DNA of 64,000 nt from positions 1,088,001-1,152,000 of the forward strand of contig JAXHMG010000003.1 of the NCBI GenBank assembly GCA_034521595.1. Direction: 5' to 3'. Under the pieces are notes generated by a model. It saw only the letters and a list, made by a program, of their open reading frames with translations. It was not told the DNA's origin and made no database searches. The stretch comes from Gemmatimonadota bacterium. Its GTDB lineage: Bacteria > Gemmatimonadota > Gemmatimonadetes > Longimicrobiales > Gaopeijiaceae. Below, one piece after another: positions 1 to 64,000 of the stretch (positions are counted from its first letter, which is position 1; the number at the start of each line of letters is the position of its first letter). Position numbers and translations under genes: made by a program.

Positions 1-1
1 C

Positions 2-235
2 GGAGTGCTCGTGCCCCCTGGCGACGCGAGCGCGCTCGGGCGTGCTCTGCGGTCGGTCCTGGCCGAGGATGGCGAGATGCTGCGGCGACTGAAGGCGGGC
101 GCGATCCGGGCGGCGGGCACGCTCCCGGACTGGGCGCAAGCCGTGGTCGCGTTCGAAGGAGCGGTCGACACGCTCGCGAGGCTCGACCCGGGGTTCCGTC
201 GTGTCTCCGCCAACTCGGGGTCCAGGACCACGTGA
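2..235 (+). CDS. Glycosyltransferase family 4, C-terminal fragment (5' truncated by window)
   Basis: GVLVPPGDASALGRAL...LPDW matches the typical GT-B/GT4 C-terminus; GTGA overlap with next gene. Confidence 0.75.
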   Translation, partial: GVLVPPGDASALGRALRSVLAEDGEMLRRLKAGAIRAAGTLPDWAQAVVAFEGAVDTLARLDPGFRRVSANSGSRTT

Positions 236-1146
236 GCAGCGAGGATTCGCGGGACGCGGACGACGGGTCGCTACCGGAGGGAAGCGCGTTCGAGGGAAGC
301 TGGCTCGCGCTGCGAGAGGCAGTGGACCATCGCTCTCGCGCTCCTGAGCTGCTCCCGCCGCTCGTCCACACCTGGCGGCAGAGGGGGTGGTCCCGGATCG
401 TGGACCTCGGATCCGGTGCGGGCTCCAACGTCCGTTATCTCGCGCCTCGGCTTCCTTCACCTCAGAGCTGGGTGCTCGTAGACCACGATCCGGACCTTCT
501 CGAGGATGCGGCGCTGCCCCCTGAAGCGAGCGGTGCGGAGCGCGTGCGGGGAGATCTGGCGGACGAGGGCATCCGGGCGTTGCGCGATGTCGATTTCGTG
601 ACCGGCGCGGCGTTGTTGGACCTCGTGTCCGAAGCGTGGCTTCGTCGGGTGGTGCAAGCTTGTGCGGAACGTGAGTGCGGCGCGCTGTTCACCACGATCT
701 ACGACGGCACCATCGCATGGGCGCCCACGTCCGCGCAGGGTCGCGATGCGTCCACCCGTCCCGACGCGAATCGCGACCGCGCGGACGATGCGTTCATTCG
801 CGGCCTGATCAACGCCCACCAGACCCGTGACAAAGGACTGGGGCCCGCTCTCGGGCCTCGCGCGGCCCTGGAGGCCCATGACCTCTTCGAAGCGGCCGGA
901 TACCGTACGTGGCTCGTTCCGAGCCCGTGGCACCTCGGCGTGGAAGACCAGGAACTCGCCATGGCGTTGCTCGACGGATGGGCGGGGGCGGCCCTCGAGG
1001 AGCGTCCTGCGGCCGGCCACCGCACCCGACGCTGGGTGGAGCGAAGTCGCGCGCGCATCCGCGAAGGGCGTTGGGTACTCACCGTCGGGCACCTCGATGT
1101 CCTCGCTCTCCCGGGGTCGGCGTCTCCCACGACGAGCGGGATATGA
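232..1146 (+). CDS. Class I SAM-dependent methyltransferase
   Basis: IVDLGSGAGSN motif I, LVDHD acidic motif II, ALLDLVS motif IV; stop overlaps next start (ATGA). Confidence 0.8.
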   Translation: MSSEDSRDADDGSLPEGSAFEGSWLALREAVDHRSRAPELLPPLVHTWRQRGWSRIVDLGSGAGSNVRYLAPRLPSPQSWVLVDHDPDLLEDAALPPEASGAERVRGDLADEGIRALRDVDFVTGAALLDLVSEAWLRRVVQACAERECGALFTTIYDGTIAWAPTSAQGRDASTRPDANRDRADDAFIRGLINAHQTRDKGLGPALGPRAALEAHDLFEAAGYRTWLVPSPWHLGVEDQELAMALLDGWAGAALEERPAAGHRTRRWVERSRARIREGRWVLTVGHLDVLALPGSASPTTSGI

Positions 1147-2108
1147 CCGGATGGTTGCGGATGCTGGCGGGCCCTGTCTTGCTGGCGGCCCTGGGCTACC
1201 TGGTCGACCTCGAGGCCATCGTCGCCCGCCTACGGACGCTGGAGCCCGGATGGGTCGTCGCAGCCGTCGCCCTGGGAGTCGTGCAGACGGTGGTGTCGGC
1301 CTGGCGCTGGCGATACACGGGAGCTCGTCTGGGAATCGACCTTCCGTTCCGCACGGCGCTCACGGAATACTACCTGGCGATATTCCTCAATCAGGTGCTC
1401 CCCGGCGGTGTGCTCGGTGACGCGAATCGGGCGTGGCGGCATGCGGGACGATCTCGAAGCGGGAACAGCTCGGCCGGCCCCGCCGTCCGGTCCGTGATCC
1501 TGGAGCGAGCCGCCGGCCAGCTCGTCATCTTCCTGCTGGCGTTCCTGTCAGCCGGCATCGTGGCCGCGCGGGTGAATCGACTGGGCCTTTGGGTCGGCAC
1601 GATAGCCGTGGGGCTCGTGGCCTTCGCCGTGGGAGCTCGGATGCTCGAGTGGAGCAGGCGAGCCACGTCCCCCCTGGGGCAGCTCGCCCGTGACGCTCGC
1701 ACGGCCGTGTTCTCTCGTGAAGCGTGGGGGGTTCAGCTCGGCACCTCGGCCCTCATCGTCATCTCCTACGTGTTGACCTACGTCTGCGCCGCGTGGGCGG
1801 TGGGCATCGACACTCCGTTCGCCGTGCTGGCACCGCTGGTCCCTCCCGTCCTGCTGGCGATGCTTCTCCCCCTGTCGGTCGCGGGGTGGGGCGTGCGCGA
1901 GGCGGCCGCCGCGAGTCTGTGGGGCGTCGTGGGGCTGAGCGTGGCGGACGGTGTGGCCATCTCGGTGGTGTATGGCCTCCTCGTCCTCGTCGGGACGGCC
2001 CCGGGAGCCGCGGTGCTCGCGCTGGGCGGGCGTTACGCCGCGCCGCGCGAGCCCGACACGCGCCGGAGATCCAGGTCGAAGAGCACGTCGTCGCCGAGCG
2101 TGAAGTGA
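1143..2108 (+). CDS. Lysylphosphatidylglycerol synthase TM-domain (UPF0104) flippase-like membrane protein
   Basis: AWRWR, FLNQVLPGGVLGD, ILER and LPLSVAGWGVRE family motifs; multiple TM helices; ATG 1143 in ATGA overlap. Confidence 0.8.
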   Translation: MTGWLRMLAGPVLLAALGYLVDLEAIVARLRTLEPGWVVAAVALGVVQTVVSAWRWRYTGARLGIDLPFRTALTEYYLAIFLNQVLPGGVLGDANRAWRHAGRSRSGNSSAGPAVRSVILERAAGQLVIFLLAFLSAGIVAARVNRLGLWVGTIAVGLVAFAVGARMLEWSRRATSPLGQLARDARTAVFSREAWGVQLGTSALIVISYVLTYVCAAWAVGIDTPFAVLAPLVPPVLLAMLLPLSVAGWGVREAAAASLWGVVGLSVADGVAISVVYGLLVLVGTAPGAAVLALGGRYAAPREPDTRRRSRSKSTSSPSVK

Positions 2109-2908
2109 CGGCAGGCCGGACGGAGCGCGTCGGCCAGGGTGGCGACGGGCGCCAACGAGAGGCTCGGCCGACCCGACCCGATCACCATCGGGGCCACGGT
2201 CACGTGTAGCCGGTCGAGCGCTCGGGCGGCGAGGAAGTGGGAAACCGTGACGCCGCCCCCTTCCACTAGCACGCGCCGGCACCCGCGTGCCTCGAGCATC
2301 TCGAGGAGCCAGGAAGGAGCGATGACGCCCGGGTCCGGCTCTCGGGGAGCCATGATCTCGACGTGATCCGGCGTGGGACTTTCAGGCACGCCGTGTCGGA
2401 CCCACAGGGTCGGAGCCGCTCCGTCGCGGAACAGGTGTCCGCTCGGCTCGACGCGGCCGGCCGGGTCGAGCACGACGCGCAGTGGGTTCTCGCCGGGCGC
2501 CCGACGGGTCGTCAACCTCGGATCGTCGGACACGGCCGTGCCCGCGCCCACCACGACGGCATCCACGAGCGCTCGGAGGCGATGCAGCCTCTCGATATCC
2601 CCCGGCCCCGTGACATAGTGCGAATCCCCGGACTCGGTGGCGATCCGACCGTCGAGGCTCTGGCCGACCTGACCGACCACGATCCCCGGAGCCGCCGCGA
2701 TGGGGGCGAACAGGTCCAAGAGGTGGGTCGCCTCGGGGTCGGATGGCGCGGACGTCGTCCATGCTCCGGTGGGCTCCACCGTCAACGACGCGCCGTCGAC
2801 GGTCACTGTAGTGGCCTGACCGGAGCTTTCGGCGGAGACGGATGCGACCGCGTTCGCCGCGGCGCGCAAGAGGTCCCAAGCGCCCGTGGCGGTGATCCGC
2901 ACGCTCAT
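2033..2908 (-). CDS. RibD-family pyrimidine reductase (reductase domain only, no deaminase)
   Basis: QSLDGRIA, HRLRALVDAVVVGAGT, DDPRLTTR, LVEGGG, VAPMVIGSG; no HAE/PCxxC deaminase motifs. Confidence 0.85.
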   Translation of the reverse strand: MSVRITATGAWDLLRAAANAVASVSAESSGQATTVTVDGASLTVEPTGAWTTSAPSDPEATHLLDLFAPIAAAPGIVVGQVGQSLDGRIATESGDSHYVTGPGDIERLHRLRALVDAVVVGAGTAVSDDPRLTTRRAPGENPLRVVLDPAGRVEPSGHLFRDGAAPTLWVRHGVPESPTPDHVEIMAPREPDPGVIAPSWLLEMLEARGCRRVLVEGGGVTVSHFLAARALDRLHVTVAPMVIGSGRPSLSLAPVATLADALRPACRHFTLGDDVLFDLDLRRVSGSRGAA

Positions 2909-3723
2909 GGAGCGTCCTCCAAGCGATCCACCGGGAACGCCCAGGTTTCCCGGACGATCGTCGCGAGGACCGCGGCATAGTGCTCGACCAGCTCGGCACC
3001 GATCGCCTCCGTCGCCAGGCGGGCGTCACCCGTCACCCCGTGCGGGTTCAGGTCTCCCGCCAGCCACGAGAAGGGAGCCACGCCCTCCGGGCTCACCCAC
3101 CGCAAGGTGCTCGCCAACTCCTCTCCGAGCGTGGAGAACCGGGCGATGTGCTCGGCCCGGACGAGGTCGGGACGGAGGTGCAGGAGCATGGAGGTCTCGA
3201 CGGCCCCGCCGTGTAGCCCGTGCACCCATTCCTCGTCGGGAAGCTCCGTCGAGGTCGGACGGGGGAAGCGGAACGAATGGGCCTTCACCACCAGGAGGCC
3301 GTGCTCCGTCCGAAGGCGCAGACCCACGTCGTCGACGACGTGGGCGTTCCCGCCGTGCGTGTTGAAGAGAACCAGCCTGCGGAATCCCTGGCGGGCCAGT
3401 GCCGCTCCTTGCTGTAGGAGGATCTCCGCGAGCGTGTCCGCGGCGAGGGACAGGGTGCCGGCGAACCGGTCGTGCTCGAGGCTGGCGCCGCTCGAGAGCT
3501 CGGGCAGCAGCACGACCGGTACGTCGTCGGGAACGGCTTCGAGCGCTCGGCTGGCGAGTCCACGGGCGATGACGAGGTCGGTGGAGACCGGTAGGTGCGG
3601 CCCGTGCTGCTCGATCGCTCCAAGCGGGAGCACCGCGACCGGGTCCCGTGCCGCCAGAGCGGACAGCTCCGGGGCGCTCTGCTCTTCCCACCGCCACGTG
3701 GAGGGGGTCGGCTCGTCGGGCAT
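2905..3723 (-). CDS. Creatininase-family amidohydrolase (ArfB/FAPy deformylase-like)
   Basis: PLGAIEQHGPHLPVSTD, SLEH, NTHGGN, HGGAVETS, GVTGD motifs. Confidence 0.9.
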   Translation of the reverse strand: MPDEPTPSTWRWEEQSAPELSALAARDPVAVLPLGAIEQHGPHLPVSTDLVIARGLASRALEAVPDDVPVVLLPELSSGASLEHDRFAGTLSLAADTLAEILLQQGAALARQGFRRLVLFNTHGGNAHVVDDVGLRLRTEHGLLVVKAHSFRFPRPTSTELPDEEWVHGLHGGAVETSMLLHLRPDLVRAEHIARFSTLGEELASTLRWVSPEGVAPFSWLAGDLNPHGVTGDARLATEAIGAELVEHYAAVLATIVRETWAFPVDRLEDAP

Positions 3724-4496
3724 CAGCGCTCCTCTGAAGGGAAGGGGGCTTCGTGCGTCCCTGTATCGATTTTTGCGTAGACGTCTCCGAAGGCTAGGCC
3801 GTCCGCTCCGGCGTCGAGCCAGGCGCGCAGCTCCACCGCTCCCAGCCAGGGTCGAAAGCGGAACCGTCGCTCCTCACGGGCGACCGCGTTGAACCGGTAC
3901 GGTCCCAGCGCGTCCAGGTGATCCACACAGGCACGGGCGATGTCCAGCCCCCCCTGAACGAACTCGAAGGAAATCCCGGCGATCGGGTGGGTGAGTCCGG
4001 CCAACGCCTCCGCTTCGTGCCCTTCGATGTCCAGCTTGCAAAAGGTCGGAAGGCCGAAGCGGGCCACTAGGGCGTCGAGAGTGGTCAGGGGGACCGCCAC
4101 TTCGTCCTCCCACCGCACGCCGTCGAAACCCAGGTTGCGCTCCATCATCCTCCTCCGCCAGCCGGATGAGAGCGTGGAGACCGTCGGCGTGCGTCGGCTC
4201 ACGGCCAGCGAAGCGGTCCCCACCTCCGCACCTACCGCTTCTTCGAGCACGACGACTCCCTTCTTTCGGCCGGCGATGCGGCGGAGCCACCGTGCGACAC
4301 CGGGTTGCGGCTCGAGAGCGACCACCCGCGCGCCGAGGGAGGCGAAGGCCACCGTCCGATCCCCCAAGTGCGCGCCGACGTCGAAAACCAGGCTTCCGGG
4401 CTCCACGAACGGCGCGTAGAGGGAGCGCAGGCCCCGTTGGCGTCCGGGCCGCCAGTAGACCGCGAACGAGCGCAGCAGCCCGAGGAGCTCATCCAC
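3723..4496 (-). CDS. FkbM-family methyltransferase
   Basis: FDVGAHLG, VALEP, TTLDALV, KLDIEGHE motifs; start GTG 4496 estimated (overlaps upstream stop). Confidence 0.85.
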   Translation of the reverse strand: MDELLGLLRSFAVYWRPGRQRGLRSLYAPFVEPGSLVFDVGAHLGDRTVAFASLGARVVALEPQPGVARWLRRIAGRKKGVVVLEEAVGAEVGTASLAVSRRTPTVSTLSSGWRRRMMERNLGFDGVRWEDEVAVPLTTLDALVARFGLPTFCKLDIEGHEAEALAGLTHPIAGISFEFVQGGLDIARACVDHLDALGPYRFNAVAREERRFRFRPWLGAVELRAWLDAGADGLAFGDVYAKIDTGTHEAPFPSEER

Positions 4497-6195
4497 CGGT
4501 GCCCGCCGCACGGCTCGACCGCTCCTCGCTGAATGCCCGGATGAACCAGGTGCGGAACCGGTCCATCCCTTTCGGCTCTCCGTCCACATCCGGGAACGGT
4601 CCGGTCTCGAAGCCCCACTGCAGGAAAGGATCGAGAAGCTCTCGCGCACCGGTGATCACGTGGACGGGAACGGTTCTCGGCGCGTCCTCTCCGGTGATGA
4701 GCGGGGCGGGTTGATGGTCTCCGAGAAGGATCAGCAGCGCGTCCGAGCCGATGAAGCGCTCCGCGTAGCTGGCCGCCGTATGGACGGCATAGTCGATGGA
4801 CAACGCATAGTGCTCACGAACCCGTTCGGTGTCGCGCCAGAGCTCTTCAGGACGCTCTCCGGCCTCCCGCCACTCCTCGAACACGGACCCGTCACCGATC
4901 TCGTTCCAGGCCTCGAGAACCGGTAGGATGGGAGTCCACGGCGCGTGGCTGCTGATCAGACCGATCTCCGCGAAGAGCGGCCGTTCTTCAGGGGTCGCGC
5001 GGCGGACGGAGCGCTCGACGAAGGACCAAGTGTACTGATCCGGCATCGTCACCCAGTTCAGTGGCGGGCCTCGGTAGCCCATATCCTCGAAGGTGTAGAT
5101 GGCGTCGTATCCGAACTGGAACCCTTCGGGCCAGGCGAGGGTGATCGCGGGCATGACCGCGGCCGTCCTGTATCCGGCGGCTTCGAAGTCATCGATGAGG
5201 GTCGGGCGTGTGCTGGCCAGGAGGAGATCGTACCGCATCTGATTGTGGAGCCAGAGGCCGCTGAGCATCGAACCATGCCCCAACCAGGACTGTCCGCCCT
5301 GGCTCGGTGCGACCAGTCGTCCGGTCGCGAGGTGGAGGCCCGCGGCCTCGAGGCGCGATCCCATCTCCTTCAAACGGGGGCGGATCGTCGGAGCGTAGCG
5401 CGGATCTTCCAGCGCGGTCATGCCGTACGACTCGACGAACGCGAGAAGCACGTCCCGTCCCCCCAGCCGTCCGAGGAGTCCGGGCGTGCCGGAGAGATCG
5501 GCGGGACGTGCCGCGAGCTCGGCCGCGAACGCGTCGCGCTCTTCCAGGAGGCCTGCGGCGAAGCGTGCCTGCTCGGCGGCGAGACGGGCCCCCGGGAAGC
5601 CGAGAGCCCGGCTCCACCCCTCGTCCGCCCGCATGCCGACGAGGATGCCGGACGCCACGAGGACCGTGAGGCCCATGCTCCGGTAGGACCTCAGGACGGG
5701 ACGCACCCGGCGCGGGGGCGCCAGAAGGTGTCCGAGGAGGGCCACGACCGCCAATGGCAGGAGGATCGCGGCCGTGCGAACGACCGTGGCCATCGCCGGG
5801 CCCATGGTGCCCGTCAGTAGGTCGGACACGGCGCTGAGCAGGCGGATATCCAAGTAGATGTTGAGCGGGCGCGAAAGGCTCATGCGGGCGGACGCATCTC
5901 CGAGTCCGACCAATCCCATGGCCACGACGATCAAAGCCGCGAGGAGCGCCAGGGCCACGGACCACGGCCGCCGCGGCAGGGCCGCGAAGACGAGCGTGAG
6001 AACGACGGCTTCCCCGGCCACCCAGTGGAAGGGGACCATCCCCGGAGCGGCCCATTGGGGCGCCAGGAGGATCCCATTGACAAGGACGAAGGCCAGGATG
6101 AGGCTCAACCACCTTCCGGGGGCCGTTGAGGGCCACGACGCGAGCGCCTTTGCGACCGAGCGCATCCCGGTGTCGGTTGCCGGATCGGATGTCAT
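4489..6195 (-). CDS. Membrane-anchored sulfatase/alkaline-phosphatase-superfamily protein (OpgB/LtaS/EptA-like architecture)
   Basis: About 5 N-terminal TM helices, then FVESYG, GGQSWLGH (candidate Ser nucleophile), SSHAPW and GDHQP metal-binding motifs. Confidence 0.75.
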   Translation of the reverse strand: MTSDPATDTGMRSVAKALASWPSTAPGRWLSLILAFVLVNGILLAPQWAAPGMVPFHWVAGEAVVLTLVFAALPRRPWSVALALLAALIVVAMGLVGLGDASARMSLSRPLNIYLDIRLLSAVSDLLTGTMGPAMATVVRTAAILLPLAVVALLGHLLAPPRRVRPVLRSYRSMGLTVLVASGILVGMRADEGWSRALGFPGARLAAEQARFAAGLLEERDAFAAELAARPADLSGTPGLLGRLGGRDVLLAFVESYGMTALEDPRYAPTIRPRLKEMGSRLEAAGLHLATGRLVAPSQGGQSWLGHGSMLSGLWLHNQMRYDLLLASTRPTLIDDFEAAGYRTAAVMPAITLAWPEGFQFGYDAIYTFEDMGYRGPPLNWVTMPDQYTWSFVERSVRRATPEERPLFAEIGLISSHAPWTPILPVLEAWNEIGDGSVFEEWREAGERPEELWRDTERVREHYALSIDYAVHTAASYAERFIGSDALLILLGDHQPAPLITGEDAPRTVPVHVITGARELLDPFLQWGFETGPFPDVDGEPKGMDRFRTWFIRAFSEERSSRAAGTGG

Positions 6196-6231
6196 GTTCG
6201 GATGTGCCGGTCCACGGAGCTGAAGGGAATC

Positions 6232-7869
6232 ATGTCATTTCGCCTGCTTGCCGCTTTCCTCGCGCTCGTGCTGCTCGTCTGGTGGTTCACGACCGGTCCC
6301 ACTCTACCGTCACTGGTACCCGGAACCAACCCGGGCGAGCACACGCCCCCACCGGACACCGCGAGCCCGGCCGAGACGGTCTGGCAACCGCGCCCCGAAA
6401 CGTTGACCGAGGATCTGGCGCGCCACGCCCGTGCCCTCTCCGAAAGGGCGTACGTGGCACCGTCCTGGAACGTTCCGGACAGGCTCGCGGAGTTGGACTT
6501 CGACGGGTACCGCTCCATCCGCTTCCGGCCCGCCGCTTCCGTCTGGCGTGACGAAGGCATGTTCGAAGTTCAACTCTTCCACCTCGGCGGTGCCTACGAC
6601 ACACCCGTGTCCATCCACTTCGTCGAAGGTGACTCCATACGGGAGCAACGCTACGATCCCGCGCTCTTCTCGTTCGAGGGAGCCGCGTCGGAGGTCGGTG
6701 ACCTGCCGAGCGGCTCGGTCCCGGCGTTCGCCGGGTTCCGCGTTCACTACCCGCTCAACGCGCCCGAACGGAGCGACGAGGTCGCGGCGTTCCTCGGCGC
6801 CTCGTACTTCCGGATCCTCGGCGCGGGACACCAATACGGGCTCTCCGCGCGCGGCCTGGCCATCGATCCCGCCACGGACGGGCCCGAGGAGTTCCCGGAT
6901 TTCAAGGCGTTCTGGATCACGCGGCCCGAGGACGGATCCCGAACCTTGACGGTCCACGCTCTCCTCGACGGGCCGTCGGTCGTGGGGGCCTATCGGTTCG
7001 AGCTTCGGCCCGGTGCCTCGACGGAGCTCATGGTCGACGCTCACCTGTTCGGGAGGCGCGACGTCTCCAAGCTCGGCGTGGCTCCCTTGAGTAGCATGTT
7101 CCTGCACGCGCCCGGGCACGGTCCCCGGCACGACGACTTCCGCCCCCGTGTGCACGATTCCGACGGCCTGCAGATGCTCACGGGCCGCGGGGAGTGGATC
7201 TGGAGGCCACTTTCGAACGGGCCCGGTTTCCACGTGACGTCCCTCCGGGACGAAGATCCGTCGGGGTTCGGCCTGTTCCAGCGCGCGCGGGACTTCGAGG
7301 ACTACTTGGATCTGGAAGCCCGGTACGACCGCCGTCCGAGCTACTGGGTGGAAGTGATCGATGGGGACTGGGGCACCGGAGGGGTGGAGCTCATGGAGAT
7401 CCCCACGCCCTCCGAGTTCAACGACAACATCGCTGCCTACTGGGTGCCGGACCGACCGCTCGCCGCGGGCGAGGAGCGTAGGTACGCGTATCGGTTGAGC
7501 ACCCATGACGCTCGTCCGCCGGAGCTCGATCTCGCGCACGTGGAGCGCACGGCGGTGGGACGGGACGCCCTGCCGGGGGAAGGCGAGCCTTCCCCTCCGG
7601 GCCACCGGCGTTTCGTGGTGGATTTCGTGGGCGGTGTCCTCACGGACCTCGGGGAGGAGGACGATGTACGACCGGATCTCTCGCTGCTCAGGGGGAGCGC
7701 GGAGGGGGTCACGGTACAGCCCTTGCCGGGTAACACGGGGCGGCGGGTGACCTTCACCTTGATCCCCGACGGCGACGAGCCGGCGGACATGCGTCTGCGT
7801 CTGCTCCTCGATGACCGCTCGGTGAGCGAGACTTGGAGCTATGTTTGGTATCCTCGAGACATGAACTGA
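6232..7869 (+). CDS. opgG: Periplasmic glucan biosynthesis protein OpgG/OpgD (MdoG family)
   Basis: YRSIRFRP, FAGFRVHYPLN, FLGASYFR, YGLSARGLAID, EEFPDF, RPRVHDSDGL, NDNIAAYW, SETWSY; N-terminal hydrophobic signal/anchor. G versus D paralog not resolved. Confidence 0.92.
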   Translation: MSFRLLAAFLALVLLVWWFTTGPTLPSLVPGTNPGEHTPPPDTASPAETVWQPRPETLTEDLARHARALSERAYVAPSWNVPDRLAELDFDGYRSIRFRPAASVWRDEGMFEVQLFHLGGAYDTPVSIHFVEGDSIREQRYDPALFSFEGAASEVGDLPSGSVPAFAGFRVHYPLNAPERSDEVAAFLGASYFRILGAGHQYGLSARGLAIDPATDGPEEFPDFKAFWITRPEDGSRTLTVHALLDGPSVVGAYRFELRPGASTELMVDAHLFGRRDVSKLGVAPLSSMFLHAPGHGPRHDDFRPRVHDSDGLQMLTGRGEWIWRPLSNGPGFHVTSLRDEDPSGFGLFQRARDFEDYLDLEARYDRRPSYWVEVIDGDWGTGGVELMEIPTPSEFNDNIAAYWVPDRPLAAGEERRYAYRLSTHDARPPELDLAHVERTAVGRDALPGEGEPSPPGHRRFVVDFVGGVLTDLGEEDDVRPDLSLLRGSAEGVTVQPLPGNTGRRVTFTLIPDGDEPADMRLRLLLDDRSVSETWSYVWYPRDMN

Positions 7870-7871
7870 GC

Positions 7872-10808
7872 TTGAGCGCACCCTCCCAGACCACACCACC
7901 TCCAGTCTCGAGCGCATCGATCTTCGATGCGCCGGGCCTCGGGCTCCGTCGCACCCTCTTCGCCTTTCTCGTCGCCGGAACGACCGTCTACGGCGTATCC
8001 ATGATGGCGAGCATCGTGGGCGCGGGCGGAACCACGCTGCTCGAGGTGGCGATCCTGGTCCTTTTCGCGCCGACGTTCGGCTGGATCTCCATTGCCTTCT
8101 GGAACGCGATCCTGGGGTTCGTCCTCCAGGCGTGGAATCGGGACCCGCTTACGCTACGGCCGATGGGATCGCGGGCGCGTACCCTCGCCGATGTGCCGAT
8201 CACCACGCGCACCGCGCTGGTCGTTCCCAGCCGGAACGAGGACGTGAGCGCCGTGGTCGAGCGGATCCGCTGGATGTTGGATTCGCTGGAGGAAACGGGC
8301 ATGGCGGGTGTGTTCGACGTGCACCTTTTGAGCGATGCCGACGACCCCGGATTGATCGACGTCGAGGAGCGGGAGTGGAGCGAGCTCCGGGAAGAGTACG
8401 GTGGCTCATCCGGCCTTCACTATCGACGTCGCTCGTCGAACCAAGGGCGCAAGGCGGGCAACATCGCCGAGTTCTGCGAGCGATGCGGGGACGACTACGC
8501 GTATTTCGTGGTCTTGGACGCGGACTCCGTGATGCGGGGGGATACGCTCGTCCACCTCGTCCGGGGCATGGAAGCGGATCCGAGCGTGGGCCTCCTCCAG
8601 ACGGTCCCGCTTCCTCGGCGCCAGGAAACCCGCTTCGGCCGATTCGTGGAGTTCGCGTCGACCCTCTACGGCCCGATGCTGGCCACCGGACAGAGCTTCT
8701 GGCAGGGGGACGCAGCGAATTACTGGGGGCACAACGCGATCGTGCGCATGGATCCGTTTCGGCGGCACGGTCGTCTGCCCGTCCTTCCCGGGTCGCCCCC
8801 GCTCGGTGGTGAGATCCTCTCCCACGACTTCGTGGAAGCCGCGCTCCTGCGTCGTGCCGGCTGGAGCGCGTACCTCCTCCCGGACGTGAAGGGAAGCTGG
8901 GAGGACGTGCCGAGCAACCTGCTCGACTTCGCGCGCCGTGACCGCCGTTGGGCTCAGGGGAGCCTCCAACACCTCAGGCTGATGGGCCTCGCGGGCCTCC
9001 ATCCCCTCAGCCGCCTCCACTTCTTGCTGGGGGCCATGGGTTACGTGTCCTCGTTGCTCTGGCTCCTCCTTCTCCTCGCCAGCACGATCTACGTGGCGGA
9101 GTGGCAGGGAATCGGGGGCATCGTGGTCCTCGATAGCCCCACGCCGGGTCCGGGGGCGGCGGGCCGACCGGTCCCCTCGCTTCTCGGGATTACCGCAGGA
9201 CTCTTGTTCATTCCGAAGATGTTGGGAGTCGGTCTCGCCTTCCGGGACCGGATCCCGTTCGCCAACAGAGGAAGGTTGGCCGTTCGTGCCTCGTCGGAAG
9301 CCGCGTTCGCCGTCCTGGTGGCGCCGATCATGATGCTCGTCCACGCTTGGTGTGTCACCAGCATCGTGGCTGGGCGGTCCGTGGCCTGGGGGAGCCAGCT
9401 GCGGGACGGTCGGATCGTTTCCTGGTCCGAAGCGACCCGGCGGGTCGGCTGGGTGACCGCGGTGGGGGTGGCCTGGGGCGCCTACACGCTTTTCCTGAGC
9501 CCGTTGTTCTTCGCCTGGCTTTCCCCGATCTTCGCCGGGTTGCTGGTCGCCGTGCCGACGGTACGATGGACCTCGGACCCTCGGCACGGCGTTGTTGCTT
9601 CCGGTCGTGACGACGGCCGGCGCTCACGATCCGGTCCGCCCGGAGCCGCCGATGGGCAGGAAGGTGCCGTGAACAATATGCACGAAGCCGAGCGGAGTCT
9701 CTTCGAGCTGAGGCGGCACAGAGCGGTTTACGTCGAGAGCGCGCAGGGTCCCGACGGCACCGCGGGCGTCGATCTCCTCGTCGCGTCGGCGGAAGGGATC
9801 GACGATGGAGTTCTGGCGATGCTTCGCGAATATAGTGCGGGCCCGCTTCACCTTCTCATCACGCCGTACCGCGCTCGCGCGATGGGGATCGAGGCAGGAT
9901 CCGCTCCGTTGGCACTCGAGCTACCCCAGCGCATGGGGCCGTCCGAAATCCTCCGCCTGAGCAGCACACCGCGGCCGATGCCGTCGGTCAAGCTCGCCTC
10001 ACGCCCGCTGACCGACGCCGAGGAGGTCAGCCTCTCCTTGGCACGGTTGGGGCACCTGCTACCTGCCGTGGTGAGCGCCACCGTGCCACCCGACGTACCC
10101 ACCGGTCTCGGGCAGCGGCTGGCCTCCGGGCAGGTATTGCGAGCGCACGCGAGTCGCATACGAGCGGCCTTCGCCACGCCGCGGCTCTCGGTCACGCGAG
10201 TGAGCGCGGCGGCGGTGCCCCTGCAAGACACCGAAGACGCGGAATTCATCCTGTTTCGGGAGGAACACGGCTTCCTGGAGCACGTCGCCATCCTGATCGG
10301 CTCCCGGGAGCGATGGCCGGATCCTCTTCCGGTGCGGCTCCATTCCGCGTGCCTCACGGGCGATCTCTTCGGAAGCTTGAAATGCGACTGCGGTGAGCAG
10401 CTCCACGGAAGCCTACGCCATTTTCGGGAGCGAGGCGGGGGTGTGTTGCTGTACCTGCAACAGGAGGGCCGGGGCATCGGGCTGGGGAACAAGCTCCGGG
10501 CGTACGCTCTCCAGGAAGGTGGGCTCGATACCGTGGACGCGGATTGCGCCCTCGGATTCGGGCCGGACGAGCGGAGCTACGACGCGGCCGTCGATATGCT
10601 GAGGCACCTCGGGATCGAGCGTGTCCAACTGCTCACGAACAACCCGGAAAAGCTGAGAGCACTCGAGAGCGCGGGAGTGAAGGTGCTCGACCGAATGCCC
10701 CTCCACGGAACGTTGAATCGCCACAATCTCCCCTACGTGAAAGCGAAAGTGCAACGTGCGGGCCACTGGCTCGGCGACATGTTGTCGGAGGCTTCCGAGC
10801 GACCGTGA
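7872..10808 (+). CDS. opgH-ribA: Fusion of OpgH (MdoH) glucan glucosyltransferase with a degenerate RibB-like domain and GTP cyclohydrolase II (RibA)
   Basis: OpgH motifs RKAGNIAEF, VLDADS, NYWGHNAIVR, ILSHDFVEAALLRRAGW, RDRRWAQG; in frame with no stop, RibA motifs VRLHSACLTGDLFGSLKCDCGEQL, QEGRGIGLGNKLRAY, DERSY, LLTNNPEK, GHWL; TTG 7872 start estimated. Confidence 0.9.
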   Translation: MSAPSQTTPPPVSSASIFDAPGLGLRRTLFAFLVAGTTVYGVSMMASIVGAGGTTLLEVAILVLFAPTFGWISIAFWNAILGFVLQAWNRDPLTLRPMGSRARTLADVPITTRTALVVPSRNEDVSAVVERIRWMLDSLEETGMAGVFDVHLLSDADDPGLIDVEEREWSELREEYGGSSGLHYRRRSSNQGRKAGNIAEFCERCGDDYAYFVVLDADSVMRGDTLVHLVRGMEADPSVGLLQTVPLPRRQETRFGRFVEFASTLYGPMLATGQSFWQGDAANYWGHNAIVRMDPFRRHGRLPVLPGSPPLGGEILSHDFVEAALLRRAGWSAYLLPDVKGSWEDVPSNLLDFARRDRRWAQGSLQHLRLMGLAGLHPLSRLHFLLGAMGYVSSLLWLLLLLASTIYVAEWQGIGGIVVLDSPTPGPGAAGRPVPSLLGITAGLLFIPKMLGVGLAFRDRIPFANRGRLAVRASSEAAFAVLVAPIMMLVHAWCVTSIVAGRSVAWGSQLRDGRIVSWSEATRRVGWVTAVGVAWGAYTLFLSPLFFAWLSPIFAGLLVAVPTVRWTSDPRHGVVASGRDDGRRSRSGPPGAADGQEGAVNNMHEAERSLFELRRHRAVYVESAQGPDGTAGVDLLVASAEGIDDGVLAMLREYSAGPLHLLITPYRARAMGIEAGSAPLALELPQRMGPSEILRLSSTPRPMPSVKLASRPLTDAEEVSLSLARLGHLLPAVVSATVPPDVPTGLGQRLASGQVLRAHASRIRAAFATPRLSVTRVSAAAVPLQDTEDAEFILFREEHGFLEHVAILIGSRERWPDPLPVRLHSACLTGDLFGSLKCDCGEQLHGSLRHFRERGGGVLLYLQQEGRGIGLGNKLRAYALQEGGLDTVDADCALGFGPDERSYDAAVDMLRHLGIERVQLLTNNPEKLRALESAGVKVLDRMPLHGTLNRHNLPYVKAKVQRAGHWLGDMLSEASERP

Positions 10809-11380
10809 AGGGGTCGTCGGATTACAGGGGACATCCCTGCGGCGCTTGTCGGAGCGTCGGGACGGGACGCGCGGCGATCCTCCTCGCGCTGTTGGGGACG
10901 GTCGCGTGCGAGCCGGTGCCCGAGGTGGCCCGAGATCCCGATCCGCTCCTCCAAACGTCGGAGCTCCGATACCGGATCGAGCGGCACGACATCGGCTACT
11001 CCACGCAGGTCGTCTACACGTTCCGGAACGACACGGGCGCGGACGTCCATCTCGAGAATTGCGACGGTGACATACGTCCGTTGCTCCAGGTGCGACGCGA
11101 GGGCCGCTGGGTTGATGCTTGGCGCCCGCTGATGCGGGAGTGCGCGAGTGAGCCCGTGGTGATCGAGAGGGGAGCCCGCCTCACCGACACGCTCGAGGTC
11201 GTGGGGGCCCCGCCCGAATCGAACGTCTCTCCGAGCTTCGTGTTCGAGGACGTTGAAGGTGTCTATCGATTGTATTGGTTCCAATCCCGGCTCGTCCCCG
11301 AGGGTGAAAGCGGGGGCGACGCCTCCGATCCCGGGATCCCGTGGCGGACGTCGAACCCGTTCGCCCTCGCGTTTCCCTGA
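10805..11380 (+). CDS. Hypothetical lipoprotein (beta-rich)
   Basis: GTGA overlap with upstream stop; hydrophobic stretch ending in lipobox-like TVAC; beta-strand pattern with two Cys. Confidence 0.6.
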   Translation: MKGSSDYRGHPCGACRSVGTGRAAILLALLGTVACEPVPEVARDPDPLLQTSELRYRIERHDIGYSTQVVYTFRNDTGADVHLENCDGDIRPLLQVRREGRWVDAWRPLMRECASEPVVIERGARLTDTLEVVGAPPESNVSPSFVFEDVEGVYRLYWFQSRLVPEGESGGDASDPGIPWRTSNPFALAFP

Positions 11381-11403
11381 CCGCCCGTGCTGGAGGATGC
11401 TCG

Positions 11404-11619
11404 ATGCCACCCAGCCGCTATGTTTCCGCGGATCGTCTCCTGCGCATGCTGGCGTACATCGCCGTGGCCGTGGTCGTGTTGGTGGCGGCCGATGCGGTGT
11501 TCCGTGTCTTCGGGTCGCCCCAGGCGGTGCGTCGCACCTTCGCGGTGATCTGGATCGTGGCCCTCCCGTTGGGAGGATGGTGGCTCTGGCGGCGCACGGC
11601 CCGCGATTCCGGCCATTGA
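11404..11619 (+). CDS. Small two-TM membrane protein
   Basis: GGAGG SD at 11392-11396, ATG 11404, two hydrophobic helices. Confidence 0.6.
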   Translation: MPPSRYVSADRLLRMLAYIAVAVVVLVAADAVFRVFGSPQAVRRTFAVIWIVALPLGGWWLWRRTARDSGH

Positions 11620-11673
11620 CCCTTCGGCCCGGTGGGGCCAGCTTCTCCAAAGCGAGTCGGCACCCGACGCGAG

Positions 11674-11709
11674 GCGCGGCCCCGATGGATTCCGGGCGCC
11701 GCGTTTTTT
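11674..11709 (+). terminator. Intrinsic terminator-like hairpin upstream of thrS
   Basis: GCGCGGCCCCG...CGGGCGCCGCG stem followed by T6. Confidence 0.55.
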
Positions 11710-11745
11710 GATGTCAGTCGGTGGAACTCTCAGGACCCACGAGCC

Positions 11746-13671
11746 ATGTCGAGCGAACACATCCGCATCACCCTTCCGAACGGCGATGTTCTCGAGCTTC
11801 CGGAAGGATCCACGGCCGGGGATGTCGCGGCTGCTATCGGACCGGGGCTGGCCCGCGCCGCGCTCGCCGCGGTCGTGAACGGTCGCACGGTCGGCCTCAT
11901 GGAACCCATCGAAGGTGACGCCGAAGTAAGGATCCTGACGGAGAAGGATCCCGAGGCCCTTCCGGTGTTGCGCCATTCCGCCGCGCACGTGCTCGCCACG
12001 GCGGTGCGCGAGCTGCGTCCGGGCGCCGGCATCGGATTCGGTCCGGCCATCGACGAGGGATTCTACTACGATTTCGACGTGCCCGAGCCCTTCACTCCCG
12101 AAGACCTCGAGATCTTCGAGCAGAAGATGGAGGAGGTCACCGAGGCCGACCAGCCGTTCGAGCGCAAGCACGTTACCAAGGAAGAAGCGCGCGAGCTGTT
12201 CTCGGACGACCCTCTCAAGCTCGAACGGCTCGAGGAGTTCGACGACGACGAGGTCATCACCGTCTACGAGAACGGTCCCTTCATGGACCTGTGCAAGGGA
12301 CCCCACGTGCCGAGCACCGGCCGCCTCGAGCACTTCAAGCTGCTCTCGGGCGCGGGCGCCTATTGGCGTGGGGACGAGCGCCGCCAGATGCTGCAACGCA
12401 TTTACGGTACGGCCTTCCCGAAGCAGCAGGACCTCGACGAGTACATCGAACGGCGGGAAGAGGCGCGAAAGCGTGACCATCGACGGGTCGGAAAGGACCT
12501 GGATCTGTTCCTCTTCCATCCCTGGGCGCCGGGCGCGCCCTTCTGGACGGATCGCGGGACGACGGTGTTCCAGGTGTTGAGCGAGTGGATGTCGGGTGTT
12601 TTGCGCGAGAATGGCTATCAGCAGGTCAAGACCCCGCTCCTGTACAACAAATCGCTCTGGGAGCAGTCCGGTCACTGGGGGAAGTACCGCGAGAACATGT
12701 TCATGGTTCTGGATAAGGAATCCGGGGAGCACGACCTCTCCCTCAAGCCCATGAACTGTCCCTCCCACTACCTCCTCTACCAGGCGCGTCGGCGGTCTTA
12801 CCGAGAGTTGCCGGTCCGGTTCGCCACCCAGGACGTGCTCCACCGAAACGAGGTCACGGGCGCGCTCAGCGGTCTCACGCGCGTGCGCCAGTTCCAACAG
12901 GACGACGCCCACATCTTCCTCACGGAAGACCAGATCGTGGACGAGGTCCGCCGTCTCGTCGAGCTCATCGACTACTTCTACCGTACGCTCGGCCTCGAGT
13001 ACAGGACGAAGTTCGCCACCCGACCGGAAGAGCGCATCGGAGACGATGCCATGTGGGATCGTTCGGAGCGCGCGCTTCGGGATGCCCTCGACGCGCTCGG
13101 CCGCCCCTACGACTTGAAGGAGGGAGACGGCGCGTTCTACGGCCCGAAGATCGACTTCGACGTCGTGGACGCGATCGGACGCGAATGGCAGCTGGGTACC
13201 ATTCAGCTGGATTACGCAAACCCGGATCGCTTCGACCTCACGTACGTGGGTGAGGACAACACCGAGCACCGACCGGTCATCATCCACCGCGCGATTTTCG
13301 GCTCGTTCGAACGGTTCATCGCGATCCTCATCGAACACTACGCGGGAGCGTTCCCGACGTGGCTCAGCCCCGAGCAGGTTCGGGTGCTGCCGATCTCGGA
13401 GCAGTGGGTCGACAGCGCACGGGACCTCGTCACCCAACTCGAGCACGCCGGCGTGCGAGCCCGGATGGCCCCGAGAGATACGCTCAACTACCGGATTCGG
13501 GAGGCGGAGAAGCTGAAGATCCCCTACATGGCGGTCGTGGGTGAACGCGAAGCCGCGAATGACACGGTGGCGGTCCGGCGTCGGGGAGCGGGGAAGAAAC
13601 AAGACATTATCGCGCGGGCGGACTTCGTGGAGCGAGTGACCGAGGAGGTCCGGTCGAGGGCGCTCGAGTGA
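11746..13671 (+). CDS. thrS: Threonine--tRNA ligase
   Basis: TGS domain, RHSAAH, DLCKGPH, RDHRRVG, KPMNCP, GAFYGPKIDF, IHRAIFGSFERF. Confidence 0.98.
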   Translation: MSSEHIRITLPNGDVLELPEGSTAGDVAAAIGPGLARAALAAVVNGRTVGLMEPIEGDAEVRILTEKDPEALPVLRHSAAHVLATAVRELRPGAGIGFGPAIDEGFYYDFDVPEPFTPEDLEIFEQKMEEVTEADQPFERKHVTKEEARELFSDDPLKLERLEEFDDDEVITVYENGPFMDLCKGPHVPSTGRLEHFKLLSGAGAYWRGDERRQMLQRIYGTAFPKQQDLDEYIERREEARKRDHRRVGKDLDLFLFHPWAPGAPFWTDRGTTVFQVLSEWMSGVLRENGYQQVKTPLLYNKSLWEQSGHWGKYRENMFMVLDKESGEHDLSLKPMNCPSHYLLYQARRRSYRELPVRFATQDVLHRNEVTGALSGLTRVRQFQQDDAHIFLTEDQIVDEVRRLVELIDYFYRTLGLEYRTKFATRPEERIGDDAMWDRSERALRDALDALGRPYDLKEGDGAFYGPKIDFDVVDAIGREWQLGTIQLDYANPDRFDLTYVGEDNTEHRPVIIHRAIFGSFERFIAILIEHYAGAFPTWLSPEQVRVLPISEQWVDSARDLVTQLEHAGVRARMAPRDTLNYRIREAEKLKIPYMAVVGEREAANDTVAVRRRGAGKKQDIIARADFVERVTEEVRSRALE

Positions 13672-13759
13672 CCGAGGGCGGTCCCCGGAGCTCCCGGAGA
13701 ACGACGGAGCGTGCCGTTGACCGGGATGAGCGCATCGCCCATCTTCTCCGAGGAGAAAA

Positions 13760-13902
13760 TCAGCAAGCAGGTCGGCTCGGCCGCCGTCCTCACCCTCGGG
13801 CTCCACGGAGCCGACTCGGGGGTCGCGCTTTCATCGGGTGTGCCTCAGGGCGGACCCGGAACGGCTAGTGCGACCCGGGTTCCGAGAGCTCGGGTCTTTT
13901 TT
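13760..13902 (+). promoter_or_regulatory. Candidate L20-leader-like attenuator with intrinsic terminator upstream of infC-rpmI-rplT
   Basis: AAGCAG...CTCACC element with AAGC/GCTT closing pair, then hairpin GACCCGGGTTC-CGA-GAGCTCGGGTC plus T6 (13872-13902). Confidence 0.45.
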
Positions 13903-13965
13903 GTCGTTCGTGATCAGGTGTCATGGTGACGCCCGACACAGGACACCATCGGAGGGTTAGGGGAA

Positions 13966-14484
13966 ATCAACGACAAGCGAGTCCGCGTGAACGAGCAGAT
14001 CCGGATCAGCCCGGTCCGGTTGATTCAGGACGATGGTGAGCAGATCGGCATCGTCTCCCTCGACGAGGCGCGTGAGCGCGCTACCAAACGGGGAATGGAT
14101 CTGGTCGAAGTAGCGGCAGATGCCCGTCCGCCCGTGGTCAAGATGATGGACTACGGCAAGTACAAGTACGAAGCCCAGCGGGCTGCCAAGGAAGCGCGGA
14201 AAAAACAGCATACGATCCAGGTCAAGGAAGTGAAATTCCGACCGGGCATCGAGGACCACGACTACGAGTTCAAGCTCCGACACGCGCGTCGTTTCCTCGA
14301 AGAGGGAAACAAGGTCAAGCTGACCATGATGTTCCGGGGACGTCAGGTCACACACCCCGAGCTGGGCGTGGAGATCTTGTCCCAGGTGATGGAAGACCTG
14401 AAGGACGTGGGCAAGGTCGAGTCCCAGCCGAATATGGAAGGGCGGGTGATGTCCATGGTCGCCGCTCCCCTCGACACCAAGTAG
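13966..14484 (+). CDS. infC: Translation initiation factor IF-3 (non-canonical ATC start)
   Basis: RVNEQIR, DLVEVA, MDYGKYKYE, KEVKFRP, FRGR; in-frame ATC at 13966 after GGAGG. Confidence 0.97.
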   Translation: MNDKRVRVNEQIRISPVRLIQDDGEQIGIVSLDEARERATKRGMDLVEVAADARPPVVKMMDYGKYKYEAQRAAKEARKKQHTIQVKEVKFRPGIEDHDYEFKLRHARRFLEEGNKVKLTMMFRGRQVTHPELGVEILSQVMEDLKDVGKVESQPNMEGRVMSMVAAPLDTK

Positions 14485-14532
14485 AGAACCGGGTCCTGCG
14501 GGCTCGGCCCAAAGGAACAACGGAGAGACTGA

Positions 14533-14733
14533 ATGCCGAAGATGAAGACGCACCGAGGTGCGGCCAAGCGCGTCAAGAAGACGGGCACGGGTAAGCTCAA
14601 GCGCATGCGCGCGAACAAGAGCCATATCCTGACCAAGAAGACGCGGAAGCGGAAGCGCCGCCTTCGGCGGTCCGATCTGGTGGCCTCCTCCGACGCGAAG
14701 AAGCTGAAGCGAATCCTACCCTACGGCGCCTGA
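14533..14733 (+). CDS. rpmI: 50S ribosomal protein L35
   Basis: [13 protein letters not shown]...HILTKK; synteny. Confidence 0.98.
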
Positions 14734-14745
14734 GGAGGAGTCCCC

Positions 14746-15114
14746 ATGCCGAGAGCGACCTCCGCCGTAGCGCGGAACAGAAAGAAGAAGAAGATCTTCA
14801 AGGCTGCGAAGGGTTACTTCGGCGGCCGTAAGAATCTCTATCGGACGGCGAAAGACGCCGTCGAGCGCGGTTGGCAACACGCCTATCGGGATCGCAAGAA
14901 GAAGAAGCGGACGTTCCGGAGGCTCTGGATCGCGCGCATCAACGCGGCCGCGCGGGAGCACGACCTCTCCTATTCGCGCTTCATAAACGGCCTGAAGCAC
15001 GCCGGAATCGAGTTGGACCGGAAGGCGCTCGCGGATGTCGCGGTGCGTAATCCCGAAGCGTTCGAAACGCTGGTCGTTCGCGCGAAGGAAGGGCTCGACC
15101 AGAAGGCCGGATAA
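14746..15114 (+). CDS. rplT: 50S ribosomal protein L20
   Basis: MPRA...KGYFGGR...YRDRK...LWIARINAA...LDRKALA. Confidence 0.98.
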
Positions 15115-15150
15115 GCCGGACGTTCCGATCCGAGGGTCCACACCTGGTAG

Positions 15151-15185
15151 GGGCCTCGCGGCATCGAGCCGCGGGGCCCTTCCTG
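15151..15185 (+). terminator. Strong hairpin after rplT (possible terminator or processing stem)
   Basis: GGGCCTCGCGGC-ATCGA-GCCGCGGGGCCC followed by only a weak T tract (TTCCT). Confidence 0.35.
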
Positions 15186-15314
15186 CATCCGGGGGCAGGG
15201 GAACCCGTTCCCGGCGGGTGGGATGAGCGGCGCGAGTCGCTCGGATTGCATCCCGTCGTGCGCTTGATAGCTTACGGACCGCCCCGGAAGGGCCTACCCC
15301 CGTCACTTGCGGAG

Positions 15315-16340
15315 ATGATGAATCAGCCTGACCTGACCAACGCTTTGCGCACCCTCGAGCGGGAGGCTCTGGAGCGGATCGCGAGCGCGAACGACGCGGA
15401 AGCACTCGAGGCAGTTCGTGTGGACTATCTCGGCCGCAAGGAAGGACGCGTATCCCAGATCCTGAGGGGTCTGGGTAGCATGCCTCCGGAGGAGCGGCCG
15501 GCGGTTGGCCAGGAAGCCAATCGGGTGAAGGACGAGCTCGCGCGGGCGCTCGATCGACGAGAAGCCGAGGTGAGCGGGGTCGAGGACCATACGTACGGGG
15601 ACCGGAGCCTTCCGGCCCGCGACCCGTGGCGTGGCGGGCTCCACCCCATCACGCAGGCGGTGGACGAGATCTGGGAGATCTTCCGGGGGCTCGGCTTCAG
15701 TCGAGCCCGCGGGCCCGAGGCGGACACCGAGTGGTACAACTTCGAGGCGCTGAACACCCCGCTCGACCATCCGGCCGCCGACGAGCAGGACACGCTGTAC
15801 CTCGCGGACTCCGTCCTCCTGCGCAGCCATACCTCGCCCGTGCAGATGCGCACGATGGAGCGGCACGACCCGCCCGTCCGCGTATTGGCTCCCGGCTGGG
15901 TCTATCGGCGCGATACCTACGACGCCACACACACTCCCGCGTTCATGCAGATCGAGGGGCTCGTGATCGACGAGGGGGTCACCTTCGTGGATTTCAAGGC
16001 GACGCTGGCCGAGTTCGCGCGACGCTACTGGGGCTCGGACACACGCGTTCGTTTCCGCCCGTCTTTCTTTCCATTCACCGAGCCCAGCGCCGAGGTGGAC
16101 GTCAAACGCTTCGTCACCCGACCGGACGGAACGAGGGAAGAGACGGACTGGTTGGAGATCATGGGCGCGGGAATGGTCGATCCGGCCGTTATCGAGAACG
16201 CGGGGCACGACCCGGAGCGCTACACCGGCTGGGCGTTCGGGATGGGACCGGGACGCATCGCGATGCTCAAGCACGGCGTGAGCGATCTTCGAACCTTCTT
16301 CGAGAACGACGTCCGCTTCCTTTCCCAGTTCGCCTCATGA
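15315..16340 (+). CDS. pheS: Phenylalanine--tRNA ligase alpha subunit
   Basis: LRSHTSPVQ, YRRD, HTPAFMQIEG, FPFTEPSAE, AFGMG; start 15315 or 15318. Confidence 0.97.
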   Translation: MMNQPDLTNALRTLEREALERIASANDAEALEAVRVDYLGRKEGRVSQILRGLGSMPPEERPAVGQEANRVKDELARALDRREAEVSGVEDHTYGDRSLPARDPWRGGLHPITQAVDEIWEIFRGLGFSRARGPEADTEWYNFEALNTPLDHPAADEQDTLYLADSVLLRSHTSPVQMRTMERHDPPVRVLAPGWVYRRDTYDATHTPAFMQIEGLVIDEGVTFVDFKATLAEFARRYWGSDTRVRFRPSFFPFTEPSAEVDVKRFVTRPDGTREETDWLEIMGAGMVDPAVIENAGHDPERYTGWAFGMGPGRIAMLKHGVSDLRTFFENDVRFLSQFAS

Positions 16341-18754
16341 ATGCTTCTTATCGCTGGCTCCTCGAGCTCGTCCCCGGGCTCGACCTCGATGCGGAGGCGG
16401 TATCGGAGCACCTCGCGCTCCGCGGGGCCCCCGTAGAGGACACGCACGCCCCCGGGGCGTCGCTCGAGGACGTTGTCGTGGGCGAGGTTCTGGAATCGGA
16501 CCCGCACCCGAACGCGGACCGGCTCACGCTGTGCACGGTCGACGGAGGTGACGGAGCGGTTCAGGTGGTGTGCGGCGCGCCGAACGTGAAGGTCGGCGCA
16601 CGGTACCCGTTCGCGCCGGTCGGAGCCGTGCTCCCGGGCGACTTCCGCATCAAGAAGGCCAAGATTCGGGGTGAGGTGTCCCAGGGTATGCTGTGTTCCG
16701 CCAAGGAGTTGGGGCTGGGGGCCGACCACCAGGGCATCATGGAGCTCGCGGGCGACTTCGAACCGGGCGCCTCCTTTGTGGAGGCGCTCGGTCTCGACGA
16801 CACGACGCTCGACGTGGAGGTCACCGCGAACCGTGGAGACCTGTTGTCCCATCTGGGCTTGGCGCGCGAGCTGGCGCCCGCCGGCGAAGGACGCGTCGTG
16901 CTTCCGGAGTTGCCGGGTGTCGAGGTCCTGGAGCTCGAATACCGTCGGGACGCGTCGCGGGTCGAAGGCGCCGGGGTGGCCGTGGAGGTTCGAGAGCCGG
17001 CGCTCTGTCCCAGGTATCTAGGGGCGATCGTTCGGAACGTCACGGTCGGACCGTCACCGGCCTGGCTCCAGCGTCGCTTGCGGGGCACCGGCGCCCGGCC
17101 GATCAACAACGTGGTGGACGCGACCAACTACGTCATGCTGGAGTTGGGACAGCCCTTGCACGCCTTCGATCTCGGGAAGCTCTCGGGCTCCGAGGTCGTC
17201 GTGCGGCAGCCCGAATCCGACGAAGTCCACGTCACCACTCTGGACGGCGAACGGCGTGCGTTGAGCGCCGACATGTTGATGATTTGTGACGCGGAGCATC
17301 CGGTCGCCATCGCCGGGGTGATGGGCGGCCTGGATTCGGAGGTCGACGAAGCGACCACGGACCTCTTTCTGGAGTGCGCCTGGTTCGACCCCAAGTCGAT
17401 TCGCGCGACGCGGCGCGCGCTCGGAATGTCCACGGACGCTTCGTACCGGTTCGAGCGAGGCATCGACCCCGAGGGCCTGGAGCGGGCGCTGGCGCGCTGC
17501 GCGAGTCTCATCGCGGCCATCGCGGGAGGCACGGTCGACGGTCCGGTGCTCGATTGCGGAAGCCCGACGTACGAAGCCGATGTCGTGCCCCTCCGTCTCT
17601 CACGGGTCGAACGCCTCCTCGGTGTGCCGTTCACCGGGGACGAGGTCGGCCGCCTCCTCGAGCCACTCGGCTTCGTGCTCGAGCACGAGACGAACGGAAC
17701 CCTGCATTTTCGCATACCGGGGTTTCGTAGCCACGACGTGCACCGCGAAGTGGATCTGATCGAAGAAGTGGCGCGAAGCCACGGGTACGACGCGTTTCCG
17801 TCCGAGCTGGGTCCTTACCGACCCGGAACGGTCCCCGACCATCCCCTGTTTCGACTCGAGGACGAGTTGCGCGGAAAGCTCGCCGCCAGAGGACTCTTCG
17901 AAGCGCAGACACCCGCCTTCGTTCCGGAAGGTGAAGGCGAAGTCGAGGTGGCGAATCCTCTGGCCACGACCGAGCCCTTCATGCGACGCACGCTCCTCCC
18001 GTCGCTGCTCCGAAGAGTGGAGTACAACCTCGCGCGGGGAAACCGAGACGTCAGGCTCTTCGAATTCGGGACCTCGTTCCGTAAGGCCGAGTCCGGCGCG
18101 CCCCCGCTCGAGCGGCCCAACCTGGCGATGGTGCTCACCGGAAGGCGTCGCCCCGTGCACTGGTCTTATCCCTCCGAGTCGGTAGACGTCTGGGACCTGA
18201 AATCGCTGGTCGAGGAGGTGGCCACTCAGGCCTACCGGGGAAGGTCCGCGGTCCGCGTCGCCCAGAACGAGAACGGAGGGGCGGCCGCGTTCGAGCCGGA
18301 CTCCGGGTTCGTCGTGCACGATAGCGACGGAAGCGTCGTGGGTCGGGCCGGGAAGGTACGGGACGATCTGGTGGACGCGCCTGCCTGGGCCGGTGACGTC
18401 TGGGGCTTCGAGTTGACGCTGCCCGACGTGCCGGAGAGCGCGCCCGTTCCCACCCACGTCCCTCTGCCGCAGCATCCAGCGGTCGAGCGGGATCTGGCGC
18501 TCCTCGTTCCGGACGGCGTCCCCGCCGGAACGGTCCTCGACACCTTGCGGCGAGACGGTGGCACCCAGCTCGAAGACGTGCTGGTGTTCGACCTCTACGA
18601 AGGGACCGGTGTGCCGGAGGGGACGCGTTCGATCGCCTTCCGCTTGCGCTTCAGGGATCCCGAGCGAACGCTGAAGGACGAAGAGGTGGACCGTGTGGTG
18701 GAACGCCTTCTCGACGGCCTGGGGGAGGAGTTCGGTGTACGGTCCAGGGGATAG
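16337..18754 (+). CDS. pheT: Phenylalanine--tRNA ligase beta subunit
   Basis: HPNADRL, VVCGAPN, SQGMLCS, INNVVDATNY, SYRFERG, DLIEEVAR, FDX-ACB C-terminus; ATGA overlap. Confidence 0.97.
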   Translation: MNASYRWLLELVPGLDLDAEAVSEHLALRGAPVEDTHAPGASLEDVVVGEVLESDPHPNADRLTLCTVDGGDGAVQVVCGAPNVKVGARYPFAPVGAVLPGDFRIKKAKIRGEVSQGMLCSAKELGLGADHQGIMELAGDFEPGASFVEALGLDDTTLDVEVTANRGDLLSHLGLARELAPAGEGRVVLPELPGVEVLELEYRRDASRVEGAGVAVEVREPALCPRYLGAIVRNVTVGPSPAWLQRRLRGTGARPINNVVDATNYVMLELGQPLHAFDLGKLSGSEVVVRQPESDEVHVTTLDGERRALSADMLMICDAEHPVAIAGVMGGLDSEVDEATTDLFLECAWFDPKSIRATRRALGMSTDASYRFERGIDPEGLERALARCASLIAAIAGGTVDGPVLDCGSPTYEADVVPLRLSRVERLLGVPFTGDEVGRLLEPLGFVLEHETNGTLHFRIPGFRSHDVHREVDLIEEVARSHGYDAFPSELGPYRPGTVPDHPLFRLEDELRGKLAARGLFEAQTPAFVPEGEGEVEVANPLATTEPFMRRTLLPSLLRRVEYNLARGNRDVRLFEFGTSFRKAESGAPPLERPNLAMVLTGRRRPVHWSYPSESVDVWDLKSLVEEVATQAYRGRSAVRVAQNENGGAAAFEPDSGFVVHDSDGSVVGRAGKVRDDLVDAPAWAGDVWGFELTLPDVPESAPVPTHVPLPQHPAVERDLALLVPDGVPAGTVLDTLRRDGGTQLEDVLVFDLYEGTGVPEGTRSIAFRLRFRDPERTLKDEEVDRVVERLLDGLGEEFGVRSRG

Positions 18755-19046
18755 AGAGGAACGACCCGAAGAGGCGGCGCTGGAGGATCTCGAACGGGCC
18801 GTTGCGGATGCGGTCGAGCGGTTGCGCGATCTGCAGGAACGCGTGGAAGCCGCTGAAACGCGCTCCGCGCAACTGCAACAGCTCGTCGGCCGGTTCACGG
18901 GCGATGCGAAGGGCGCATCGGACCTCCTGACCCGACTCGGTCACCTCGACGACGAGAACGCGGATCTTCGCGAGCGTCTCGATCGGGGGCGTGCGGCCGT
19001 CGAGCGGCTCCTCGCCAGGATCCGCTTTCTGGAGGATCAGAGATGA
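18735..19046 (+). CDS. Coiled-coil protein, ZapB-like
   Basis: Heptad-rich sequence between pheT and zapA; GGAGGAG SD before GTG 18735. Confidence 0.65.
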   Translation: MYGPGDREERPEEAALEDLERAVADAVERLRDLQERVEAAETRSAQLQQLVGRFTGDAKGASDLLTRLGHLDDENADLRERLDRGRAAVERLLARIRFLEDQR

Positions 19047-19357
19047 GCGAGGAAAAGCGATCGGTAACGGTGCGCATCGCGGGTGAGGAGCACACGATCC
19101 GGGCCAGCGCGGAGCCCGCGTATACGAGGAAATGCGCCAAGCACGTGGATGAGCGCATCCACGAGATCCGTCGGCAAGCGGGGCTCATCGAAGGGCACAA
19201 AGCCGCGATCCTGGCCGCGTTGTCCATCGCGGACGAGTGTTTCCAGGCCCAGGAAGAGCTCGAGCGCCTCCGAGGCGACGTCGTGCGTCGGACCCGACAC
19301 CTCACGGAGCTCATTCGCGACGAGGCTCCGCCCGAGCATGACGGGGACGGTTCTTGA
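19043..19357 (+). CDS. zapA: Cell division protein ZapA
   Basis: VTVRIAGEEHTI...VDERI...AILAALSIADE pattern; synteny with pheT and rny. Confidence 0.88.
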   Translation: MSEEKRSVTVRIAGEEHTIRASAEPAYTRKCAKHVDERIHEIRRQAGLIEGHKAAILAALSIADECFQAQEELERLRGDVVRRTRHLTELIRDEAPPEHDGDGS

Positions 19358-19499
19358 GCCCGGCTTGCGCCGGTGATCACCGGGAACCTATTGTCACATC
19401 GTTATCTGGGATGGTTCGGCCCGTCGTTTTGGCGGATCGGGACCTCCTTCAGTCGATCACCTTCGATCCGTTTCGGCGGGTCGATTCAGGAGTCGATAC

Positions 19500-21074
19500 A
19501 TGATCACCCCGCCCCTGATTATGGCGGCGGCGGCAGGGATCGTTCTGGGCGTGCTCGTCGGTTTCGTGGTGACGCGAAGCCGTGAGCGTAGCGCGCGCGA
19601 GCTCGAGAAGAGCCGCGGACAGGACGAAGCCTCCCGCATCCTGGCACAAGCCCGAGAGGAAGCGGAGAAAGCGCGCAAAGCCGGAGAGCTCGAAGGCCGC
19701 GAAGCCGGCGTCCGAATGCGGGAAGCCTGGGAGCAGGAAGAAGCCCGCCGACGTGAGGAAGTCGAGCGCGCGGAACGCCGCGCCGAAGAGCGAGCCGATT
19801 CGCTCGAGCGCCAGCTGGAACGGCTAGCTAGCCGGGAAGCGCAGCTCGAGGAGCGCCTCGAAGACGTCGCGTCCCGGGAGAAGGAGCTGGCCACGAAGGG
19901 CACGGATCTCGAAGAGCGTGAGCGGGAGGCAAAGGCCCGGCTCGAGCACGTGGCGGGGCTGACCGAGGCGGAAGCCCGGGCCGAGCTCGTGGAAGATCTC
20001 ACGGAAGCGGCCAAGGCGGATGCGGCCAACTCGATCCGTGAGATCAAGGAGAAGGCCCAACGTGAAGCGGATCGCGAGGCACGCAAGATCGTGGCGCTGG
20101 CGATCCAGCGAATGGCGGCGGACCTGACCGCCGAAACCACCGTTTCGGTGGTTCAACTCCCCTCCGACGAGATGAAGGGTCGGATCATCGGAAGGGAAGG
20201 AAGAAACATCCGGGCCTTCGAGCACGAGACCGGGGTCGATGTCATCATCGACGACACGCCCGAGGCGGTCGTGCTCTCGGCGTTCGACCCCGTGCGGAGG
20301 GAGGTCGCCCGCATCGCCCTGGAGCGTCTCGTGGAAGACGGGCGGATCCATCCCGGGCGGATCGAGGAGACGGTCGAGAAAGCGACCGAGGAGGTCGAAG
20401 CCTCCATGCTGGAAGCGGCCGAAGAGGTGCTGTACGAGCTGGGCGTGCACAACGTGCACCCGGAGATCGTGAAGACCCTCGGAAGGCTTCGCTTCCGGAC
20501 CTCGTACGGACAGAACCAGCTCCAACACGCGCGGGAAGTCGCGCTCCTGGCCGCGAACATGGCGGCTGAGATGGGACTCGACGTCCAGGGCGCGAAGAGA
20601 GCGGCCATCCTCCACGACGTCGGCAAGGGGATGACTCACGAGCACGAAGGCACGCACGTCGAGTTGGGCTACCGGCTGTGCAAGAAGCATGGCGAGACCG
20701 ACCTCGTCCTCAACGCGATCAAGGCACACCACGACGAGGAACCCCATTTCTTCGCCGAAACCTTCCTCGTGACGGCGGCTGACGCGATCAGCGGCTCGAG
20801 GCCGGGCGCCCGCCGAGAGATGTTCGAAGGGTACGTGAAGCGACTCGAGAAGCTCGAGGAGCTCGCGACGGAGCAGCCGGGGGTGGAGCGCTGCTTCGCG
20901 ATCCAGGCCGGACGAGAGTTACGCGTGATGGTCGAGCCCGGTGAGGTCAGTGACGGAGATATCGCTCAGATCTCGGAATCCGTGGCCCGTCGCATCGAGA
21001 GTGAGCTTCAATACCCGGGACAGATCAAGGTCGTCGTGGTGCGCGAGACGCGGGCGGTCGACTTCGCCCGTTAG
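19500..21074 (+). CDS. rny: Ribonuclease Y
   Basis: N-terminal TM, coiled coil, KH motif [16 protein letters not shown] motif [20 protein letters not shown]. Confidence 0.97.
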
Positions 21075-21141
21075 CGTGGCGACATTGTTCCGCGTGCGCC
21101 CGGAGACAGGCGCGTCGACTCCAAACACGGGCTGTAGGCGA

Positions 21142-22038
21142 ATGAGCGCTGAGATCATTTCCGGTACCGAGATCGCGAAGGTCATCCGCGCGGAGTTGAA
21201 GGACCGCGTGGCCACGCTCACCGCCGACGAAGACGTGACGCCGGGGCTGGCCACGGTCCTCGTCGGGGATGACCCGGCCTCGCAGATGTACGTGCGAATG
21301 AAGAATCGCGTCGCCGGGGAGATGGGAATTCACTCCCGACAGCACACGCTACCGGCGGACACCTCCCAGGAAGAGTTGCTGGGACTCGTCGAAGGGCTGA
21401 ACGCCGATCCCGCCATCCACGGAATCCTCGTGCAGCTCCCACTTCCGGAGCACATCGACGAAGCGGAGGTCATCGAAACCATCGATCCGCGGAAGGACGT
21501 GGACGGCTTTCATCCGATGAGCGTGGGACGCCTCGCAACGGATTCGGGAGTGTTCTTTTCTCCGTGCACGCCCGCCGGCATCGTGGAGATGCTGATGCGC
21601 AGCGGGCACGATCCGGCCGGCAAGCATGTCGTGATCCTGGGCCGCTCCAATATCGTCGGACGGCCGCTCGCGTCGCTCCTGCTGCGGAAGGCGCCGGGCG
21701 GAAACGCGACGGTGACCGTCTGTCATTCCCGCACACCCGACCTCGCGACCGAGACGAAGCGCGCGGACATTCTCGTGGTGGCGATGGGCCGGCCCGAGAT
21801 GGTGACGGCGGAGATGGTCCGTCCGGGCGCCGTGGTCATCGACGTCGGGACGAACCGGGTCGACGACCCGACTGCCGAGAAGGGGTACCGTGTCTGCGGT
21901 GACGTGCGCTTCGACGAGGTCAAGGAGGTCGCGAGCGCGATTTCGCCCGTGCCCGGGGGCGTCGGCCCGATGACCATCACGATGTTGCTCTCCAACACGG
22001 TCGAATCCGCCGCTCGTGCGGCGAGCACCCGGGACTGA
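21142..22038 (+). CDS. folD: Bifunctional methylenetetrahydrofolate dehydrogenase/cyclohydrolase
   Basis: [41 protein letters not shown]. Confidence 0.97.
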
Positions 22039-22045
22039 GCGAGCC

Positions 22046-23368
22046 GTGTCGGACGACCTGAGCCTGGATCTCTTCGACGGTGTCGAGGATCCCGAGCCCA
22101 CCTCGGCGGCGGACGAGCCGCCACCGAAGGTTGAAGCACCCACCTCCCCCGAGGCACGGGAGCCTCGGGTCTGGTCCGTATCGCAGGTGAACCGGGCCGT
22201 GCGTGGCCTCCTCGAAGACAATGTCGAGCCGCTCTGGATCGGCGGCGAGATCGGGAGTTGGACCCGCTCGAGGGCCGGTCACCGGTACTTCACACTGAAG
22301 GACGACAAGGCGCAGCTGCGCGCCGTGATGTTCCAGCGGGAAGCTGCGGCTCTTCCGACCGATCCGGACGAAGGGATGAAGGTGCGGGCGCTCGGACAGC
22401 TCACGCTCTACGAGGCCAGAGGAGAGTATCAGCTCGTCGTCCGACGCTTGGAGGCCGAGGGCACGGAAGGCCTGTGGCGCCTGGCGTTCGAGAAGCTGCG
22501 AGGACGCCTGGAGGCCGAGGGTCTCCTCGACCCGGCGCGGAAGCGCCGTCTGCCCGCCTTCCCGGAGTGCGTCGGGGTGGTGACGTCACCCACCGGCGCC
22601 GCGATCCGCGATATCGTGTCCGTGCTGCGACGCCGTGCGCCATGGACCCGGGTCGTGGTGAGCGGAACGCGGGTCCAGGGAGAAGGTGCGTCCGAGGACG
22701 TGGCCGAAGCCCTGAGGACGCTCGTCCGCAGCGGTCACTGCGACGTGATCATCGTGTCCAGGGGCGGCGGCTCCATCGAAGATCTGTGGGCGTTCAACGA
22801 AGAGCCCGTGGCTCGGGCGGTGGCCGACTGTCCGGTCCCCGTCGTCTCGGCCGTGGGTCACGAAGTCGATGTGTCCATCTGCGACCTCGTCGCCGACGTG
22901 CGAGCTCCCACACCGTCGGCCGGCGCCGAAGCCGTCGTTCCCGACGCCGAAGTCGTGTTGGCGAACCTCCGTCAAACCCCGAGCCGGCTGGCACATGCGC
23001 TGCGTGGGATGACGACGCGCAGGCGAGAGAGGATCGACGACCGACTCCTCCGCCTGGGACGTGCGATCGAGCGACGCATGGCACCGGCGCGGCAGTCGGT
23101 CGATCTGTCCACGAGTCGGTTGGAACGCGCGATGCGAAGCCTGGTGGACAAGCGTAAGCGAGCGCTCACCGGCGCGGCGGCGAGACTGGAGGCGCTCTCC
23201 CCGCTCGCGACGCTGCGGCGAGGCTACGCAGTCGCCACCCGTCCGGACGGAAGCGTGATGCGCTCCGTCGACGACTTCTCGCCCGGGACCGACTTCGTGT
23301 TGAGGCTCGACGACGGAAGAGTCGAAGCTACGGCGAACGGGATCATCGCAAGGAGGGAAGATGAGTGA
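22046..23368 (+). CDS. xseA: Exodeoxyribonuclease VII large subunit
   Basis: GHRYFTLKD, VTSPTGAAIRD, RGGGSIEDLWAFN, AVGHEVD, APTPSA. Confidence 0.95.
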   Translation: MSDDLSLDLFDGVEDPEPTSAADEPPPKVEAPTSPEAREPRVWSVSQVNRAVRGLLEDNVEPLWIGGEIGSWTRSRAGHRYFTLKDDKAQLRAVMFQREAAALPTDPDEGMKVRALGQLTLYEARGEYQLVVRRLEAEGTEGLWRLAFEKLRGRLEAEGLLDPARKRRLPAFPECVGVVTSPTGAAIRDIVSVLRRRAPWTRVVVSGTRVQGEGASEDVAEALRTLVRSGHCDVIIVSRGGGSIEDLWAFNEEPVARAVADCPVPVVSAVGHEVDVSICDLVADVRAPTPSAGAEAVVPDAEVVLANLRQTPSRLAHALRGMTTRRRERIDDRLLRLGRAIERRMAPARQSVDLSTSRLERAMRSLVDKRKRALTGAAARLEALSPLATLRRGYAVATRPDGSVMRSVDDFSPGTDFVLRLDDGRVEATANGIIARREDE

Positions 23369-23615
23369 GGAGAACGGCGCGGGGGAGGAAGCGCGCGAGG
23401 AAGAGATGGGGCTCGAAGGCCGTATCCACCGGCTCGAGCAGATTCTGGCGCGGATGGAGTCCGACGACGTGGCGCTCGAGGAGGCGTTGAAGCTGTTCGA
23501 GGAAGGCATCGGCCACGTGCGCCGCGCCGAACGCATCCTCGCGGACACCGAGCTGCGCGTGGAAGAGCTGCTGTCCGCCGACCGCACGGAACCCATGGAG
23601 CTCGAGGAGTCGTGA
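23361..23615 (+). CDS. xseB: Exodeoxyribonuclease VII small subunit
   Basis: LEQILARME...LEEALKLFEEG pattern; follows xseA. Confidence 0.92.
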   Translation: MSEENGAGEEAREEEMGLEGRIHRLEQILARMESDDVALEEALKLFEEGIGHVRRAERILADTELRVEELLSADRTEPMELEES

Positions 23616-24526
23616 CGAACGTCGAAGCCTTCGATCTGGCCTCTTACCTCGATACCGAGATCCCGCAAGTCGAACGGGCTATCGAGCGAGCCATCGAACG
23701 GATCGAGCCGTCGCTCCCGACCGAGATCGCCTCGGGGGTACGCCACGCGGTGACGACCGGTGGTAAGAGGCTGCGCCCCATCCTGTGCGCGACGGCTTAC
23801 CGGGCGTGCGGTGGAGCGGCCGCCGCCGACCCCCTCTACGACCTCGCCGTTTCCCTGGAGCTGATCCACGCATACTCGCTCGTGCACGACGACCTCCCCT
23901 GCATGGACGACGCGGAGCTGCGCCGGGGCGTGTCCACGACCCACCGGGAGCATGGTGAGGACACGGCCATGGTGTCGGGCGCGGTTCTGATTCCCGGGGC
24001 CGCGCTCCAGGCCATCCGAGCGGCCCGCGCGCTCGGTTGCTCACAGGGTGCCGCTTCCCGCGTCACCCACACGCTGCTCGAAGCCTCCGGTGCGGGCGGG
24101 ATGGTCGGGGGGCAGTGGCTCGACCTTCTGGCCGAGGGTGAGGCACTGGATGCCGCCGCGCTCGATCGTCTGCACAGGCACAAGACGGGAGCGCTCCTGA
24201 CCGCCGCGCTGGTCATGGGCTCCCTCGCCGCGGAAGCGGAACCGTTCGTCACGTCCCGGCTCGAAGAGTACGGTAGGGCCATCGGCCTGGCCTTCCAGAT
24301 CACCGACGACGTGCTCGACGTAACGACGTCCTCGGAGGTGCTCGGAAAGAATCCGAGCGACATCGTCCTGGACAAGTCCACGTACGTATCGCTCTACGGA
24401 CTCGAAGCGGCACGCCGGCGGGCCGACGACCTGGTGGCGGAGGCGCTCGAGGCGCTCCGGCAAGCCCGAATCGACGCACCCGCGTTGACCGCGTTGGCAC
24501 ACTACGTGGTGAGCCGCAAGCACTGA
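23612..24526 (+). CDS. ispA: Polyprenyl (farnesyl/geranylgeranyl) diphosphate synthase
   Basis: GKRLRP, HAYSLVHDDLPCMD (FARM), GQWLD, KTGAL, FQITDDVLD (SARM). Confidence 0.92.
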   Translation: MTNVEAFDLASYLDTEIPQVERAIERAIERIEPSLPTEIASGVRHAVTTGGKRLRPILCATAYRACGGAAAADPLYDLAVSLELIHAYSLVHDDLPCMDDAELRRGVSTTHREHGEDTAMVSGAVLIPGAALQAIRAARALGCSQGAASRVTHTLLEASGAGGMVGGQWLDLLAEGEALDAAALDRLHRHKTGALLTAALVMGSLAAEAEPFVTSRLEEYGRAIGLAFQITDDVLDVTTSSEVLGKNPSDIVLDKSTYVSLYGLEAARRRADDLVAEALEALRQARIDAPALTALAHYVVSRKH

Positions 24527-24658
24527 GGATTCGACGGAACCGGCCGGGTCCGAGAACGCCCGGTCCTCGTACAATGGTCCGGACGCCCTGTGCGCTCGGC
24601 GATGGGACGGTATCTTTCGAGTCCGAGACCGACCACGACGCAACGAAGGAGTGATGCG

Positions 24659-26566
24659 ATGTCCCTTTTGGATCGCATCCGATATCCCCGGGATCTGAGA
24701 ACCTTGGACCGCAGCGAGCTCGAAGCGGTCGTGCAGGCCGTGCGGGATCGACATATCGACGTAGTGTCCCAGAAGGGTGGACACTTCGGCGCGAGCCTGG
24801 GCGTGGCGGAGCTCACCGTGGCCCTGCACTACGTCTACGACACCCCTCGGGACCAGCTCGTGTGGGATACCGGCCATCAGGCCTACATTCACAAGATCCT
24901 GACCGGCCGGAACGAGCGGTTGCCGACCATTCGCACCAAGGACGGGCTCGCGCCGTTCTGCCGGCGGGACGAGTCGGAGTACGACGCGTTCGGGGCCGGC
25001 CATGCTTCGACCTCCATCTCGGCGGCGTGGGGCATGGCCGTGGGGCGCGACCTCAGCGGACAGGATTTCGACGTGGTGGCGGTGATCGGGGACGGTGCCA
25101 TGGGATGTGGGCTCGCCTACGAGGCGCTCAACAACGCCGGCCATACGGATCGGGACTTCGTGGTCGTGCTGAACGACAACGACATGTCGATCGCGCCGGC
25201 CGTGGGCGCGATGAACAAATACCTGACCGGGATGGTCACGAATCCCGCGTACAACAAGGCACGCAACCTGGTCAAGGAGATCCTCCACCGGGCTCCCTCC
25301 ACCGTCGGCGACGTCGTCGAAGAGGTGGCCGGGCGGTTGGAGGAGAGCGTCATGCACATCCTCACTCCGGGCATGATCTTCGAGGAGCTCGGCTTCCGGT
25401 ACGTCGGTCCGGTGGACGGGCACGACGTTCAGCAGCTCGTCGACACATTCCGGCGCGTCCAGGGCATGCGGGGACCCATTCTGGTCCACGCCCTCACGCA
25501 GAAGGGGCGGGGATTCACCCAGGCGGAAGACGACCCTTGGACGTGGCATGCGGCCGGTCCCTTCGACAAGGTGACGGGAAAGGGCAGCAAAGTCTCCGGC
25601 GGGCTCCCCAGATATCAGAAAGTGTTCGGCAAGGGCCTCATCCAGCTCGCGGACGCGGATCCCCGCGTGTGCGCCATCACCGCCGCCATGCCCGACGGAA
25701 CCTCCACCGACATGTTCCAGGAGGCGCACCCCGACCGATACTTCGACGTCGGCATCGCCGAGGGACACGGCGTGACGTTCGCGGCCGGTCTGACGACACA
25801 GGGGGTGAAGCCCATCGTCGCGATCTACTCGACGTTCCTGCAGCGGGCGTTCGACAGCATCGTGCACGACGTAGCGCTCCAGAGCCTCCCCGTGGTATTC
25901 GGGATGGACCGAGGGGGCATCGCGGGCGCGGATGGCCCGACGCACCATGGGACGCTCGATATCGTATACATGTTGGGCATTCCCGGCATGACCGTTACGG
26001 CGCCCAAGGACGGCGCGGAGATGCTCGCACTCCTCAGGCTGGGAACCGAGCAGCGCGACGGGCCTTGGTCCGTGCGATGGCCCCGGGACACGGTTCCCCG
26101 TGAGGTCCCACACCTCTCCGAGATCCCCCCGATCGAGCCGTTCACGTGGGAGATCCTGCAGAACGGCGGGGACGTCGTATTCCTGGCCACCGGAACCATG
26201 GTGTCTACCTCCGAGGACGCGGCGGCGCAACTCGCGTCCGAAGGGATCGGGGCCACGGTGGTGAACTGTCGGTTCCTGAAGCCGTACGACCGTGAGGTCT
26301 TCGAGGAGATGGTGCGGAGTCACGCCCTGGTCGTCACGGTCGAAGAAGGGCAGGTCACCAACGGGTTCGGCGCGTACATGAGTCGGGAGATCGACGCGTT
26401 GGACCTCGAGAACCGCCCGAAGGTCGTGACGCTGGGAATCCCGGACCAGTTCGTCCAGCACGGGGGGCGGGAAGAGCTGCTCGCGGAGATCGGGCTCGAC
26501 GCGGCGGGCGTGGCCGCTGCCGCGCGCCGGGCGCTCCGGGAGAGTGTGGCCGCGGGGAGCGGGTGA
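24659..26566 (+). CDS. dxs: 1-deoxy-D-xylulose-5-phosphate synthase
   Basis: GGHFGASLG, WDTGHQAY, GDGA...NDN, DVGIAEGH, YSTFLQRAFD, DGPTHHG. Confidence 0.97.
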   Translation: MSLLDRIRYPRDLRTLDRSELEAVVQAVRDRHIDVVSQKGGHFGASLGVAELTVALHYVYDTPRDQLVWDTGHQAYIHKILTGRNERLPTIRTKDGLAPFCRRDESEYDAFGAGHASTSISAAWGMAVGRDLSGQDFDVVAVIGDGAMGCGLAYEALNNAGHTDRDFVVVLNDNDMSIAPAVGAMNKYLTGMVTNPAYNKARNLVKEILHRAPSTVGDVVEEVAGRLEESVMHILTPGMIFEELGFRYVGPVDGHDVQQLVDTFRRVQGMRGPILVHALTQKGRGFTQAEDDPWTWHAAGPFDKVTGKGSKVSGGLPRYQKVFGKGLIQLADADPRVCAITAAMPDGTSTDMFQEAHPDRYFDVGIAEGHGVTFAAGLTTQGVKPIVAIYSTFLQRAFDSIVHDVALQSLPVVFGMDRGGIAGADGPTHHGTLDIVYMLGIPGMTVTAPKDGAEMLALLRLGTEQRDGPWSVRWPRDTVPREVPHLSEIPPIEPFTWEILQNGGDVVFLATGTMVSTSEDAAAQLASEGIGATVVNCRFLKPYDREVFEEMVRSHALVVTVEEGQVTNGFGAYMSREIDALDLENRPKVVTLGIPDQFVQHGGREELLAEIGLDAAGVAAAARRALRESVAAGSG

Positions 26567-27522
26567 CCGCTTCCGGACGCGCGCGGTTGGACGGTCCGGT
26601 CCGCCGCATCGGAGTCGTGCTCCGCTCCGAGAGCCCCGACGTGGACGCGATTCTCGCACGGCTCCACCGTTTCTGTGCGGAGCACGACGTCAGCATCGCC
26701 TTCGAGGCCGGCTCGGAAGAGAGCGTCCCGGTGGAGTCGACCCCCGTCGACGACCGTGCTCGGGCTCTGGCCGGGAACGGCATCGACCTAGTCGTGGCCT
26801 TGGGAGGTGACGGCACGCTCCTCCGGGCGGCACGCTCCGTCAGCGGCACCGGGATCCCCGTGCTGGGCATCAATCTGGGGCGGCTGGGCTTTCTCACGTC
26901 GCTACCCTCCACCGACCTCGAATGGGGCCTCGAACGGACGTTGGAGGGAAACGCGTACCTCGACTTCCGCTTCACGTTGCGAACGATGGTCGAAGACGGG
27001 CGGAGCGGGGGATCCGTACCTTCGGGCGCGGGACAAGACGTTCCGCCGTTCCACGCCCTCAACGACATCGTCGTCCACACACGCGGGGCGGCCCGGGTCA
27101 CGCCGCTCAACATCGAGATCGGGCACTCCGGGGTGTTCGAGGAAGCCGGAAGCTTCTCGGCCGACGGCGTGATCGTGGCCACGCCGACGGGGTCAACGGC
27201 TTACTCGATGTCCGCGGGCGGACCCATCGTCGCTCCCGACGTCGAGTGCATCGTGATCACGCCGATCTGCCCGCACTCCTTGGCGGTCCGTCCGTTCGTG
27301 GTCCCCGCCCAGCGCGACGTCCGCGTGAGCCTACTCGGCGCGCACGTCGGGCACCAACTCACCGTCGACGGGCAGGTGGTCCGGGAGCTCGACACGAACG
27401 AGACGGTGGTCGTCGGGCGGGAGCGCTCTCCGGTTCCTCTCGTACGCTTCAAGTCGCAGTCGTTCCTCAACACGCTCCGCCACAAGCTGAACTGGGCCGC
27501 GCGCCCTCCGGAACGGGCCTGA
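26563..27522 (+). CDS. nadK: NAD(+) kinase
   Basis: GGDGT, GINLGRLGFL, LND, DGVIVATPTGSTAYSMSAGG. Confidence 0.95.
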   Translation: MTASGRARLDGPVRRIGVVLRSESPDVDAILARLHRFCAEHDVSIAFEAGSEESVPVESTPVDDRARALAGNGIDLVVALGGDGTLLRAARSVSGTGIPVLGINLGRLGFLTSLPSTDLEWGLERTLEGNAYLDFRFTLRTMVEDGRSGGSVPSGAGQDVPPFHALNDIVVHTRGAARVTPLNIEIGHSGVFEEAGSFSADGVIVATPTGSTAYSMSAGGPIVAPDVECIVITPICPHSLAVRPFVVPAQRDVRVSLLGAHVGHQLTVDGQVVRELDTNETVVVGRERSPVPLVRFKSQSFLNTLRHKLNWAARPPERA

Positions 27523-27599
27523 GATGCCGCCGCGCACGGGCTACGACGACGCATCCCGCCATTGTATGCTCCGTTTCCTTCGCCCTAGGTTGAGCGGTC

Positions 27600-29264
27600 A
27601 TGCTATCGGAATTACGCATCCGCGACTACGCGGTCGTCGATGACCTCACGCTTTCGCTCGCTCCAGGGCTGAATGTCCTGACCGGGGAGACCGGGGCGGG
27701 GAAGTCGATCATTGTCGGAGCGCTCTCGCTGCTCCTCGGAGAGCGCGCCTCCTCCTCGGTGGTGCGCACGGGCGCGGCTCGCGCGACGGTCGAAGCGGTG
27801 TTCGAGGTGGCGGAGCTTCCGGCCGTGGCCGAGCGCCTGGACGCCCTCGGCTTCCGGGCCGAAGACGACGTGCTCATCCTCCGTCGTGAGGTCGCCTCCG
27901 AAGGCAGGAACCGCGCGTGGGTCAACGGATCTCCGGCGACCGCCAGCGTCGTCGGAGAGCTCGGAAGCGCCCTGGTGGATCTGCACGGACAGCACGAGCA
28001 CCAGACCCTCCTCAGGCCGCGCGAGCAGCGTGACATCCTCGATGCCTTCGCCGGTGCCGAGGGCGACGCGGAGCAGGTGGAGACCCTCTACCGCGAGCTC
28101 CAGGAGCTGCGCGGTGAGCTCGAGGCGCGGGAGGACCGCCGCCGGGATGTGGAGAGTCGCGCCGATTTCCTGCGTTTCCAACTCCAGGAGATCGACGACG
28201 CGGCCCTCAGCCCGGGCGAAGACGAAGAGCTCGAAGCCGAGGTCGCCCGCCACGAGCACGCCGAAGAGCTGGTGCGGGGTGCCGACGCCGCGAGCCAGAC
28301 GTTGTATGCCGGGGACGACGCGGTATCGGACCGGATAGCCGAGGTCCGACACACCATCCGGGACCTCGCTCGCTTCGATCCCGAGTTGGCGCAGCATGCG
28401 GATGCGCTCGACGAAGCATACCACCTGGCAGCGGAAGTCGGGCGAGCTCTCGGTGATTACGCTTCGTCGGTCGATCACGATCCCGGTCGGCTCGAGGAAG
28501 CGCGACAGCGCCTCGACCGGGTGTTACGGTTGAAGCGCAAGTACGGGCCGGAGCTCGCCGACGTCCTCGCGACCGCGCAGAGAGTCCGTGAGGAGCTCGA
28601 GGAGCTCGACGCGGCGGATCACGATCTGTCCGAGCTGGGACGTCGGATCGAGGAGGCCGAAGCACGCTTGACGGAGGCAGCCGCGGCGCTGAGCGAGAAG
28701 CGCCGCGATGCAGCCCGACGGTTGAGTGCACGCATCACCGACGAGCTCCCCGCGCTCGGGCTGAAGGACGCCACCTTCGACGTGAGCCTGAGCCCATACG
28801 AGCAGCCGTCCGCCGGTGGGGGCGAGGGCGTGGAGTTCCTGGTCTCTCCGAACCCGGGCTTCGCCCCCATGGCGCTCGCCCGGGTCGCCAGCGGGGGCGA
28901 GCTCTCACGCGTGATGTTGGCCCTGAAGGCCACCCTCGCGGATGTCGATCACGTGCCCGTCCTGGTCTTCGACGAGATCGACGCCGGCATCGGCGGTTCG
29001 GTGGGATCCGCGGTGGGGAGCAAGCTCCAGGAGGTCGGGAGTCGACACCAGGTCTTCGTGGTCACGCACCTCGCCCAAGTGGCGTCGAAGGCGGCCCAGC
29101 ACCTCCTTGTCGAAAAGACCACGAGCGGAGATCAGACCATCACCGCCACCTCGGTGCGACCGCTGGACGGAGAAGACCGCGTCGCCGAGATCGCGAGGAT
29201 GCTCGGTGGAGATCCCGGCTCGAAGACCTCCCGCGAGCACGCGAAGGAGCTGCTGGCGCGCTGA
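27600..29264 (+). CDS. recN: DNA repair protein RecN
   Basis: TGETGAGKS, HGQHEHQ, ASGGELSR, VFDEIDAGIGG, VTHLAQVA. Confidence 0.97.
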   Translation: MLSELRIRDYAVVDDLTLSLAPGLNVLTGETGAGKSIIVGALSLLLGERASSSVVRTGAARATVEAVFEVAELPAVAERLDALGFRAEDDVLILRREVASEGRNRAWVNGSPATASVVGELGSALVDLHGQHEHQTLLRPREQRDILDAFAGAEGDAEQVETLYRELQELRGELEAREDRRRDVESRADFLRFQLQEIDDAALSPGEDEELEAEVARHEHAEELVRGADAASQTLYAGDDAVSDRIAEVRHTIRDLARFDPELAQHADALDEAYHLAAEVGRALGDYASSVDHDPGRLEEARQRLDRVLRLKRKYGPELADVLATAQRVREELEELDAADHDLSELGRRIEEAEARLTEAAAALSEKRRDAARRLSARITDELPALGLKDATFDVSLSPYEQPSAGGGEGVEFLVSPNPGFAPMALARVASGGELSRVMLALKATLADVDHVPVLVFDEIDAGIGGSVGSAVGSKLQEVGSRHQVFVVTHLAQVASKAAQHLLVEKTTSGDQTITATSVRPLDGEDRVAEIARMLGGDPGSKTSREHAKELLAR

Positions 29265-29300
29265 GCCCGGGAGGCGGTGGAGGTGTGGGAGGGCACGATC

Positions 29301-30854
29301 TCAGTGATCGGGCCAGAGCGGGGCATAAATCTCCGCGCCGGCTTCGATGCGGTTCGTCACGGGCATGTCCGCTCCGTGGCCCGCTACGGCGTGCAACCAC
29401 CGAAGCCGCAGCCTGAGGGGACGAGAGCCTTCGGCTCCGGTCGGGGTCGCGGTGTCGTAGACGAGGGTCAGGCCCATCTGGTGTCGCCTCGCGGGATCCC
29501 CCGACGGGAGAGTCCAGGAACGGTCATCGGTACCGGACGGCGAATCCGCCACCGCTGAGAACGCATCAGCTCCACGCGAGAAATACCGGTATACGCCTCC
29601 CACCGTCAGCGCGTCGGCGAGCCTCAGTGCCGGCTCCGCCTCCACGGCCCAGTACGAGCCCGGATCCCACACCAGGGCTACGCTGGATGCGGCCGGGGCG
29701 AGCGCCGAGCCCTCGACCACGCCCCTTCGCTCGAGCGTCCGTTGGTTCTGGGTCCCATAGAGCACGCCACCGTCGAAGGAAAAGCGGGAGCCGAATCGAG
29801 CCCGTGCCGCCAGACGCCCTTCGATGTCCCGCTGACCGTCGCCCGACCCCAGGTCCAGGGGCACGTCCGGATCGGGCGTCCGCCCGGTTCCCAAGCGCAA
29901 CAAGGCTCCCGCTTGGACCTCCAACGAAAATCCGGGCCGGGCGGCCAACGGGCGCCCCAGAGTGAGGACTCCGAACGAGGTTTTGAGCTCCACGTCCCCC
30001 CACGTCCAAAGGCTCGTTCGCGTACGGAGCGGCTCGGCGTAGCCGAGACGGTCGAACTGGGCCGGAAGCGTCTCGAGGTCGGCCTCGGTCGCGCGGGCGT
30101 TCGACAGCACCAGCGGGCCCGGGAGCCCGTCGAGTCCAGCGTCCCTCAAGTCCGAGTCGAGCGCGGTGATCCGGTCCGCGAGCTCGGTAGCGATCGACGA
30201 CCCCTCGAGTGGGAAGAAGGGAGTGGCATGGAACACGGTCGACAGGGTCTGGTCGAAGCGACCGGTGCGCTGCGCGAGGGCCGTCGCGTCCTCGCACGCC
30301 GGATCGCCACTCTCGCAGAGTCCGTCCGCACGACTCCACGCGGCCGTGGTCGCCGCCCTCAGGCCTCCGAGAAACATGTCCACGTCGTTCCGTGCGGTGA
30401 GGTACGGCGAGATCCCCAGGTCACCCGCGACGGTATCCGGCAGGAAGACCAAGTCCACGGCGGTGCGGGTCTTCACACGAGGCACGGACGCGCCGACCGT
30501 CCACCATTCGGTGATCCCGTAGTCGATCCCCAGGTCGATTTCGGTCACGTCGTGAGAGACGCGTCCCTCGACACCACCCATGGTGGGCTGGTAGTCCGGA
30601 GCCCCGGAGAGCTCCCTCAACCCTTCCGTCAGCGTGGACGCGCCCGGGAAGAGCTCGAGGGCCCTGTCGGAGGTGAGTGGCTGACCCAGCGAGACCCGGT
30701 CCGCCTCGCCGCTCGCCCCAAAGCGCTGGTCCCACGCGGTGAAGCTCGGCCAGGCGGAGAGGCGGAGGGTGCCGGCCGGAGCGAGTCGGTCGTCGATGAC
30801 CTGTGCGCTGCCCGTTGCCGCGAAGGCCGTGAGCAACAGAACGGTGCCCACCAT
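29301..30854 (-). CDS. Hypothetical secreted, probable outer-membrane beta-barrel protein
   Basis: Signal peptide ending ATGSA-Q; amphipathic beta-strand pattern; aromatic C-terminus; start uncertain. Confidence 0.55.
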   Translation of the reverse strand: MVGTVLLLTAFAATGSAQVIDDRLAPAGTLRLSAWPSFTAWDQRFGASGEADRVSLGQPLTSDRALELFPGASTLTEGLRELSGAPDYQPTMGGVEGRVSHDVTEIDLGIDYGITEWWTVGASVPRVKTRTAVDLVFLPDTVAGDLGISPYLTARNDVDMFLGGLRAATTAAWSRADGLCESGDPACEDATALAQRTGRFDQTLSTVFHATPFFPLEGSSIATELADRITALDSDLRDAGLDGLPGPLVLSNARATEADLETLPAQFDRLGYAEPLRTRTSLWTWGDVELKTSFGVLTLGRPLAARPGFSLEVQAGALLRLGTGRTPDPDVPLDLGSGDGQRDIEGRLAARARFGSRFSFDGGVLYGTQNQRTLERRGVVEGSALAPAASSVALVWDPGSYWAVEAEPALRLADALTVGGVYRYFSRGADAFSAVADSPSGTDDRSWTLPSGDPARRHQMGLTLVYDTATPTGAEGSRPLRLRLRWLHAVAGHGADMPVTNRIEAGAEIYAPLWPDH

Positions 30855-31126
30855 CACGCGCGCGAAGGCGGAAACGCTCCCTCGGACCACCTTGGCTCGT
30901 CTCGGGACAGCTGGCTCGGGTCGAAAGATGGGAATCGGCCGGACTCCACGGTCCGAAGAGGTCGTCGGTGGCTCGCAAGACATCGAGGAAGATAAGCCCC
31001 GAGGAAGATGGCTGGTACGGTCCGGATCGCCAGAGCCCAACGACCGCTGGTTTCCGCCTCGACGGGCCCATCTGGTCGTTGACCAGACCGGAGGCTTATT
31101 CTAGGTTCATGTCCGCTGTGAACATT

Positions 31127-31199
31127 GCGGGAATAGCTCAGTTGGTAGAGCACAACCTTGCCAAGGTTGGGGTCGCCGGTTCGAGTCCGGTTTCCCGCT
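31127..31199 (+). tRNA. tRNA-Gly(GCC)
   Basis: Full cloverleaf: acceptor GCGGGAA/TTCCCGC, anticodon arm CAACC-TTGCCAA-GGTTG, T loop TTCGAGT; CCA not encoded. Confidence 0.97.
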
Positions 31200-31248
31200 C
31201 TGTGGGCGAAGGGGGCGGCAGCCAGCGCTGTCCGCTCCCTTCGTCTTT

Positions 31249-31319
31249 GGCGCCGTGGCCAAGTGGTAAGGCAGAGGACTGCAAATCCTTTATCCCCGGT
31301 TCGAATCCGGGCGGCGCCT
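31249..31319 (+). tRNA. tRNA-Cys(GCA)
   Basis: Acceptor GGCGCCG/CGGCGCC, anticodon arm GAGGA-CTGCAAA-TCCTT, T arm CCCGG-TTCGAAT-CCGGG, discriminator T; CCA not encoded. Confidence 0.97.
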
Positions 31320-31725
31320 CTCCTGGAAAGGGCTTGCGAACGGAACGGTCTGCGAGGTCAGCAGGCTTCCACGTTCTGCCACGGTCGGGCGCCGCCCGGA
31401 GTCGAACCCCAGGTTCGAGCCGAGGCGCCCATGTGGTGTCCCGCGAAGCGGCCCGAACCGGGATTCGCCGAGACGAGCGAGGAGCGCCGAAGGCGCCCGC
31501 AGCTCCATCCGGGCGGCGCCTCTAGAAAGGTCTTGCGTGCTGAACAGTGTGGGAGGCCAGCAAGCTTCTGCGCTTCAGACAGGTCATGGCGCCGCCCGGA
31601 GTCGAACCCCAGGTTCGAGCCGAGGCGCCTGGACGGTGTACCGCGAAGCGGCCCGAGACGGAACTCGCCGAGACGAGCGAGGAGCGCCGCAAGGCGCCCG
31701 CAGCTCCATCCGGGCGGCGCCCTCT
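31305..31725 (+). repeat. Two ~200 bp tandem repeats anchored on the tRNA-Cys 3' end
   Basis: ATCCGGGCGGCGCC at 31305, 31507 and 31708; near-identical blocks 31388-31520 and 31588-31721, each bounded by the 13 bp inverted repeat GGCGCCGCCCGGA/TCCGGGCGGCGCC. Confidence 0.92.
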
Positions 31726-31956
31726 GAAGGATTCCCCACCTTCCGGAGGCAGCGTCGGGGCACAGAAGCCCATCGGCGGAGGTCTGAACGCAGGTTGCTG
31801 CAGTGTTATTCCTGCAGCCCGTGACGGATGCCGAGGAAGAGCGCTAGGTTACGTCATCCATACGAAGCTCGGGTTGGCGAGGGCTGCGAACGCCGGAGCC
31901 GGCTCGGATCTCCGCGATGATCTAGCGAACAAGCCTCTCGGACAGGGCTGCCGGAT

Positions 31957-32190
31957 GTGACCCAGAACCGGACTGCGAAGCTGGTGCGACGAGCCGTTAA
32001 AGCGGCTCCGTTCAGCGTAGCGAAATTGGCCATCGAGGCCCGCGTTTCGAGCGCGAGTGTCTACGCGTGGGCCAACGGGATCCGCAAACCGAATCCGGAG
32101 AAACTGCGAAGGCTCGCCGATGTGCTCGAGCGCCGCGGTGGAGAGCTCCAGAAGCTCGCTGAGGAACTGAGGGATGCAGCGGACGCATGA
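31957..32190 (+). CDS. Small Cro/XRE-type helix-turn-helix protein
   Basis: SVAKLAIEARVSSASVYAWANGIRKPNPEKLRRLADVL matches the HTH_3 pattern. Confidence 0.75.
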   Translation: MTQNRTAKLVRRAVKAAPFSVAKLAIEARVSSASVYAWANGIRKPNPEKLRRLADVLERRGGELQKLAEELRDAADA

Positions 32191-32248
32191 CGCGGCCACG
32201 CTTTCGACCCGCCTAACTCCTTTCGTCCGCCCCCGCTAGGGCTCACGC

Positions 32249-33511
32249 GTGCTATCCTCTTCCCTCCACCTCGACCTGGACCTGGACTCCTTCCCATGGC
32301 CCGCTGAGCGGCCAGTGGCGGTGCGTGTGCACCCCGTCGCGGAGCGAGCCCTCAAGGACGGGCATCCGTGGCTCTTCGAGGACAGCATCACCTCCATGAG
32401 CGCTTCGGCGGGTGCAGGGGACGTGGTGGTGGTGTTCGACCGGAAGAACCGATTCCTCGCGGCCGGCCTCCACGATCCGGAGAACCCGATCCGGGCGCGT
32501 ATGCTCGTGCACGGCGAGCCGGCCGAGATCGGTCCCGAGCTGTTTCGACACCGCATCGAGACGGCGCTCGGACGCCGGAGCGAGGTCGCGTCACGGGACA
32601 CGACGGCGTTCCGCGTTCTGAACGGGGAGAACGACGGGATGCCCGGACTCGTGGTCGACCTCTATGAGCGGACGTTGGTCATCGAGGTCTTCACGGTCGC
32701 CTGGCTCCCGAGGCTCCGCGAAATCGTCCCGGCCCTCCGTGACGTGCTCGCGCCCGAGCGCATCCTCCTGCTCGCCTCGAACCGCGTGGGGGAGAGCGAC
32801 CTTTGTCCTCCGGAGGCGGCGCACGGGAGCGTCTTGCTCGGCACGTCTCCGCAGGGAGGCGTGCCGTTTCTCGAAGCGGGGCTGCGATTCGAGGCACACC
32901 CGTTCGAAGGGCACAAGACGGGCTTCTACCTCGACCAGCGCGCGAACCGATGCCGCCTCGGGCGGCACGCTGCCGGAGCACGGATCCTCAACGTCTTCAG
33001 CTATACGGGGGGCTTCTCGCTGCATGCCGCCCGGGGCGGGGCGGCGGAGGTCGTGAGCGTCGACCGAGCGGAGGCCGTGCTAGCCCAGGCCCGACGGCAT
33101 TTCGACCTCAACCGGGGTGACCCGCAGGTCTCGGCCTGCCGGCACGAGACCGTGGAAGGGGATGCTTTCGAGGTGATGTCGAAGTTGGCGCGGTCCGGAG
33201 AGCGTTTCGATGTGGTCGTCGTGGACCCACCGTCGTTCGCGCGGGCCAAGCGACATCGGGACAAGGCCCTCGGAGCGTACCGCACGTTGACGGGCCTCGC
33301 CCTGCCGCTCACGCGTCCCGGTGGGCTCCTCGTGCAAGCCTCTTGCTCGTCCCGAATAGGGGCGGGCGAGTTCCACGACGCCGTCACCGGTGTGGCGGAA
33401 ACCGCCGGACGCCCGCTACAGGACCTCGAGCAGACCGGGCATCCGCCTGATCACCCCGTCTCGTTTCCCGAGGGCGCCTACCTCAAGTGCGTTTGGGGTC
33501 GGGTGCCGTGA
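32249..33511 (+). CDS. RlmI/RlmK-like rRNA methyltransferase (PUA plus SAM domain)
   Basis: GHPWLF, ENDGMPGLVVD, GHKTGFYLDQRANR, LNVFSYTGGFS, VVDPPSF, ASCS, YLK. Confidence 0.88.
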   Translation: MLSSSLHLDLDLDSFPWPAERPVAVRVHPVAERALKDGHPWLFEDSITSMSASAGAGDVVVVFDRKNRFLAAGLHDPENPIRARMLVHGEPAEIGPELFRHRIETALGRRSEVASRDTTAFRVLNGENDGMPGLVVDLYERTLVIEVFTVAWLPRLREIVPALRDVLAPERILLLASNRVGESDLCPPEAAHGSVLLGTSPQGGVPFLEAGLRFEAHPFEGHKTGFYLDQRANRCRLGRHAAGARILNVFSYTGGFSLHAARGGAAEVVSVDRAEAVLAQARRHFDLNRGDPQVSACRHETVEGDAFEVMSKLARSGERFDVVVVDPPSFARAKRHRDKALGAYRTLTGLALPLTRPGGLLVQASCSSRIGAGEFHDAVTGVAETAGRPLQDLEQTGHPPDHPVSFPEGAYLKCVWGRVP

Positions 33512-33517
33512 GCCCGT

Positions 33518-34648
33518 TCAGCCGAGGCGATCGAGAACGTGCTCGAGTGCGGTGACAGCGCCGTCGACGTCCGTGAGCTTGTCGAGCCCGAAGAGCCCGA
33601 GCCGGAAGGTGCTGAAATCGTCGGGCTCGTCGCACTTCAAGGGCACACCTGCCGCGATCTGCATCCCCTGTTCGGCGAACGCGCGGCCGCTCTGAATCGC
33701 GGGATCATCAGTGTAACTCACGACTACGCCCGGAGCTTGGAAGTCTTTGGCCGCCACGCTCTTGTACCCACGCGCTTCGAGTAGCGACCGAACCCTGCGG
33801 CCGAGCTCGAGCTGTCGGTTTCGGGCGACGTCCAACCCGAGCCCCACGGTTTCCCGCATCGCGTCCCGGAACGCACGCAGGGCATCCGTCGGCATGGTCG
33901 CGTGATACGCGTGCCCCCCCTCTTCGTATGCACGCATGATCTGATGCCACCGCTTCAGATCACAGGCGAAGCTGGTGCTCTCAGTGGCGGTCATGCGCTC
34001 GAGCGCACGATCTCCCAGCATGACCAGGGCCGAGCTCGGAGGCGCACTCCATCCCTTCTGAGGCGCGCTGACGAGCACGTCGACCCCGAGTGCCGTCATG
34101 TCGACCCAAACCGTCCCCGAGGCGATGCAGTCGAGCACGAAGAGGCCCCCCACTTCGTGGACCGCCTCCGCGACCGCACTCAGGTACGCATCCGGCAGCA
34201 TCATTCCGGACGAGGTCTCCACGTGAGGCGCGAACACCACGGCGGGACGCTCCTCTCGGATGCGGCTCACCACGTCGTCCAGCGGCGGCGGCGCGAAAGG
34301 AGCTTCGGAGCCGGGTCCCGTCGGTCTTGCCTTCAGCACGGTATGGGTTTCGGGGATCGACCCCACGTCGAGGATCTGCGACCACCGGTAGCTAAACCAG
34401 CCGTTTCGAATCACGAGACAGCGGCGGCCGGTCGCGAGCTGTCGGGCGACCGCCTCCATTCCGAACGTTCCGCTCCCGGGCACCACGGCGACGGCGCTCG
34501 CGGCGTATACGTCCCGTAGCGTCCCGGAAATGTCGCGCATGACGTCCTGGAATGTGACGGACATGTGGTTGAGCGCCCGGTCGGTATAGACGACCGAATA
34601 CTCGAGCAGCCCGTCGGGATCATGCGGTGTGGTGGCGGTCGACATCAT
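33518..34648 (-). CDS. Class V PLP aminotransferase (serine-pyruvate/alanine-glyoxylate family)
   Basis: PGSGTFGME, HVETSSG, LDCIAS, SAPQKGW (PLP Lys). Confidence 0.88.
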   Translation of the reverse strand: MMSTATTPHDPDGLLEYSVVYTDRALNHMSVTFQDVMRDISGTLRDVYAASAVAVVPGSGTFGMEAVARQLATGRRCLVIRNGWFSYRWSQILDVGSIPETHTVLKARPTGPGSEAPFAPPPLDDVVSRIREERPAVVFAPHVETSSGMMLPDAYLSAVAEAVHEVGGLFVLDCIASGTVWVDMTALGVDVLVSAPQKGWSAPPSSALVMLGDRALERMTATESTSFACDLKRWHQIMRAYEEGGHAYHATMPTDALRAFRDAMRETVGLGLDVARNRQLELGRRVRSLLEARGYKSVAAKDFQAPGVVVSYTDDPAIQSGRAFAEQGMQIAAGVPLKCDEPDDFSTFRLGLFGLDKLTDVDGAVTALEHVLDRLG

Positions 34649-34818
34649 CTCTCTCGGAAGCGAAGGCACGTCGTCGGGAGGCGTGACGATGACTCGGAAG
34701 CTCGCGTGACGCAATCACGCCGGGGCGGACGCGGGTGGCGCTTCGGGGCTGACGCCGGCGACGGCTCGCCCTAGGTTGGGTCTTAGCGGAGACATGCACT
34801 GAGCGAACGAGGATCGAG

Positions 34819-35964
34819 GTGAGCACGGATACGGTCGATGTCGTGGTCGTCGGTGCGGGGATCGTCGGCGCTTCCTGCGCCTGGCACCTGGCATCGCGCG
34901 GCCTTCGGGTCGTGGCGTTGGAGACGGAGGCCGCGCCCGCGATGGGCTCGACGGGGAAGAGCGCCGCCGGCGTGCGCGTCCAGTTCACCACGGCGCCGAA
35001 CATTCGGCTGTCCATGCACTCCCTGCCGTTCTATCGGAGCTTCGAGACCCGTTTCGGCATGGACATCGGATATCGCCCGATCGGCTACTTGCTTCTCGCC
35101 CCGGAGGAGCGGTGGGACCAGCACCTCGAATCCGTCGAGCTGCAGCGCTCGCTAGGGGCGCCCGTCGACGTGTTCTCACCGGAGGAGGCTCTGCGCTTCC
35201 TCCCCTTCGACACGGAGGGCTTGGCCGGCGCGACGCGTGGGCCGTGGGACGGGGTCATCGATCCACACATGGCGACGCAGGCTTTCGTCACGATGGCAAA
35301 GCGGGAAGGAGCGGAGTTCCGGTTCGGTGACCCGGTCACGGCGGTCACCAGGTCGCCGTCGGGTGGATGGGAGATCGTGTCCGCGAAGGGGCGCGTGCAC
35401 GCGGACTACGTCGTGAACGCGGCGGGAGCTTGGTCCGGAGAGGTCGCTTCGCTCGCGGGGCTGGATGTGCCGGTGGGTCCGAAGAAGATCCAGATCTTCC
35501 TGAGCGCGCCGATCGACGACGAGCGCACGTATCCTCTCACCGTCGATCTGGCCACGGGGGTCTATGTTCGCTCCGAAGGAGACAGGGTCCTCTTCGGAAA
35601 GGATCGCTTGGACCAGGAGATCGGCTTCGAGGAAGGGATGGATTGGTCCTGGATGGAGCACGTCCTCCTCACGGGCGTGACGCGGTTCCCCTGGTGGGAG
35701 GACCTCGGCGTGGATCGGAAGAGCAGTTGGTGGGGCTACTACGAGATGTCTCCCGACCACAGCCCGATCATCGAAGCGCATCCGCACGCGCCGACATGGA
35801 TCGACGCGTGTGGTTTTTCGGGCCACGGCATCATGCACGCCCCCGCCACCGGGTTGGCGGTCTCGGAGATCGTGGCCGACGGCGCCAGCCGCACCCTGGA
35901 TGTCTCCGCGTTCGGCCACGCCCGGTTCGGCGCGAATCTCCCGCACGAAGTCAACGTCTTCTGA
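34819..35964 (+). CDS. FAD-dependent oxidoreductase, DAO/sarcosine oxidase beta family
   Basis: VVVGAGIVG, GSTGKSAAG, VNAAGAWS, SPDHSPII, GFSGHGIM. Confidence 0.88.
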   Translation: MSTDTVDVVVVGAGIVGASCAWHLASRGLRVVALETEAAPAMGSTGKSAAGVRVQFTTAPNIRLSMHSLPFYRSFETRFGMDIGYRPIGYLLLAPEERWDQHLESVELQRSLGAPVDVFSPEEALRFLPFDTEGLAGATRGPWDGVIDPHMATQAFVTMAKREGAEFRFGDPVTAVTRSPSGGWEIVSAKGRVHADYVVNAAGAWSGEVASLAGLDVPVGPKKIQIFLSAPIDDERTYPLTVDLATGVYVRSEGDRVLFGKDRLDQEIGFEEGMDWSWMEHVLLTGVTRFPWWEDLGVDRKSSWWGYYEMSPDHSPIIEAHPHAPTWIDACGFSGHGIMHAPATGLAVSEIVADGASRTLDVSAFGHARFGANLPHEVNVF

Positions 35965-36019
35965 TGAGCCGCGCCGTTCCACCGGTCGCCTGCACGCCCG
36001 CCGGCCGCGCGAGGCGCCC

Positions 36020-36217
36020 ATGAGCATCCTCTGGATCGTGCTGCCGGGCTTCGTCGTGGGCGTTCTCGTAATGGACAGCGTGCGGCGGATCTTCTCCGAG
36101 GACGACACCCTCGTTCGCCGGCTCTTCGCCGATCAACCCGTCACGATGATCGCGGCGGCCACCACGGTGGGATCCGTGCTGGTCTGGGGTGTGTTGAGGG
36201 CGTTGCGGTTGATGTGA
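36020..36217 (+). CDS. Small two-TM membrane protein
   Basis: ATG 36020 after GAGG; two hydrophobic helices. Confidence 0.55.
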   Translation: MSILWIVLPGFVVGVLVMDSVRRIFSEDDTLVRRLFADQPVTMIAAATTVGSVLVWGVLRALRLM

Positions 36218-36262
36218 AGGAAAGGCTGAGTCCGATCGACGGCCTGCGTGTGGAACGGTGCG

Positions 36263-36448
36263 TCAGTCCGTCGCCTTCCGTCGCCGATCAGGGGTGGTCC
36301 GGCGCTCTCCGCGCCTACGGTCGGGCCGGAGGCGACGGTCTCCGCGTGCGCCGAGCGGGCCACGACGGCGCTCGCCCTGCGATCTCCGCTCTCCGTTCAC
36401 ACGGCGATCCTGATGGCTACGGCGTTCTCCGGACCTCTTCACGAACAT
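36263..36448 (-). CDS. Small arginine-rich protein with tandem [DE]RR repeats
   Basis: Eight [DE]RR motifs in 61 aa; GGAG upstream of the ATG; fills an intergenic gap. Confidence 0.55.
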   Translation of the reverse strand: MFVKRSGERRSHQDRRVNGERRSQGERRRGPLGARGDRRLRPDRRRGERRTTPDRRRKATD

Positions 36449-36596
36449 CGGTTCGACGTCTCCCGGCGTTGGGGGCTGAGGGCGCATGCATGGTCGACCC
36501 ACGCGGTGGTTTATGGAACATGTCGTGAGGCCCGACCGGCGTCAAAGCGGTTGGCCGATCGGGCCTCGAACGACACGTGCTCCGTGGCGTCGGGGG

Positions 36597-38183
36597 TCAG
36601 AGCGACCCCGGTCCGCCCGGCCGCCGGCTCGAGGGTCTCCTGGAGGGCGCGCTTCCCCTGGAAGAGCCACGGGACGGAGTCGAACGTGCCTCGGGACTCC
36701 GTGACGACGGCCTCGATCCCGCAGACGGAGTCGAACGCGCACCGGAACTCCGCGACGAGGGGCGGGACCCGGCGGATGGATCCCGCCGTGGCTCAGCCCG
36801 GGACGGGGCTGACCGTCGTGACACGCTCGGGCGTTCGCCCCGGTCCGAGCGAACGGCGCCGGAAGGCGCGGAACCTCGGGAGGGGCGTGACGGCACGGCC
36901 CGGCGGGACTCGGGCGCCGACCGTGTGGACGGTCTCGATCGGGTACTGGGGGTCGAACGGGGCTCCGAGCGAACGTTGGCCCGAGGACGCCCGTCACGGG
37001 GTGTGGCCCGTGCCGCGGGAGCGCGCCCGTTCCCCCGAGGAGCCACCGTGGGCCGTCGATCGCCACCGGACGAAGAAGATGGCGCGGCGCGATCGGACGG
37101 ACGCCGGCCCTGGCTCGGGGCGACTCGAGCCGATGGACGGCTCGGAGCACGGGGCGTGGCGCGTGTCGAGGGACGTTCCTCCGACCGTGGAGCGACGCGA
37201 GCTGACGGGCGTTCACGGGTCGACGGAGTCGCGCGTGCCGCGGGACGCGCCTCCGACGCCCGGCTCGCCGAGCCACGCTCGGTCGCTTCCGGACGTACGA
37301 CCCTGCCGGAGGGGCGTGCCCGAGCTCGATTCGACGGAGTCGACCGGGCCGCGGGCCCGGCGTCCGCTCGCGCGCCGGATCCCGATGCGGATCGAACGCG
37401 GGCGTTATCGAAACGCGACGGTGCGGCGATCCGGCCGGACGGCCGTCCGGTGGCCGTCGACCGGTCCTGGGCGATACGCGTGCCGCTCGGCGCGGCCGAG
37501 GCCGCGCCGGCCCGCCGGACGGCCGTTCGGGACCCGGCCCTGGATGCGGGCGACTCCTTATACCGGGTGAACGAGCCGGCGAGCGGGGAAGGTCGATAGG
37601 AAGCCACGCCGCGGCGTCCTCCGTAGGCGTACACGGTCCTTACGGGGCGGGGTGCGTACCGGCGGGACCACCGGCCGTCGACATAGCCGTCCTGGTAGCC
37701 GCTCCAGTAGGAGGTCCACGGGTCGTACGCCCAGTACGGTGCCCGTGCGACCACGTAGGGTCTGCTCACGTAGAGGTGACGTGGAGCACGGTAGACGGAA
37801 TACCCTGCCCAGCCGTGTCGCCACCGCTTCGCGCGAAACGAGAGACACTCGACGTACCAGCCCCCGAAGGGATCCCAGTAGCTTTCCCAGTAGGAGTCCC
37901 AGCAGCTCGCCCGCACGGTCACATAGTTTCGGGGCGCGGGTGTCCGGTGCCCGTAGTCGTAGGCGGAGGAACGGCTGCGATATCGGGTGCCGTAGTAGGT
38001 CCCGAGTGATGCGCTCAGGAACACCGAGCCGGCGTCGTGATACGAGGCCGTGCTGAACCCGACGCCGGTGAAGAGAGGGCCCGTCTCCAACGTGACCGAC
38101 AGGTGGGTCTGCGACGCCGAGGCGATCGGCGCGAAGGCTGTGACCGCCACCAAGAGTGCGAACGAGCGTGTCAGGATACCCAC
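36597..38183 (-). CDS. Secreted protein with Tyr/Trp-rich region and long Ser/Arg/Pro/Ala disordered tail
   Basis: AAGGAGG SD before GTG 38183; signal peptide ending ASA-SQ; Tyr/Trp-rich segment; about 300 aa low-complexity tail. Confidence 0.65.
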   Translation of the reverse strand: MGILTRSFALLVAVTAFAPIASASQTHLSVTLETGPLFTGVGFSTASYHDAGSVFLSASLGTYYGTRYRSRSSAYDYGHRTPAPRNYVTVRASCWDSYWESYWDPFGGWYVECLSFRAKRWRHGWAGYSVYRAPRHLYVSRPYVVARAPYWAYDPWTSYWSGYQDGYVDGRWSRRYAPRPVRTVYAYGGRRGVASYRPSPLAGSFTRYKESPASRAGSRTAVRRAGAASAAPSGTRIAQDRSTATGRPSGRIAAPSRFDNARVRSASGSGARADAGPAARSTPSNRARARPSGRVVRPEATERGSASRASEARPAARATPSTRERPSARVAPRSEERPSTRATPRAPSRPSARVAPSQGRRPSDRAAPSSSSGGDRRPTVAPRGNGRAPAARATPRDGRPRANVRSEPRSTPSTRSRPSTRSAPESRRAVPSRPSRGSAPSGAVRSDRGERPSVSRRSAPSRAEPRRDPSAGSRPSSRSSGARSTPSAGSRPSSRSPEARSTPSRGSSRGSAPSRRPSSRRPGGPGSL

Positions 38184-38638
38184 GGTGTCCTCCTTGCGAT
38201 GAATCCATCCTTCATGCGTGCATGGGTCATGCCACGGCCCGAGAGCAGCGAAGCGCCCGTGGTTGACGATGTTCCGGTCCCGTCCCGACGGGAAGTGTCC
38301 ATCCTCGTGGACGGCGAGTGTCCCGGTGAAGGACACCCATCCTCGAGAAGGAAGCCTCGCGCCAGCCCGGCTTCCGACGCGCCCTACCGGCGAGGCTTGG
38401 ACAGCGGCTCGCTACCGCTCCGGCGTCCCGCCCGAAAGTCCGTACTTGATCCACGAGCAGATTCGTGAAAGATTACTACCCGTCCAGCCGACTTGAAGCA
38501 CGTCGGCACCGGTCTCGGCCCCCTGGCCAGCCGGATGGGCCCGTGCCGCGCCCTCTTGGCGCGCGGATTACCTCCTGACGGATGCATGAGCGCGAGCGAC
38601 GCCGCGCCGAGGTCGCATCCGGCAACCGGTTTGAAACA

Positions 38639-39943
38639 GTGTCCGACTCGCCGAACAAGCAGCAGGGTGGCGGTTCCAAGAAATCCCGGCGTGGCAATCG
38701 CCGTCGTCGGGGCCGCGGCAAGAACCGCCGCAACCAAGATCAAGACAACAACCGCAACGACGGCGACAACTCGATCGACCTACCGGACGATCCCGAGGAG
38801 CTGATGGCGCAGTCCCGTCCCCTGGGGCTGTTGGAGATCCTCGGGAGCGGATCGGGCTTCATTCGCCGCCGCGAGGCCGGATACACGCCCGGTGACGACG
38901 ACATCTACGTGGCGTCGCGCATCATCCAGAAGTTCGGGCTCCGCGCGGGCGACGAGCTGATGGGCATCATCGGCAAGCCGCCGAGGCCGGGCAAGAGCGC
39001 CCCACTCGCCTATTTGGCGATGGTCAACGACCATCCGCCCGATCAGGCGAAGAATCGGCCCGAGTTCGAGCGTCTCGGAGCCGTCCACCCCGACGAGCAA
39101 CTCGTACTCGAATGCGGTCGGACCATCCTCGGGGAGCCCGATTACACCAATCGGGTCATCGACCTGTTCTGCCCCTTCGGAAAGGGTCAGCGGGCTATGA
39201 TCGTGGCCCCGGCCAAGGCGGGTAAGACCATGGTCATGCAGGCGGTGGCCGAAGGGATCGTCACGAACAATCCGGAGTGCCACCTCATGTTCCTGCTCGT
39301 GGACGAGCGTCCCGAGGAGGTCACCGAGATGGAGCAGTGCGGCTTCGGCGAGGTGATCGCGTCCACGTTCGATCGACCCGCCGAGCGTCACGTACAGGTG
39401 ACCGAGATGACGCTGGAGCGGGCGCGTCGCAGGGTTGAGCAGGGCGAAGACGTCGTCGTCATCCTCGATTCGATCACCCGCATGGCTCGGGCCTACAACT
39501 CCGTCGAGAACGGGAGCGGGAAGACGCTGTCCGGAGGTCTCGACGCGAACTCGCTCGAGAAGCCGAAGCGCTTCCTCGGCAGCGCCCGGAAGATCTCCGA
39601 TACCCAGGGCGGGGGATCGCTGACGATCATCGCGACCGCGTTGGTCGACACGGGGTCCCGTATGGACCAGGTGATCTTCGAAGAGTTCAAGGGAACGGGG
39701 AACAGCGAGCTCGTGTTGTCCCGGGAGCTCGCCGACAAGCGGATCTACCCGGCGATCGACCTATCCCAGTCGGCTACGCGGAAGGAGGAGCTCTTGATGG
39801 ACGAGGGCGCCCTCCGCATTTCGCACGCGATGCGCCGCCAGCTTGCCGGCATGAATCACACGGACGCGATGCTCGAGCTCCTGGGCGCGATGCGTAAGAC
39901 ACAGTCGAACCGCGAGCTCATCGACTACGCCCGGAGCCGCTGA
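38639..39943 (+). CDS. rho: Transcription termination factor Rho (atypical N-terminus)
   Basis: DDIYV RNA-binding motif, GKGQRAMIVAPAKAGKT, DERPEEVT, LDSITR, GKTLSGG, EEFKGTGNSE; start 38582 or 38639. Confidence 0.92.
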   Translation: MSDSPNKQQGGGSKKSRRGNRRRRGRGKNRRNQDQDNNRNDGDNSIDLPDDPEELMAQSRPLGLLEILGSGSGFIRRREAGYTPGDDDIYVASRIIQKFGLRAGDELMGIIGKPPRPGKSAPLAYLAMVNDHPPDQAKNRPEFERLGAVHPDEQLVLECGRTILGEPDYTNRVIDLFCPFGKGQRAMIVAPAKAGKTMVMQAVAEGIVTNNPECHLMFLLVDERPEEVTEMEQCGFGEVIASTFDRPAERHVQVTEMTLERARRRVEQGEDVVVILDSITRMARAYNSVENGSGKTLSGGLDANSLEKPKRFLGSARKISDTQGGGSLTIIATALVDTGSRMDQVIFEEFKGTGNSELVLSRELADKRIYPAIDLSQSATRKEELLMDEGALRISHAMRRQLAGMNHTDAMLELLGAMRKTQSNRELIDYARSR

Positions 39944-40463
39944 CGACATCGTCCAAACGGTCGAGACTCCGTTCGAGCTCGGCCGTCTGGGCCCGATCCA
40001 TGAAGAGGGCCCAGTAGCCCATGAGCGGGTTGGGCCCGAGGGTGCCCGTCTCTCGCCACGAGATCCGAACGCCCTCACCATCCGGCGCGAGGCTGAGGGT
40101 GCCCGTGGTTCGCATGGTACGACCGACTTCCACTTCGTAGGTGACACGCTCGGGCGGCGTGACTTCGACGATTCGGAAGAGCCCCTCTCCGAGGTCCGGG
40201 TCGTCCCACGACATGCTCGCACCAGGTCCCCGCTCGGGCCCCGAGCGCTCGAGCCCCGAGTCCGGCCATGCCGTCCACGAACGCCATCCTTCGGGCGTGT
40301 CCAGCAACGAATAGACGTCGCGCGGAGAGGCGTCCGCGACGAGCTTCGACGCTCCGGCTTCCCAGTCCGAAGGAAGGAGGAAGCCCAGCACGAGAAGGCC
40401 GATGAGGAGGGTGGCCGCACCGCCGAGGATCTTGGTGCCGAGGCTGAACGGTGAGCCGGTCAT
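39918..40463 (-). CDS. SRPBCC (START-like) family protein
   Basis: N-terminal TM, WRSWTAW, GPGASMSW, C-terminal helix LERSLDRL. Confidence 0.75.
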   Translation of the reverse strand: MTGSPFSLGTKILGGAATLLIGLLVLGFLLPSDWEAGASKLVADASPRDVYSLLDTPEGWRSWTAWPDSGLERSGPERGPGASMSWDDPDLGEGLFRIVEVTPPERVTYEVEVGRTMRTTGTLSLAPDGEGVRISWRETGTLGPNPLMGYWALFMDRAQTAELERSLDRLDDVVSGSGRSR

Positions 40464-41242
40464 CGATTGCCGTCCCCTCCTTCGGCGGCCACTGGCTCTC
40501 CGTCGGTGCCGTGGGAGGCGGCCTCGAGAGCGGCCGTCAGCTCCGGAAGAATGTTCTCGGCCATACGTCGGTGTCCTGTTTCGGTCGGGTGGATGCCATC
40601 GGCTGCGTTGAGCTCGCGGACGCCTGCGACTCCGTCCAGGAAAAAGGGCACGAAGTAGGTGTCTTCCCGTGTGGCGACGTCCCGGAACACCTCGCGGAAT
40701 GACGTCACGTATCGCCGGCCCAGGTTCGGGGGGGCCTCCATGCCCAGGACCACGATCTTCGCGGCCGGGTAGCGCTCTTTCGTGCGGCGGATGATGGTCA
40801 AGAGGTTGTCGCGGAGCTCGGCGACCGGGAGGCCGCGCAGGCCGTCATTGGCCCCGAGCTCGAGGACGAGGATGTCGAGCGGCTCTTGAAGAACCCAGTC
40901 GATCCGCCGGACACCGCCCGCGCTCGTCTCACCCGAGACGCCCGCGTTCACTGCGGTGAAGGGCACCCCCGCGTCGGCCGCGAGTTCCGTCAGATGCGCC
41001 ACGTAGGTATCGTCCTCGCTCTGAAGGCCCATCCCCGACGTCAGGCTCGTACCGAAGAACACGACCACGGGGAGCGTGTCTTCCGAGAGAGCGTCGATCG
41101 TCCGACTCGGCGCTCGGGAGCCGTCCCCGGCCTGCGAATCGGGAGCGGACGCGCCCTGGTCGGCTGCCGAGGGGGGAGCCTCCGAGCCAGGGTTGCACGC
41201 TGCGAGCGTGAGGAGTAACGACACGGAGCCGAGGAGTCGCAT
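40460..41242 (-). CDS. tesA: Arylesterase/TesA-like SGNH hydrolase lipoprotein
   Basis: Lipobox LAAC; FGTSLTSG (block I), NAGVSGETS, ELGANDGLRG, DGIHP. Confidence 0.85.
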   Translation of the reverse strand: MRLLGSVSLLLTLAACNPGSEAPPSAADQGASAPDSQAGDGSRAPSRTIDALSEDTLPVVVFFGTSLTSGMGLQSEDDTYVAHLTELAADAGVPFTAVNAGVSGETSAGGVRRIDWVLQEPLDILVLELGANDGLRGLPVAELRDNLLTIIRRTKERYPAAKIVVLGMEAPPNLGRRYVTSFREVFRDVATREDTYFVPFFLDGVAGVRELNAADGIHPTETGHRRMAENILPELTAALEAASHGTDGEPVAAEGGDGNR

Positions 41243-41990
41243 GTTGATCGTGGCGGAAGGACTGGAGAAGACGTACGAGAGCGGGGGTCGGCCGCTCCGT
41301 GTGCTGGATTCGCTGGACCTCGCCATCGAGCGCGAGTCCGTCGTGGCGGTCGTGGGACCGTCCGGGAGCGGCAAGACCACCCTGCTCGGGCTGATGGCCG
41401 GGCTCGATGCCCCGTCGGGCGGCCGTGTCCTCATCGACGGGCAAGACCTCTCCGCTCTTACCGAAGACGGTAGGGCGGAGTTTCGTGCACACCGGGTCGG
41501 ATTCGTCTTCCAGACGTTTCATCTGCTGCCCACCATGACGGCCGTCGAGAACGTCATGGTCCCGTTGGAGCTACAAGGTTCGTTCCGGGGGGCCCGAGCG
41601 CGCGCTGCGGAGCTCCTCGATCGCGTCGGCCTCTCGGACCGCGCCGACCACTACCCGGCGCAGCTGTCCGGTGGTGAGCAGCAGCGGGTGGCGCTCGCAC
41701 GGGCGTTCGCGAACCGACCGGACATCCTCTTCGCCGACGAACCCACGGGGAATCTCGATGAGCGCACCGGAGGAACGATCATCGAGATGCTCGAGGAACT
41801 CAACGAGGAGGAGCGCACGACGCTGGTGCTCGTGACCCACGACACCGCGCTCGCGGAGCGAGCCCATCGGGTCGTGACGCTTTCCGGGGGCCGGGTCGCG
41901 TCGGATCGCCCGGGTTGGCGCCGGGCGCACGGGGCCGGAGGGGAACGGGCGGCCTCGAGCCACGCCACCGAAAGCGACATCGAGACATGA
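41241..41990 (+). CDS. ybbA: ABC transporter ATP-binding protein (YbbA/LolD-like)
   Basis: GPSGSGKT, LSGGEQQRV, FADEPTGNLD, VTHD; GAGGAG SD. Confidence 0.88.
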   Translation: MLIVAEGLEKTYESGGRPLRVLDSLDLAIERESVVAVVGPSGSGKTTLLGLMAGLDAPSGGRVLIDGQDLSALTEDGRAEFRAHRVGFVFQTFHLLPTMTAVENVMVPLELQGSFRGARARAAELLDRVGLSDRADHYPAQLSGGEQQRVALARAFANRPDILFADEPTGNLDERTGGTIIEMLEELNEEERTTLVLVTHDTALAERAHRVVTLSGGRVASDRPGWRRAHGAGGERAASSHATESDIET

Positions 41991-44566
41991 ACGGCCGATG
42001 GGTGCGGAGCGCCGTGCGGCTGGCGGTGCGGGAGGGGCGGCATTCGTTCCGGCGGGTGGGCCCGTACATGGTTTCCATCACGCTGGGCGTCGCCTCGCTC
42101 GTGGCCATCCACTCCTTCCGGGCCGACGTCGAGCGATCGCTCGAGGAGCAGTCCGAGGTGCTCATGGGGGCCAACGCCCGGCTGCGCGGCGACCGACCGT
42201 GGTCCGATACGGTGCGGGCCATCGTCGATTCCCTCGAAGCGTCCGACCGCTCCGTAGCCCGGGTCACGACGACCAGCTCCATGGTGATGGCGCCGACCTC
42301 GGGCATTGTCCGACTGATGCAGGTACGGGCTCTCGACCCCGGATATCCGTTCTACGGCACCGTTCGAACGGTGCCGGACGGCAGGTGGGGCGCGCACCTC
42401 GAGGCGGGTCGGGTGTTGGTCGATCCGGCGGTGCTCGTCCAGCTCCAGGCCGCGGTCGGCGACACCATCGAGGTCGGCCGAGAGCGGCTCGAGATCGCGG
42501 GGACCGTCGACGACCTCCCCACGGACCTCGGATTTCAGACCGCCCTGGGTCCGCGCATCCACCTCTCCCACGGTACCCTGGAAGAGGCCGACCTGCTCGG
42601 ATTCGGGAGCCTCGCACGGTACGAGCTCTACTTCGAGCTACCGGAACGCTCCGAGCGAAGCGCTTTCGATGACCGGTACGACGAGGTCTTCTCACAGGGC
42701 CGGCTCCGCTTCACTCTCGCCGAGCAACAGGCACGGAGTCTCTCCAACGGTGTGCGCTTCTTGGCGCGCTTTCTCGGGCTCGTCGGGCTCGGCGCACTGC
42801 TGTTGGGCGGGATCGGCGTCGCCAGCGCCATTCACGTATACGTGCGAGAAAAGCGCGCTTCGATCGCGGTCATGCGATGCCTGGGCGCCACGCAGCGCAC
42901 GACCTTCCTCGTATACCTGTTGCAAGCCGGGGCGCTCGGCGCGTTCGGCGCCGGGGCGGGGGTCGCGGTAGGGGTCGGCATCCAGCTCCTCCTTCCCGGT
43001 CTGCTCGCGGGGGTCCTTCCGGTGCCGGTGTCTCCGAGGATCTCGTCGGTATCAGCGGTCGCCGGGCTCGGGATCGGGATGTGGGTCGCGTTGGTGTTCG
43101 CGCTGCTTCCGCTGCTCTCGGTACGAGATGTGACCCCCTTACAGGCCCTCCGGGCCGACGTGGAATCCCGGCGGGGCTCTCGCGTCTGGCGCGGCATCGT
43201 CTACCTGGCGTTGGCCGCGAGCATTACAGCCCTGTGCGTGCTCGAGGCTCCCGATAGGGAAGTGGGCATCGCCTTCGCCTTCGGGCTCGCCGCGGTGGTG
43301 ACGGCCCTCTGGGCTACGGCTCGCGTCCTCACCTTCCTAACGCGCCGCTTCGTGCCGAGTAGGGCACCGTATCCGGTCCGCCAGGGCATCTCCAATCTGT
43401 TCCGTCCCCGCAACCAGACCGTCTCGGTCATGCTGGCGCTCGGCGTCGGCACCTTCGTGATCGGCTTGCTCCTGGAAGTCGAGGGAACGGTGCGGCGAGA
43501 CCTGAGCGTTTCCCTCCAGGACGGACGTCCCAACCTTCTGCTCTTCGACATCCAACGCGATCAAACCGAGGACATCCGTGCGCTGCTGCCCGAGCCGGCG
43601 CGGGGCGAGGCCGATGTCTTTCCTCTGGTCTCGTCGCGCATCGCCGCGATCAACGGCCGGACGCCCGAGGAGCTTCGGGACGACACCGTGCCGTCGGAGC
43701 GGAGGCCCGAGGGCTGGGCCCTGCGGCGAGAATATCGCAATACGTACCGTGCCGAGCTGGGCCGCGCCGAAGAGCTGATCTCCGGGCGTTGGTGGGACGG
43801 AACCGCCGGATCCGACGACGGGACGAGGGTGGACCCCGGAGATCTGTCCCGGCTGTCCCTCGAGGAAGATATCGCGGAAAGCCTGCGGGTGCGGCTCGGG
43901 GATACGATCACGTGGAACGTGTCCGGCGTGGAGGTGCCTTCGGTCGTCAGCAGCGTGCGCCGCGTGGACTGGGATCGACTCGAGCCGAACTTCTTCGCCG
44001 TGCTCGAGCCCGGCAGTCTCGACGAAGCTCCTCAGACGGCGCTGATGCTCGTGCGCATCCCCGACGAGGGTCAGCGCCTCGAGGTTCAACAGGCGCTGGT
44101 GCGCACCTTTCCCAACGTCTCGGCGCTCGACATCTCGCGAGTGCAGGAGGCGGTGGAGTCGGTGCTCGGGTCCGTGAGACGGGGCCTCGGCTTTCTAGGC
44201 GCGTTCGCGGCCGCCGCCGGTGCCGTGGTTCTCGTCGGAGCCATGGCCACGTCCCGCTTCCAGCGTATTCGTGAGGGCGCCCTTCTGCGGACGCTCGGGG
44301 CGAGGAGGGCGCAAGTCATCCTTGTGCTCTTCACCGAATACGCGGCCCTGGGTACGCTCGCGACCTTCAGCGGGTTACTCCTCGCCGTCGGTGCGGCGGC
44401 CCTTCTGTTACCCGGCGTCTTCGACATGCCGTATCGACCCGACCTCGGGACGCTCGCCTTGGTCTGGGGCTCCGTTTCGTTGTTGACCGTCCTCGTGGGG
44501 CTCAGCGGCTCCCGCTCGCTTCTCTCCCGGCCTCCGCTACCGGTCCTGCGGGAGGCCGAGGACTAG
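41987..44566 (+). CDS. ybbP: ABC transporter permease, MacB/FtsX-like (YbbP)
   Basis: Two FtsX-type repeats, YPFYG, IAVMRCLGA, ALLRTLGA; tesA-ybbA synteny. Confidence 0.85.
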   Translation: MNGRWVRSAVRLAVREGRHSFRRVGPYMVSITLGVASLVAIHSFRADVERSLEEQSEVLMGANARLRGDRPWSDTVRAIVDSLEASDRSVARVTTTSSMVMAPTSGIVRLMQVRALDPGYPFYGTVRTVPDGRWGAHLEAGRVLVDPAVLVQLQAAVGDTIEVGRERLEIAGTVDDLPTDLGFQTALGPRIHLSHGTLEEADLLGFGSLARYELYFELPERSERSAFDDRYDEVFSQGRLRFTLAEQQARSLSNGVRFLARFLGLVGLGALLLGGIGVASAIHVYVREKRASIAVMRCLGATQRTTFLVYLLQAGALGAFGAGAGVAVGVGIQLLLPGLLAGVLPVPVSPRISSVSAVAGLGIGMWVALVFALLPLLSVRDVTPLQALRADVESRRGSRVWRGIVYLALAASITALCVLEAPDREVGIAFAFGLAAVVTALWATARVLTFLTRRFVPSRAPYPVRQGISNLFRPRNQTVSVMLALGVGTFVIGLLLEVEGTVRRDLSVSLQDGRPNLLLFDIQRDQTEDIRALLPEPARGEADVFPLVSSRIAAINGRTPEELRDDTVPSERRPEGWALRREYRNTYRAELGRAEELISGRWWDGTAGSDDGTRVDPGDLSRLSLEEDIAESLRVRLGDTITWNVSGVEVPSVVSSVRRVDWDRLEPNFFAVLEPGSLDEAPQTALMLVRIPDEGQRLEVQQALVRTFPNVSALDISRVQEAVESVLGSVRRGLGFLGAFAAAAGAVVLVGAMATSRFQRIREGALLRTLGARRAQVILVLFTEYAALGTLATFSGLLLAVGAAALLLPGVFDMPYRPDLGTLALVWGSVSLLTVLVGLSGSRSLLSRPPLPVLREAED

Positions 44567-44937
44567 AGCGCCTCCGCCGGTAGCTCGAGCGCGCTGGTGT
44601 GGTGGCACGCTTCGCATTCGAGGGGGTGGGGCCTGCGGAGACGCTGGGGCTTCACGGTCAGCGGGCCTCCGCACTTCGGGCACGCACCCTCGACGGCCAT
44701 CAGCGTGTGGGTCTCGATCCACCGCCTACGGCCCAGTACGGCACCCACCGCGAGCGCTCCGATCGCCCAAGGCGCATGCGGGGGCACGACGGCCACGATC
44801 GGGGCGAGGAGCACCCCGATGCCGAGCGAGCGGGCCGCTCCCGAGAGGCGCCACGACCGAGGGCGTGGCTCGATCTCGGCTACGACCGCGACAGGCTCGT
44901 ACCCGAAAAGAACTGCCCTGCCGTGAATGGCCTGCAC
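44563..44937 (-). CDS. Small membrane protein with C-terminal zinc ribbon
   Basis: Two TM segments around PPHAPW, then CPKC...CEAC. Confidence 0.65.
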   Translation of the reverse strand: MQAIHGRAVLFGYEPVAVVAEIEPRPRSWRLSGAARSLGIGVLLAPIVAVVPPHAPWAIGALAVGAVLGRRRWIETHTLMAVEGACPKCGGPLTVKPQRLRRPHPLECEACHHTSALELPAEAL

Positions 44938-44943
44938 GATCCG

Positions 44944-46119
44944 TTACCCCTTCTTCGCGAAGTCTCGTAGACGCTCACCCACTTCGTGGAGCGTCTCCTC
45001 GCGCTTGCAAAAGACGAATCGGACCAGCGAGCGTCCCGCCCCCTCGGTGTGGTAGAAGCTCGAGCCCGGGACCGTGGCGACCCCGGCCTCACGGACCAGC
45101 CGCTCGGCGAAGGTGAAGTCGTCCTCGTCGCTCAGCGCGCTGAAGTCGGCCATCACGTAATAGGCCCCCTGGGGCAGCGCGCACTGGAAGCCGGCGTCCC
45201 GCAGCCCCGAGAGCATGATGTCCCGCCTGGGCCGGTATTCCTCGATGAGCTCCCTGTAATAGCTCGGGCCCAGTTGTCGGATGCCCACTGCGCCCGCTTC
45301 CTGGAGCGGCGCGGCCGTGCCCACGGTCACGAAGTCGTGAATCTTCTGGATCCCGTCCGAGAGAACCTCCGGGGCCACGATCGTTCCGATCCGCCAGCCC
45401 GTCACGCTGTACGTCTTGGACATCCCGCTGATCGTGACGGTCCGGTCGGCCATGCCCGGCAGGGTCGCGAGCGGAACGTGCTCGCCTTCGTAGACGATGT
45501 GCTCGTAGATCTCGTCGGTGATGGCGAGGATGTCGTGCTCCACGCACAGGTCCGCGATGACCTGAAGCTCCTCCCGCCCGAACACACGGCCCGTCGGATT
45601 GTTGGGTGAGTTCACCACGATGGCTCGGGTGCGGGGCGTCACGAGCGCGGCCAGCGCCTCCGGGTCGATCGTGTAGTCGGGAGGGTCGAGACACAGGTAC
45701 ACGGGCTTCGCCTGGGCCAGCATGGCGTCCGGACCGTAGTTCTCGTAAAAGGGCTCGAACACGATGACCTCGTCGTCCGGGTCGAGGAGCCCCAGCATCA
45801 CGCACGCCATGGCCTCGGTGGCCCCGCACGTGACGGTGATCTCCCGCTCGGGGTGGAAGTCGAGCCCATACCACTCCCGGTATTTCTCCGCGAGCACGGC
45901 GCGGAGGCTCGGGGCCCCGCTCGTGACCGCGTACTGGTTGAGGTCGCCCCGGATCGCGGCGCAGGCCGCCTCCTTGAGTGGCTCGGGGGCGGGAAAGTCG
46001 GGCATGCCCTGGGCCAGATTGATGGCGCCGTGCCGGTCCGCGACCTCCGTCATGTCGCGGATCACGGATCCTCCCAGCGCTTCGGTGCGCCGTGCGGTTC
46101 TCTGAATCGGGTCGGTCAT
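44944..46119 (-). CDS. Class I/II PLP aminotransferase (YbdL-like)
   Basis: INLAQGMPDF, NSPNNPTG, DEIYEH, SGMSKTYSVTGWRIG, VRFVFCK. Confidence 0.9.
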   Translation of the reverse strand: MTDPIQRTARRTEALGGSVIRDMTEVADRHGAINLAQGMPDFPAPEPLKEAACAAIRGDLNQYAVTSGAPSLRAVLAEKYREWYGLDFHPEREITVTCGATEAMACVMLGLLDPDDEVIVFEPFYENYGPDAMLAQAKPVYLCLDPPDYTIDPEALAALVTPRTRAIVVNSPNNPTGRVFGREELQVIADLCVEHDILAITDEIYEHIVYEGEHVPLATLPGMADRTVTISGMSKTYSVTGWRIGTIVAPEVLSDGIQKIHDFVTVGTAAPLQEAGAVGIRQLGPSYYRELIEEYRPRRDIMLSGLRDAGFQCALPQGAYYVMADFSALSDEDDFTFAERLVREAGVATVPGSSFYHTEGAGRSLVRFVFCKREETLHEVGERLRDFAKKG

Positions 46120-46346
46120 GAAGGAACCATGCGTCGAAGTGGAGCGCCGCGGATGGGCGCGACGCAGCGGGGAGCCAACGATGTTGCACCGCGTGGCTCT
46201 AGGCAACCGCTTCCCCCCTTGGCAGGGAAGCGTCCGGTGCCGTAGTGTCGGCGCATGCACTCGGTATCCACCCACGCGCTCGGGCCACACACTCCGGGTG
46301 GGCCGGGCGCGCCGTCGCCCTTCCACGATGCCGCGGAGACCCGTCC

Positions 46347-46604
46347 ATGCTCAACTCCGAACGCTGGCCCGTCGCGCTTGCCGTCCTCTTCCTGTCCACT
46401 TGGGCGTCGCTCGCGGCACCCGTTCAGGGACAGGCGCCTCCGGTACGCATGCGGATGCGGTTCGCCTCAACCACGCATGTCGGAATCCTTCAGTCCATCC
46501 CGGGCATGAGGAAGGTCGACGGCTTCACGGTGGGGTACGGCGCTCGGAACGCGGATGCAGCGTACCGGCTCATCCGCCTCCTGTATCGCTTCGTGCGACA
46601 ATGA
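46347..46604 (+). CDS. Small hypothetical secreted protein
   Basis: GGAG SD, signal peptide ending VQG-Q. Confidence 0.4.
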   Translation: MLNSERWPVALAVLFLSTWASLAAPVQGQAPPVRMRMRFASTTHVGILQSIPGMRKVDGFTVGYGARNADAAYRLIRLLYRFVRQ

Positions 46605-46629
46605 GCCTCCTCATGACCCACGGAACGAG

Positions 46630-47838
46630 ATGAGTACCGAGTCGTCGGACCGAGTCCGGGAGCGTTGGTTTCAGCTCGGCTTGGTCGCGGGGGCGGTGCT
46701 GCTCTCACTCTCCGCGTGGCTGACCGCGACGGCCGTAGCTCCGGAGCTCCGAGCACGGTGGGCGCTCACGACGCCGCAGGTCGGGTGGCTCACCACCGTC
46801 GTGCAGGTGGGCTTCGTCGCCGGAACCGCGTCGGCCGCGTTCATGAACCTCGCGGACGTTCTGTCATCGCGCGCGTACTTCGCCCTGTCCGCGCTGCTCG
46901 CCGCGACCGCGAATGCCGTCCTTCTGGTCGCGTCGGACTATCCGGTCGCGCTGGCGGCCCGGTTCTTCACCGGCTTTTTCCTGGCGGGCGTCTACCCGCC
47001 GGGCATGAAGATGATGGCCACCTGGTTCCGTGCCGAAAGAGGCCTGGCGATCGGCACGATCGTGGGCGCTCTGACCGTCGGGAAGGCGATGCCGTATCTG
47101 ATGAAGGCCTTCGGAGGTCCGGATGCCGGGTTCGTCATCGCGGGTGCCTCCTGGGCCGGGCTCCTCTCGGCCGCGATGGTCGGCCTGGCCTACCGGGACG
47201 GCCCTCACGACTTTCCGCGACGCGCGTTCGAGTGGCGGCGCGTGGGACGGATCCTGCGCCACCGTCCGACGATGTTGGCGACGGGAGGGTATCTCGGTCA
47301 CATGTGGGAGCTCTACGCCATGTGGTCGCTGATCGGGCTCTTCTTCACCGACTATTTCGGACTCCGGGGCTCGGCCCGGGCGGACCTCCATGCACCTCTG
47401 GCGACGTTCAGCGTCATCGCCATCGGGGGGGTAGGGGCCGTCTTGGCCGGACGCTGGGCCGACCGTGTGGGGCGGGCGCGTGTCACGATCGGGTCGATGG
47501 CGGTGAGCGGTGGCTGTGCGCTCACCGCCGGCTGGTTGCTCGCGGCCCCGCCATGGCTCGTGCTCGGGGTCACGCTCGTATGGGGATTCACGATCGTGGC
47601 GGATTCCGCGCAGTTCAGCGCGGTCGTGACGGAGCGTGCGCCACCCGATTCGGTGGGCACCGCGCTCATGCTCCAGACGATGGCGGGCTTTGCGCTCACC
47701 GGCGTTTCCATCCAGCTTACCAGCACGTTGGCCACTGCTTGGGGATGGGGGCCGGCGTTCGCGATCTTGGCGCTGGGGCCGGTGTGCGGGATCAAGGCGA
47801 TGCGCGCCCTGCAACCCGACGACGTCCCCGTGGTATGA
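46630..47838 (+). CDS. MFS transporter
   Basis: About 12 TM helices; GRWADRVGR motif A; GYLGHMWELYAMW. Confidence 0.88.
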   Translation: MSTESSDRVRERWFQLGLVAGAVLLSLSAWLTATAVAPELRARWALTTPQVGWLTTVVQVGFVAGTASAAFMNLADVLSSRAYFALSALLAATANAVLLVASDYPVALAARFFTGFFLAGVYPPGMKMMATWFRAERGLAIGTIVGALTVGKAMPYLMKAFGGPDAGFVIAGASWAGLLSAAMVGLAYRDGPHDFPRRAFEWRRVGRILRHRPTMLATGGYLGHMWELYAMWSLIGLFFTDYFGLRGSARADLHAPLATFSVIAIGGVGAVLAGRWADRVGRARVTIGSMAVSGGCALTAGWLLAAPPWLVLGVTLVWGFTIVADSAQFSAVVTERAPPDSVGTALMLQTMAGFALTGVSIQLTSTLATAWGWGPAFAILALGPVCGIKAMRALQPDDVPVV

Positions 47839-47887
47839 ATCCGTCGATCCCTCCTGAATGTACCGTCGAATCTCGAGGACCTGAGCG

Positions 47888-48265
47888 ATGAGCAAGAAGG
47901 TGAAGACCGCACTGTCCTGCGCGCTCCTCGCGGCGTTGGTGGCAGCCGTGCCGTCCGCCACCCTGCATTTCGACCTCAGTCGGTCGGTCCCCGAAGCCGG
48001 CGCCACGGTGCCCGCGCCTTCGGAGATCACGCTGTGGTTCACCGAGGTTCCCCAGGACAACTCGATCTCCATACGGCTCATCGACCCGCGCGGTGATCTC
48101 GTGGACTCCACCGAGCCGAACCAGGACGCGGAAGACGGCACGATGTTCAGTATCGCCCCGTCCGCGTCGGTCGCGCCCGGTGAGTATACGGTGGCGTGGC
48201 GAGGCATCGGCCAGGACGGGCACACCGTCCGGGGGGACTTCGGCTTCACGGTGGGGGCCCGATAG
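47888..48265 (+). CDS. copC: Copper resistance protein CopC
   Basis: Signal peptide then His (TLH-FDL), SVPEAG, YTVAWR, DGH. Confidence 0.88.
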   Translation: MSKKVKTALSCALLAALVAAVPSATLHFDLSRSVPEAGATVPAPSEITLWFTEVPQDNSISIRLIDPRGDLVDSTEPNQDAEDGTMFSIAPSASVAPGEYTVAWRGIGQDGHTVRGDFGFTVGAR

Positions 48266-49188
48266 AGGAGATCGGACCCGGTCCCGTCCTGGACGCGATC
48301 ACGGGCTGGGTCCTCTTCGCGGCGATTCTGGGCTCGATTGGGGCGGTCGCGCTCCGTTGGGCGGTCCTGCCGTGGATCCACCTGAAAGGGTATCCGTCCG
48401 ATACCGGAAAGGCGTTGGTCGAGGGAGCAGCGCGATTCGGCAGCTACGTCGCGCTATTCGTGCCTCTCGCGTTTCTCCTGGTCTTCACGCGCCAACTTCT
48501 CGAGTTCCGGGATCCGTTCGTACCGTGGACCGAGGACGCCCACCTCTTGCTAACCGGGACGAGTTGGGGCCGTACGTTCATCTTCTTCGGCGCTTTGGGC
48601 GTCGCGGTCGGTCCGGCGTTTCGGCTCGCTCGCCGGCACCCCGCGTGGGGCTGGGCCCTCGTGACCGCCATGGTTCTCGCGCTCGGAGCTTTCCCAGCTC
48701 TGACGGGCCACGCGAGCGCCGGAGAAGGCGTCGGGCGCGCCCTCACTCTCGGGTTGGACGTGCTCCATGTTTGGGCAGCGGGTGCGTGGATTGGCGGGCT
48801 GGCCGGAGTGTTGTTCCTCGACACGACCATGCGGCGCCGTGACGACACCGGACCGCGCGTGCTGCCCGCGCTGATCCCGGCGTTCTCCACGCTGGCCATC
48901 GCGGGGGTCGGCACGCTCGTGGTCACGGGGACCGCCGCATCCTGGATTCACTTACCGCGCCTCTCCGCCTTGCTTTCGGAGCCCTACGGACGAACACTCC
49001 TGATCAAGCTGACGGCGGTCGGACTGGTTCTCGGGCTGGGTTGGCTCAATTGGAAGCGCCTCACGCCACGGCTGGCCCGTCCATCCGGAGCTGATACCCT
49101 GTATCGGGGAGCGACGCTCGAGCTCGTCGTCGCCCAGTTGGTTCTGTTGGTTACGGCCGTATTGGTGCGCACGCCACCCAACGGATGA
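48262..49188 (+). CDS. copD: Copper resistance protein CopD (start unresolved)
   Basis: LTGHAS, LHVWAAGAWIGGL, FSTLA, YGRTLLIK; no ATG/GTG/TTG near the expected start. Confidence 0.82.
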   Translation: MEEIGPGPVLDAITGWVLFAAILGSIGAVALRWAVLPWIHLKGYPSDTGKALVEGAARFGSYVALFVPLAFLLVFTRQLLEFRDPFVPWTEDAHLLLTGTSWGRTFIFFGALGVAVGPAFRLARRHPAWGWALVTAMVLALGAFPALTGHASAGEGVGRALTLGLDVLHVWAAGAWIGGLAGVLFLDTTMRRRDDTGPRVLPALIPAFSTLAIAGVGTLVVTGTAASWIHLPRLSALLSEPYGRTLLIKLTAVGLVLGLGWLNWKRLTPRLARPSGADTLYRGATLELVVAQLVLLVTAVLVRTPPNG

Positions 49189-49246
49189 GCCGCGAACCCC
49201 GACTTTCCGGGGCTCCACCAATCGCGAGGAGGCGGCCGGAAGCCCG

Positions 49247-49723
49247 GTGATGATGGCCCGCCACATTCTTGTATGGATCGGCTTGCTCACGCTGGCCTGG
49301 CTCATCTTGGAGCCGAGTTGGAGTGCGTGGGCCGCCGGCGTTCTAGCGGTCACCACGGGAATGGCGCTTCGGTTGTATGCCGGCCGGCTTCGCCGCATAG
49401 GCCTTCATCCGCTCCGACTTCCACGCTTCGGGCTCTACTTCCTCGCCCAGTCGGTGAGCGGTGGCTGGGATGTGAGCCGGCGGGCCCTGACACCGGCGCT
49501 GCCACTCTCGCCGGACCTGATCACGCATCACCTTTCATTGTCCTCCCAGTCGGCGCGTGTGTTCGTGAGCAACGCCTTGAGCCTCCTCCCCGGTACGATC
49601 GCCGCGGACCTCCGAGGGCACGTCCTCATCGTGCACGTCCTCGTGACAGGGAGCGACGCCGAGGCTAGGGTGAGGACCCTGGAAGCCCGAGTAGCTCACC
49701 TGTTCGGAGCGGAAGGCCCGTGA
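49247..49723 (+). CDS. mrpE: Na+/H+ antiporter subunit E
   Basis: NALSLLPGT, LIVHVL, LEARVAHLF. Confidence 0.88.
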   Translation: MMMARHILVWIGLLTLAWLILEPSWSAWAAGVLAVTTGMALRLYAGRLRRIGLHPLRLPRFGLYFLAQSVSGGWDVSRRALTPALPLSPDLITHHLSLSSQSARVFVSNALSLLPGTIAADLRGHVLIVHVLVTGSDAEARVRTLEARVAHLFGAEGP

Positions 49724-49998
49724 TCGCGTTTCTGTACGGGATCGCCTTGCTCTTGCTCCTCAGCCTGGCCCTCGGCCTCGTCAGGGTCGCCCGCGGACCG
49801 ACCCGCGGTGACCGAATGGTGGCGGCTCAGCTTTTCGGGACTCATGGAGTCGCCACGCTCCTGGTTCTGGCGACGGCGACAGATGCTCCGGTGCTGCGGG
49901 ACGTGGCGCTCGTCTTCGCGCTTCTTGCCGCCGTCATCTCGGTGACATTCGTGAAGCGAGGTTGGATGAACGAGCGTTCGGACTCCGAAGACACGTGA
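49720..49998 (+). CDS. mrpF: Na+/H+ antiporter subunit F
   Basis: GPTRGDRMVA, DVALVFALL; three TM helices. Confidence 0.88.
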   Translation: MIAFLYGIALLLLLSLALGLVRVARGPTRGDRMVAAQLFGTHGVATLLVLATATDAPVLRDVALVFALLAAVISVTFVKRGWMNERSDSEDT

Positions 49999-50303
49999 CC
50001 ACCGTTCTCTCGGGCATCCTCCTCCTGGGGGCCGCTTTCTTTTTTCTGGCCGGAACGGTGGGACTGCTGCGCTTCCCGGACTTCTACTGTCGGTTACACG
50101 CCCTCACAAAGGCCGATAATCTGGGAATGGGGATGCTCGTCGTCGGGTTGATGCTCCAGACGCCGGGGTGGGCAGCTCGTTCCCAGCTTCTTCTCGTCTG
50201 GTTCCTGGTTCTCGTCACGGCCGCCACGGTGTGCCATCTACTGGCGAGATCGGCCCTCCACGGAGGGGTCGAGCCCTTGAAGGGAAGGCGGAGAAGTCGT
50301 TGA
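49995..50303 (+). CDS. mrpG: Na+/H+ antiporter subunit G
   Basis: GLLRFPDFYCRLHALTKADNLG; GTGA overlap. Confidence 0.88.
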   Translation: MTTVLSGILLLGAAFFFLAGTVGLLRFPDFYCRLHALTKADNLGMGMLVVGLMLQTPGWAARSQLLLVWFLVLVTAATVCHLLARSALHGGVEPLKGRRRSR

Positions 50304-51364
50304 CCGGGCTCACGTGGGCTCTGGACGGCGGGTTTGCGCTTCTCCTCGTAGTGTTGGTCACCAGGGCCATGCTGACCAGAGATCTTTTCGAGGCCGTGGT
50401 GCTGTTCATCGCGTTCGGCTTGACCCTCTCCCTCGCCTGGGTGCGACTCGGAGCACCGGACGTGGCTCTTGCCGAAGCGGCGCTGGGGGCTGGTGTCACG
50501 GGCGCCTTGTTCTTGAACGCCTTTCAGCGGCTGGCCCGAGCCTCGGCCGACTCCGACTTGCCACACGCCTACCTGATCGACGACGAACCCGGTGTGCGAT
50601 CCCTACGCCTCCGTGCGATCTCCGTGGGCACGGCTGCGTTCCTGGCCGCTGCCTTCGTCGGAGTCCTGGTCGGGATCCCCGCCAGGGAAGCGGTCCTCGC
50701 CGAAGCGGTGAACACGTCCCTCCCACGCACCGGCCTCTCGAACCCCGTCACCGCGGTGCTTTTGAGCTTCCGAGCGTATGACACCCTGTTCGAGGTCGCC
50801 GTGCTGGTCCTCGCGACCGTGACGGTATGGTCACTCGATCGGGAGCATACGCCGTTCCACCAGACGCCGGGGCCACGCGGAGACCCCGTGCTGGAAGGAC
50901 TCACGAGCCTGGTCGTACCGGTCGCGGGCGTCACCGCCGTGTACCTCGTGTGGGCCGGGACGCATGCTGCCGGGGGCGCGTTCCAGGGCGGGGCGCTTCT
51001 CGCCGGGATCGGGGTCCTCCTGGCCGCGAGTGGCGTGATAAGGCCCGGCGCGTTCGGAGCCCCGGTCATACGGGTGCTCGGCCTCATGGGGCTCGCCCTC
51101 TTCATCGGCGTCGGCGTGGTGTTCATGCCCTGGACCGGCTCGTTGCTGACCTACCCCGAAGGGTGGGACTACGCGATCACTCTCGCGGTCGAGGGAACGC
51201 TTGCACTGTCCGTCGCCGTGATCCTCGTAGAGCTCTTCCTGGACGTCCCGGCAGCTCCCGAGGCGGATCCACGTTTCGACCGCGTGGATCCGACGGGGGA
51301 TCCTCTCGGACGAAAGCTCCGCTGGGACTCTTCGCGGACCCGACGCCCCGGAGAGGACGGATGA
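50300..51364 (+). CDS. mrpB: Na+/H+ antiporter subunit B with N-terminal DUF4040 (MrpA C-terminal-like) domain
   Basis: APDVALAEAALGAG, NPVTAVLLSFRAYDTLFE, GGAFQGG; TTGA overlap. Confidence 0.85.
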   Translation: MTGLTWALDGGFALLLVVLVTRAMLTRDLFEAVVLFIAFGLTLSLAWVRLGAPDVALAEAALGAGVTGALFLNAFQRLARASADSDLPHAYLIDDEPGVRSLRLRAISVGTAAFLAAAFVGVLVGIPAREAVLAEAVNTSLPRTGLSNPVTAVLLSFRAYDTLFEVAVLVLATVTVWSLDREHTPFHQTPGPRGDPVLEGLTSLVVPVAGVTAVYLVWAGTHAAGGAFQGGALLAGIGVLLAASGVIRPGAFGAPVIRVLGLMGLALFIGVGVVFMPWTGSLLTYPEGWDYAITLAVEGTLALSVAVILVELFLDVPAAPEADPRFDRVDPTGDPLGRKLRWDSSRTRRPGEDG

Positions 51365-51732
51365 CGCACGAGCTCCCCTATCTCGCAGCAGGCGCGGCCG
51401 TCTTCATGGCCGGCCTGGTCGGCACGCTGGGACGAAGTCATCTGTTCTGGAAGGTGCTCGGCATCAACTTCATGGGAAGTGGGATCTTCCTGGTCCTGTC
51501 GGCAGCTTCGCCCCGGCTGCCCGGGGAAGGAGCCGATCCGGTCCCCCAAGCCATGATTCTCACCGGGATCGTCGTCACCGCCGCCGTCACGGCGGTAGCG
51601 CTGGGAATGGCTTTGCGAGTCGTCATCCGCACCGGCTATCCCTTTCTGTCGGAAGACATCCCGGCGAGCGACGAGGGGCCCTTGCCGCGCCGGGCTCGTG
51701 CCCAAGATCCTCCGGCGGACGGATCGACGTGA
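51361..51732 (+). CDS. mrpC: Na+/H+ antiporter subunit C
   Basis: DPVPQAMILTGIVV; ATGA overlap. Confidence 0.88.
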   Translation: MTHELPYLAAGAAVFMAGLVGTLGRSHLFWKVLGINFMGSGIFLVLSAASPRLPGEGADPVPQAMILTGIVVTAAVTAVALGMALRVVIRTGYPFLSEDIPASDEGPLPRRARAQDPPADGST

Positions 51733-53255
51733 CGGGAGCGGAGCTCTGGACCACCGTCGCGCTCGTGAGCCCGCTCGTCGGCGCGATGTTGAGTCTCGCT
51801 CCGGGCCGCCTGTTCATTCTGGCCGGCCTCGGTCTCGGAGCGGCCGGCTCGCTCGTGGGAACCGTGGGACTCTGGGCAGAGGTCCGGGCGGAAGGCGTCG
51901 TCCGGCACCTGATCGGAGGGTGGGGGCGTCCGCTCGGCATCGAGCTTCAGGCGGATGGACTGTCTATGGTCTTCCTGGCGCTCACGGCCGTGCTCGGCAC
52001 GGCGGTGAGCGTCTACGCGAGCGCCTACTTCCAGGATGTGGCTCCTGGCTGGGTGCGGAACCCGTCAGGAGCGAGAGGAGCCCGCTACTTCGCTCCCTTG
52101 ACGCTCTTCGCCTGGACGGGGCTGAACGGAGTCTTCCTCTCCGGAGACCTTTTCAACCTGTATGTGATGCTCGAGATCGTCGGGCTCTCGGCCGCGGCTC
52201 TCGTGACCCTCGCCGTTACGGCGAAGGCTACCGAGGCCGGGATGCGGTACCTCCTCGTATCGCTCTCGGGCTCGATGCTGTTCCTGCTCGGCGTCACGGT
52301 CCTCTATCTGGAGCACGGCACCCTTTCGCTCGAACAAATCGCGGCGCAAGCTCCCACCGGGGCGCCCGGAGCCACGGCGCTGGCGATCATGACCGTGGGA
52401 CTCGCCGCGAAGACGGCGCTTTTCCCTCTCCACGCATGGCTCCCGCCCGCTCATTCCGCGGCGCCCGCGCCGGCGAGCGCTCTCCTTTCGGCACTCGTCG
52501 TGAAAGGGTCGTTCTACATCATCGTGCGACTCTGGGTGGACGTATACGGTCTGACGGTCCCTGCCTCGACTGCTGAACAGGCTTCCGTGCTCATGGGTCT
52601 TCTCGGGGCCGCTGCCATAATCTGGGGCTCGGTGCTCGCGATCCGTCAACGGAGCTTGAAGCGCCTCATCGCCTATTCCACCGTCGCCCAGCTGGGATAC
52701 CTCTTCGTCATGTTTCCGCTCCTCGTCCCTTACGCCCAGGAGGCGACCGGTGCCGTCCGGGCGGCAAGCGTCGATGCATGGAATGGCGGGATCTATCACG
52801 CGCTCTCCCACGGCCTCGCGAAGGCCGCGATGTTTCTCGCGGCCGGAAACATGACCCATGCCGTCTCCGACGACGCGATCGAATCCATCGCCGGCGTGGC
52901 GCGCCGCCTGCCCATGTCGTTCCTCGCGTTCGGGCTCGCCGGTCTCAGTCTCGCGGGCGTTCCCCCGTCCGGGGGATTCCTGGCCAAGTGGCTCCTCTTG
53001 GACGCTGCGTTCACGAGTGGCCGTTGGGGTTGGGGAATCGTCATCGCTCTGGGCGGGCTCCTGACCCTCGCCTATGTCCTCCTGGTGGCCCGCCGTGCCT
53101 TCGATGCCACGGAAGGCCCGTCGGGCTTTCGTCCCGTGCCGCGACGCATGGAGTGGATGCCGGCCGTGCTGGCCCTCATGGCCGTCCTCCTGGGCGTCCG
53201 CGCCGTGGAAATCCTCGACATGCTGCTGGTCGGAGCGACCGGTCCATGGGGGTGA
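51729..53255 (+). CDS. mrpD: Mrp antiporter subunit D-like (first copy)
   Basis: DLFNLYVMLE, KTALFPLHAWLP, LKRLIAYST, GFLAKW. Confidence 0.88.
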   Translation: MTGAELWTTVALVSPLVGAMLSLAPGRLFILAGLGLGAAGSLVGTVGLWAEVRAEGVVRHLIGGWGRPLGIELQADGLSMVFLALTAVLGTAVSVYASAYFQDVAPGWVRNPSGARGARYFAPLTLFAWTGLNGVFLSGDLFNLYVMLEIVGLSAAALVTLAVTAKATEAGMRYLLVSLSGSMLFLLGVTVLYLEHGTLSLEQIAAQAPTGAPGATALAIMTVGLAAKTALFPLHAWLPPAHSAAPAPASALLSALVVKGSFYIIVRLWVDVYGLTVPASTAEQASVLMGLLGAAAIIWGSVLAIRQRSLKRLIAYSTVAQLGYLFVMFPLLVPYAQEATGAVRAASVDAWNGGIYHALSHGLAKAAMFLAAGNMTHAVSDDAIESIAGVARRLPMSFLAFGLAGLSLAGVPPSGGFLAKWLLLDAAFTSGRWGWGIVIALGGLLTLAYVLLVARRAFDATEGPSGFRPVPRRMEWMPAVLALMAVLLGVRAVEILDMLLVGATGPWG

Positions 53256-54772
53256 TCGAGGACCTCGCTGGAACGGCCGCCGGATGGTCGGCGCTCCCCT
53301 TGCTGGTGGTGCTGAGCTCGTTCGTTCCCGGCGTGGGCATCATGTTCCTTCGGGAAGATCAGCACCGGGCTCGTACGACGTTGAACCTCGCCGGGGCGCT
53401 CCTGAAGGTCGTGTTCGTGGGCCTGATGCTCTGGGGTGTGGCCCTCGGGGCACGGTACGAATGGAGCTTCCGGGTGCTGCCCGATTTCGAGCTGACCTTG
53501 GTGGGGGATCCCCTCGCGCTTCTCTTCGTCACCCTTTCAGCCGGTCTCTGGCTCGCCACCACCATCTACGCGATCGGTTACCTCGAGGGATCACCGAACC
53601 GAACCCGCTTCTTCTCGTTCTTCAGTCTCTGTGTCACGGCCACGACCGGTCTGGCCATGGCCGGGGACCTGTTCACGTTCGTCCTCTTTTACGAAGCGCT
53701 GACCTGGACGACCTATCCGCTCGTCGTCCACCGCGGCACGCCGGAAGCCATCCGCGCGGGACGGACCTATCTCATCTACACGGCGACGGCCGGTGTCCTG
53801 CTGTTGGTCGGGGCCGTGGGCGTCTACGCGCTCGCCGGATCGGTCGACTTCCAGGCAGGCGGGCTCCTCGACCCCGATGTCGTCGCCGACGCCCCGGGGA
53901 CGCACAGACTCGTGTTCCTGTCGATGCTCGCCGGGGTAGGGGTGAAGATCGCGTTTTTCCCGGTCCACGGATGGCTTCCGGCAGCCATGGTTGCCCCGGC
54001 GCCGGTGACCGCGCTCTTACACGCGGTGGCGGTCGTCAAAGCCGGCGCGTTCGGCCTGCTCCGGCTGCTGCATTCGGTATTCGGCATCGACGTGGCCACA
54101 TCGCTCGGTCTTGCCCAGCTCGTCGCCGGGCTGGCCGCGGTGACGATCATCTATGGCTCCTTGCGCGCATTGTACCAGGACGACCTGAAGCGACGGCTCG
54201 CCTTCAGCACGGTCAGCCAGCTGTCGTACATCGCACTCGGAGCGTCCCTTCTGGCTCCCACGGCCCAGATTGGAGGGATCGTCCACCTCGTGCATCAGGG
54301 GGTCATGAAGATCACGCTCTTCTTTTGCGCAGGACTCCTTGCAGAGGTGCTTCACGTCAAGAAGGTCAGCGAGATGGCCGGAGTGGGCCGGCGTATGCCC
54401 TGGACGATGCTCGCCTTCAGCGTGGCCGCGCTCGGGATGATCGGACTTCCACCGATGGCCGGATTCTCGAGCAAGTGGTACCTGGGTGTGGGGGCGCTCG
54501 AGAGTGGAGCGGGTTGGGCGGTCCCCGTGCTTCTGGCGAGCAGCGTCCTGAACGCGGCGTACTTCCTCCCGATCCTCCATGCCGCATGGTTCCGTGATCG
54601 AGACGTTCGGTGGGACGACGTGGGGCGGGGACGCTGGTTGGAGGCGGACTGGAAGCTGTTGGTGCCGGCCATCTCGACCGCGGCGGTGACTCTGGGCGCG
54701 GGATTGTTCGCGAGCGCGCCCTGGAGTCCGCTCGGCTGGACGACACTCATCGTGGAAGGGGTAGGGCTCTGA
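53252..54772 (+). CDS. mrpD: Mrp antiporter subunit D-like (second copy)
   Basis: DLFTFVLFYE, KIAFFPVHGWLP, LKRRLAFST, GFSSKW; start 53246 or 53252. Confidence 0.85.
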   Translation: MIEDLAGTAAGWSALPLLVVLSSFVPGVGIMFLREDQHRARTTLNLAGALLKVVFVGLMLWGVALGARYEWSFRVLPDFELTLVGDPLALLFVTLSAGLWLATTIYAIGYLEGSPNRTRFFSFFSLCVTATTGLAMAGDLFTFVLFYEALTWTTYPLVVHRGTPEAIRAGRTYLIYTATAGVLLLVGAVGVYALAGSVDFQAGGLLDPDVVADAPGTHRLVFLSMLAGVGVKIAFFPVHGWLPAAMVAPAPVTALLHAVAVVKAGAFGLLRLLHSVFGIDVATSLGLAQLVAGLAAVTIIYGSLRALYQDDLKRRLAFSTVSQLSYIALGASLLAPTAQIGGIVHLVHQGVMKITLFFCAGLLAEVLHVKKVSEMAGVGRRMPWTMLAFSVAALGMIGLPPMAGFSSKWYLGVGALESGAGWAVPVLLASSVLNAAYFLPILHAAWFRDRDVRWDDVGRGRWLEADWKLLVPAISTAAVTLGAGLFASAPWSPLGWTTLIVEGVGL

Positions 54773-54775
54773 AGC

Positions 54776-56608
54776 ATGGGCATTCCCGATCTCCTGCTGT
54801 TCCTGATCCCCGCGTGCCCCGCCGCTCTGGCGGCCCTCTGGATGTTCGAGAGCATCCGGCGCTCCCTCGTGTCGCTCGCCCCGTGGGCGGCGGCGCCGGC
54901 CGTCCTTCTTTCGTTGTTCCCACACCTGGAGGGGACGTCCTGGTCGACGTCCGGCGTCATGGCAGGCCTCCGGTTGGAAGTGGACGAGATGGGCCGAGCC
55001 TTTCTGTTCCTCACCGCTCTCCTCTGGCTGCTCGCCGGAGCGTACGCTCGTAGCTATCACCGGCGGGACCCCCGAAGGGAGCGTTTCTTCGGCTTCTTCG
55101 TGTTGACCATGGCCGGGAACCTGGGTCTGGTCGTCGCGGCCGATGTCCTATCGTTCTACCTGTTTTTCGCGTGGATGACGTTCGCCGCCTACGGTCTGGT
55201 GGTCCATCGCCGTGACGAGGCCGCGTTTCGCGCCGGACGGGTGTACATCGTCCTGGCGGTCGCGGGGGAGGTGGCCGTGTTGGCCTCGCTCTTCCTGCTG
55301 GGATGGGCTTCGGCGGGCGTCCCGCAGTTCGGTGGCGACCTCGAGCATGCCTGGGCACAGCTCGCCGGGTCGGGTCACGCGGGTTGGGTGGCCGGCCTGG
55401 TGCTCGGGGGATTCGGGATCAAGGCCGGCCTCGTGCCGCTGCACCTCTGGCTGCCCCTGGCACATCCGGTCGCTCCCACGGCAGCGAGCGCTCTGCTGAG
55501 CGGGGCGATGATCAAGGCCGGATTACTTGCCTGGATCCGGATTCTCCCGGTCGAAACCTCGCTTTCCGCCGTGGCAACCGGAGTCGTCGTTCTCGGTGCG
55601 TTGAGCACCCTCTACGGGGTGCTCGCTGGACTCGGCCAGGACGACGCCAAGACTGTACTCGCCTACTCGAGCGTGAGTCAGATGGGCTTCATGGCGGTCG
55701 GGGTGGGCCTCGCGCTCGGGACCACTGAGGGCCATGAGCTCGCGCTCCTGGCGGTGGTGATCTACGCGCTACACCACGGGGTGGCGAAGGGGGCGCTGTT
55801 TCTCTCCGTCGGTGTCGCGGAGCGTGTGCCACTGGAACAGCGTGGCGGGATCGTCCGGAGGAAGGGGTGGATCCTGGCGGCTACCGCGCTGCCCGCGCTC
55901 GCGCTCAGTGGCGCTCCGTTCACGACCGGTGCGCTATCCAAGGGAACCTTGAAGGATGCCCTCTACGCGCTCGCTCCGACCCTGAACCCCGTTCTCGGCC
56001 CGGTGCTCATTCTCGCCGGCGTGGGGACGACCGTGTTGATGGCCCGGTTCCTGGTCCTATTGGCCGGCCGCATCCGCGTTCGGGAGAAGCCTGCCCACGG
56101 CGTCGACTCCCCGGCCTCCGCGACCCCCTCGCCATGGAGCTCGGCGGGCCTGATCATCCCCTGGGGAGTTCTCTTGTTCATCGGCCTGAGCGGACCCTGG
56201 TGGCTTGCCCGGATCGTGCCGGGCGCCTCGGAGCTCAGCCTTCCCGCTGCCCTGAGCGACTGGCCGGCCGCTGCGGGGCCGCTACTGACGGGTATCGCGC
56301 TGGCCGGGGTCGTGGGGCGGTGGCCGAGGGTTCTCGGTGGGTTGCGGCGCGTTCGGATTCCGCCCGGTGACCTCCTGGTGCCGGTGGAGGGGATGCTCCG
56401 CGGCATCGGGGCGCTCCCGGTCGCGCGATGGGGCGGTCGTACCGGGACCTGGGTGCGGAAGATCCGCCCATCCCAGGCTCGCCTTCGCTCCTGGATGGCT
56501 CGGATGCTGGATCGGATGCTGGATCGTGACCTTCGCCTCGCTCGGGGCAGGATCGTGACGCACACCCTCCTCGTTCTGGTCCTGGGGCTTCTCAGCCTTC
56601 TCCTGTGA
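54776..56608 (+). CDS. Mrp/complex I subunit 5-family antiporter subunit (third copy)
   Basis: KAGLVPLHLWLPLAHP, AMIKAG, KTVLAYSSVSQMG, HHGVAKGALF. Confidence 0.82.
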   Translation: MGIPDLLLFLIPACPAALAALWMFESIRRSLVSLAPWAAAPAVLLSLFPHLEGTSWSTSGVMAGLRLEVDEMGRAFLFLTALLWLLAGAYARSYHRRDPRRERFFGFFVLTMAGNLGLVVAADVLSFYLFFAWMTFAAYGLVVHRRDEAAFRAGRVYIVLAVAGEVAVLASLFLLGWASAGVPQFGGDLEHAWAQLAGSGHAGWVAGLVLGGFGIKAGLVPLHLWLPLAHPVAPTAASALLSGAMIKAGLLAWIRILPVETSLSAVATGVVVLGALSTLYGVLAGLGQDDAKTVLAYSSVSQMGFMAVGVGLALGTTEGHELALLAVVIYALHHGVAKGALFLSVGVAERVPLEQRGGIVRRKGWILAATALPALALSGAPFTTGALSKGTLKDALYALAPTLNPVLGPVLILAGVGTTVLMARFLVLLAGRIRVREKPAHGVDSPASATPSPWSSAGLIIPWGVLLFIGLSGPWWLARIVPGASELSLPAALSDWPAAAGPLLTGIALAGVVGRWPRVLGGLRRVRIPPGDLLVPVEGMLRGIGALPVARWGGRTGTWVRKIRPSQARLRSWMARMLDRMLDRDLRLARGRIVTHTLLVLVLGLLSLLL

Positions 56609-56662
56609 CAGCCCGCGGCCGACTCCGTTCCGGCGGATGGCGCGGCCCCGAGCCGCTCGGGA

Positions 56663-58264
56663 TCACGTGGAGCCCTTGAGGCCGGCTGGTGCGACGCTGC
56701 GCTCGACGAAGCCGAGTCCCCCGTCGACGATGAGTGCCATCAACGCGGCGGGCACGGCACCGGCGAGGATCATCCAGGTGTCCGACAGGGCCAGGCCCGC
56801 CACGATCGGATCGCCGAGCCCCCCGGCGCCGATGAACGCCGCCAGAGTTGCTGTACCCACGTTGATCACGGCGGCGGTTCGGACGCCTGCCATGATGACC
56901 GGTGCAGCGAGGGGAAGCCGGACGTAACGCAGGAGCTGCCGCTCGGTCATGCCGAGGGCCCGTGCGGAGGCCACCGCGGCGGCGTCGGCATCCCGCACGC
57001 CGGTAAAGGTGTTGCGTACCATGGGGAACAGAGAATACAAGAACAACGCGGTGACCGCCGGCACCACGCCGATGCCGAGCAACGGAATCATGAAGGCCAG
57101 GAGCGCGATGCTCGGGATGGTCTGCAGCATGCCGACACCCCGGATCGTGGTTTCCGCCCAACCTCGCCATCGCTCGAGCAGGAGGCCCAGCGGGACCGCG
57201 ATCGCGAAGCCCGCCAACATCGAGACTGCGACGAGAAGGAGGTGTCGGCGTGTCTCGGCGACCATCTGTGCCCGTCGTGCCCACATGTACGCGATGAAGG
57301 ACGCGCGTGCGTCCGATGTGCTCTCCTGTCCCACCGCCGGGGCTCCGTCATCGGCCAGTCCGACGGACTCCAGCGCGTCGGAGGCGACACGAGCGACGGG
57401 CTCGCCCTCCACCTCGATGCGGCGGTTGAAGCTCCGCATCATCCCGGCATCCAACTGGCCGGAGAGCTCGACGAGCGCGGCTACCGCGCCGGCATGCTCC
57501 GACGCGAGCTCGGCTCCGACGAGGGCGGCGGCGTCGTAGGGTGGGAAGAATTCCCGGTCGTCCTCGAGAATGACGAATCCGTAGCGGGCGATTCGTCCGT
57601 CGGTCGAATAACCGTCGATGACGTCGACCTCGGCGTTCGCGAGGGCCTCGTACTTCACGGCCTGAAGCAACGGACGCACTTCGCGGAGCTCGATTCCATA
57701 CGCCTCGCGCAGACCCTCGAGCCCGTCCGCCCGACCGATGAAGTCCGGGCTCAGGCCGCCGGTGAGCTCGGGAGCGGCGCGCGCCAGATCGGACAGGGTC
57801 TCCAGATCCAACGAATCGGCTGTCGCGGGACGCACCGACACGGCGTACGTGTTCTCGAATCCAAGGGGCGGGAGCCAACGGATGCCCCACCGGTCCCGAA
57901 ACGCCCGCGCGACCCTTCGGTACGCCTCCGCGCCGGATGAAGGCGGTGTCTCGTCGAGGATGGCGAGAAGCCCGGTGCCCGTATACTCGGGGTAGACGTC
58001 GATCTCCCCTCGCCGCAGAGCCGCGAACGCGATCTCGGTCGCCCCGAGGCCGGGGCGTCGGTCGACCGGGTATCCGCGCGCCTCGAGGAGCTGGGCGAAC
58101 ATCTCGCCGAGCAGGTAGGATTCGGCGAACGGCTTGGTGGCCACGACGATCGGCCGCCGGGCTTCGCTGTCGGTCGGAGACTGCTGGGCCGAGGCCGGAA
58201 GGACGGTCGCGGCCGCGGCGACTCCCCACCAGAGCACGTGCCGGATCGGGGCGGGACGCTTCAT
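56663..58264 (-). CDS. Betaine/ergothioneine-family ABC importer, fused substrate-binding domain and permease
   Basis: Signal peptide; TKPFAE, YPEYTGT, NTYAV, YSTDG, FFPPY (OpuAC-type SBP); QTIPSIALL, ASARALGM, IGAGGLG permease motifs. Confidence 0.88.
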   Translation of the reverse strand: MKRPAPIRHVLWWGVAAAATVLPASAQQSPTDSEARRPIVVATKPFAESYLLGEMFAQLLEARGYPVDRRPGLGATEIAFAALRRGEIDVYPEYTGTGLLAILDETPPSSGAEAYRRVARAFRDRWGIRWLPPLGFENTYAVSVRPATADSLDLETLSDLARAAPELTGGLSPDFIGRADGLEGLREAYGIELREVRPLLQAVKYEALANAEVDVIDGYSTDGRIARYGFVILEDDREFFPPYDAAALVGAELASEHAGAVAALVELSGQLDAGMMRSFNRRIEVEGEPVARVASDALESVGLADDGAPAVGQESTSDARASFIAYMWARRAQMVAETRRHLLLVAVSMLAGFAIAVPLGLLLERWRGWAETTIRGVGMLQTIPSIALLAFMIPLLGIGVVPAVTALFLYSLFPMVRNTFTGVRDADAAAVASARALGMTERQLLRYVRLPLAAPVIMAGVRTAAVINVGTATLAAFIGAGGLGDPIVAGLALSDTWMILAGAVPAALMALIVDGGLGFVERSVAPAGLKGST

Positions 58265-59019
58265 GTCAGCCGCGCCCGCTCGAGAAGCTTCGCCACATAC
58301 GGAGTTCGAGCATCCGCCAACAGGACCTCCGGCGTGTCGAACTGCTCGATGCGTCCCGCACGCATGACGGCGATACGGTCCGCGAGGTGGAAGGCTTCGT
58401 GAAGGTCGTGCGTCACCAAGAGCACGGTGACGCCGAGACGTCGCCGGAGCTCCGCGAACATCTCCTGGACGTCCGCCCGAGTGAGCGCGTCCAGGGCGCC
58501 GAACGGTTCGTCCAGGAGGAGCACCTCGGGGGTGGCGGCCAGAGCGCGAGCGAGCGCCGCGCGCTGGCGCTGTCCTCCCGAGAGCTCCCGGGGGTAACGC
58601 GCACCGAACTCCGAGGCGGGAAGCCCGACGAGCTCGAGCTGGCCTCGAGCCAGGTCGTCCGCGTTCGAGCGCCCCTGCAACCAGGGCACGAGGGCGACAT
58701 TGCGGAGGACGCTCCAGTGGGGCAGGAGGCCCCCGTCCTGTTGCACGTAGCCGAGCGCGCGCCGGAGGTGAACCGCATCGCGCTCCCCGACCGGATCTCC
58801 CGCCACCTCGATCGCGCCGGCTTCGGGCTCGACCATCCGGTTGAAACAGCGGAGCAGGGTAGTCTTGCCGGACCCGCTCTCGCCCACCAGGGCAACGGCC
58901 TCACCTTCCGTCACGCTGAGCGAAGCGCCATCGAGGGCCGTCACGGAGCCGAACCGCTTCGTGACCGCGCGTGCTTCGAGCACCACCGTGGCCGGAGGCG
59001 CTTCGTCGGTATCGCTCAT
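58261..59019 (-). CDS. ABC transporter ATP-binding protein (OpuA/ProV-like, no CBS domains)
   Basis: GESGSGKT, LSGGQRQR, LLDEPFGALD, VTHD. Confidence 0.9.
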   Translation of the reverse strand: MSDTDEAPPATVVLEARAVTKRFGSVTALDGASLSVTEGEAVALVGESGSGKTTLLRCFNRMVEPEAGAIEVAGDPVGERDAVHLRRALGYVQQDGGLLPHWSVLRNVALVPWLQGRSNADDLARGQLELVGLPASEFGARYPRELSGGQRQRAALARALAATPEVLLLDEPFGALDALTRADVQEMFAELRRRLGVTVLLVTHDLHEAFHLADRIAVMRAGRIEQFDTPEVLLADARTPYVAKLLERARLT

Positions 59020-59251
59020 GCTCGGTCCTTCCGGGAAGCGGAGAGTCGTCGCGGAACCGCGGACGGATCGGCGTCGTGGATGGAGGTTGGTCCTTCGGCG
59101 GCGCCCTTTCTAGCTTACTTGCTCGGTCGCCGTCCATCCATCCCGCATACTGCCCCGCATACCGGCTCCATCCACTGACCGAGCTCCCCGTTCAGCCGTG
59201 AGAGCCGCGGCGACGCGCTTTACCCCATTCCGTCTCGATTCAGGTACGCTC

Positions 59252-60247
59252 ATGACTTCCGACGCATCGATGGGTGCTGCGGCTCCCGACGCCCAGGATC
59301 CTACCCGACATCAGCTCATGTTGCGCGACGTCCTCGAAGGGCTGCGTCGTGATCAGAAGCAGCTCTCGCCGAAATACCTTTACGACGAGGTCGGGTCGGA
59401 GCTCTTCGAGCGGATCACGCAACTCGACGAATACTATCCGACCCGGACCGAACGGGCACTGTTGAAGCAGTGGGCCACGGCCTGGGTCGATGAGCTTCGC
59501 CCTCGAGCCTTCGTGGAGCTGGGCGCGGGGAATGCCGACAAGTCCCGCGTCGTCCTGACCGCGATGCAGGAAGCTGCCTCGGGGAACCTGTACGTACCCG
59601 TCGACGTGAGCGGCGAGTTCCTGCGCGAAGCCTCGAATCAGCTCCGCGAGGAGTACGAAGGTTTTCGGATCGAGCCCGCGGTCGCCGACATCTCGACGCC
59701 TTTCGAGCTTCCCCACGATCTTCCGGAGCCCGCTTGGATCGCGCTTCTCGGCAGCACGATCGGAAACTTCGCCCCCTCCGAGGCAAGCCTGCTGCTCCGG
59801 CGTGTGCGTCGGCACCTGCGTCCCGGTGACCGCTTCCTGATGGGCGTGGACCTGCGTCCCGGGCCCGGCAAGTCCGTCGAGCGCCTCGAGCGCGCATACG
59901 ACGACGCCCTCGGCGTCACGGCGGCATTCAGCCTGAACGTCCTACGCGTCTTGAACCGCGAGCTCGGCGCCGATTTCGACCTCGAAGCGTTCGAATACCG
60001 GGCGTTCTACGAGCCCGATGAACACCGCATGGAGCTCCACCTGGTGGCGCGGAGTCCGCAGGAAGTGACCATCGGGGGCGAAACGGTGTCCTTCGCGGAA
60101 GGCGAGTCGATTCGCACGGAGATCAGCTGCAAGCACGATCGGAACTCCGTGGACGCGCTCTTCGAGGCTGTGGGGCTGCGCGTCGATCGCTGGCGGGAGG
60201 ATCCGGACGGCGCCTTCGCGCTCCTTCTCGCCGAGCCCGTTCAATAG
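59252..60247 (+). CDS. egtD: L-histidine N-alpha-methyltransferase EgtD family (Methyltransf_33)
   Basis: PKYLYDEVGSELFERIT, YYPTRTE, ELGAG, GSTIGN, AYDDALGVT, RTEISCK. Confidence 0.88.
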   Translation: MTSDASMGAAAPDAQDPTRHQLMLRDVLEGLRRDQKQLSPKYLYDEVGSELFERITQLDEYYPTRTERALLKQWATAWVDELRPRAFVELGAGNADKSRVVLTAMQEAASGNLYVPVDVSGEFLREASNQLREEYEGFRIEPAVADISTPFELPHDLPEPAWIALLGSTIGNFAPSEASLLLRRVRRHLRPGDRFLMGVDLRPGPGKSVERLERAYDDALGVTAAFSLNVLRVLNRELGADFDLEAFEYRAFYEPDEHRMELHLVARSPQEVTIGGETVSFAEGESIRTEISCKHDRNSVDALFEAVGLRVDRWREDPDGAFALLLAEPVQ

Positions 60248-60251
60248 CGCG

Positions 60252-60806
60252 TCACATCTTGGGAAGCGTCACACCCGACTGCTTCATGTACTTTCCCTTC
60301 CGGTCCATATAGGCGATCTCCGGCTCCTCGTCCCCCTCGAAGAAGAGCAGCTGCGCGATGCCCTCGCCACCGTAGACCTTGGCGGGCAGCGGAGTCGTGT
60401 TGGAGATCTCGAGCGTCAGGTGGCCCTCCCACGTGGGCTCGAGTGGGGTGACGTTCACGATGAGGCCACACCGGGCGTAGGTCGACTTCCCGACACACAC
60501 GACGAGGACGTCCCTCGGGATCCGGAAATACTCCTCCGTCCGGGCCAGCGCGAACGAGTTCGGCGGAATGATGCACGCCGACTCGTGAATGTCCACGAAG
60601 GACCGATCGTCGAAATGCTTGGGATCCACGATGGCGTTGTGGACGTTGGTGAAGACTTTGAACTCGGGCGCGACTCGGATGTCGTAGCCGTAGGACGAAA
60701 GTCCATAGGAGATCACGCCCTCGCGCACCTGTCCCGACTCGAAGGGCTCGATCATCCCATGCTCCTCGCACATGCGACGGATCCACTTGTCACTCTTGAT
60801 CGGCAT
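60252..60806 (-). CDS. dcd: dCTP deaminase
   Basis: [34 protein letters not shown]. Confidence 0.95.
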
Positions 60807-60963
60807 CGGGTGAGGTCACTCCGCGGGGGTACGACGAATGTAGGGTCGGTCGGAGCACGCCTGAATGCGGGCTCCGGTGCCGGCACGAACCGCCCAAGAT
60901 ACCCCGGATGTCGAAGGTGGGGCAAACCCCGGACAAGGGCATGAAAACCCGCCCCGACCGCGG

Positions 60964-60993
60964 TTGACACTGCGACGCGAAGGCCGGTACCTT
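60964..60993 (+). promoter_or_regulatory. Candidate sigma70 promoter of the nuo operon
   Basis: TTGACA, 18 nt spacer, TACCTT. Confidence 0.55.
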
Positions 60994-61011
60994 CCAACCC
61001 GTCACACGGCT

Positions 61012-61029
61012 TCGTGAACAATTTCACAA
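61012..61029. promoter_or_regulatory. Rex-type operator
   Basis: TCGTGAACAATTTCACAA, one mismatch to TTGTGAA-N4-TTCACAA; lies between the promoter and nuoA. Confidence 0.7.
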
Positions 61030-61043
61030 ACCCACGCGACCCC

Positions 61044-61400
61044 ATGTCGGGAGATTACCTCCCCCTCCTTCTTCTGTTCAGCGTATCGGTGCTGAACGCC
61101 ATCGGGATGGTCGTCACTTCGCACATCCTGAATCCGCGCCGCGACACGCCGCAGAAGCTGATGCCGTACGAGTCCGGCATGACCCCGCTCGGGACCACGC
61201 GGGCCCGCTTCTCTGTAAAATTCTACATGGTGGCGATCAGCTTCATCGTCTTCGATCTGGAGACGATTTTCCTGATCCCCTGGGCCGTCCAGATGCGGGA
61301 GCTGGGTTGGAGCGCCTTCATGGCGGTGACCCTCTTCGTCATCGTGCTTGCGGTCGGCCTGCTCTATGAATGGAAGAAGGGAGGTCTCGAATGGGACTGA
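61044..61400 (+). CDS. nuoA: NADH-quinone oxidoreductase subunit A
   Basis: [28 protein letters not shown]. Confidence 0.95.
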
Positions 61401-62092
61401 AAGAAAAGCTCCCCGGGGTCGGCCCCACGCCGACGTCCGGTGGCATGTTCGGTGAGGGAAGCCCCACGTTCCTGACCAGCAAGATCGACGCGATCGTGAA
61501 CTGGGGGCGCCTCAACTCCTTGTGGCCCATGCCGTTCGGAACGGCGTGCTGCGCCATCGAGATGATGGCGTCTGCGGCTTCGAAGTTCGATGTTGCGCGG
61601 TTCGGGATGGAGCGCATGGCGTTCAGCCCCCGGCAGGCGGACGTGCTGATCTGTGCCGGGCGCGTGCCGTACAAGCTCGCCCCGGTGCTCCGGCGGATCT
61701 GGGACCAGATGCCGCAGCCCAAGTGGTGCGTGTCCATGGGCGCGTGTGCCAGCTCCGGGGGCGTTTTCGACGTATACTCGATGGTGCAGGGAATCGACAC
61801 CGTCGTCCCGGTCGACGTCTACATCCCGGGTTGTCCGCCGCGCCCCGAAGGCTTGATCTACGGCCTGATGATGATCCAGGAGAAGATTCGGGAAGAGTCG
61901 CTCGCCACGCACTTCGAGCATCGGGCAGAGGATCCCCTGCGGGTCGCGCAGCCCAGGGCGGACGACGGAGAGATCGCGGCCCTGACCGGTCCGTTCGGTA
62001 ACTCCACGCGCCAGGAGCGGCTCTCGACCGGGGCGGTCCCACGCGGAGAAACGCCCTCCGGCACCACCCGCCCCAACCCGATCTATGACTGA
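61391..62092 (+). CDS. nuoB: NADH-quinone oxidoreductase subunit B
   Basis: [32 protein letters not shown]. Confidence 0.96.
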
Positions 62093-62795
62093 CGATATCC
62101 CGAGCGCATTCGACGCGCTCGAAGACGGTCCTCGCCCGTCGGACGAAGTTCGGCAGGCGCCTCCACGGTTCCCGGCAGCCGAGAGCGACCATCCCACGAT
62201 CGTCGCCCTGGGTGAAGCTTTCGGTGACGCGATCATCGGGCAGCGCACCTCGGCGGGAGATCAACACGTGGTCTGGATCGATCCGACCCGAAATTTCGAG
62301 ATCCTTCGGTGGCTCAAGGAGGATCCGGCCCAGGCGTACACGATGATGTCGGACGTCACGGCCATCGACTACGGCAACGGGCGTCCGGTAGAGGTGGTGT
62401 ACCAAATGTTCTCCATCCGGCACAAGCAGGCTCTGCGCGTGCGCGCGCCGCTGGCGGTCGACCACCTCGAGATCGACTCGGTCGCGCCGCTCTGGCAGAC
62501 CGCCGATTGGTTGGAGCGCGAGGTCTACGACATGTTCGGCGTGACCTTCAAGGGGCACCCGGACCACCGACGCATCCTCATGCCCTACGACTATGACGAG
62601 GGGTATCCGTTGCGGAAGGACTTCCCGCTCCGGGGCCGGTACTCTCGAGCCGAGCAGACGCGCAGGGCCCTGAACCAGGACCTCGAGCGTTACTACCTCG
62701 AGGACACGCTGGCCGAGGGCCGGGAGCCGCAGGAGGCCCGAGCGGCGGATCGGACCGAGCTCCAGGATCCCGAGAACACGGGAGGCGAGCAATGA
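62085..62795 (+). CDS. nuoC: NADH-quinone oxidoreductase subunit C
   Basis: [31 protein letters not shown]. Confidence 0.95.
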
Positions 62796-64000
62796 GCCAG
62801 AAGACGGTGGAGGTCCCCGTCGGCAGGAACCCGGAGATGGGCGTGGACGGGCGTCCGGTCCAGAGCCCGCTGACGCCGTTCGATGTCGCCGAGCCGGATT
62901 TCAACACCGAGGAGATGCTCATCAACATCGGGCCCCAGCACCCGGCCACGCACGGGGTGCTCCGGCTCGTCTGTGAGCTCGATGGGGAGACGGTCACGCG
63001 GGTGATGCCCGACATCGGCTACCTCCACTCCTCGTTCGAGAAGCTGGGTGAGTACCGGACGTGGAACCAGATCGTGACGCTCACCGACCGCATGGACTAC
63101 CTGGCGCCGTTGATCTACAACTGCGCCTACATGATGTCGGTCGAGAAGCTCATGGGCATCGAGGTGACCGAGCGGTGCAAGGTCGTCCGCGTGATCCTGA
63201 TGGAGTTGGACCGGATCTTCGGCCACCTCCTCTGGCTCGGAACGACGGCGATCGACGTGGGTGCCTTCACGCCGTTCCTGTACGCCTTCCAGGAGCGGGA
63301 GAAGATCTACCAGCTTCACGAGAGCCTCACCGGAGCGCGGATCACCACGTCGGCCACGCGCGTGGGCGGCATGATGGCCGACCTGCCCGAGGGATGGACC
63401 GAGCAGCTCCGGTCCTTCCTGAGCACCTTCCCGGACACGCTCGCCGAGATCGACAGCCTCCTCACGCGCAACCAGATCCACATCGGTCGCACCCAGGGTG
63501 TCGGAGCCATCAGTGCGGAGGACGCGCTCAACTACGGGTTCACCGGGCCGAACTTGAGAGCCGCGGGAGTCGACTACGACGTCCGCAAGGACCGCCCGTA
63601 CTACGACTACGAGACGTACGACTTCGAGGTCCCGGTCGGCGAGCACGGAGACTGCTACGATCGGTACCTTTGTCGAATGGAGGAGATGCGCCAGAGCGTG
63701 CGCATTCTCCATCAAGCGCTCGAGCGACTGCCGGGCGGTCCCATCAACGTGCAGGACCCCAACGTTTCCTTGCCCTCCAAAACCGACTGCATGTCGGACA
63801 TGGAGAGCATGATCCATCACTTCAAGCTGATCACCGAGGGCATCCCCGCACCCGAAGGAGACTGCTACTACGCCGTCGAAGGGTCGAAGGGCGAGCTCGG
63901 GATGTACGTGGTCGCGGAAGAAGGCGACACCAAGCCGGTCCGGTGGCGCATCCGCCCCCCGTCTTTCGTGAACCTCTCCGTGATCTCCAAGCTGGCCGAA
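62792..64000 (+). CDS. nuoD: NADH-quinone oxidoreductase subunit D (3' truncated by window)
   Basis: Manual translation gives NIGPQHPATHGVLRL, IGYLH, DRMDY, GDCYDRY, KGELG; ATGA overlap with nuoC. Confidence 0.95.
   Translation, partial: MSQKTVEVPVGRNPEMGVDGRPVQSPLTPFDVAEPDFNTEEMLINIGPQHPATHGVLRLVCELDGETVTRVMPDIGYLHSSFEKLGEYRTWNQIVTLTDRMDYLAPLIYNCAYMMSVEKLMGIEVTERCKVVRVILMELDRIFGHLLWLGTTAIDVGAFTPFLYAFQEREKIYQLHESLTGARITTSATRVGGMMADLPEGWTEQLRSFLSTFPDTLAEIDSLLTRNQIHIGRTQGVGAISAEDALNYGFTGPNLRAAGVDYDVRKDRPYYDYETYDFEVPVGEHGDCYDRYLCRMEEMRQSVRILHQALERLPGGPINVQDPNVSLPSKTDCMSDMESMIHHFKLITEGIPAPEGDCYYAVEGSKGELGMYVVAEEGDTKPVRWRIRPPSFVNLSVISKLAE

Follow-up and report, generated by a model that had tools for sequence, protein, structure and literature searches.

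The OpgH (MdoH) protein of Escherichia coli synthesizes the beta-1,2-glucan backbone of the osmoregulated periplasmic glucans (OPG), which OpgB decorates with phosphoglycerol from a phospholipid. GTP cyclohydrolase II (GCHII; RibA) converts GTP to DARoPP, formate and PPi, and a Tyr-to-Met change in a Streptomyces RibA paralogue reportedly leads to a GCH III-like output. E. coli OpgH has three cytoplasmic domains, among them the C-terminal one (PMC3723540), and BrbF, a creatininase-family enzyme of bacteria, removes the formyl group from the GCH intermediate AFRPP (PMC9478397). The locus described here, in a window of 64,000 nucleotides of a Gemmatimonadota genome, joins OpgH and RibA in one protein. 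The two halves are textbook enzymes; their union and the cluster around it were not found in the literature searched, which yielded no paper treating "OpgH" together with "GTP cyclohydrolase II" or PTPS together with CDP-alcohol phosphatidyltransferase, and nothing relevant to the OpgH-RibA fusion or its cluster. The features of the window that bear on the fusion are as follows.

1..232, + strand: GT4 glycosyltransferase gene, 3' end, the start lying before the window (L120:13030-14232); Glycos_transf_1, 6.5e-30
232..1146, + strand: class I SAM methyltransferase; Methyltransf_25, 5.6e-05, weak and under cut-off
909..2108, + strand: LPG_synthase_TM (flippase-like) membrane protein; PF03706, 4.6e-40
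2033..2908, - strand: RibD_C-type pyrimidine reductase, DARoPP-reductase-like; PF01872, 5.4e-38
2905..3723, - strand: creatininase-family amidohydrolase; PF02633, 1.8e-64
3723..4649, - strand: FkbM-family methyltransferase; PF05050, 2.4e-11; TIGR01444, 80.3 bits, above the cut-off of 37.7
4489..6195, - strand: "S", a polytopic membrane protein with a putative alkaline-phosphatase-superfamily (LtaS/EptA/OpgB-like) domain by AF2 fold matches; divergent from opgG
6202..7869, + strand: opgG/opgD, MdoG family periplasmic glucan protein; PF04349, 3.2e-172
7833, + strand: alternative TTG start of the fused ORF
7872..9578, + strand: OpgH/MdoH part of the fused ORF, GT2 and TM segments; NF003958, 668.8 bits; DAD and RDRRW
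9579..9677, + strand: linker of 33 codons (residues 583-615), poorly conserved
9678..10202, + strand: degenerate DHBPS (RibB)-like domain, first residue Met616; hhalign and AF2 fold match
10206..10808, + strand: GTP cyclohydrolase II domain and stop codon; PF00925, 177.7 bits; 2bz0, 4.1e-45

The original prediction was of one ORF running without a stop from OpgH through a linker of about 35 residues into RibB-like and RibA domains. Pfam and NCBIfam confirm it, and the linker was close to the mark at 33 codons: 7833/7872-10808 (+) is a single ORF encoding OpgH/MdoH, the linker, the degenerate DHBPS-like domain and GTP cyclohydrolase II, with 991 aa and 0 internal stops when read from 7833, or 978 aa from 7872, the start in the public gene call (P0003). 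Both catalytic sites look intact, judging by their motifs. A complex prediction of OpgH (30-600) against the RibA module (616-991) scored 0.00, which is no answer either way. Public annotation names the fused proteins "MdoH" only, so that the second enzyme is hidden.

In the OpgH half, Pfam places GT2 families at residues 130-420, the NCBIfam MdoH equivalog NF003958 scores well above its cut-off of 419 (residues 35-588 against profile positions 16-576 of 704), and the MdoH model NF003962 scores 535.2 bits against a cut-off of 328. DAD (229-231) and RDRRW (369-373), which we take to be the DxD and Q/RxxRW motifs of GT2 catalysis, show no variation in 97 of 97 fused proteins, and the opgG (MdoG) gene ends 2 nt before 7872. 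This half is assigned as a putative UDP-glucose-dependent beta-1,2-glucan synthase, an OpgH-type GT2 enzyme. Its TM segments were taken from hydropathy, which alone does not fix their number; the C-terminus of the fused protein is predicted to be cytoplasmic, from the E. coli OpgH model and from the need of the attached module for GTP. The linker had been thought to replace the usual OpgH tail, and a long tail is indeed absent by comparison with NF003958 and with E. coli, but unfused OpgH proteins of relatives extend just 33-84 aa beyond the last TM segment, so the short tail is a trait of the lineage rather than a replacement by fusion.

The GCHII domain (PF00925 at residues 792-956, 1.8e-52, gathering score 23.3) is the best conserved part of the 97 fused proteins. 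It scores 218.9 bits on the RibA model NF001591 (cut-off 148) and 190.9 on TIGR00505, slightly below the cut-off of 205.85, and its AF2 model superposes on E. coli RibA 2bz0 with TMt 0.90 and rmsd 2.0. The three zinc cysteines and the NKLRAY tyrosine named in the original prediction are borne out by alignment to 2bz0, with C840, C851, C853 and Y891 falling on C54, C65, C67 and Y105. Of the 17 active-site positions of E. coli RibA (a list we take to be that of UniProt and the 2bz0 literature), 16 are kept in the fused protein; across the fused proteins 16 of these 17 columns show a single residue in 97/97 and the Gln70 column does so in 96/97, and the position of E. coli Glu53 is Ala in 97/97. 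The domain looks catalytically complete, and the module probably has GTP cyclohydrolase activity.

The RibB-like domain was also rightly described as degenerate, its fold being kept while PF00926 and the catalytic motifs are missing. Residues 616-790 align with RibBA in hhalign (probability 71%, E 3.7e-5, 178 collinear columns), an alignment from which the DHBPS acidic loop and the RPGHIFPL motif are absent, and Pfam gives no PF00926 (DHBPS) match in the fused protein; in the AF2 model (pLDDT 88.8), the match to Mtb RibA2 4i14 extends over 376 columns, and RibB structures are matched with TMt 0.54-0.64. The domain would be an inactive scaffold. The whole module, here called long RibA, aligns with NF006456 (PRK08815) from residue 618 to 980 against profile positions 19-365 of 376, with 312.8 bits against a cut-off of 464, and is therefore a separate subfamily; the bifunctional RibBA equivalogs NF006803 (202 against 569) and NF006805 (210 against 486) are likewise below cut-off. 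The genome of the window has a normal rib operon (ribD, a PF00926 match that is the only one in the genome, and DMRL synthase) at C3:1430355-1433714, about 335 kb away. With this ribD-ribBA-ribH operon elsewhere, the fused RibA counts as an accessory copy, and riboflavin housekeeping is not its role.

The fusion is not an assembly artefact. A mis-assembly or frameshift that joined two genes, or a pseudogene, would fit a 459-nt contig (depth 3.86; its sample is also that of the possible source run) in which one base is missing at 9523; the check at the junction used Logan contigs, and a contig of depth 9.45 that spans 9300-10100, and may itself be the assembly source, shows 0 differences. The in-frame architecture also recurs: PF00925 occurs with GT2 in 100 of 120 proteins among the matches listed (query residues 600-991; sources NCBI, ENA, JGI and Logan; identity down to 48%), full-length stop-free matches exist in the genomes of relatives (G002-G005, G013, G017), and the linker is in frame in 14 of 14 unique fused loci. 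An artefact is effectively refuted, and the fusion is not unique to this assembly. One unpublished genome, G025, contributes only a housekeeping-type match to a 41-of-41 tally, and nothing claimed here depends on it.

The origin of the fusion can be read at its junction. In alignments Met616 falls on the initiator Met of free-standing long RibA genes, and one locus (L017) reads TGA ATG at the junction of opgH and long ribA; since the fusion begins exactly at the old start codon, a stop codon between neighbouring genes has been lost, and the tail of OpgH would then read into the former RibA start. The mean best AGGAGG match in a Shine-Dalgarno scan before Met616 is 4.00 in fused genes, 3.91 in unfused genes with OpgH and 3.46 in those without OpgH, and the same scan finds no clear Shine-Dalgarno-like motif before free-standing long RibA genes either. 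Linkers of the 14 unique loci span 33-76 codons, with a pooled GC3 of 0.69 against about 0.80 in the domains and a weak codon bias. Relatives carry opgH and a long ribA fused, adjacent or within 8 kb. The fused form is found at 11 of 80 species-genome loci, while G001, of the same genus, is unfused; fused and unfused forms alternate among close relatives, so fusion is not required. The tree needs 4 changes of state, and the state has changed at least twice, with fused clades persisting to about 48-50% identity.

Long RibA belongs to the core of an accessory cluster of about 13 genes that is conserved in Gemmatimonadota and Vicinamibacterales, with or without opgGH. The cluster encodes a CDP-alcohol phosphatidyltransferase, a Zn-ADH-like protein, PTPS, GT4, methyltransferases, the flippase-like TM protein, RibD_C, the creatininase-family hydrolase and the LtaS/EptA-like protein S. 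Whether opgGH is present or not, Gemmatimonadota have RibD_C, creatininase, FkbM and S genes around long RibA, and so do Vicinamibacterales; the extended set (CDP-OH_P_transf, ADH-like, PTPS, GT4, methyltransferase, LPG_synthase_TM) is found at 47-63 of 72 loci, the GT4 gene being kept beside the cluster at 60-63 of them, and the genome of the window has the extended set as well. The methyltransferase gene at 232..1146 belongs to an orthologue group conserved in both phyla, and the LPG_synthase_TM protein, whose gene probably starts near 1158, has a tblastn match to a Vicinamibacterales orthologue. The cluster proteins all score under NCBIfam equivalog cut-offs. RibD_C, for which this includes all the NCBIfam riboflavin models, has as its best PDB match 6p8c (1.6e-29), named 2,5-diamino-6-ribosylamino-4(3H)-pyrimidinone 5'-phosphate reductase; the creatininase-family protein is under cut-off on the MftE, creatininase, IolN and ArfB models (19.4 bits on ArfB) and matches the creatinine amidohydrolase 1q3k at 6.6e-16. 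A promoter and terminator scan of 10700-11700 gave 0 sites, and an Rfam search of 1-16000 gave 0 families.

In a sample of 401 genomes of the phylum, long RibA occurs in 18 and OpgH in 13, all of them among the 18; OpgH lies inside the cluster, within 8 kb of long RibA, in 13 of 13 OpgH genomes, and no OpgH was found outside the cluster in this sample. The cluster also exists without any OpgH, in 5/5 Gemmatimonadota genomes tested (91-100% complete) and 5/5 Vicinamibacterales chromosomes tested. OPG are therefore not its obligatory target, and any link of the RibA module to periplasmic glucans runs through the cluster, most consistently through S, whose gene is divergent from opgG at 16 of 16 loci with sequence upstream of opgG present. 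The Rosetta-stone reading of the fusion stands insofar as the link is real, conserved and useful, but the two functions proposed for it, channelling between GTP ring opening and glucan polymerization or regulation by the level of GTP, do not match the context, in which the RibA module is part of a cluster that exists without OpgH as well and adjoins enzymes able to use its product (RibD_C and the creatininase-family protein). Among the matches listed, long RibA is elsewhere fused to CDP-alcohol phosphatidyltransferase, RibD_C and GCH I. The lipid-headgroup and glycan enzymes of the cluster point to a candidate cell-envelope pathway.

S is placed only tentatively, by fold. Its AF2 model (pLDDT 73.1) finds LtaP/LtaS, EptC, MCR-1/EptA, PbgA and GacH as best matches (E 4e-9 to 3e-5), with TMt only 0.42-0.51 for LtaP/LtaS, EptC, MCR-1 and EptA; Pfam Sulfatase scores E 0.0022, under cut-off, and single-sequence and profile searches of the PDB give 0 matches. 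Look-alikes in Atlas are sulfatase-like transferases, and look-alikes of S occur fused to CDP-alcohol phosphatidyltransferase. E255, S303 and D493-H494, presumably the equivalents of the LtaS ligands, are invariant in 11 sequences from the two phyla. As a decorator of the periplasmic glucan, S would be the leading candidate.

A neutral operon accident, in which opgGH came to lie beside the cluster a single time and loss of a stop codon joined unrelated enzymes that are linked by descent and functionally uncoupled, is a possible reading of these data, if a rather unlikely one. It accommodates the presence of the cluster in 10 of 10 genomes that were tested and have no OpgH, the alternation of fused and unfused forms, and linkers that are variable and weak in codon bias; moreover, the 13 genomes with OpgH are closely related (8 genera, for the most part of a single family), and common descent could account for a large share of the linkage. 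It sits poorly with an opgGH pair kept inside the cluster through at least four gene orders, always beside S, with the lack of OpgH anywhere else in the 401-genome sample, with fused clades that persist over such divergence, and with the fusion of long RibA to other membrane proteins among the matches listed. That the RibA-like module is instead a GTP-sensing or GTP-consuming regulatory domain tuning OpgH is very improbable: tethering at the cytoplasmic end of OpgH and a catalytically dead DHBPS-like domain that could bind a ligand would suit such a role, and E. coli OpgH moonlights as a metabolite-dependent regulator (PMC3723540), but genomes that have no OpgH conserve the module as well, as a free-standing protein, its full catalytic set is invariant, and product-using enzymes are encoded beside it.

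The cluster may also be an accessory early-riboflavin branch (GCHII, formamidase/deaminase and reductase) that boosts flavin, for example for secretion or the envelope, with the envelope genes as neighbours by synteny only. The intact GCHII site and the likeness of RibD_C to DARoPP reductase speak for it, as do two findings of PMC9478397, namely that riboflavin synthesis in bacteria can involve a formamidase of the creatininase family and that a second RibBA of S. meliloti serves flavin secretion. We consider this branch distinctly unlikely, since a rib operon that looks complete is already present in the genome, the cluster is without RibB activity, lumazine synthase and riboflavin synthase, the partners conserved in it are PTPS, methyltransferases and enzymes of lipids and glycans, and the creatininase homologue is so weak on the ArfB model.

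The reading we prefer, and hold to be somewhat better than an even bet as a whole, is that the fused ORF is a genuine two-enzyme inner-membrane protein whose RibA half, tethered to the membrane, would catalyse the first step of a proposed envelope pathway that starts from GTP. With an OpgH-type GT2 synthase at the N-terminus and long RibA on a cytoplasmic C-terminus, the fusion would hold a GTP-consuming first step at the membrane and keep RibA and the glucan synthase at a constant ratio. The GCHII product would be handled by RibD_C, the creatininase-family hydrolase, PTPS, the Zn-ADH-like protein and the methyltransferases, and would meet a lipid-headgroup and glycan machinery of CDP-alcohol phosphatidyltransferase, GT4 and flippase-like TM protein, with the LtaS/EptA/OpgB-like membrane transferase as a third kind of enzyme and candidate glucan decorator. 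The fusions of long RibA to CDP-alcohol phosphatidyltransferase, RibD_C and GCH I, and of S look-alikes to the first of these, point the same way, and BrbF offers a precedent for the chemistry.

A more specific proposal, which is speculative and on balance unlikely, is that the cluster makes a new kind of GTP-derived envelope decoration, with the OpgH fusion linking the provision of substituents to the making of the backbone. Long RibA, RibD_C, the creatininase-family protein, PTPS, the ADH-like protein and methyltransferases would make a GTP-derived polyol or heterocycle alcohol; CDP-alcohol phosphatidyltransferase would load it onto lipid, GT4 may glycosylate it, and the flippase-like protein would move it outward, where the LtaS/OpgB-like transferase would hand the phospho-headgroup on to periplasmic glucans or, in genomes without OpgGH, to some other acceptor. 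Free RibA may be a second product, started at the retained internal Met616. If the product is an envelope substituent or lipid headgroup, it would represent both a new biosynthetic use of GCHII and a new OPG or envelope modification; if the cluster is merely an accessory flavin branch, it still shows riboflavin-pathway paralogues recruited and tethered to membranes. The fusion is a handle on a cluster common to two phyla of soil and saline habitats that are little studied and for the most part uncultured, a cluster in which the chemistry of GTP ring opening is joined to transferases of phospholipid headgroups and glycans.

Compared with known systems, long RibA shares with RibBA (M. tuberculosis RibA2, 4i14), its best fold match, the order of a DHBPS fold followed by GCHII, but differs in a DHBPS domain without the acidic loop, the His motif or PF00926, and in equivalog scores far below cut-off. 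RibBX of A. baumannii (6mnz, fold match E 2.6e-13) is likewise a two-domain RibBA relative with one degenerate half, presumably in mirror image, its altered half being GCHII-like. The long form of NF006456/PRK08815 covers the whole module, from which the fused RibA differs by its sub-cut-off score and by Ala at the Glu53 position. S resembles LtaS/EptA/OpgB-type transferases in a predicted combination of an N-terminal helical membrane domain with an AlkP-fold domain and differs from them in lacking a sequence-level PDB match and in its Sulfatase score. With E. coli OpgH the fused protein shares an MdoH equivalog match above cut-off, DxD and RxxRW motifs, a polytopic structure and a gene directly after opgG; it is without the long N-terminal FtsZ-binding domain and the C-terminal cytoplasmic domain of about 130 aa (profile positions 577-704 are unmatched) described in PMC3723540, and carries a 376-aa RibA module instead. 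As in the archaeal ArfA/ArfB/ArfC and bacterial BrbF systems (PMC9478397), a GTP opener, a creatininase-family hydrolase and a DARoPP reductase are encoded together; in contrast to these, the fused-RibA opener is a GCHII that retains its Tyr, not a GCH III, the hydrolase of the window matches the ArfB model only weakly, and the neighbours are lipid and glycan enzymes.

Window positions 7833-10808 (+) form a single stop-free open frame of 991 codons, for which the public gene call starts at TTG 7872, two bases past the opgG stop. Residues 35-588 are MdoH by the NCBIfam model NF003958 (668.8 bits against a cut-off of 419); Pfam places GT2 families at residues 130-420 and GTP_cyclohydro2 (PF00925) at 792-956 (177.7 bits). 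The NCBIfam long-RibA model NF006456 matches residues 618-980 at 312.8 bits, below its cut-off of 464. Aligned with E. coli RibA (2bz0, 4.1e-45), the RibA domain keeps its zinc cysteines, Tyr105, Asp126, Arg128 and the residues that bind GTP (E. coli numbering), the sole change being Glu53 to Ala; the positions compared make up the E. coli active site. Residues 616-790 are a DHBPS-like domain whose catalytic motifs are gone. Pfam finds no PF00926 match in them, and hhalign relates them to true RibBA with a probability of 71% (E 3.7e-5, 178 collinear columns). An AF2 model of the long-RibA module (pLDDT 88.8, pTM 0.85) aligns with Mtb RibA2 across 376 columns and scores TMt 0.90 to E. coli RibA and 0.54-0.64 to RibB structures. 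By the membership tests the fused protein counts as MdoH and as GTP cyclohydrolase II (GCHII), but not as RibB, RibBA or the PRK08815 equivalog. The original prediction described a stop-free frame joining OpgH to a degenerate RibB-like domain and a RibA domain with its zinc cysteines; because the frame, the Pfam and NCBIfam matches, the 2bz0 alignment and the DHBPS-like evidence (hhalign, AF2) agree, that description is correct.

The fusion is not unique to this assembly, since a protein search with query residues 600-991, restricted to long proteins, finds PF00925 together with GT2 families in 100 of the 120 matches listed. These fused proteins (916-1067 aa, plus two shorter, of 651 and 772 aa) are drawn from NCBI, ENA, JGI and Logan, and range down to 48% identity; those with a name are called "MdoH", from Gemmatimonadota or Longimicrobiales. 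In a set of 40 relatives, stop-free counterparts over the full length occur in genomes G002-G005 (63-65% identity) and G013, and G017 has both parts within one open frame. A search with the DHBPS-like domain found 129 species-genome loci, and of the best 80 of these, 11 are fused. When contigs were aligned to the junction, one at depth 9.45, possibly the assembly's own source, crossed it with zero differences. An artefact is hardly credible: the one point in its favor is a base missing at 9523 in a 459-nt contig of depth 3.86, from a second run of what may be the source sample, which we treat as a low-depth error, and against it stand the recurrence of the architecture and linkers of 33-76 codons, in frame at each of the 14 unique fused loci. 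The fusion is no artefact.

Conservation was read from 97 aligned fused proteins, each 900 aa or longer, namely P0001 and 96 of the 100 matches P0004-P0103, four shorter ones being dropped. Of 17 columns in the RibA active site, 16 are the same throughout the set and one is the same in 96 proteins; the GT2 DAD and RDRRW motifs never vary. Conservation is highest in the RibA domain, where blocks of 30 residues show 0.69-0.87 identity to the protein of the window; the linker belongs to the least conserved parts. Residue 839 (10347-10349), at the E. coli Glu53 position beside the first zinc cysteine, is Ala without exception, both in the 97 fused proteins and in 34 aligned modules; the housekeeping RibBA retains Glu. 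By this pattern both halves are under selection. The long RibA is a second, accessory RibA: about 335 kb from the window, at C3:1430355-1433714, the same genome carries its housekeeping rib genes, with ribD (288 bits, above cut-off), lumazine synthase, and the genome's only PF00926 DHBP synthase, joined to GCHII.

In alignments, Met616 (ATG, 9678-9680) falls on the initiator Met of long-RibA genes that stand alone. It is kept as ATG in 14 of 14 unique fused loci, with the linker before it drifting, and about 97% of the 97 aligned fused proteins have Met here. Unfused OpgH proteins of relatives extend 33-84 aa beyond the last TM segment and carry a small RRRGLFLVPSE-type motif, which several fused proteins retain ahead of the linker. 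This motif and the Met616 alignment indicate that in the fusion the reading frame runs from the OpgH tail across what used to be intergenic sequence and on into the RibA start. Adjacent unfused opgH/long-RibA pairs are present in G001, G370, G400 and locus L070; at L017, a TGA stop directly precedes a free-standing RibA ATG. The fused state requires four changes on a tree of 86 unique modules (a quick IQ-TREE search, midpoint-rooted, several long branches flagged), of which well-supported branches force at least two. Internal initiation at Met616, giving free RibA too, is possible; the best AGGAGG matches ahead of this codon average 4.00 in fused loci, 3.91 in unfused loci with OpgH and 3.46 in loci lacking OpgH, and the free-standing genes have no clear Shine-Dalgarno-like motif either.

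The surroundings change how the fusion should be interpreted, because the long-RibA module sits in a multi-gene cluster that also occurs without OpgH. Four minus-strand genes upstream of the fused gene (RibD_C, creatininase-family, FkbM and S) go with long RibA in all the arrangements seen, and further members were defined by clustering the ORFs of 72 loci, each 12 kb or longer, and annotating representatives.

Cluster genes in and beside the window (L120 is a stretch of the same genome reaching left of it)
2033-2908, minus strand: RibD_C reductase; best PDB relative named a DARoPP reductase (1.6e-29)
2905-3723, minus strand: creatininase-family hydrolase
3723-4649, minus strand: FkbM methyltransferase
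4489-6195, minus strand: S, a 568-aa membrane protein, predicted to be LtaS/EptA-like and of the alkaline-phosphatase superfamily
L120:10814-14232 stretch, minus strand: CDP-alcohol phosphatidyltransferase
L120:10814-14232 stretch, plus strand: Zn-ADH-like, PTPS-family and GT4 proteins
1-2108: class I methyltransferase and LPG_synthase_TM flippase-like protein

Gene orders observed (D, RibD_C; C, creatininase-family; M, FkbM; A, long RibA; G, opgG; H, opgH; <>, strand switch between divergent genes)
D-C-M-S <> G-H~A (fused)
D-C-M-S <> G-H, A (adjacent)
D <> A, C-M-S <> G-H
H-G <> S, A <> M-C-D
A, M-S <> G-H
D-C-M-S <> A (without opgGH)

Each extended gene is carried by 47-63 of these 72 loci. 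Gemmatimonadota and Vicinamibacterales both have them, and the window's genome carries the full set. None of the cluster proteins reaches an NCBIfam equivalog cut-off. Atlas look-alikes and a predicted fold (pLDDT 73.1) suggest the identity of S, the best matches being LtaP/LtaS, EptC, MCR-1/EptA, PbgA and GacH; its Glu, Ser and Asp-His pair are invariant across two phyla. Among the matches listed, long RibA is fused elsewhere to CDP-alcohol phosphatidyltransferase (five clusters), RibD_C and GCH I, and S look-alikes are fused to CDP-alcohol phosphatidyltransferase; these fusions support a membrane-linked pathway. The long-RibA relatives with such fusions are P0107-P0118, and one carries a ClC channel with CBS domains. 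A Lnb_N plus 5TMH_Lnb gene lies just upstream of the cluster (L120:9529-10896). The 820-nt stretch from the fused gene to thrS (10809-11631) has no clear gene, Rfam family or terminator-like site, and relatives (e.g. L013) keep a gap of similar size. Three Ectothiorhodospiraceae loci have long RibA without other cluster genes. On the midpoint-rooted tree, Vicinamibacterales (Acidobacteriota) modules are one group nested among those of Gemmatimonadota, a hint that the cluster may have passed from one phylum to another.

In 401 genomes sampled evenly from the phylum, long RibA is present in 18 and OpgH in 13. Every one of the 13 OpgH genomes also has long RibA, with OpgH no more than 8 kb from it: six fused, two adjacent, and five with opgGH at another place in the cluster. 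These 13 come from just 8 genera and do not count as independent cases. S and opgG point away from each other at all 16 loci whose contig includes the sequence upstream of opgG. No MdoH match was found in the remaining five cluster-bearing genomes (91-100% completeness) or in five cluster-bearing Vicinamibacterales chromosomes. One genome without OpgH, G009, has two D-C-M-S <> RibA copies (L017 and L018, contigs C15 and C5). The complete linkage and the OpgH-less clusters together indicate that, in the sampled phylum, synthesis of osmoregulated periplasmic glucans (OPG) is always embedded in the cluster, which itself does not need OPG.

Our best reading, held with moderate confidence, is a membrane protein with an accessory GCHII in a membrane-handled, GTP-derived pathway. 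The protein is a conserved two-enzyme membrane protein, its GCHII has a complete active site, and the same conserved cluster holds neighbors able to act on the GCHII product together with lipid-headgroup and glycan machinery. A neutral read-through fusion, its linkage due to descent, is a possible but rather unlikely alternative, and an accessory branch of riboflavin synthesis seems less probable still. The original prediction had also offered GTP-level regulation; GTP sensing as the meaning of the fusion is disfavored as very improbable. In the membrane-handled pathway, the module would lie in the cytoplasm, given four hydrophobic segments after the GT domain, the need for GTP, and analogy to E. 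coli OpgH, whose C-terminal domain is cytoplasmic (PMC3723540). It would open GTP to DARoPP, or to the formyl intermediate AFRPP, which a creatininase-family enzyme could finish in the manner of BrbF (PMC9478397). RibD_C would then reduce the ribosyl group, and subsequent steps would yield a compound handled at the membrane.

Our literature searches found no paper joining "OpgH" with "GTP cyclohydrolase II", none linking PTPS with CDP-alcohol phosphatidyltransferase, and nothing relevant on OPG in Gemmatimonadetes or on the cluster's enzyme set. MdoH and GCHII are known kinds of protein; there is a real chance that the cluster behind their fusion is itself new.

What the first reader, a model, noticed from the sequence alone, without database searches (positions are those of the whole stretch)
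31298..31725. tRNA-Cys-linked tandem repeat with sense and antisense copies of the tRNA 3' end and conserved RNA structure
Seen: the tRNA-Cys 3' end ATCCGGGCGGCGCC recurs at 202 and 201 nt spacing (31305, 31507, 31708). Each unit also has GGCGCCGCCCGGAGTCGAACC (31388, 31588), a 20/21 reverse complement of tRNA nt 31298-31318. Each unit can therefore close a ~133 nt domain with a 13 bp stem holding hairpins TCGAACC-CCA-GGTTCGA, GGCGCC-N5-GGTGT and GGAGC-GCC(GAA or GCAA)GGC-..GCTCC. Many differences between copies fall in loops. The antisense arm could instead pair with the tRNA in the precursor. Established: E. coli tyrT has tRNA-3'-end repeats giving a small RNA, and integrative elements duplicate tRNA 3' ends; an internal antisense copy is not part of those models as I know them. 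Inference: a non-autonomous tRNA-targeting mini-element that integrated twice, or a co-transcribed structured RNA affecting tRNA-Cys maturation.
Basis: partly seen in the sequence, partly recalled or inferred. Interest (0 to 1): 0.75.

Follow-up and report, generated by a model that had tools for sequence, protein, structure and literature searches.

The report
Folded insertion module in tRNA T-loops
The two repeats behind this cysteine tRNA gene are gene-less copies of a conserved, hairpin-forming DNA module that in Gemmatimonadota bacteria sits at one exact spot in copies of the ends of many tRNA genes, and it looks like an undescribed docking or insertion element.

Summary
tRNA-Cys (31249-31320) is followed by two ~201-nt units. 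Each ends in the tRNA's last 14-17 nt and holds a 21-nt antisense copy of the tRNA 3' part. It is not a one-off duplication. An ~88-100-nt core recurs behind seven tRNA genes and the tmRNA gene of this genome, and behind two more tRNA genes weakly. It was found in 10 of 40 relatives and in 62 CM-confirmed public contigs, 59 of them labelled Gemmatimonadota. Some full-length tRNA genes carry it inside the T-loop, and one carries it in the anticodon arm. Its helices covary strongly but are Watson-Crick only (G-U 21, A-C 20, against 28 and 3 in this genome's tRNA stems). Terminators often separate it from the tRNA. Occupancy of the tRNA-Cys site varies (8 of 19 relatives), and in other genomes the module closes integrase-less gene cassettes. 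Best reading (0.5): a DNA-level insertion or attachment module moved by an enzyme encoded elsewhere. A structured RNA is not excluded. It matched no Rfam family, and four literature searches found no description.

The parts
31127..31200 (+). tRNA-Gly(GCC), upstream neighbour. It gives context only and carries no module.
   Evidence: ARAGORN; Rfam tRNA 70.2 bits
31249..31320 (+). Intact host tRNA-Cys(GCA). The T-loop TTCGAAT is 31300-31306. The family's insertion or exchange point corresponds to 31304|31305.
31305..31321 (+). First copy of the repeated tRNA 3' end (T-loop A59 to the discriminator), inside the tRNA gene itself.
   Evidence: family D2
31322..31387 (+). Spacer of unit 1. It is locus-specific; no terminator-like site was found in it.
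31388..31408 (+). Antisense arm of unit 1: the reverse complement of tRNA 31298-31318 (20 of 21). Its first 13 nt pair with 31508-31520.
   Evidence: I1, I6; folds
31412..31418 (+). GGTTCGA, the sense copy of T-stem end plus the T-loop 5' half. It is the left junction of core 1 and pairs with 31402-31408.
31419..31506 (+). Core 1 (88 nt): GCCGAG; P1 31424-31427 with 31466-31469; a variable domain with a hairpin; the CGAGAC linker; P3 GAGC 31475-31478 with GCTC 31502-31505, enclosing GG/CC and hairpin 31484-31496.
   Evidence: CM R1 105.8 bits, E 1e-17; pair counts
31507..31523 (+). Second copy of the tRNA-Cys 3' end. It is the right flank of core 1 and the start of unit 2.
   Evidence: D2 (100%)
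31588..31608 (+). Antisense arm of unit 2.
   Evidence: I2, I7
31612..31618 (+). GGTTCGA, the left junction of core 2.
   Evidence: D1
31619..31707 (+). Core 2 (89 nt; one extra base in the terminal loop).
   Evidence: CM R1 104.4 bits
31708..31724 (+). Third copy of the tRNA-Cys 3' end (first 14 nt identical), the right flank of core 2. Unique sequence follows.
   Evidence: D2 (82% over 17 nt)

Best explanation
The two units are stacked, gene-less copies of a family of small DNA insertion or attachment units specific for tRNA and tmRNA genes. Each unit consists of a replacement copy of the host's 3' end from T-loop position 59 onward, often with the host's terminator. Next comes a locus-specific spacer, which in other genomes holds cargo genes. 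In many lineages an antisense copy of the host's T-arm and 3' end follows. Then comes GGTTCGA, and then a conserved 88-100-nt self-folding core that abuts the next copy of the 3' end. The core therefore sits exactly where T-loop nucleotides 58 and 59 would be joined.

Shown: the family, the fixed junction, the host-matched flanks, helix covariation that is Watson-Crick only, variable occupancy and copy number, and its position at the ends of integrase-less cassettes.

Inferred: the core acts as folded DNA. When it extrudes, it brings GGTTCGA and ATCC... together. Where the antisense arm is present, the fold rebuilds a double-stranded copy of the tRNA gene's positions 52-73, with the core branching at the exchange point. 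That would resemble integron attC sites or the folded attP of CTX phage. A recombinase or nuclease encoded elsewhere would then insert units one after another, while the tRNA stays intact. Arrays then grow and shrink by unequal crossing-over.
For: Family and host range. BLAST of one unit finds the core at four other loci, all just downstream of tRNA genes and on the same strand. CM R1 finds 21 matches in this genome, 15 of them below E 1e-4. These lie behind Cys, Pro-CGG, Pro-TGG, Pro-GGG, Ser-TGA, Arg-CCG and tmRNA; weaker matches lie behind Ser-GCT and Ser-GGA.

Junction and flanks. The junction is always GGTTCGA|core|(A/C)TCC plus the host 3' end. Of 99 junctions I could read among 115 matches, 91 fit one of 11 host classes.

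Primary insertions. Full-length tRNA genes carry the core in the T-loop: G003 tRNA-Ser, two tRNA-Pro copies in L134 and three tRNAs in L064. Two tRNA-Pro-GGG copies carry it at CCTGA|ATGG of the anticodon arm. Core-to-core tandems occur in L035 and L143.

Structure. 92.6% of cells are paired, against 26-41% when partners are slid, and 19 of 20 pairs show double changes (the alignment was fitted to the model). G-U is 21 and A-C is 20 of 1631 cells; in P1 plus P3 the counts are 7 and 9 of 1357. tRNA stems of the same genome give 28 and 3 of 540 (Fisher P 7e-4). At tmRNA loci the arm places A opposite U70 and T opposite the discriminator. It is therefore a complement of the 3' strand, not the tmRNA's own 5' strand.

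Turnover. The tRNA-Cys site is occupied in 8 of 19 relatives. Within one genus it holds two core subtypes and 1-3 copies. Host labels need 36 changes on the tree of 88 cores (minimum 11; shuffled mean 59.7). The distribution is patchy: 10 of 40 relatives and 1 of 150 genomes sampled across the phylum.

Cassettes. The core plus tRNA 3' end closes a 5.6-kb TetR/MMPL/LolA segment, a 2.3-kb AAA_14-DUF4143 segment and a 4.4-kb SMC-like segment. None of these encodes a recombinase.
Against: No enzyme is identified. There is no integrase near this locus, and none of the genome's four tyrosine recombinases lies next to a host tRNA. Close homologues of the one integrase-like gene do not track the element.

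The antisense arm that the folded-duplex idea needs is missing at Ser hosts (own arm better than a swapped one in 11 of 21) and Arg hosts (1 of 9). Overall the arm-flank duplex is only about 1.9 kcal/mol better than with swapped flanks, and better in 54 of 91.

The two core junctions share at most 1 nt. A classical tyrosine or serine recombinase overlap at the core boundaries is therefore not seen.

No excised circle or empty-site pair from one population was observed. The only near-identical DNA run gave fragmented contigs.

The same tRNA species are hosts in different genera, so long vertical retention, and hence a cellular function, is also possible.

The G-U argument rests on a model-fitted alignment.
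Confidence: 0.5

Rival explanations
1. A structured RNA. The unit is transcribed by read-through from the tRNA and folds into the closing stem plus core. It is then cut out by tRNA-processing enzymes and acts as a small RNA, as a decoy for enzymes that recognise tRNA ends, or, in interrupted tRNA genes, as an intron-like insert.
For: The unit always has the orientation of the tRNA. The helices covary strongly, including the long-range P1. Single-stranded motifs (GCCGAG, CGAGAC, GAGGA) are conserved across orders. The unit ends exactly like a tRNA 3' end. In this window no terminator lies between the tRNA and the units. The insert lies after the five-nucleotide T-loop motif, a place where, to my recollection, T-loop motifs tolerate insertions. 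The E. coli tyrT/rtT case is a precedent (passage in bioRxiv 10.1101/2024.07.17.603846).
Against: G-U pairs are no more frequent than A-C mismatches (21 against 20), whereas the same genome's tRNA stems give 28 against 3. Strong terminator-like hairpins with T runs lie between gene and module at the Arg and tmRNA loci here and at tRNA-Cys in relatives (sequences read). The arm pairs with T-loop and discriminator bases, so the fold copies the gene duplex and not a tRNA shape. Most copies have no 5' exon, so splicing could not yield a tRNA. No Rfam family matched at E up to 1. No transcript evidence could be obtained.
Confidence: 0.2
2. Passive scars. The units are what is left after classical tyrosine-integrase islands integrated repeatedly at tRNA genes and lost their cargo and integrase. 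The core is merely the conserved arm (protein-binding) region of their attachment site.
For: Direct repeats of the tRNA 3' end starting in the T-loop are the signature of such islands (own knowledge of integrase sublocation classes). Cassettes bounded by tRNA fragments exist in relatives. Islands integrated at the anticodon loop of tRNA-Arg are seen in G003, G005 and G015.
Against: GGTTCGA and ATCC are split by the core instead of forming an intact T-arm next to an arm region. The same core serves at least 11 host classes. Helix covariation is not expected of protein-binding arm sites. Full-length tRNA genes are interrupted at exactly the same nucleotide. Tandem gene-less units of 142-325 nt recur in many genomes. 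None of the three cassettes examined nor this locus has an integrase.
Confidence: 0.15
3. A miniature derivative of a single-strand DNA transposon of the IS200/IS605 type (a palindrome-associated element). It inserts 3' of a short motif (YGA) exposed in a hairpin loop, without target duplication, and is moved by a Y1 HUH transposase in trans. Its core plus 3' flank would have the layout of a TnpB guide RNA.
For: Insertion is precise, with no duplication at the core boundaries, and always 3' of TTCGA, TTTGA or CCTGA. Orientation is fixed. The ends are hairpin-rich with Watson-Crick-only covariation. One core can sit directly after the end of another. The scaffold-then-flank layout resembles a right-end guide RNA (own knowledge).
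Against: The Y1 transposase family PF01797 was found in 0 of 6 element-bearing genomes. TnpB (PF07282) was found in 1 of 6, and that genome's TnpB loci are not near any core. The intact tRNA next to each unit and the repeated trailer are not produced by such transposition.
Confidence: 0.1
4. A one-off local tandem duplication downstream of tRNA-Cys, without wider meaning.
For: Two adjacent units are 91% identical.
Against: The core is present at eight other loci of this genome and in dozens of other genomes, with host-specific flanks.
Confidence: 0.01

Closest known systems
Integrative elements that target tRNA/tmRNA genes in the T-loop and carry a replacement 3' end, including tandem island arrays such as the ssrA islands of Dehalococcoides (named in earlier scan notes; PMC3146451, not read by me)
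   Same: Direct repeats of the gene's 3' end begin inside the T-loop. The tRNA stays intact. Units stack head to tail. Some units carry cargo genes.
   Different: The units here are gene-less and 142-325 nt long. Neither the units nor the cassettes examined hold an integrase. A conserved self-folding core splits GGTTCGA from ATCC at the junction. One core family serves at least 11 host classes.
Integron attC sites and the folded single-strand attP of CTX phage (own knowledge)
   Same: These are imperfect palindromes of about 60-140 nt whose structure is conserved more than their sequence. They sit at the end of each cassette and are recombined by an enzyme encoded elsewhere. Junctions are exact, without long overlaps. 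Here the arms can rebuild a duplex copy of the target.
   Different: No IntI-type integrase or platform was identified. The target is a tRNA gene. The R/L box consensus is not present. The antisense arm is missing at Ser and Arg hosts. No experiment shows single-strand recombination.
E. coli tyrT operon repeats and rtT RNA (Rfam RF00391)
   Same: Tandem units of about 180-200 nt lie downstream of a tRNA gene, each ending in the tRNA's 3' end.
   Different: No sequence or structure match appeared in the Rfam scan. The tyrT repeats are one locus of one lineage. Here a family spans many tRNA species and genomes, has a fixed T-loop junction, and also interrupts tRNA genes.
IS200/IS605 transposons and their miniature palindromic derivatives
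   Same: Insertion is precise, orientation-specific and 3' of a short motif, without target duplication. The ends are hairpin-rich.
   Different: No Y1 transposase was found in the 6 genomes searched. The units carry host 3'-end copies and trailers.
[quoted passage not shown]
   Same: An insert lies at an exact position in a tRNA or tmRNA loop, including the T-loop.
   Different: The core is only about 90-100 nt. It matched no Rfam family other than tRNA, so no group I intron model. It has no terminal G and no U at -1. Most copies lack a 5' exon.

Membership tests
tRNA-targeting integrase island / att scar | Direct repeats of the tRNA 3' end flank the inserted DNA | tested here: met
   The repeat is 14-17 nt at 31305, 31507 and 31708. 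The same holds at the other loci.
tRNA-targeting integrase island / att scar | A tyrosine or serine recombinase gene lies inside or beside the element | tested here: not met
   Pfam scan of the 7 flanking ORFs gave HTH, methyltransferase, aminotransferase, oxidase and RecN-like matches. The genome's 4 PF00589 matches are not next to host tRNAs. The three cassettes hold no recombinase.
tRNA-targeting integrase island / att scar | The same overlap sequence is present at both junctions of the inserted DNA | tested here: inconclusive
   If the unit is taken as 3' end to 3' end, the repeat itself could hold the overlap. If the core is taken as the insert, the junctions GGTTCGA|GCCGAG and GCTC(C/A)|ATCC share at most 1 nt.
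Integron attC / folded single-strand att site | An imperfect palindrome with conserved structure and variable sequence | tested here: met
   19 of 20 pairs show double changes and 92.6% of cells are paired. Pairs are Watson-Crick only. Both DNA strands fold with z about -4.4 to -5.2.
Integron attC / folded single-strand att site | The site lies at the 3' end of promoter-less gene cassettes stacked in one orientation | tested here: inconclusive
   Three cassettes are closed by the core plus a tRNA 3' end. In this genome all units are gene-less.
Integron attC / folded single-strand att site | A dedicated integrase (IntI type) lies beside the primary site, with R/L box consensus GTTRRRY | tested here: not met
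   No recombinase lies beside tRNA-Cys. GTTCGAG does not fit GTTRRRY (reading).
IS200/IS605 miniature element | A Y1 HUH transposase (PF01797) is present in the genome | tested here: not met
   0 of 6 genomes. The control genomes gave hits.
IS200/IS605 miniature element | Insertion 3' of a fixed 4-5-nt motif without target duplication | tested here: met
   The left flank is TTCGA, TTTGA or CCTGA, and the core boundaries are exact.
rtT RNA (RF00391) and any other Rfam 15 family | A match to the covariance model | tested here: not met
   cmscan of 30500-32500 at E up to 1 returned only the two tRNAs above gathering score.
Group I intron in tRNA/tmRNA | A catalytic core, U at -1 and a terminal G | tested here: not met
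   No Rfam intron match. The base at -1 is A, and the last core base is C or A.
MITE with terminal inverted repeats | Terminal inverted repeats conserved among copies, plus a short target duplication | tested here: not met
   The inverted arms change with the host tRNA. There is no short duplication at the core ends.

The most novel reading that the evidence does not exclude
Gemmatimonadota have a tRNA-anchored, integron-like cassette system. A self-folding DNA module marks the end of each unit, whether empty or gene-carrying. As single-stranded or extruded DNA it rebuilds a duplex copy of the tRNA gene's T-loop-to-3'-end segment, with the core branching at nucleotide 58|59. A recombinase encoded elsewhere, possibly a housekeeping one, stacks and shuffles the units at many different tRNA and tmRNA genes without ever breaking the gene.
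Probability: 0.25. Interest if true: 0.9.

Novelty: new variant of a known kind. Interest (0 to 1): 0.74.

Why it matters
tRNA genes are the classical landing sites of mobile DNA. The known players bring their own integrase and leave a simple repeat. Here a tiny, protein-less, structure-conserved module marks one exact nucleotide of the T-loop in at least 11 host classes. It stacks in arrays, interrupts spare tRNA genes, and closes integrase-less gene cassettes, some of which look defence-like. If it is a folded-DNA recombination site, it would be a second integron-like way of collecting genes, anchored at tRNA genes, and would explain the integrase-less island stacks noted repeatedly in this phylum. 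If it is an RNA, it would be a new phylum-wide RNA family tied to tRNA ends. Either way, annotation pipelines currently miss it, and ARAGORN forces calls on the interrupted tRNA copies.

Tried and rejected
- Tandem Repeats Finder found nothing at the locus. The repeats were shown by the repeat finder and by alignment instead.
- Rfam at E up to 1 returned only the tRNAs.
- Expression: one run holds half of the stretch's words. It is DNA and possibly the source sample. Six RNA runs held small shares. Laying four runs showed only fragmented DNA unitigs over the repeats and RNA-library contigs over the tRNA parts, so nothing can be said about transcription.
- Phage carriage: four pattern matches in viral contigs, none confirmed by the model.
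- Candidate enzymes: TnpB in 0 of 1 and 1 of 5 genomes, Y1 transposase in 0 of 6, reverse transcriptase in 1 of 5, IS110-type transposase in 4 of 5, absent from G003, which has 16 cores. The single IS110 copy of this genome looks frameshifted and shows no core.
- The 399-aa integrase-like gene at contig 3:34262-35455 has close homologues in G001 and G002, where BLAST found no core, and none in G005, which has the core. There is no link.
- The promoter scan found no sigma-70-like site in 30900-32000.
- A first test of arm complementarity by exact matching was confounded by the GGGCGCCC palindrome of tRNA-Pro and by sense copies from the preceding unit. It was replaced by the tests.
- A retroposition model (5'-truncated cDNA copies) was considered and dropped. 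Left-flank lengths are not a graded series: 73 of the 81 comparable copies end at the base of the T-stem (6-12 nt), and RT is absent from 4 of 5 genomes.
- Literature: four full-text searches returned no paper on such an element. One search failed on a syntax error. Supplements were not consulted.

Full report
**What is in the window.** tRNA-Gly (31127-31200) and tRNA-Cys (31249-31320) are followed by two tandem units, 31305-31506 and 31507-31707. A third copy of the tRNA's last 14-17 nt lies at 31708-31724. The units are 91% identical. Each holds a 21-nt stretch (31388-31408, 31588-31608) that is the reverse complement of tRNA 31298-31318 in 20 of 21 positions. Its first 13 nt pair perfectly with the next copy of the tRNA 3' end. 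That stem closes the minimum-energy fold of each unit, both as RNA and as DNA on either strand.

**It is a family, and the arms are swapped per host.** BLAST of one unit against the window's own genome (3.49 Mb, 3 contigs) found the last ~115 nt at four other loci. All lie directly downstream of tRNA genes and on the same strand (ARAGORN found 49 tRNAs and one tmRNA):
- one copy behind tRNA-Pro(TGG),
- four behind tRNA-Pro(CGG),
- three behind tRNA-Ser(TGA),
- one behind tRNA-Arg(CCG).

In each case the conserved part begins after GGTTCGA and ends just before ATCC plus that host's own 3' end. I built a covariance model (R1) from 25 copies. It finds 21 matches in the genome, 15 of them below E 1e-4. 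New hosts are tRNA-Pro(GGG) with three copies and the tmRNA gene, where the flank is the tmRNA's own CTCC... end. Weaker matches lie behind tRNA-Ser(GCT) and tRNA-Ser(GGA).

**Distribution.**
- BLAST found the core in 10 of 40 related genomes.
- The model confirmed 54 of the first 100 loci and 8 of the other 18. By record title, 59 of these 62 are Gemmatimonadota: Longimicrobiales, Gemmatimonadales and Gemmatimonadaceae. The other three are metagenome bins labelled otherwise.
- None of four viral pattern matches was confirmed.
- In an even sample of the phylum, only 1 of 150 further genomes matched, under stricter filters. The family is therefore phylum-wide but patchy.

**The junction is exact.** I could read 99 junctions among 115 matches. 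Of these, 91 have a right flank that fits one of 11 host classes: Pro-CGG/TGG 26, Pro-GGG 13, Arg-CCG 12, Cys 11, Ser-GCT 6, Ser-TGA 5, Ser-GGA 5, Ser-CGA 4, tmRNA 3, Gly-CCC 2 and an unidentified host 4. On the left, identity to the host tRNA usually ends at the base of the T-stem: 6-12 nt in 73 of the 81 copies that could be compared.

Some copies sit inside complete tRNA genes:
- a tRNA-Ser(TGA) in G003, next to an intact copy;
- two tRNA-Pro(CGG) copies ahead of an intact one in L134;
- three tRNAs of a tRNA array in a Longimicrobiales chromosome, with no intact twin beside them.

Two tRNA-Pro(GGG) copies in G003 carry the core in the anticodon arm, at CCTGA|ATGG. The common target therefore reads YGA^(A/C)T in a stem-loop. 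Two cores can also abut directly.

**Structure.** The consensus is GCCGAG, then P1 (4 bp) closing a variable domain with a hairpin, then CGAGAC, then P3 (GAGC/GCTC, GA, GG/CC, a 5-bp hairpin, GNA). On 98 distinct sequences, 92.6% of cells pair, against 26-41% when partners are slid by 1-3 columns. 19 of 20 pairs show changes on both sides. That alignment was fitted to the model, which favours it.

The pairs are almost purely Watson-Crick. G-U is 21 and A-C is 20 of 1631 cells; in the well-aligned P1 and P3 the counts are 7 and 9 of 1357. Acceptor and T stems of 45 of this genome's 49 tRNAs give 28 G-U and 3 A-C of 540 (Fisher P 7e-4). A second core subtype, seen at tRNA-Cys in G003, G005 and G006, keeps P3 but has another P1 and other linkers.

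**The antisense arm.** A host-specific complement of positions 59-73 lies upstream of the core at these hosts (own arm better than a swapped one):
- Cys, 10 of 10
- Pro, 29 of 31 (partly confounded by a palindrome in that tRNA)
- Gly, 2 of 2
- the unidentified host, 3 of 3
- tmRNA, 2 of 3

It is not present at Ser (11 of 21) or Arg (1 of 9). At three tmRNA loci the arm has A opposite U70, where the tmRNA's own 5' strand has G, and T opposite the discriminator. The arm is thus a complement of the 3' strand.

Here the order is antisense (72 to 52), CCA, sense 52-58, core, sense 59-73. Folded, this is a continuous duplex copy of the gene's positions 52-72, with the core branching at 58|59. It is not a tRNA-like shape, because T-loop bases are paired.

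**Turnover and context.** I compared the orthologous tRNA-Gly/tRNA-Cys locus in 19 genomes. Eight carry the module: one or two full copies in six, a short remnant in one, and one cut by a contig end. Eleven show no downstream copy of the tRNA end within 520 nt, although two of them keep an arm-like remnant. Within the window's genus the site holds subtype A (G000, G004) or subtype B (G003, G005, G006), in one to three copies.

A tree of 88 cores needs 36 host changes (minimum 11; shuffled mean 59.7). Starred clades mix hosts, for example this genome's Pro copies with Ser-CGA and Pro-GGG copies of other genomes, while the tmRNA copies of three genomes group weakly. With 97 columns the tree is coarse.

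At several loci a strong terminator-like hairpin with a T run lies between the gene and the module, and is repeated after the module (read). None lies between tRNA-Cys and the units here.

In other genomes the core plus tRNA end closes gene-carrying segments without any recombinase:
- 5.6 kb with TetR, MMPL and LolA-like genes,
- 2.3 kb with an AAA_14-DUF4143 ATPase,
- 4.4 kb with an SMC-like protein and an unknown one.

Earlier notes of this scan describe integrase-less cassette stacks at tRNA-Pro and tRNA-Arg of other Gemmatimonadota, separated by a ~126-nt, ~190-nt or ~210-nt module. I could not compare sequences, so I treat this as a lead that my three cases agree with. Notes from other phyla describe comparable tiny T-loop inserts.

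**No enzyme found.** The flanks of the window locus encode a RecN-like ATPase, an HTH protein, a PUA-SAM methyltransferase, an aminotransferase and an oxidase. Family searches gave:
- Y1 transposase in 0 of 6 genomes,
- TnpB in 1 of 6, and not near cores,
- reverse transcriptase in 1 of 5,
- IS110-type transposase in 4 of 5.

The four tyrosine recombinases of this genome are not next to host tRNAs. The one integrase-like gene does not co-vary with the element.

**Reading.** The data fit best a DNA-level insertion or attachment module (confidence 0.5):
- an exact target in a stem-loop;
- host-matched replacement 3' ends, often with terminators, that keep the tRNA working;
- stacking in arrays;
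- variable occupancy;
- Watson-Crick-only structure;
- arms that copy the gene duplex;
- association with cassettes.

That it works as folded DNA, like integron attC sites or the CTX phage attP, is inference. The missing arms at Ser and Arg hosts and the missing enzyme count against it.

The rivals are a structured RNA (0.2), passive scars of ordinary integrase islands (0.15), and an IS200/IS605-like miniature element (0.1). A one-off duplication is refuted.

**Known or new.** No Rfam 15 family matched. Four full-text searches gave nothing on such an element. From the Williams-group preprint 10.1101/2020.01.27.920355 I read the abstract and passages, which mention group I introns in the tmRNA T-loop. 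From bioRxiv 10.1101/2024.07.17.603846 I read one passage on tyrT/rtT. Supplements were closed and not needed. I file it as a new variant of the tRNA-targeting integrative-element kind. The bolder integron-like reading gets 0.25.

Noticed in passing
G000 contig 1: 50619-54209 and 57741-58708: A 117-kb contig carries an array of 17 tRNA genes on one strand. Core modules lie behind Pro-CGG (4 copies), Ser-GCT and Ser-GGA (weak), and behind a nearby Pro-GGG (3 copies, about 325-nt spacing).
   Followed up: partly
L064: 4700-5900 (Longimicrobiales chromosome OZ250165.1): A compact array of 17 ARAGORN calls includes three tRNA genes with the core inside the T-loop and no intact twin beside them. 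ARAGORN still calls them as tRNAs (Asn-GTT and Pro-CGG), and one call has an unreadable anticodon. It could be a mobile tRNA array.
   Followed up: partly
L205 (G003 contig 1: 915842-916127): Two partial tRNA-Pro(GGG) copies lie upstream of the intact gene, each with its own copy of the leader. They carry the core in the anticodon arm (CCTGA|ATGG) instead of the T-loop.
   Followed up: partly
G000 contig 3: 1310000-1310101 (minus strand), behind tRNA-Pro(TGG): One unit has the arm and the tRNA 3' end but only CTCTC where the core should be (CCGGAT-CTCTC-ATCCGG hairpin). It is either a deletion derivative or a never-filled site.
   Followed up: no
G000 contig 3: 2459600-2459715 (minus strand): The second unit behind tRNA-Arg(CCG) has a divergent, shorter core with the same left junction. 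The array ends in a diverged copy of the tRNA's terminator.
   Followed up: no
L039 and L036 (G003 contig 6, G005 contig 12); L203 (G015): Here the 5' part of tRNA-Arg(CCG) is replaced from the anticodon loop onward, or a displaced 3' half lies 5.6 kb away. These are islands integrated at the anticodon loop of the same tRNA that also carries core modules.
   Followed up: partly
window 31261-31322, run X16 record 12: A 173-nt contig from a sediment metatranscriptome library matches the tRNA-Cys 3' part. About 66 nt further on it matches the same part again in inverted orientation. That is the tRNA-plus-antisense-arm layout in some relative. DNA carry-over cannot be excluded.
   Followed up: no
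L142, L076, L096: Three model-positive contigs belong to bins labelled Solirubrobacterales, Acidimicrobiales and Planctomycetota. Two are under 3 kb. They could be binning errors or occurrences outside the phylum.
   Followed up: no
G000 contig 3: 1510990-1512125: This is the genome's single IS110-family transposase match. The reading frame appears split, with a 266-aa ORF where the search tool reports a 403-aa open frame.
   Followed up: no
window 31957-32190 and 32249-33511: A 77-aa HTH (Xre-like) ORF and a PUA-SAM methyltransferase (RlmI-like by Pfam) lie directly downstream of the array. They look like housekeeping genes and not part of the element.
   Followed up: partly
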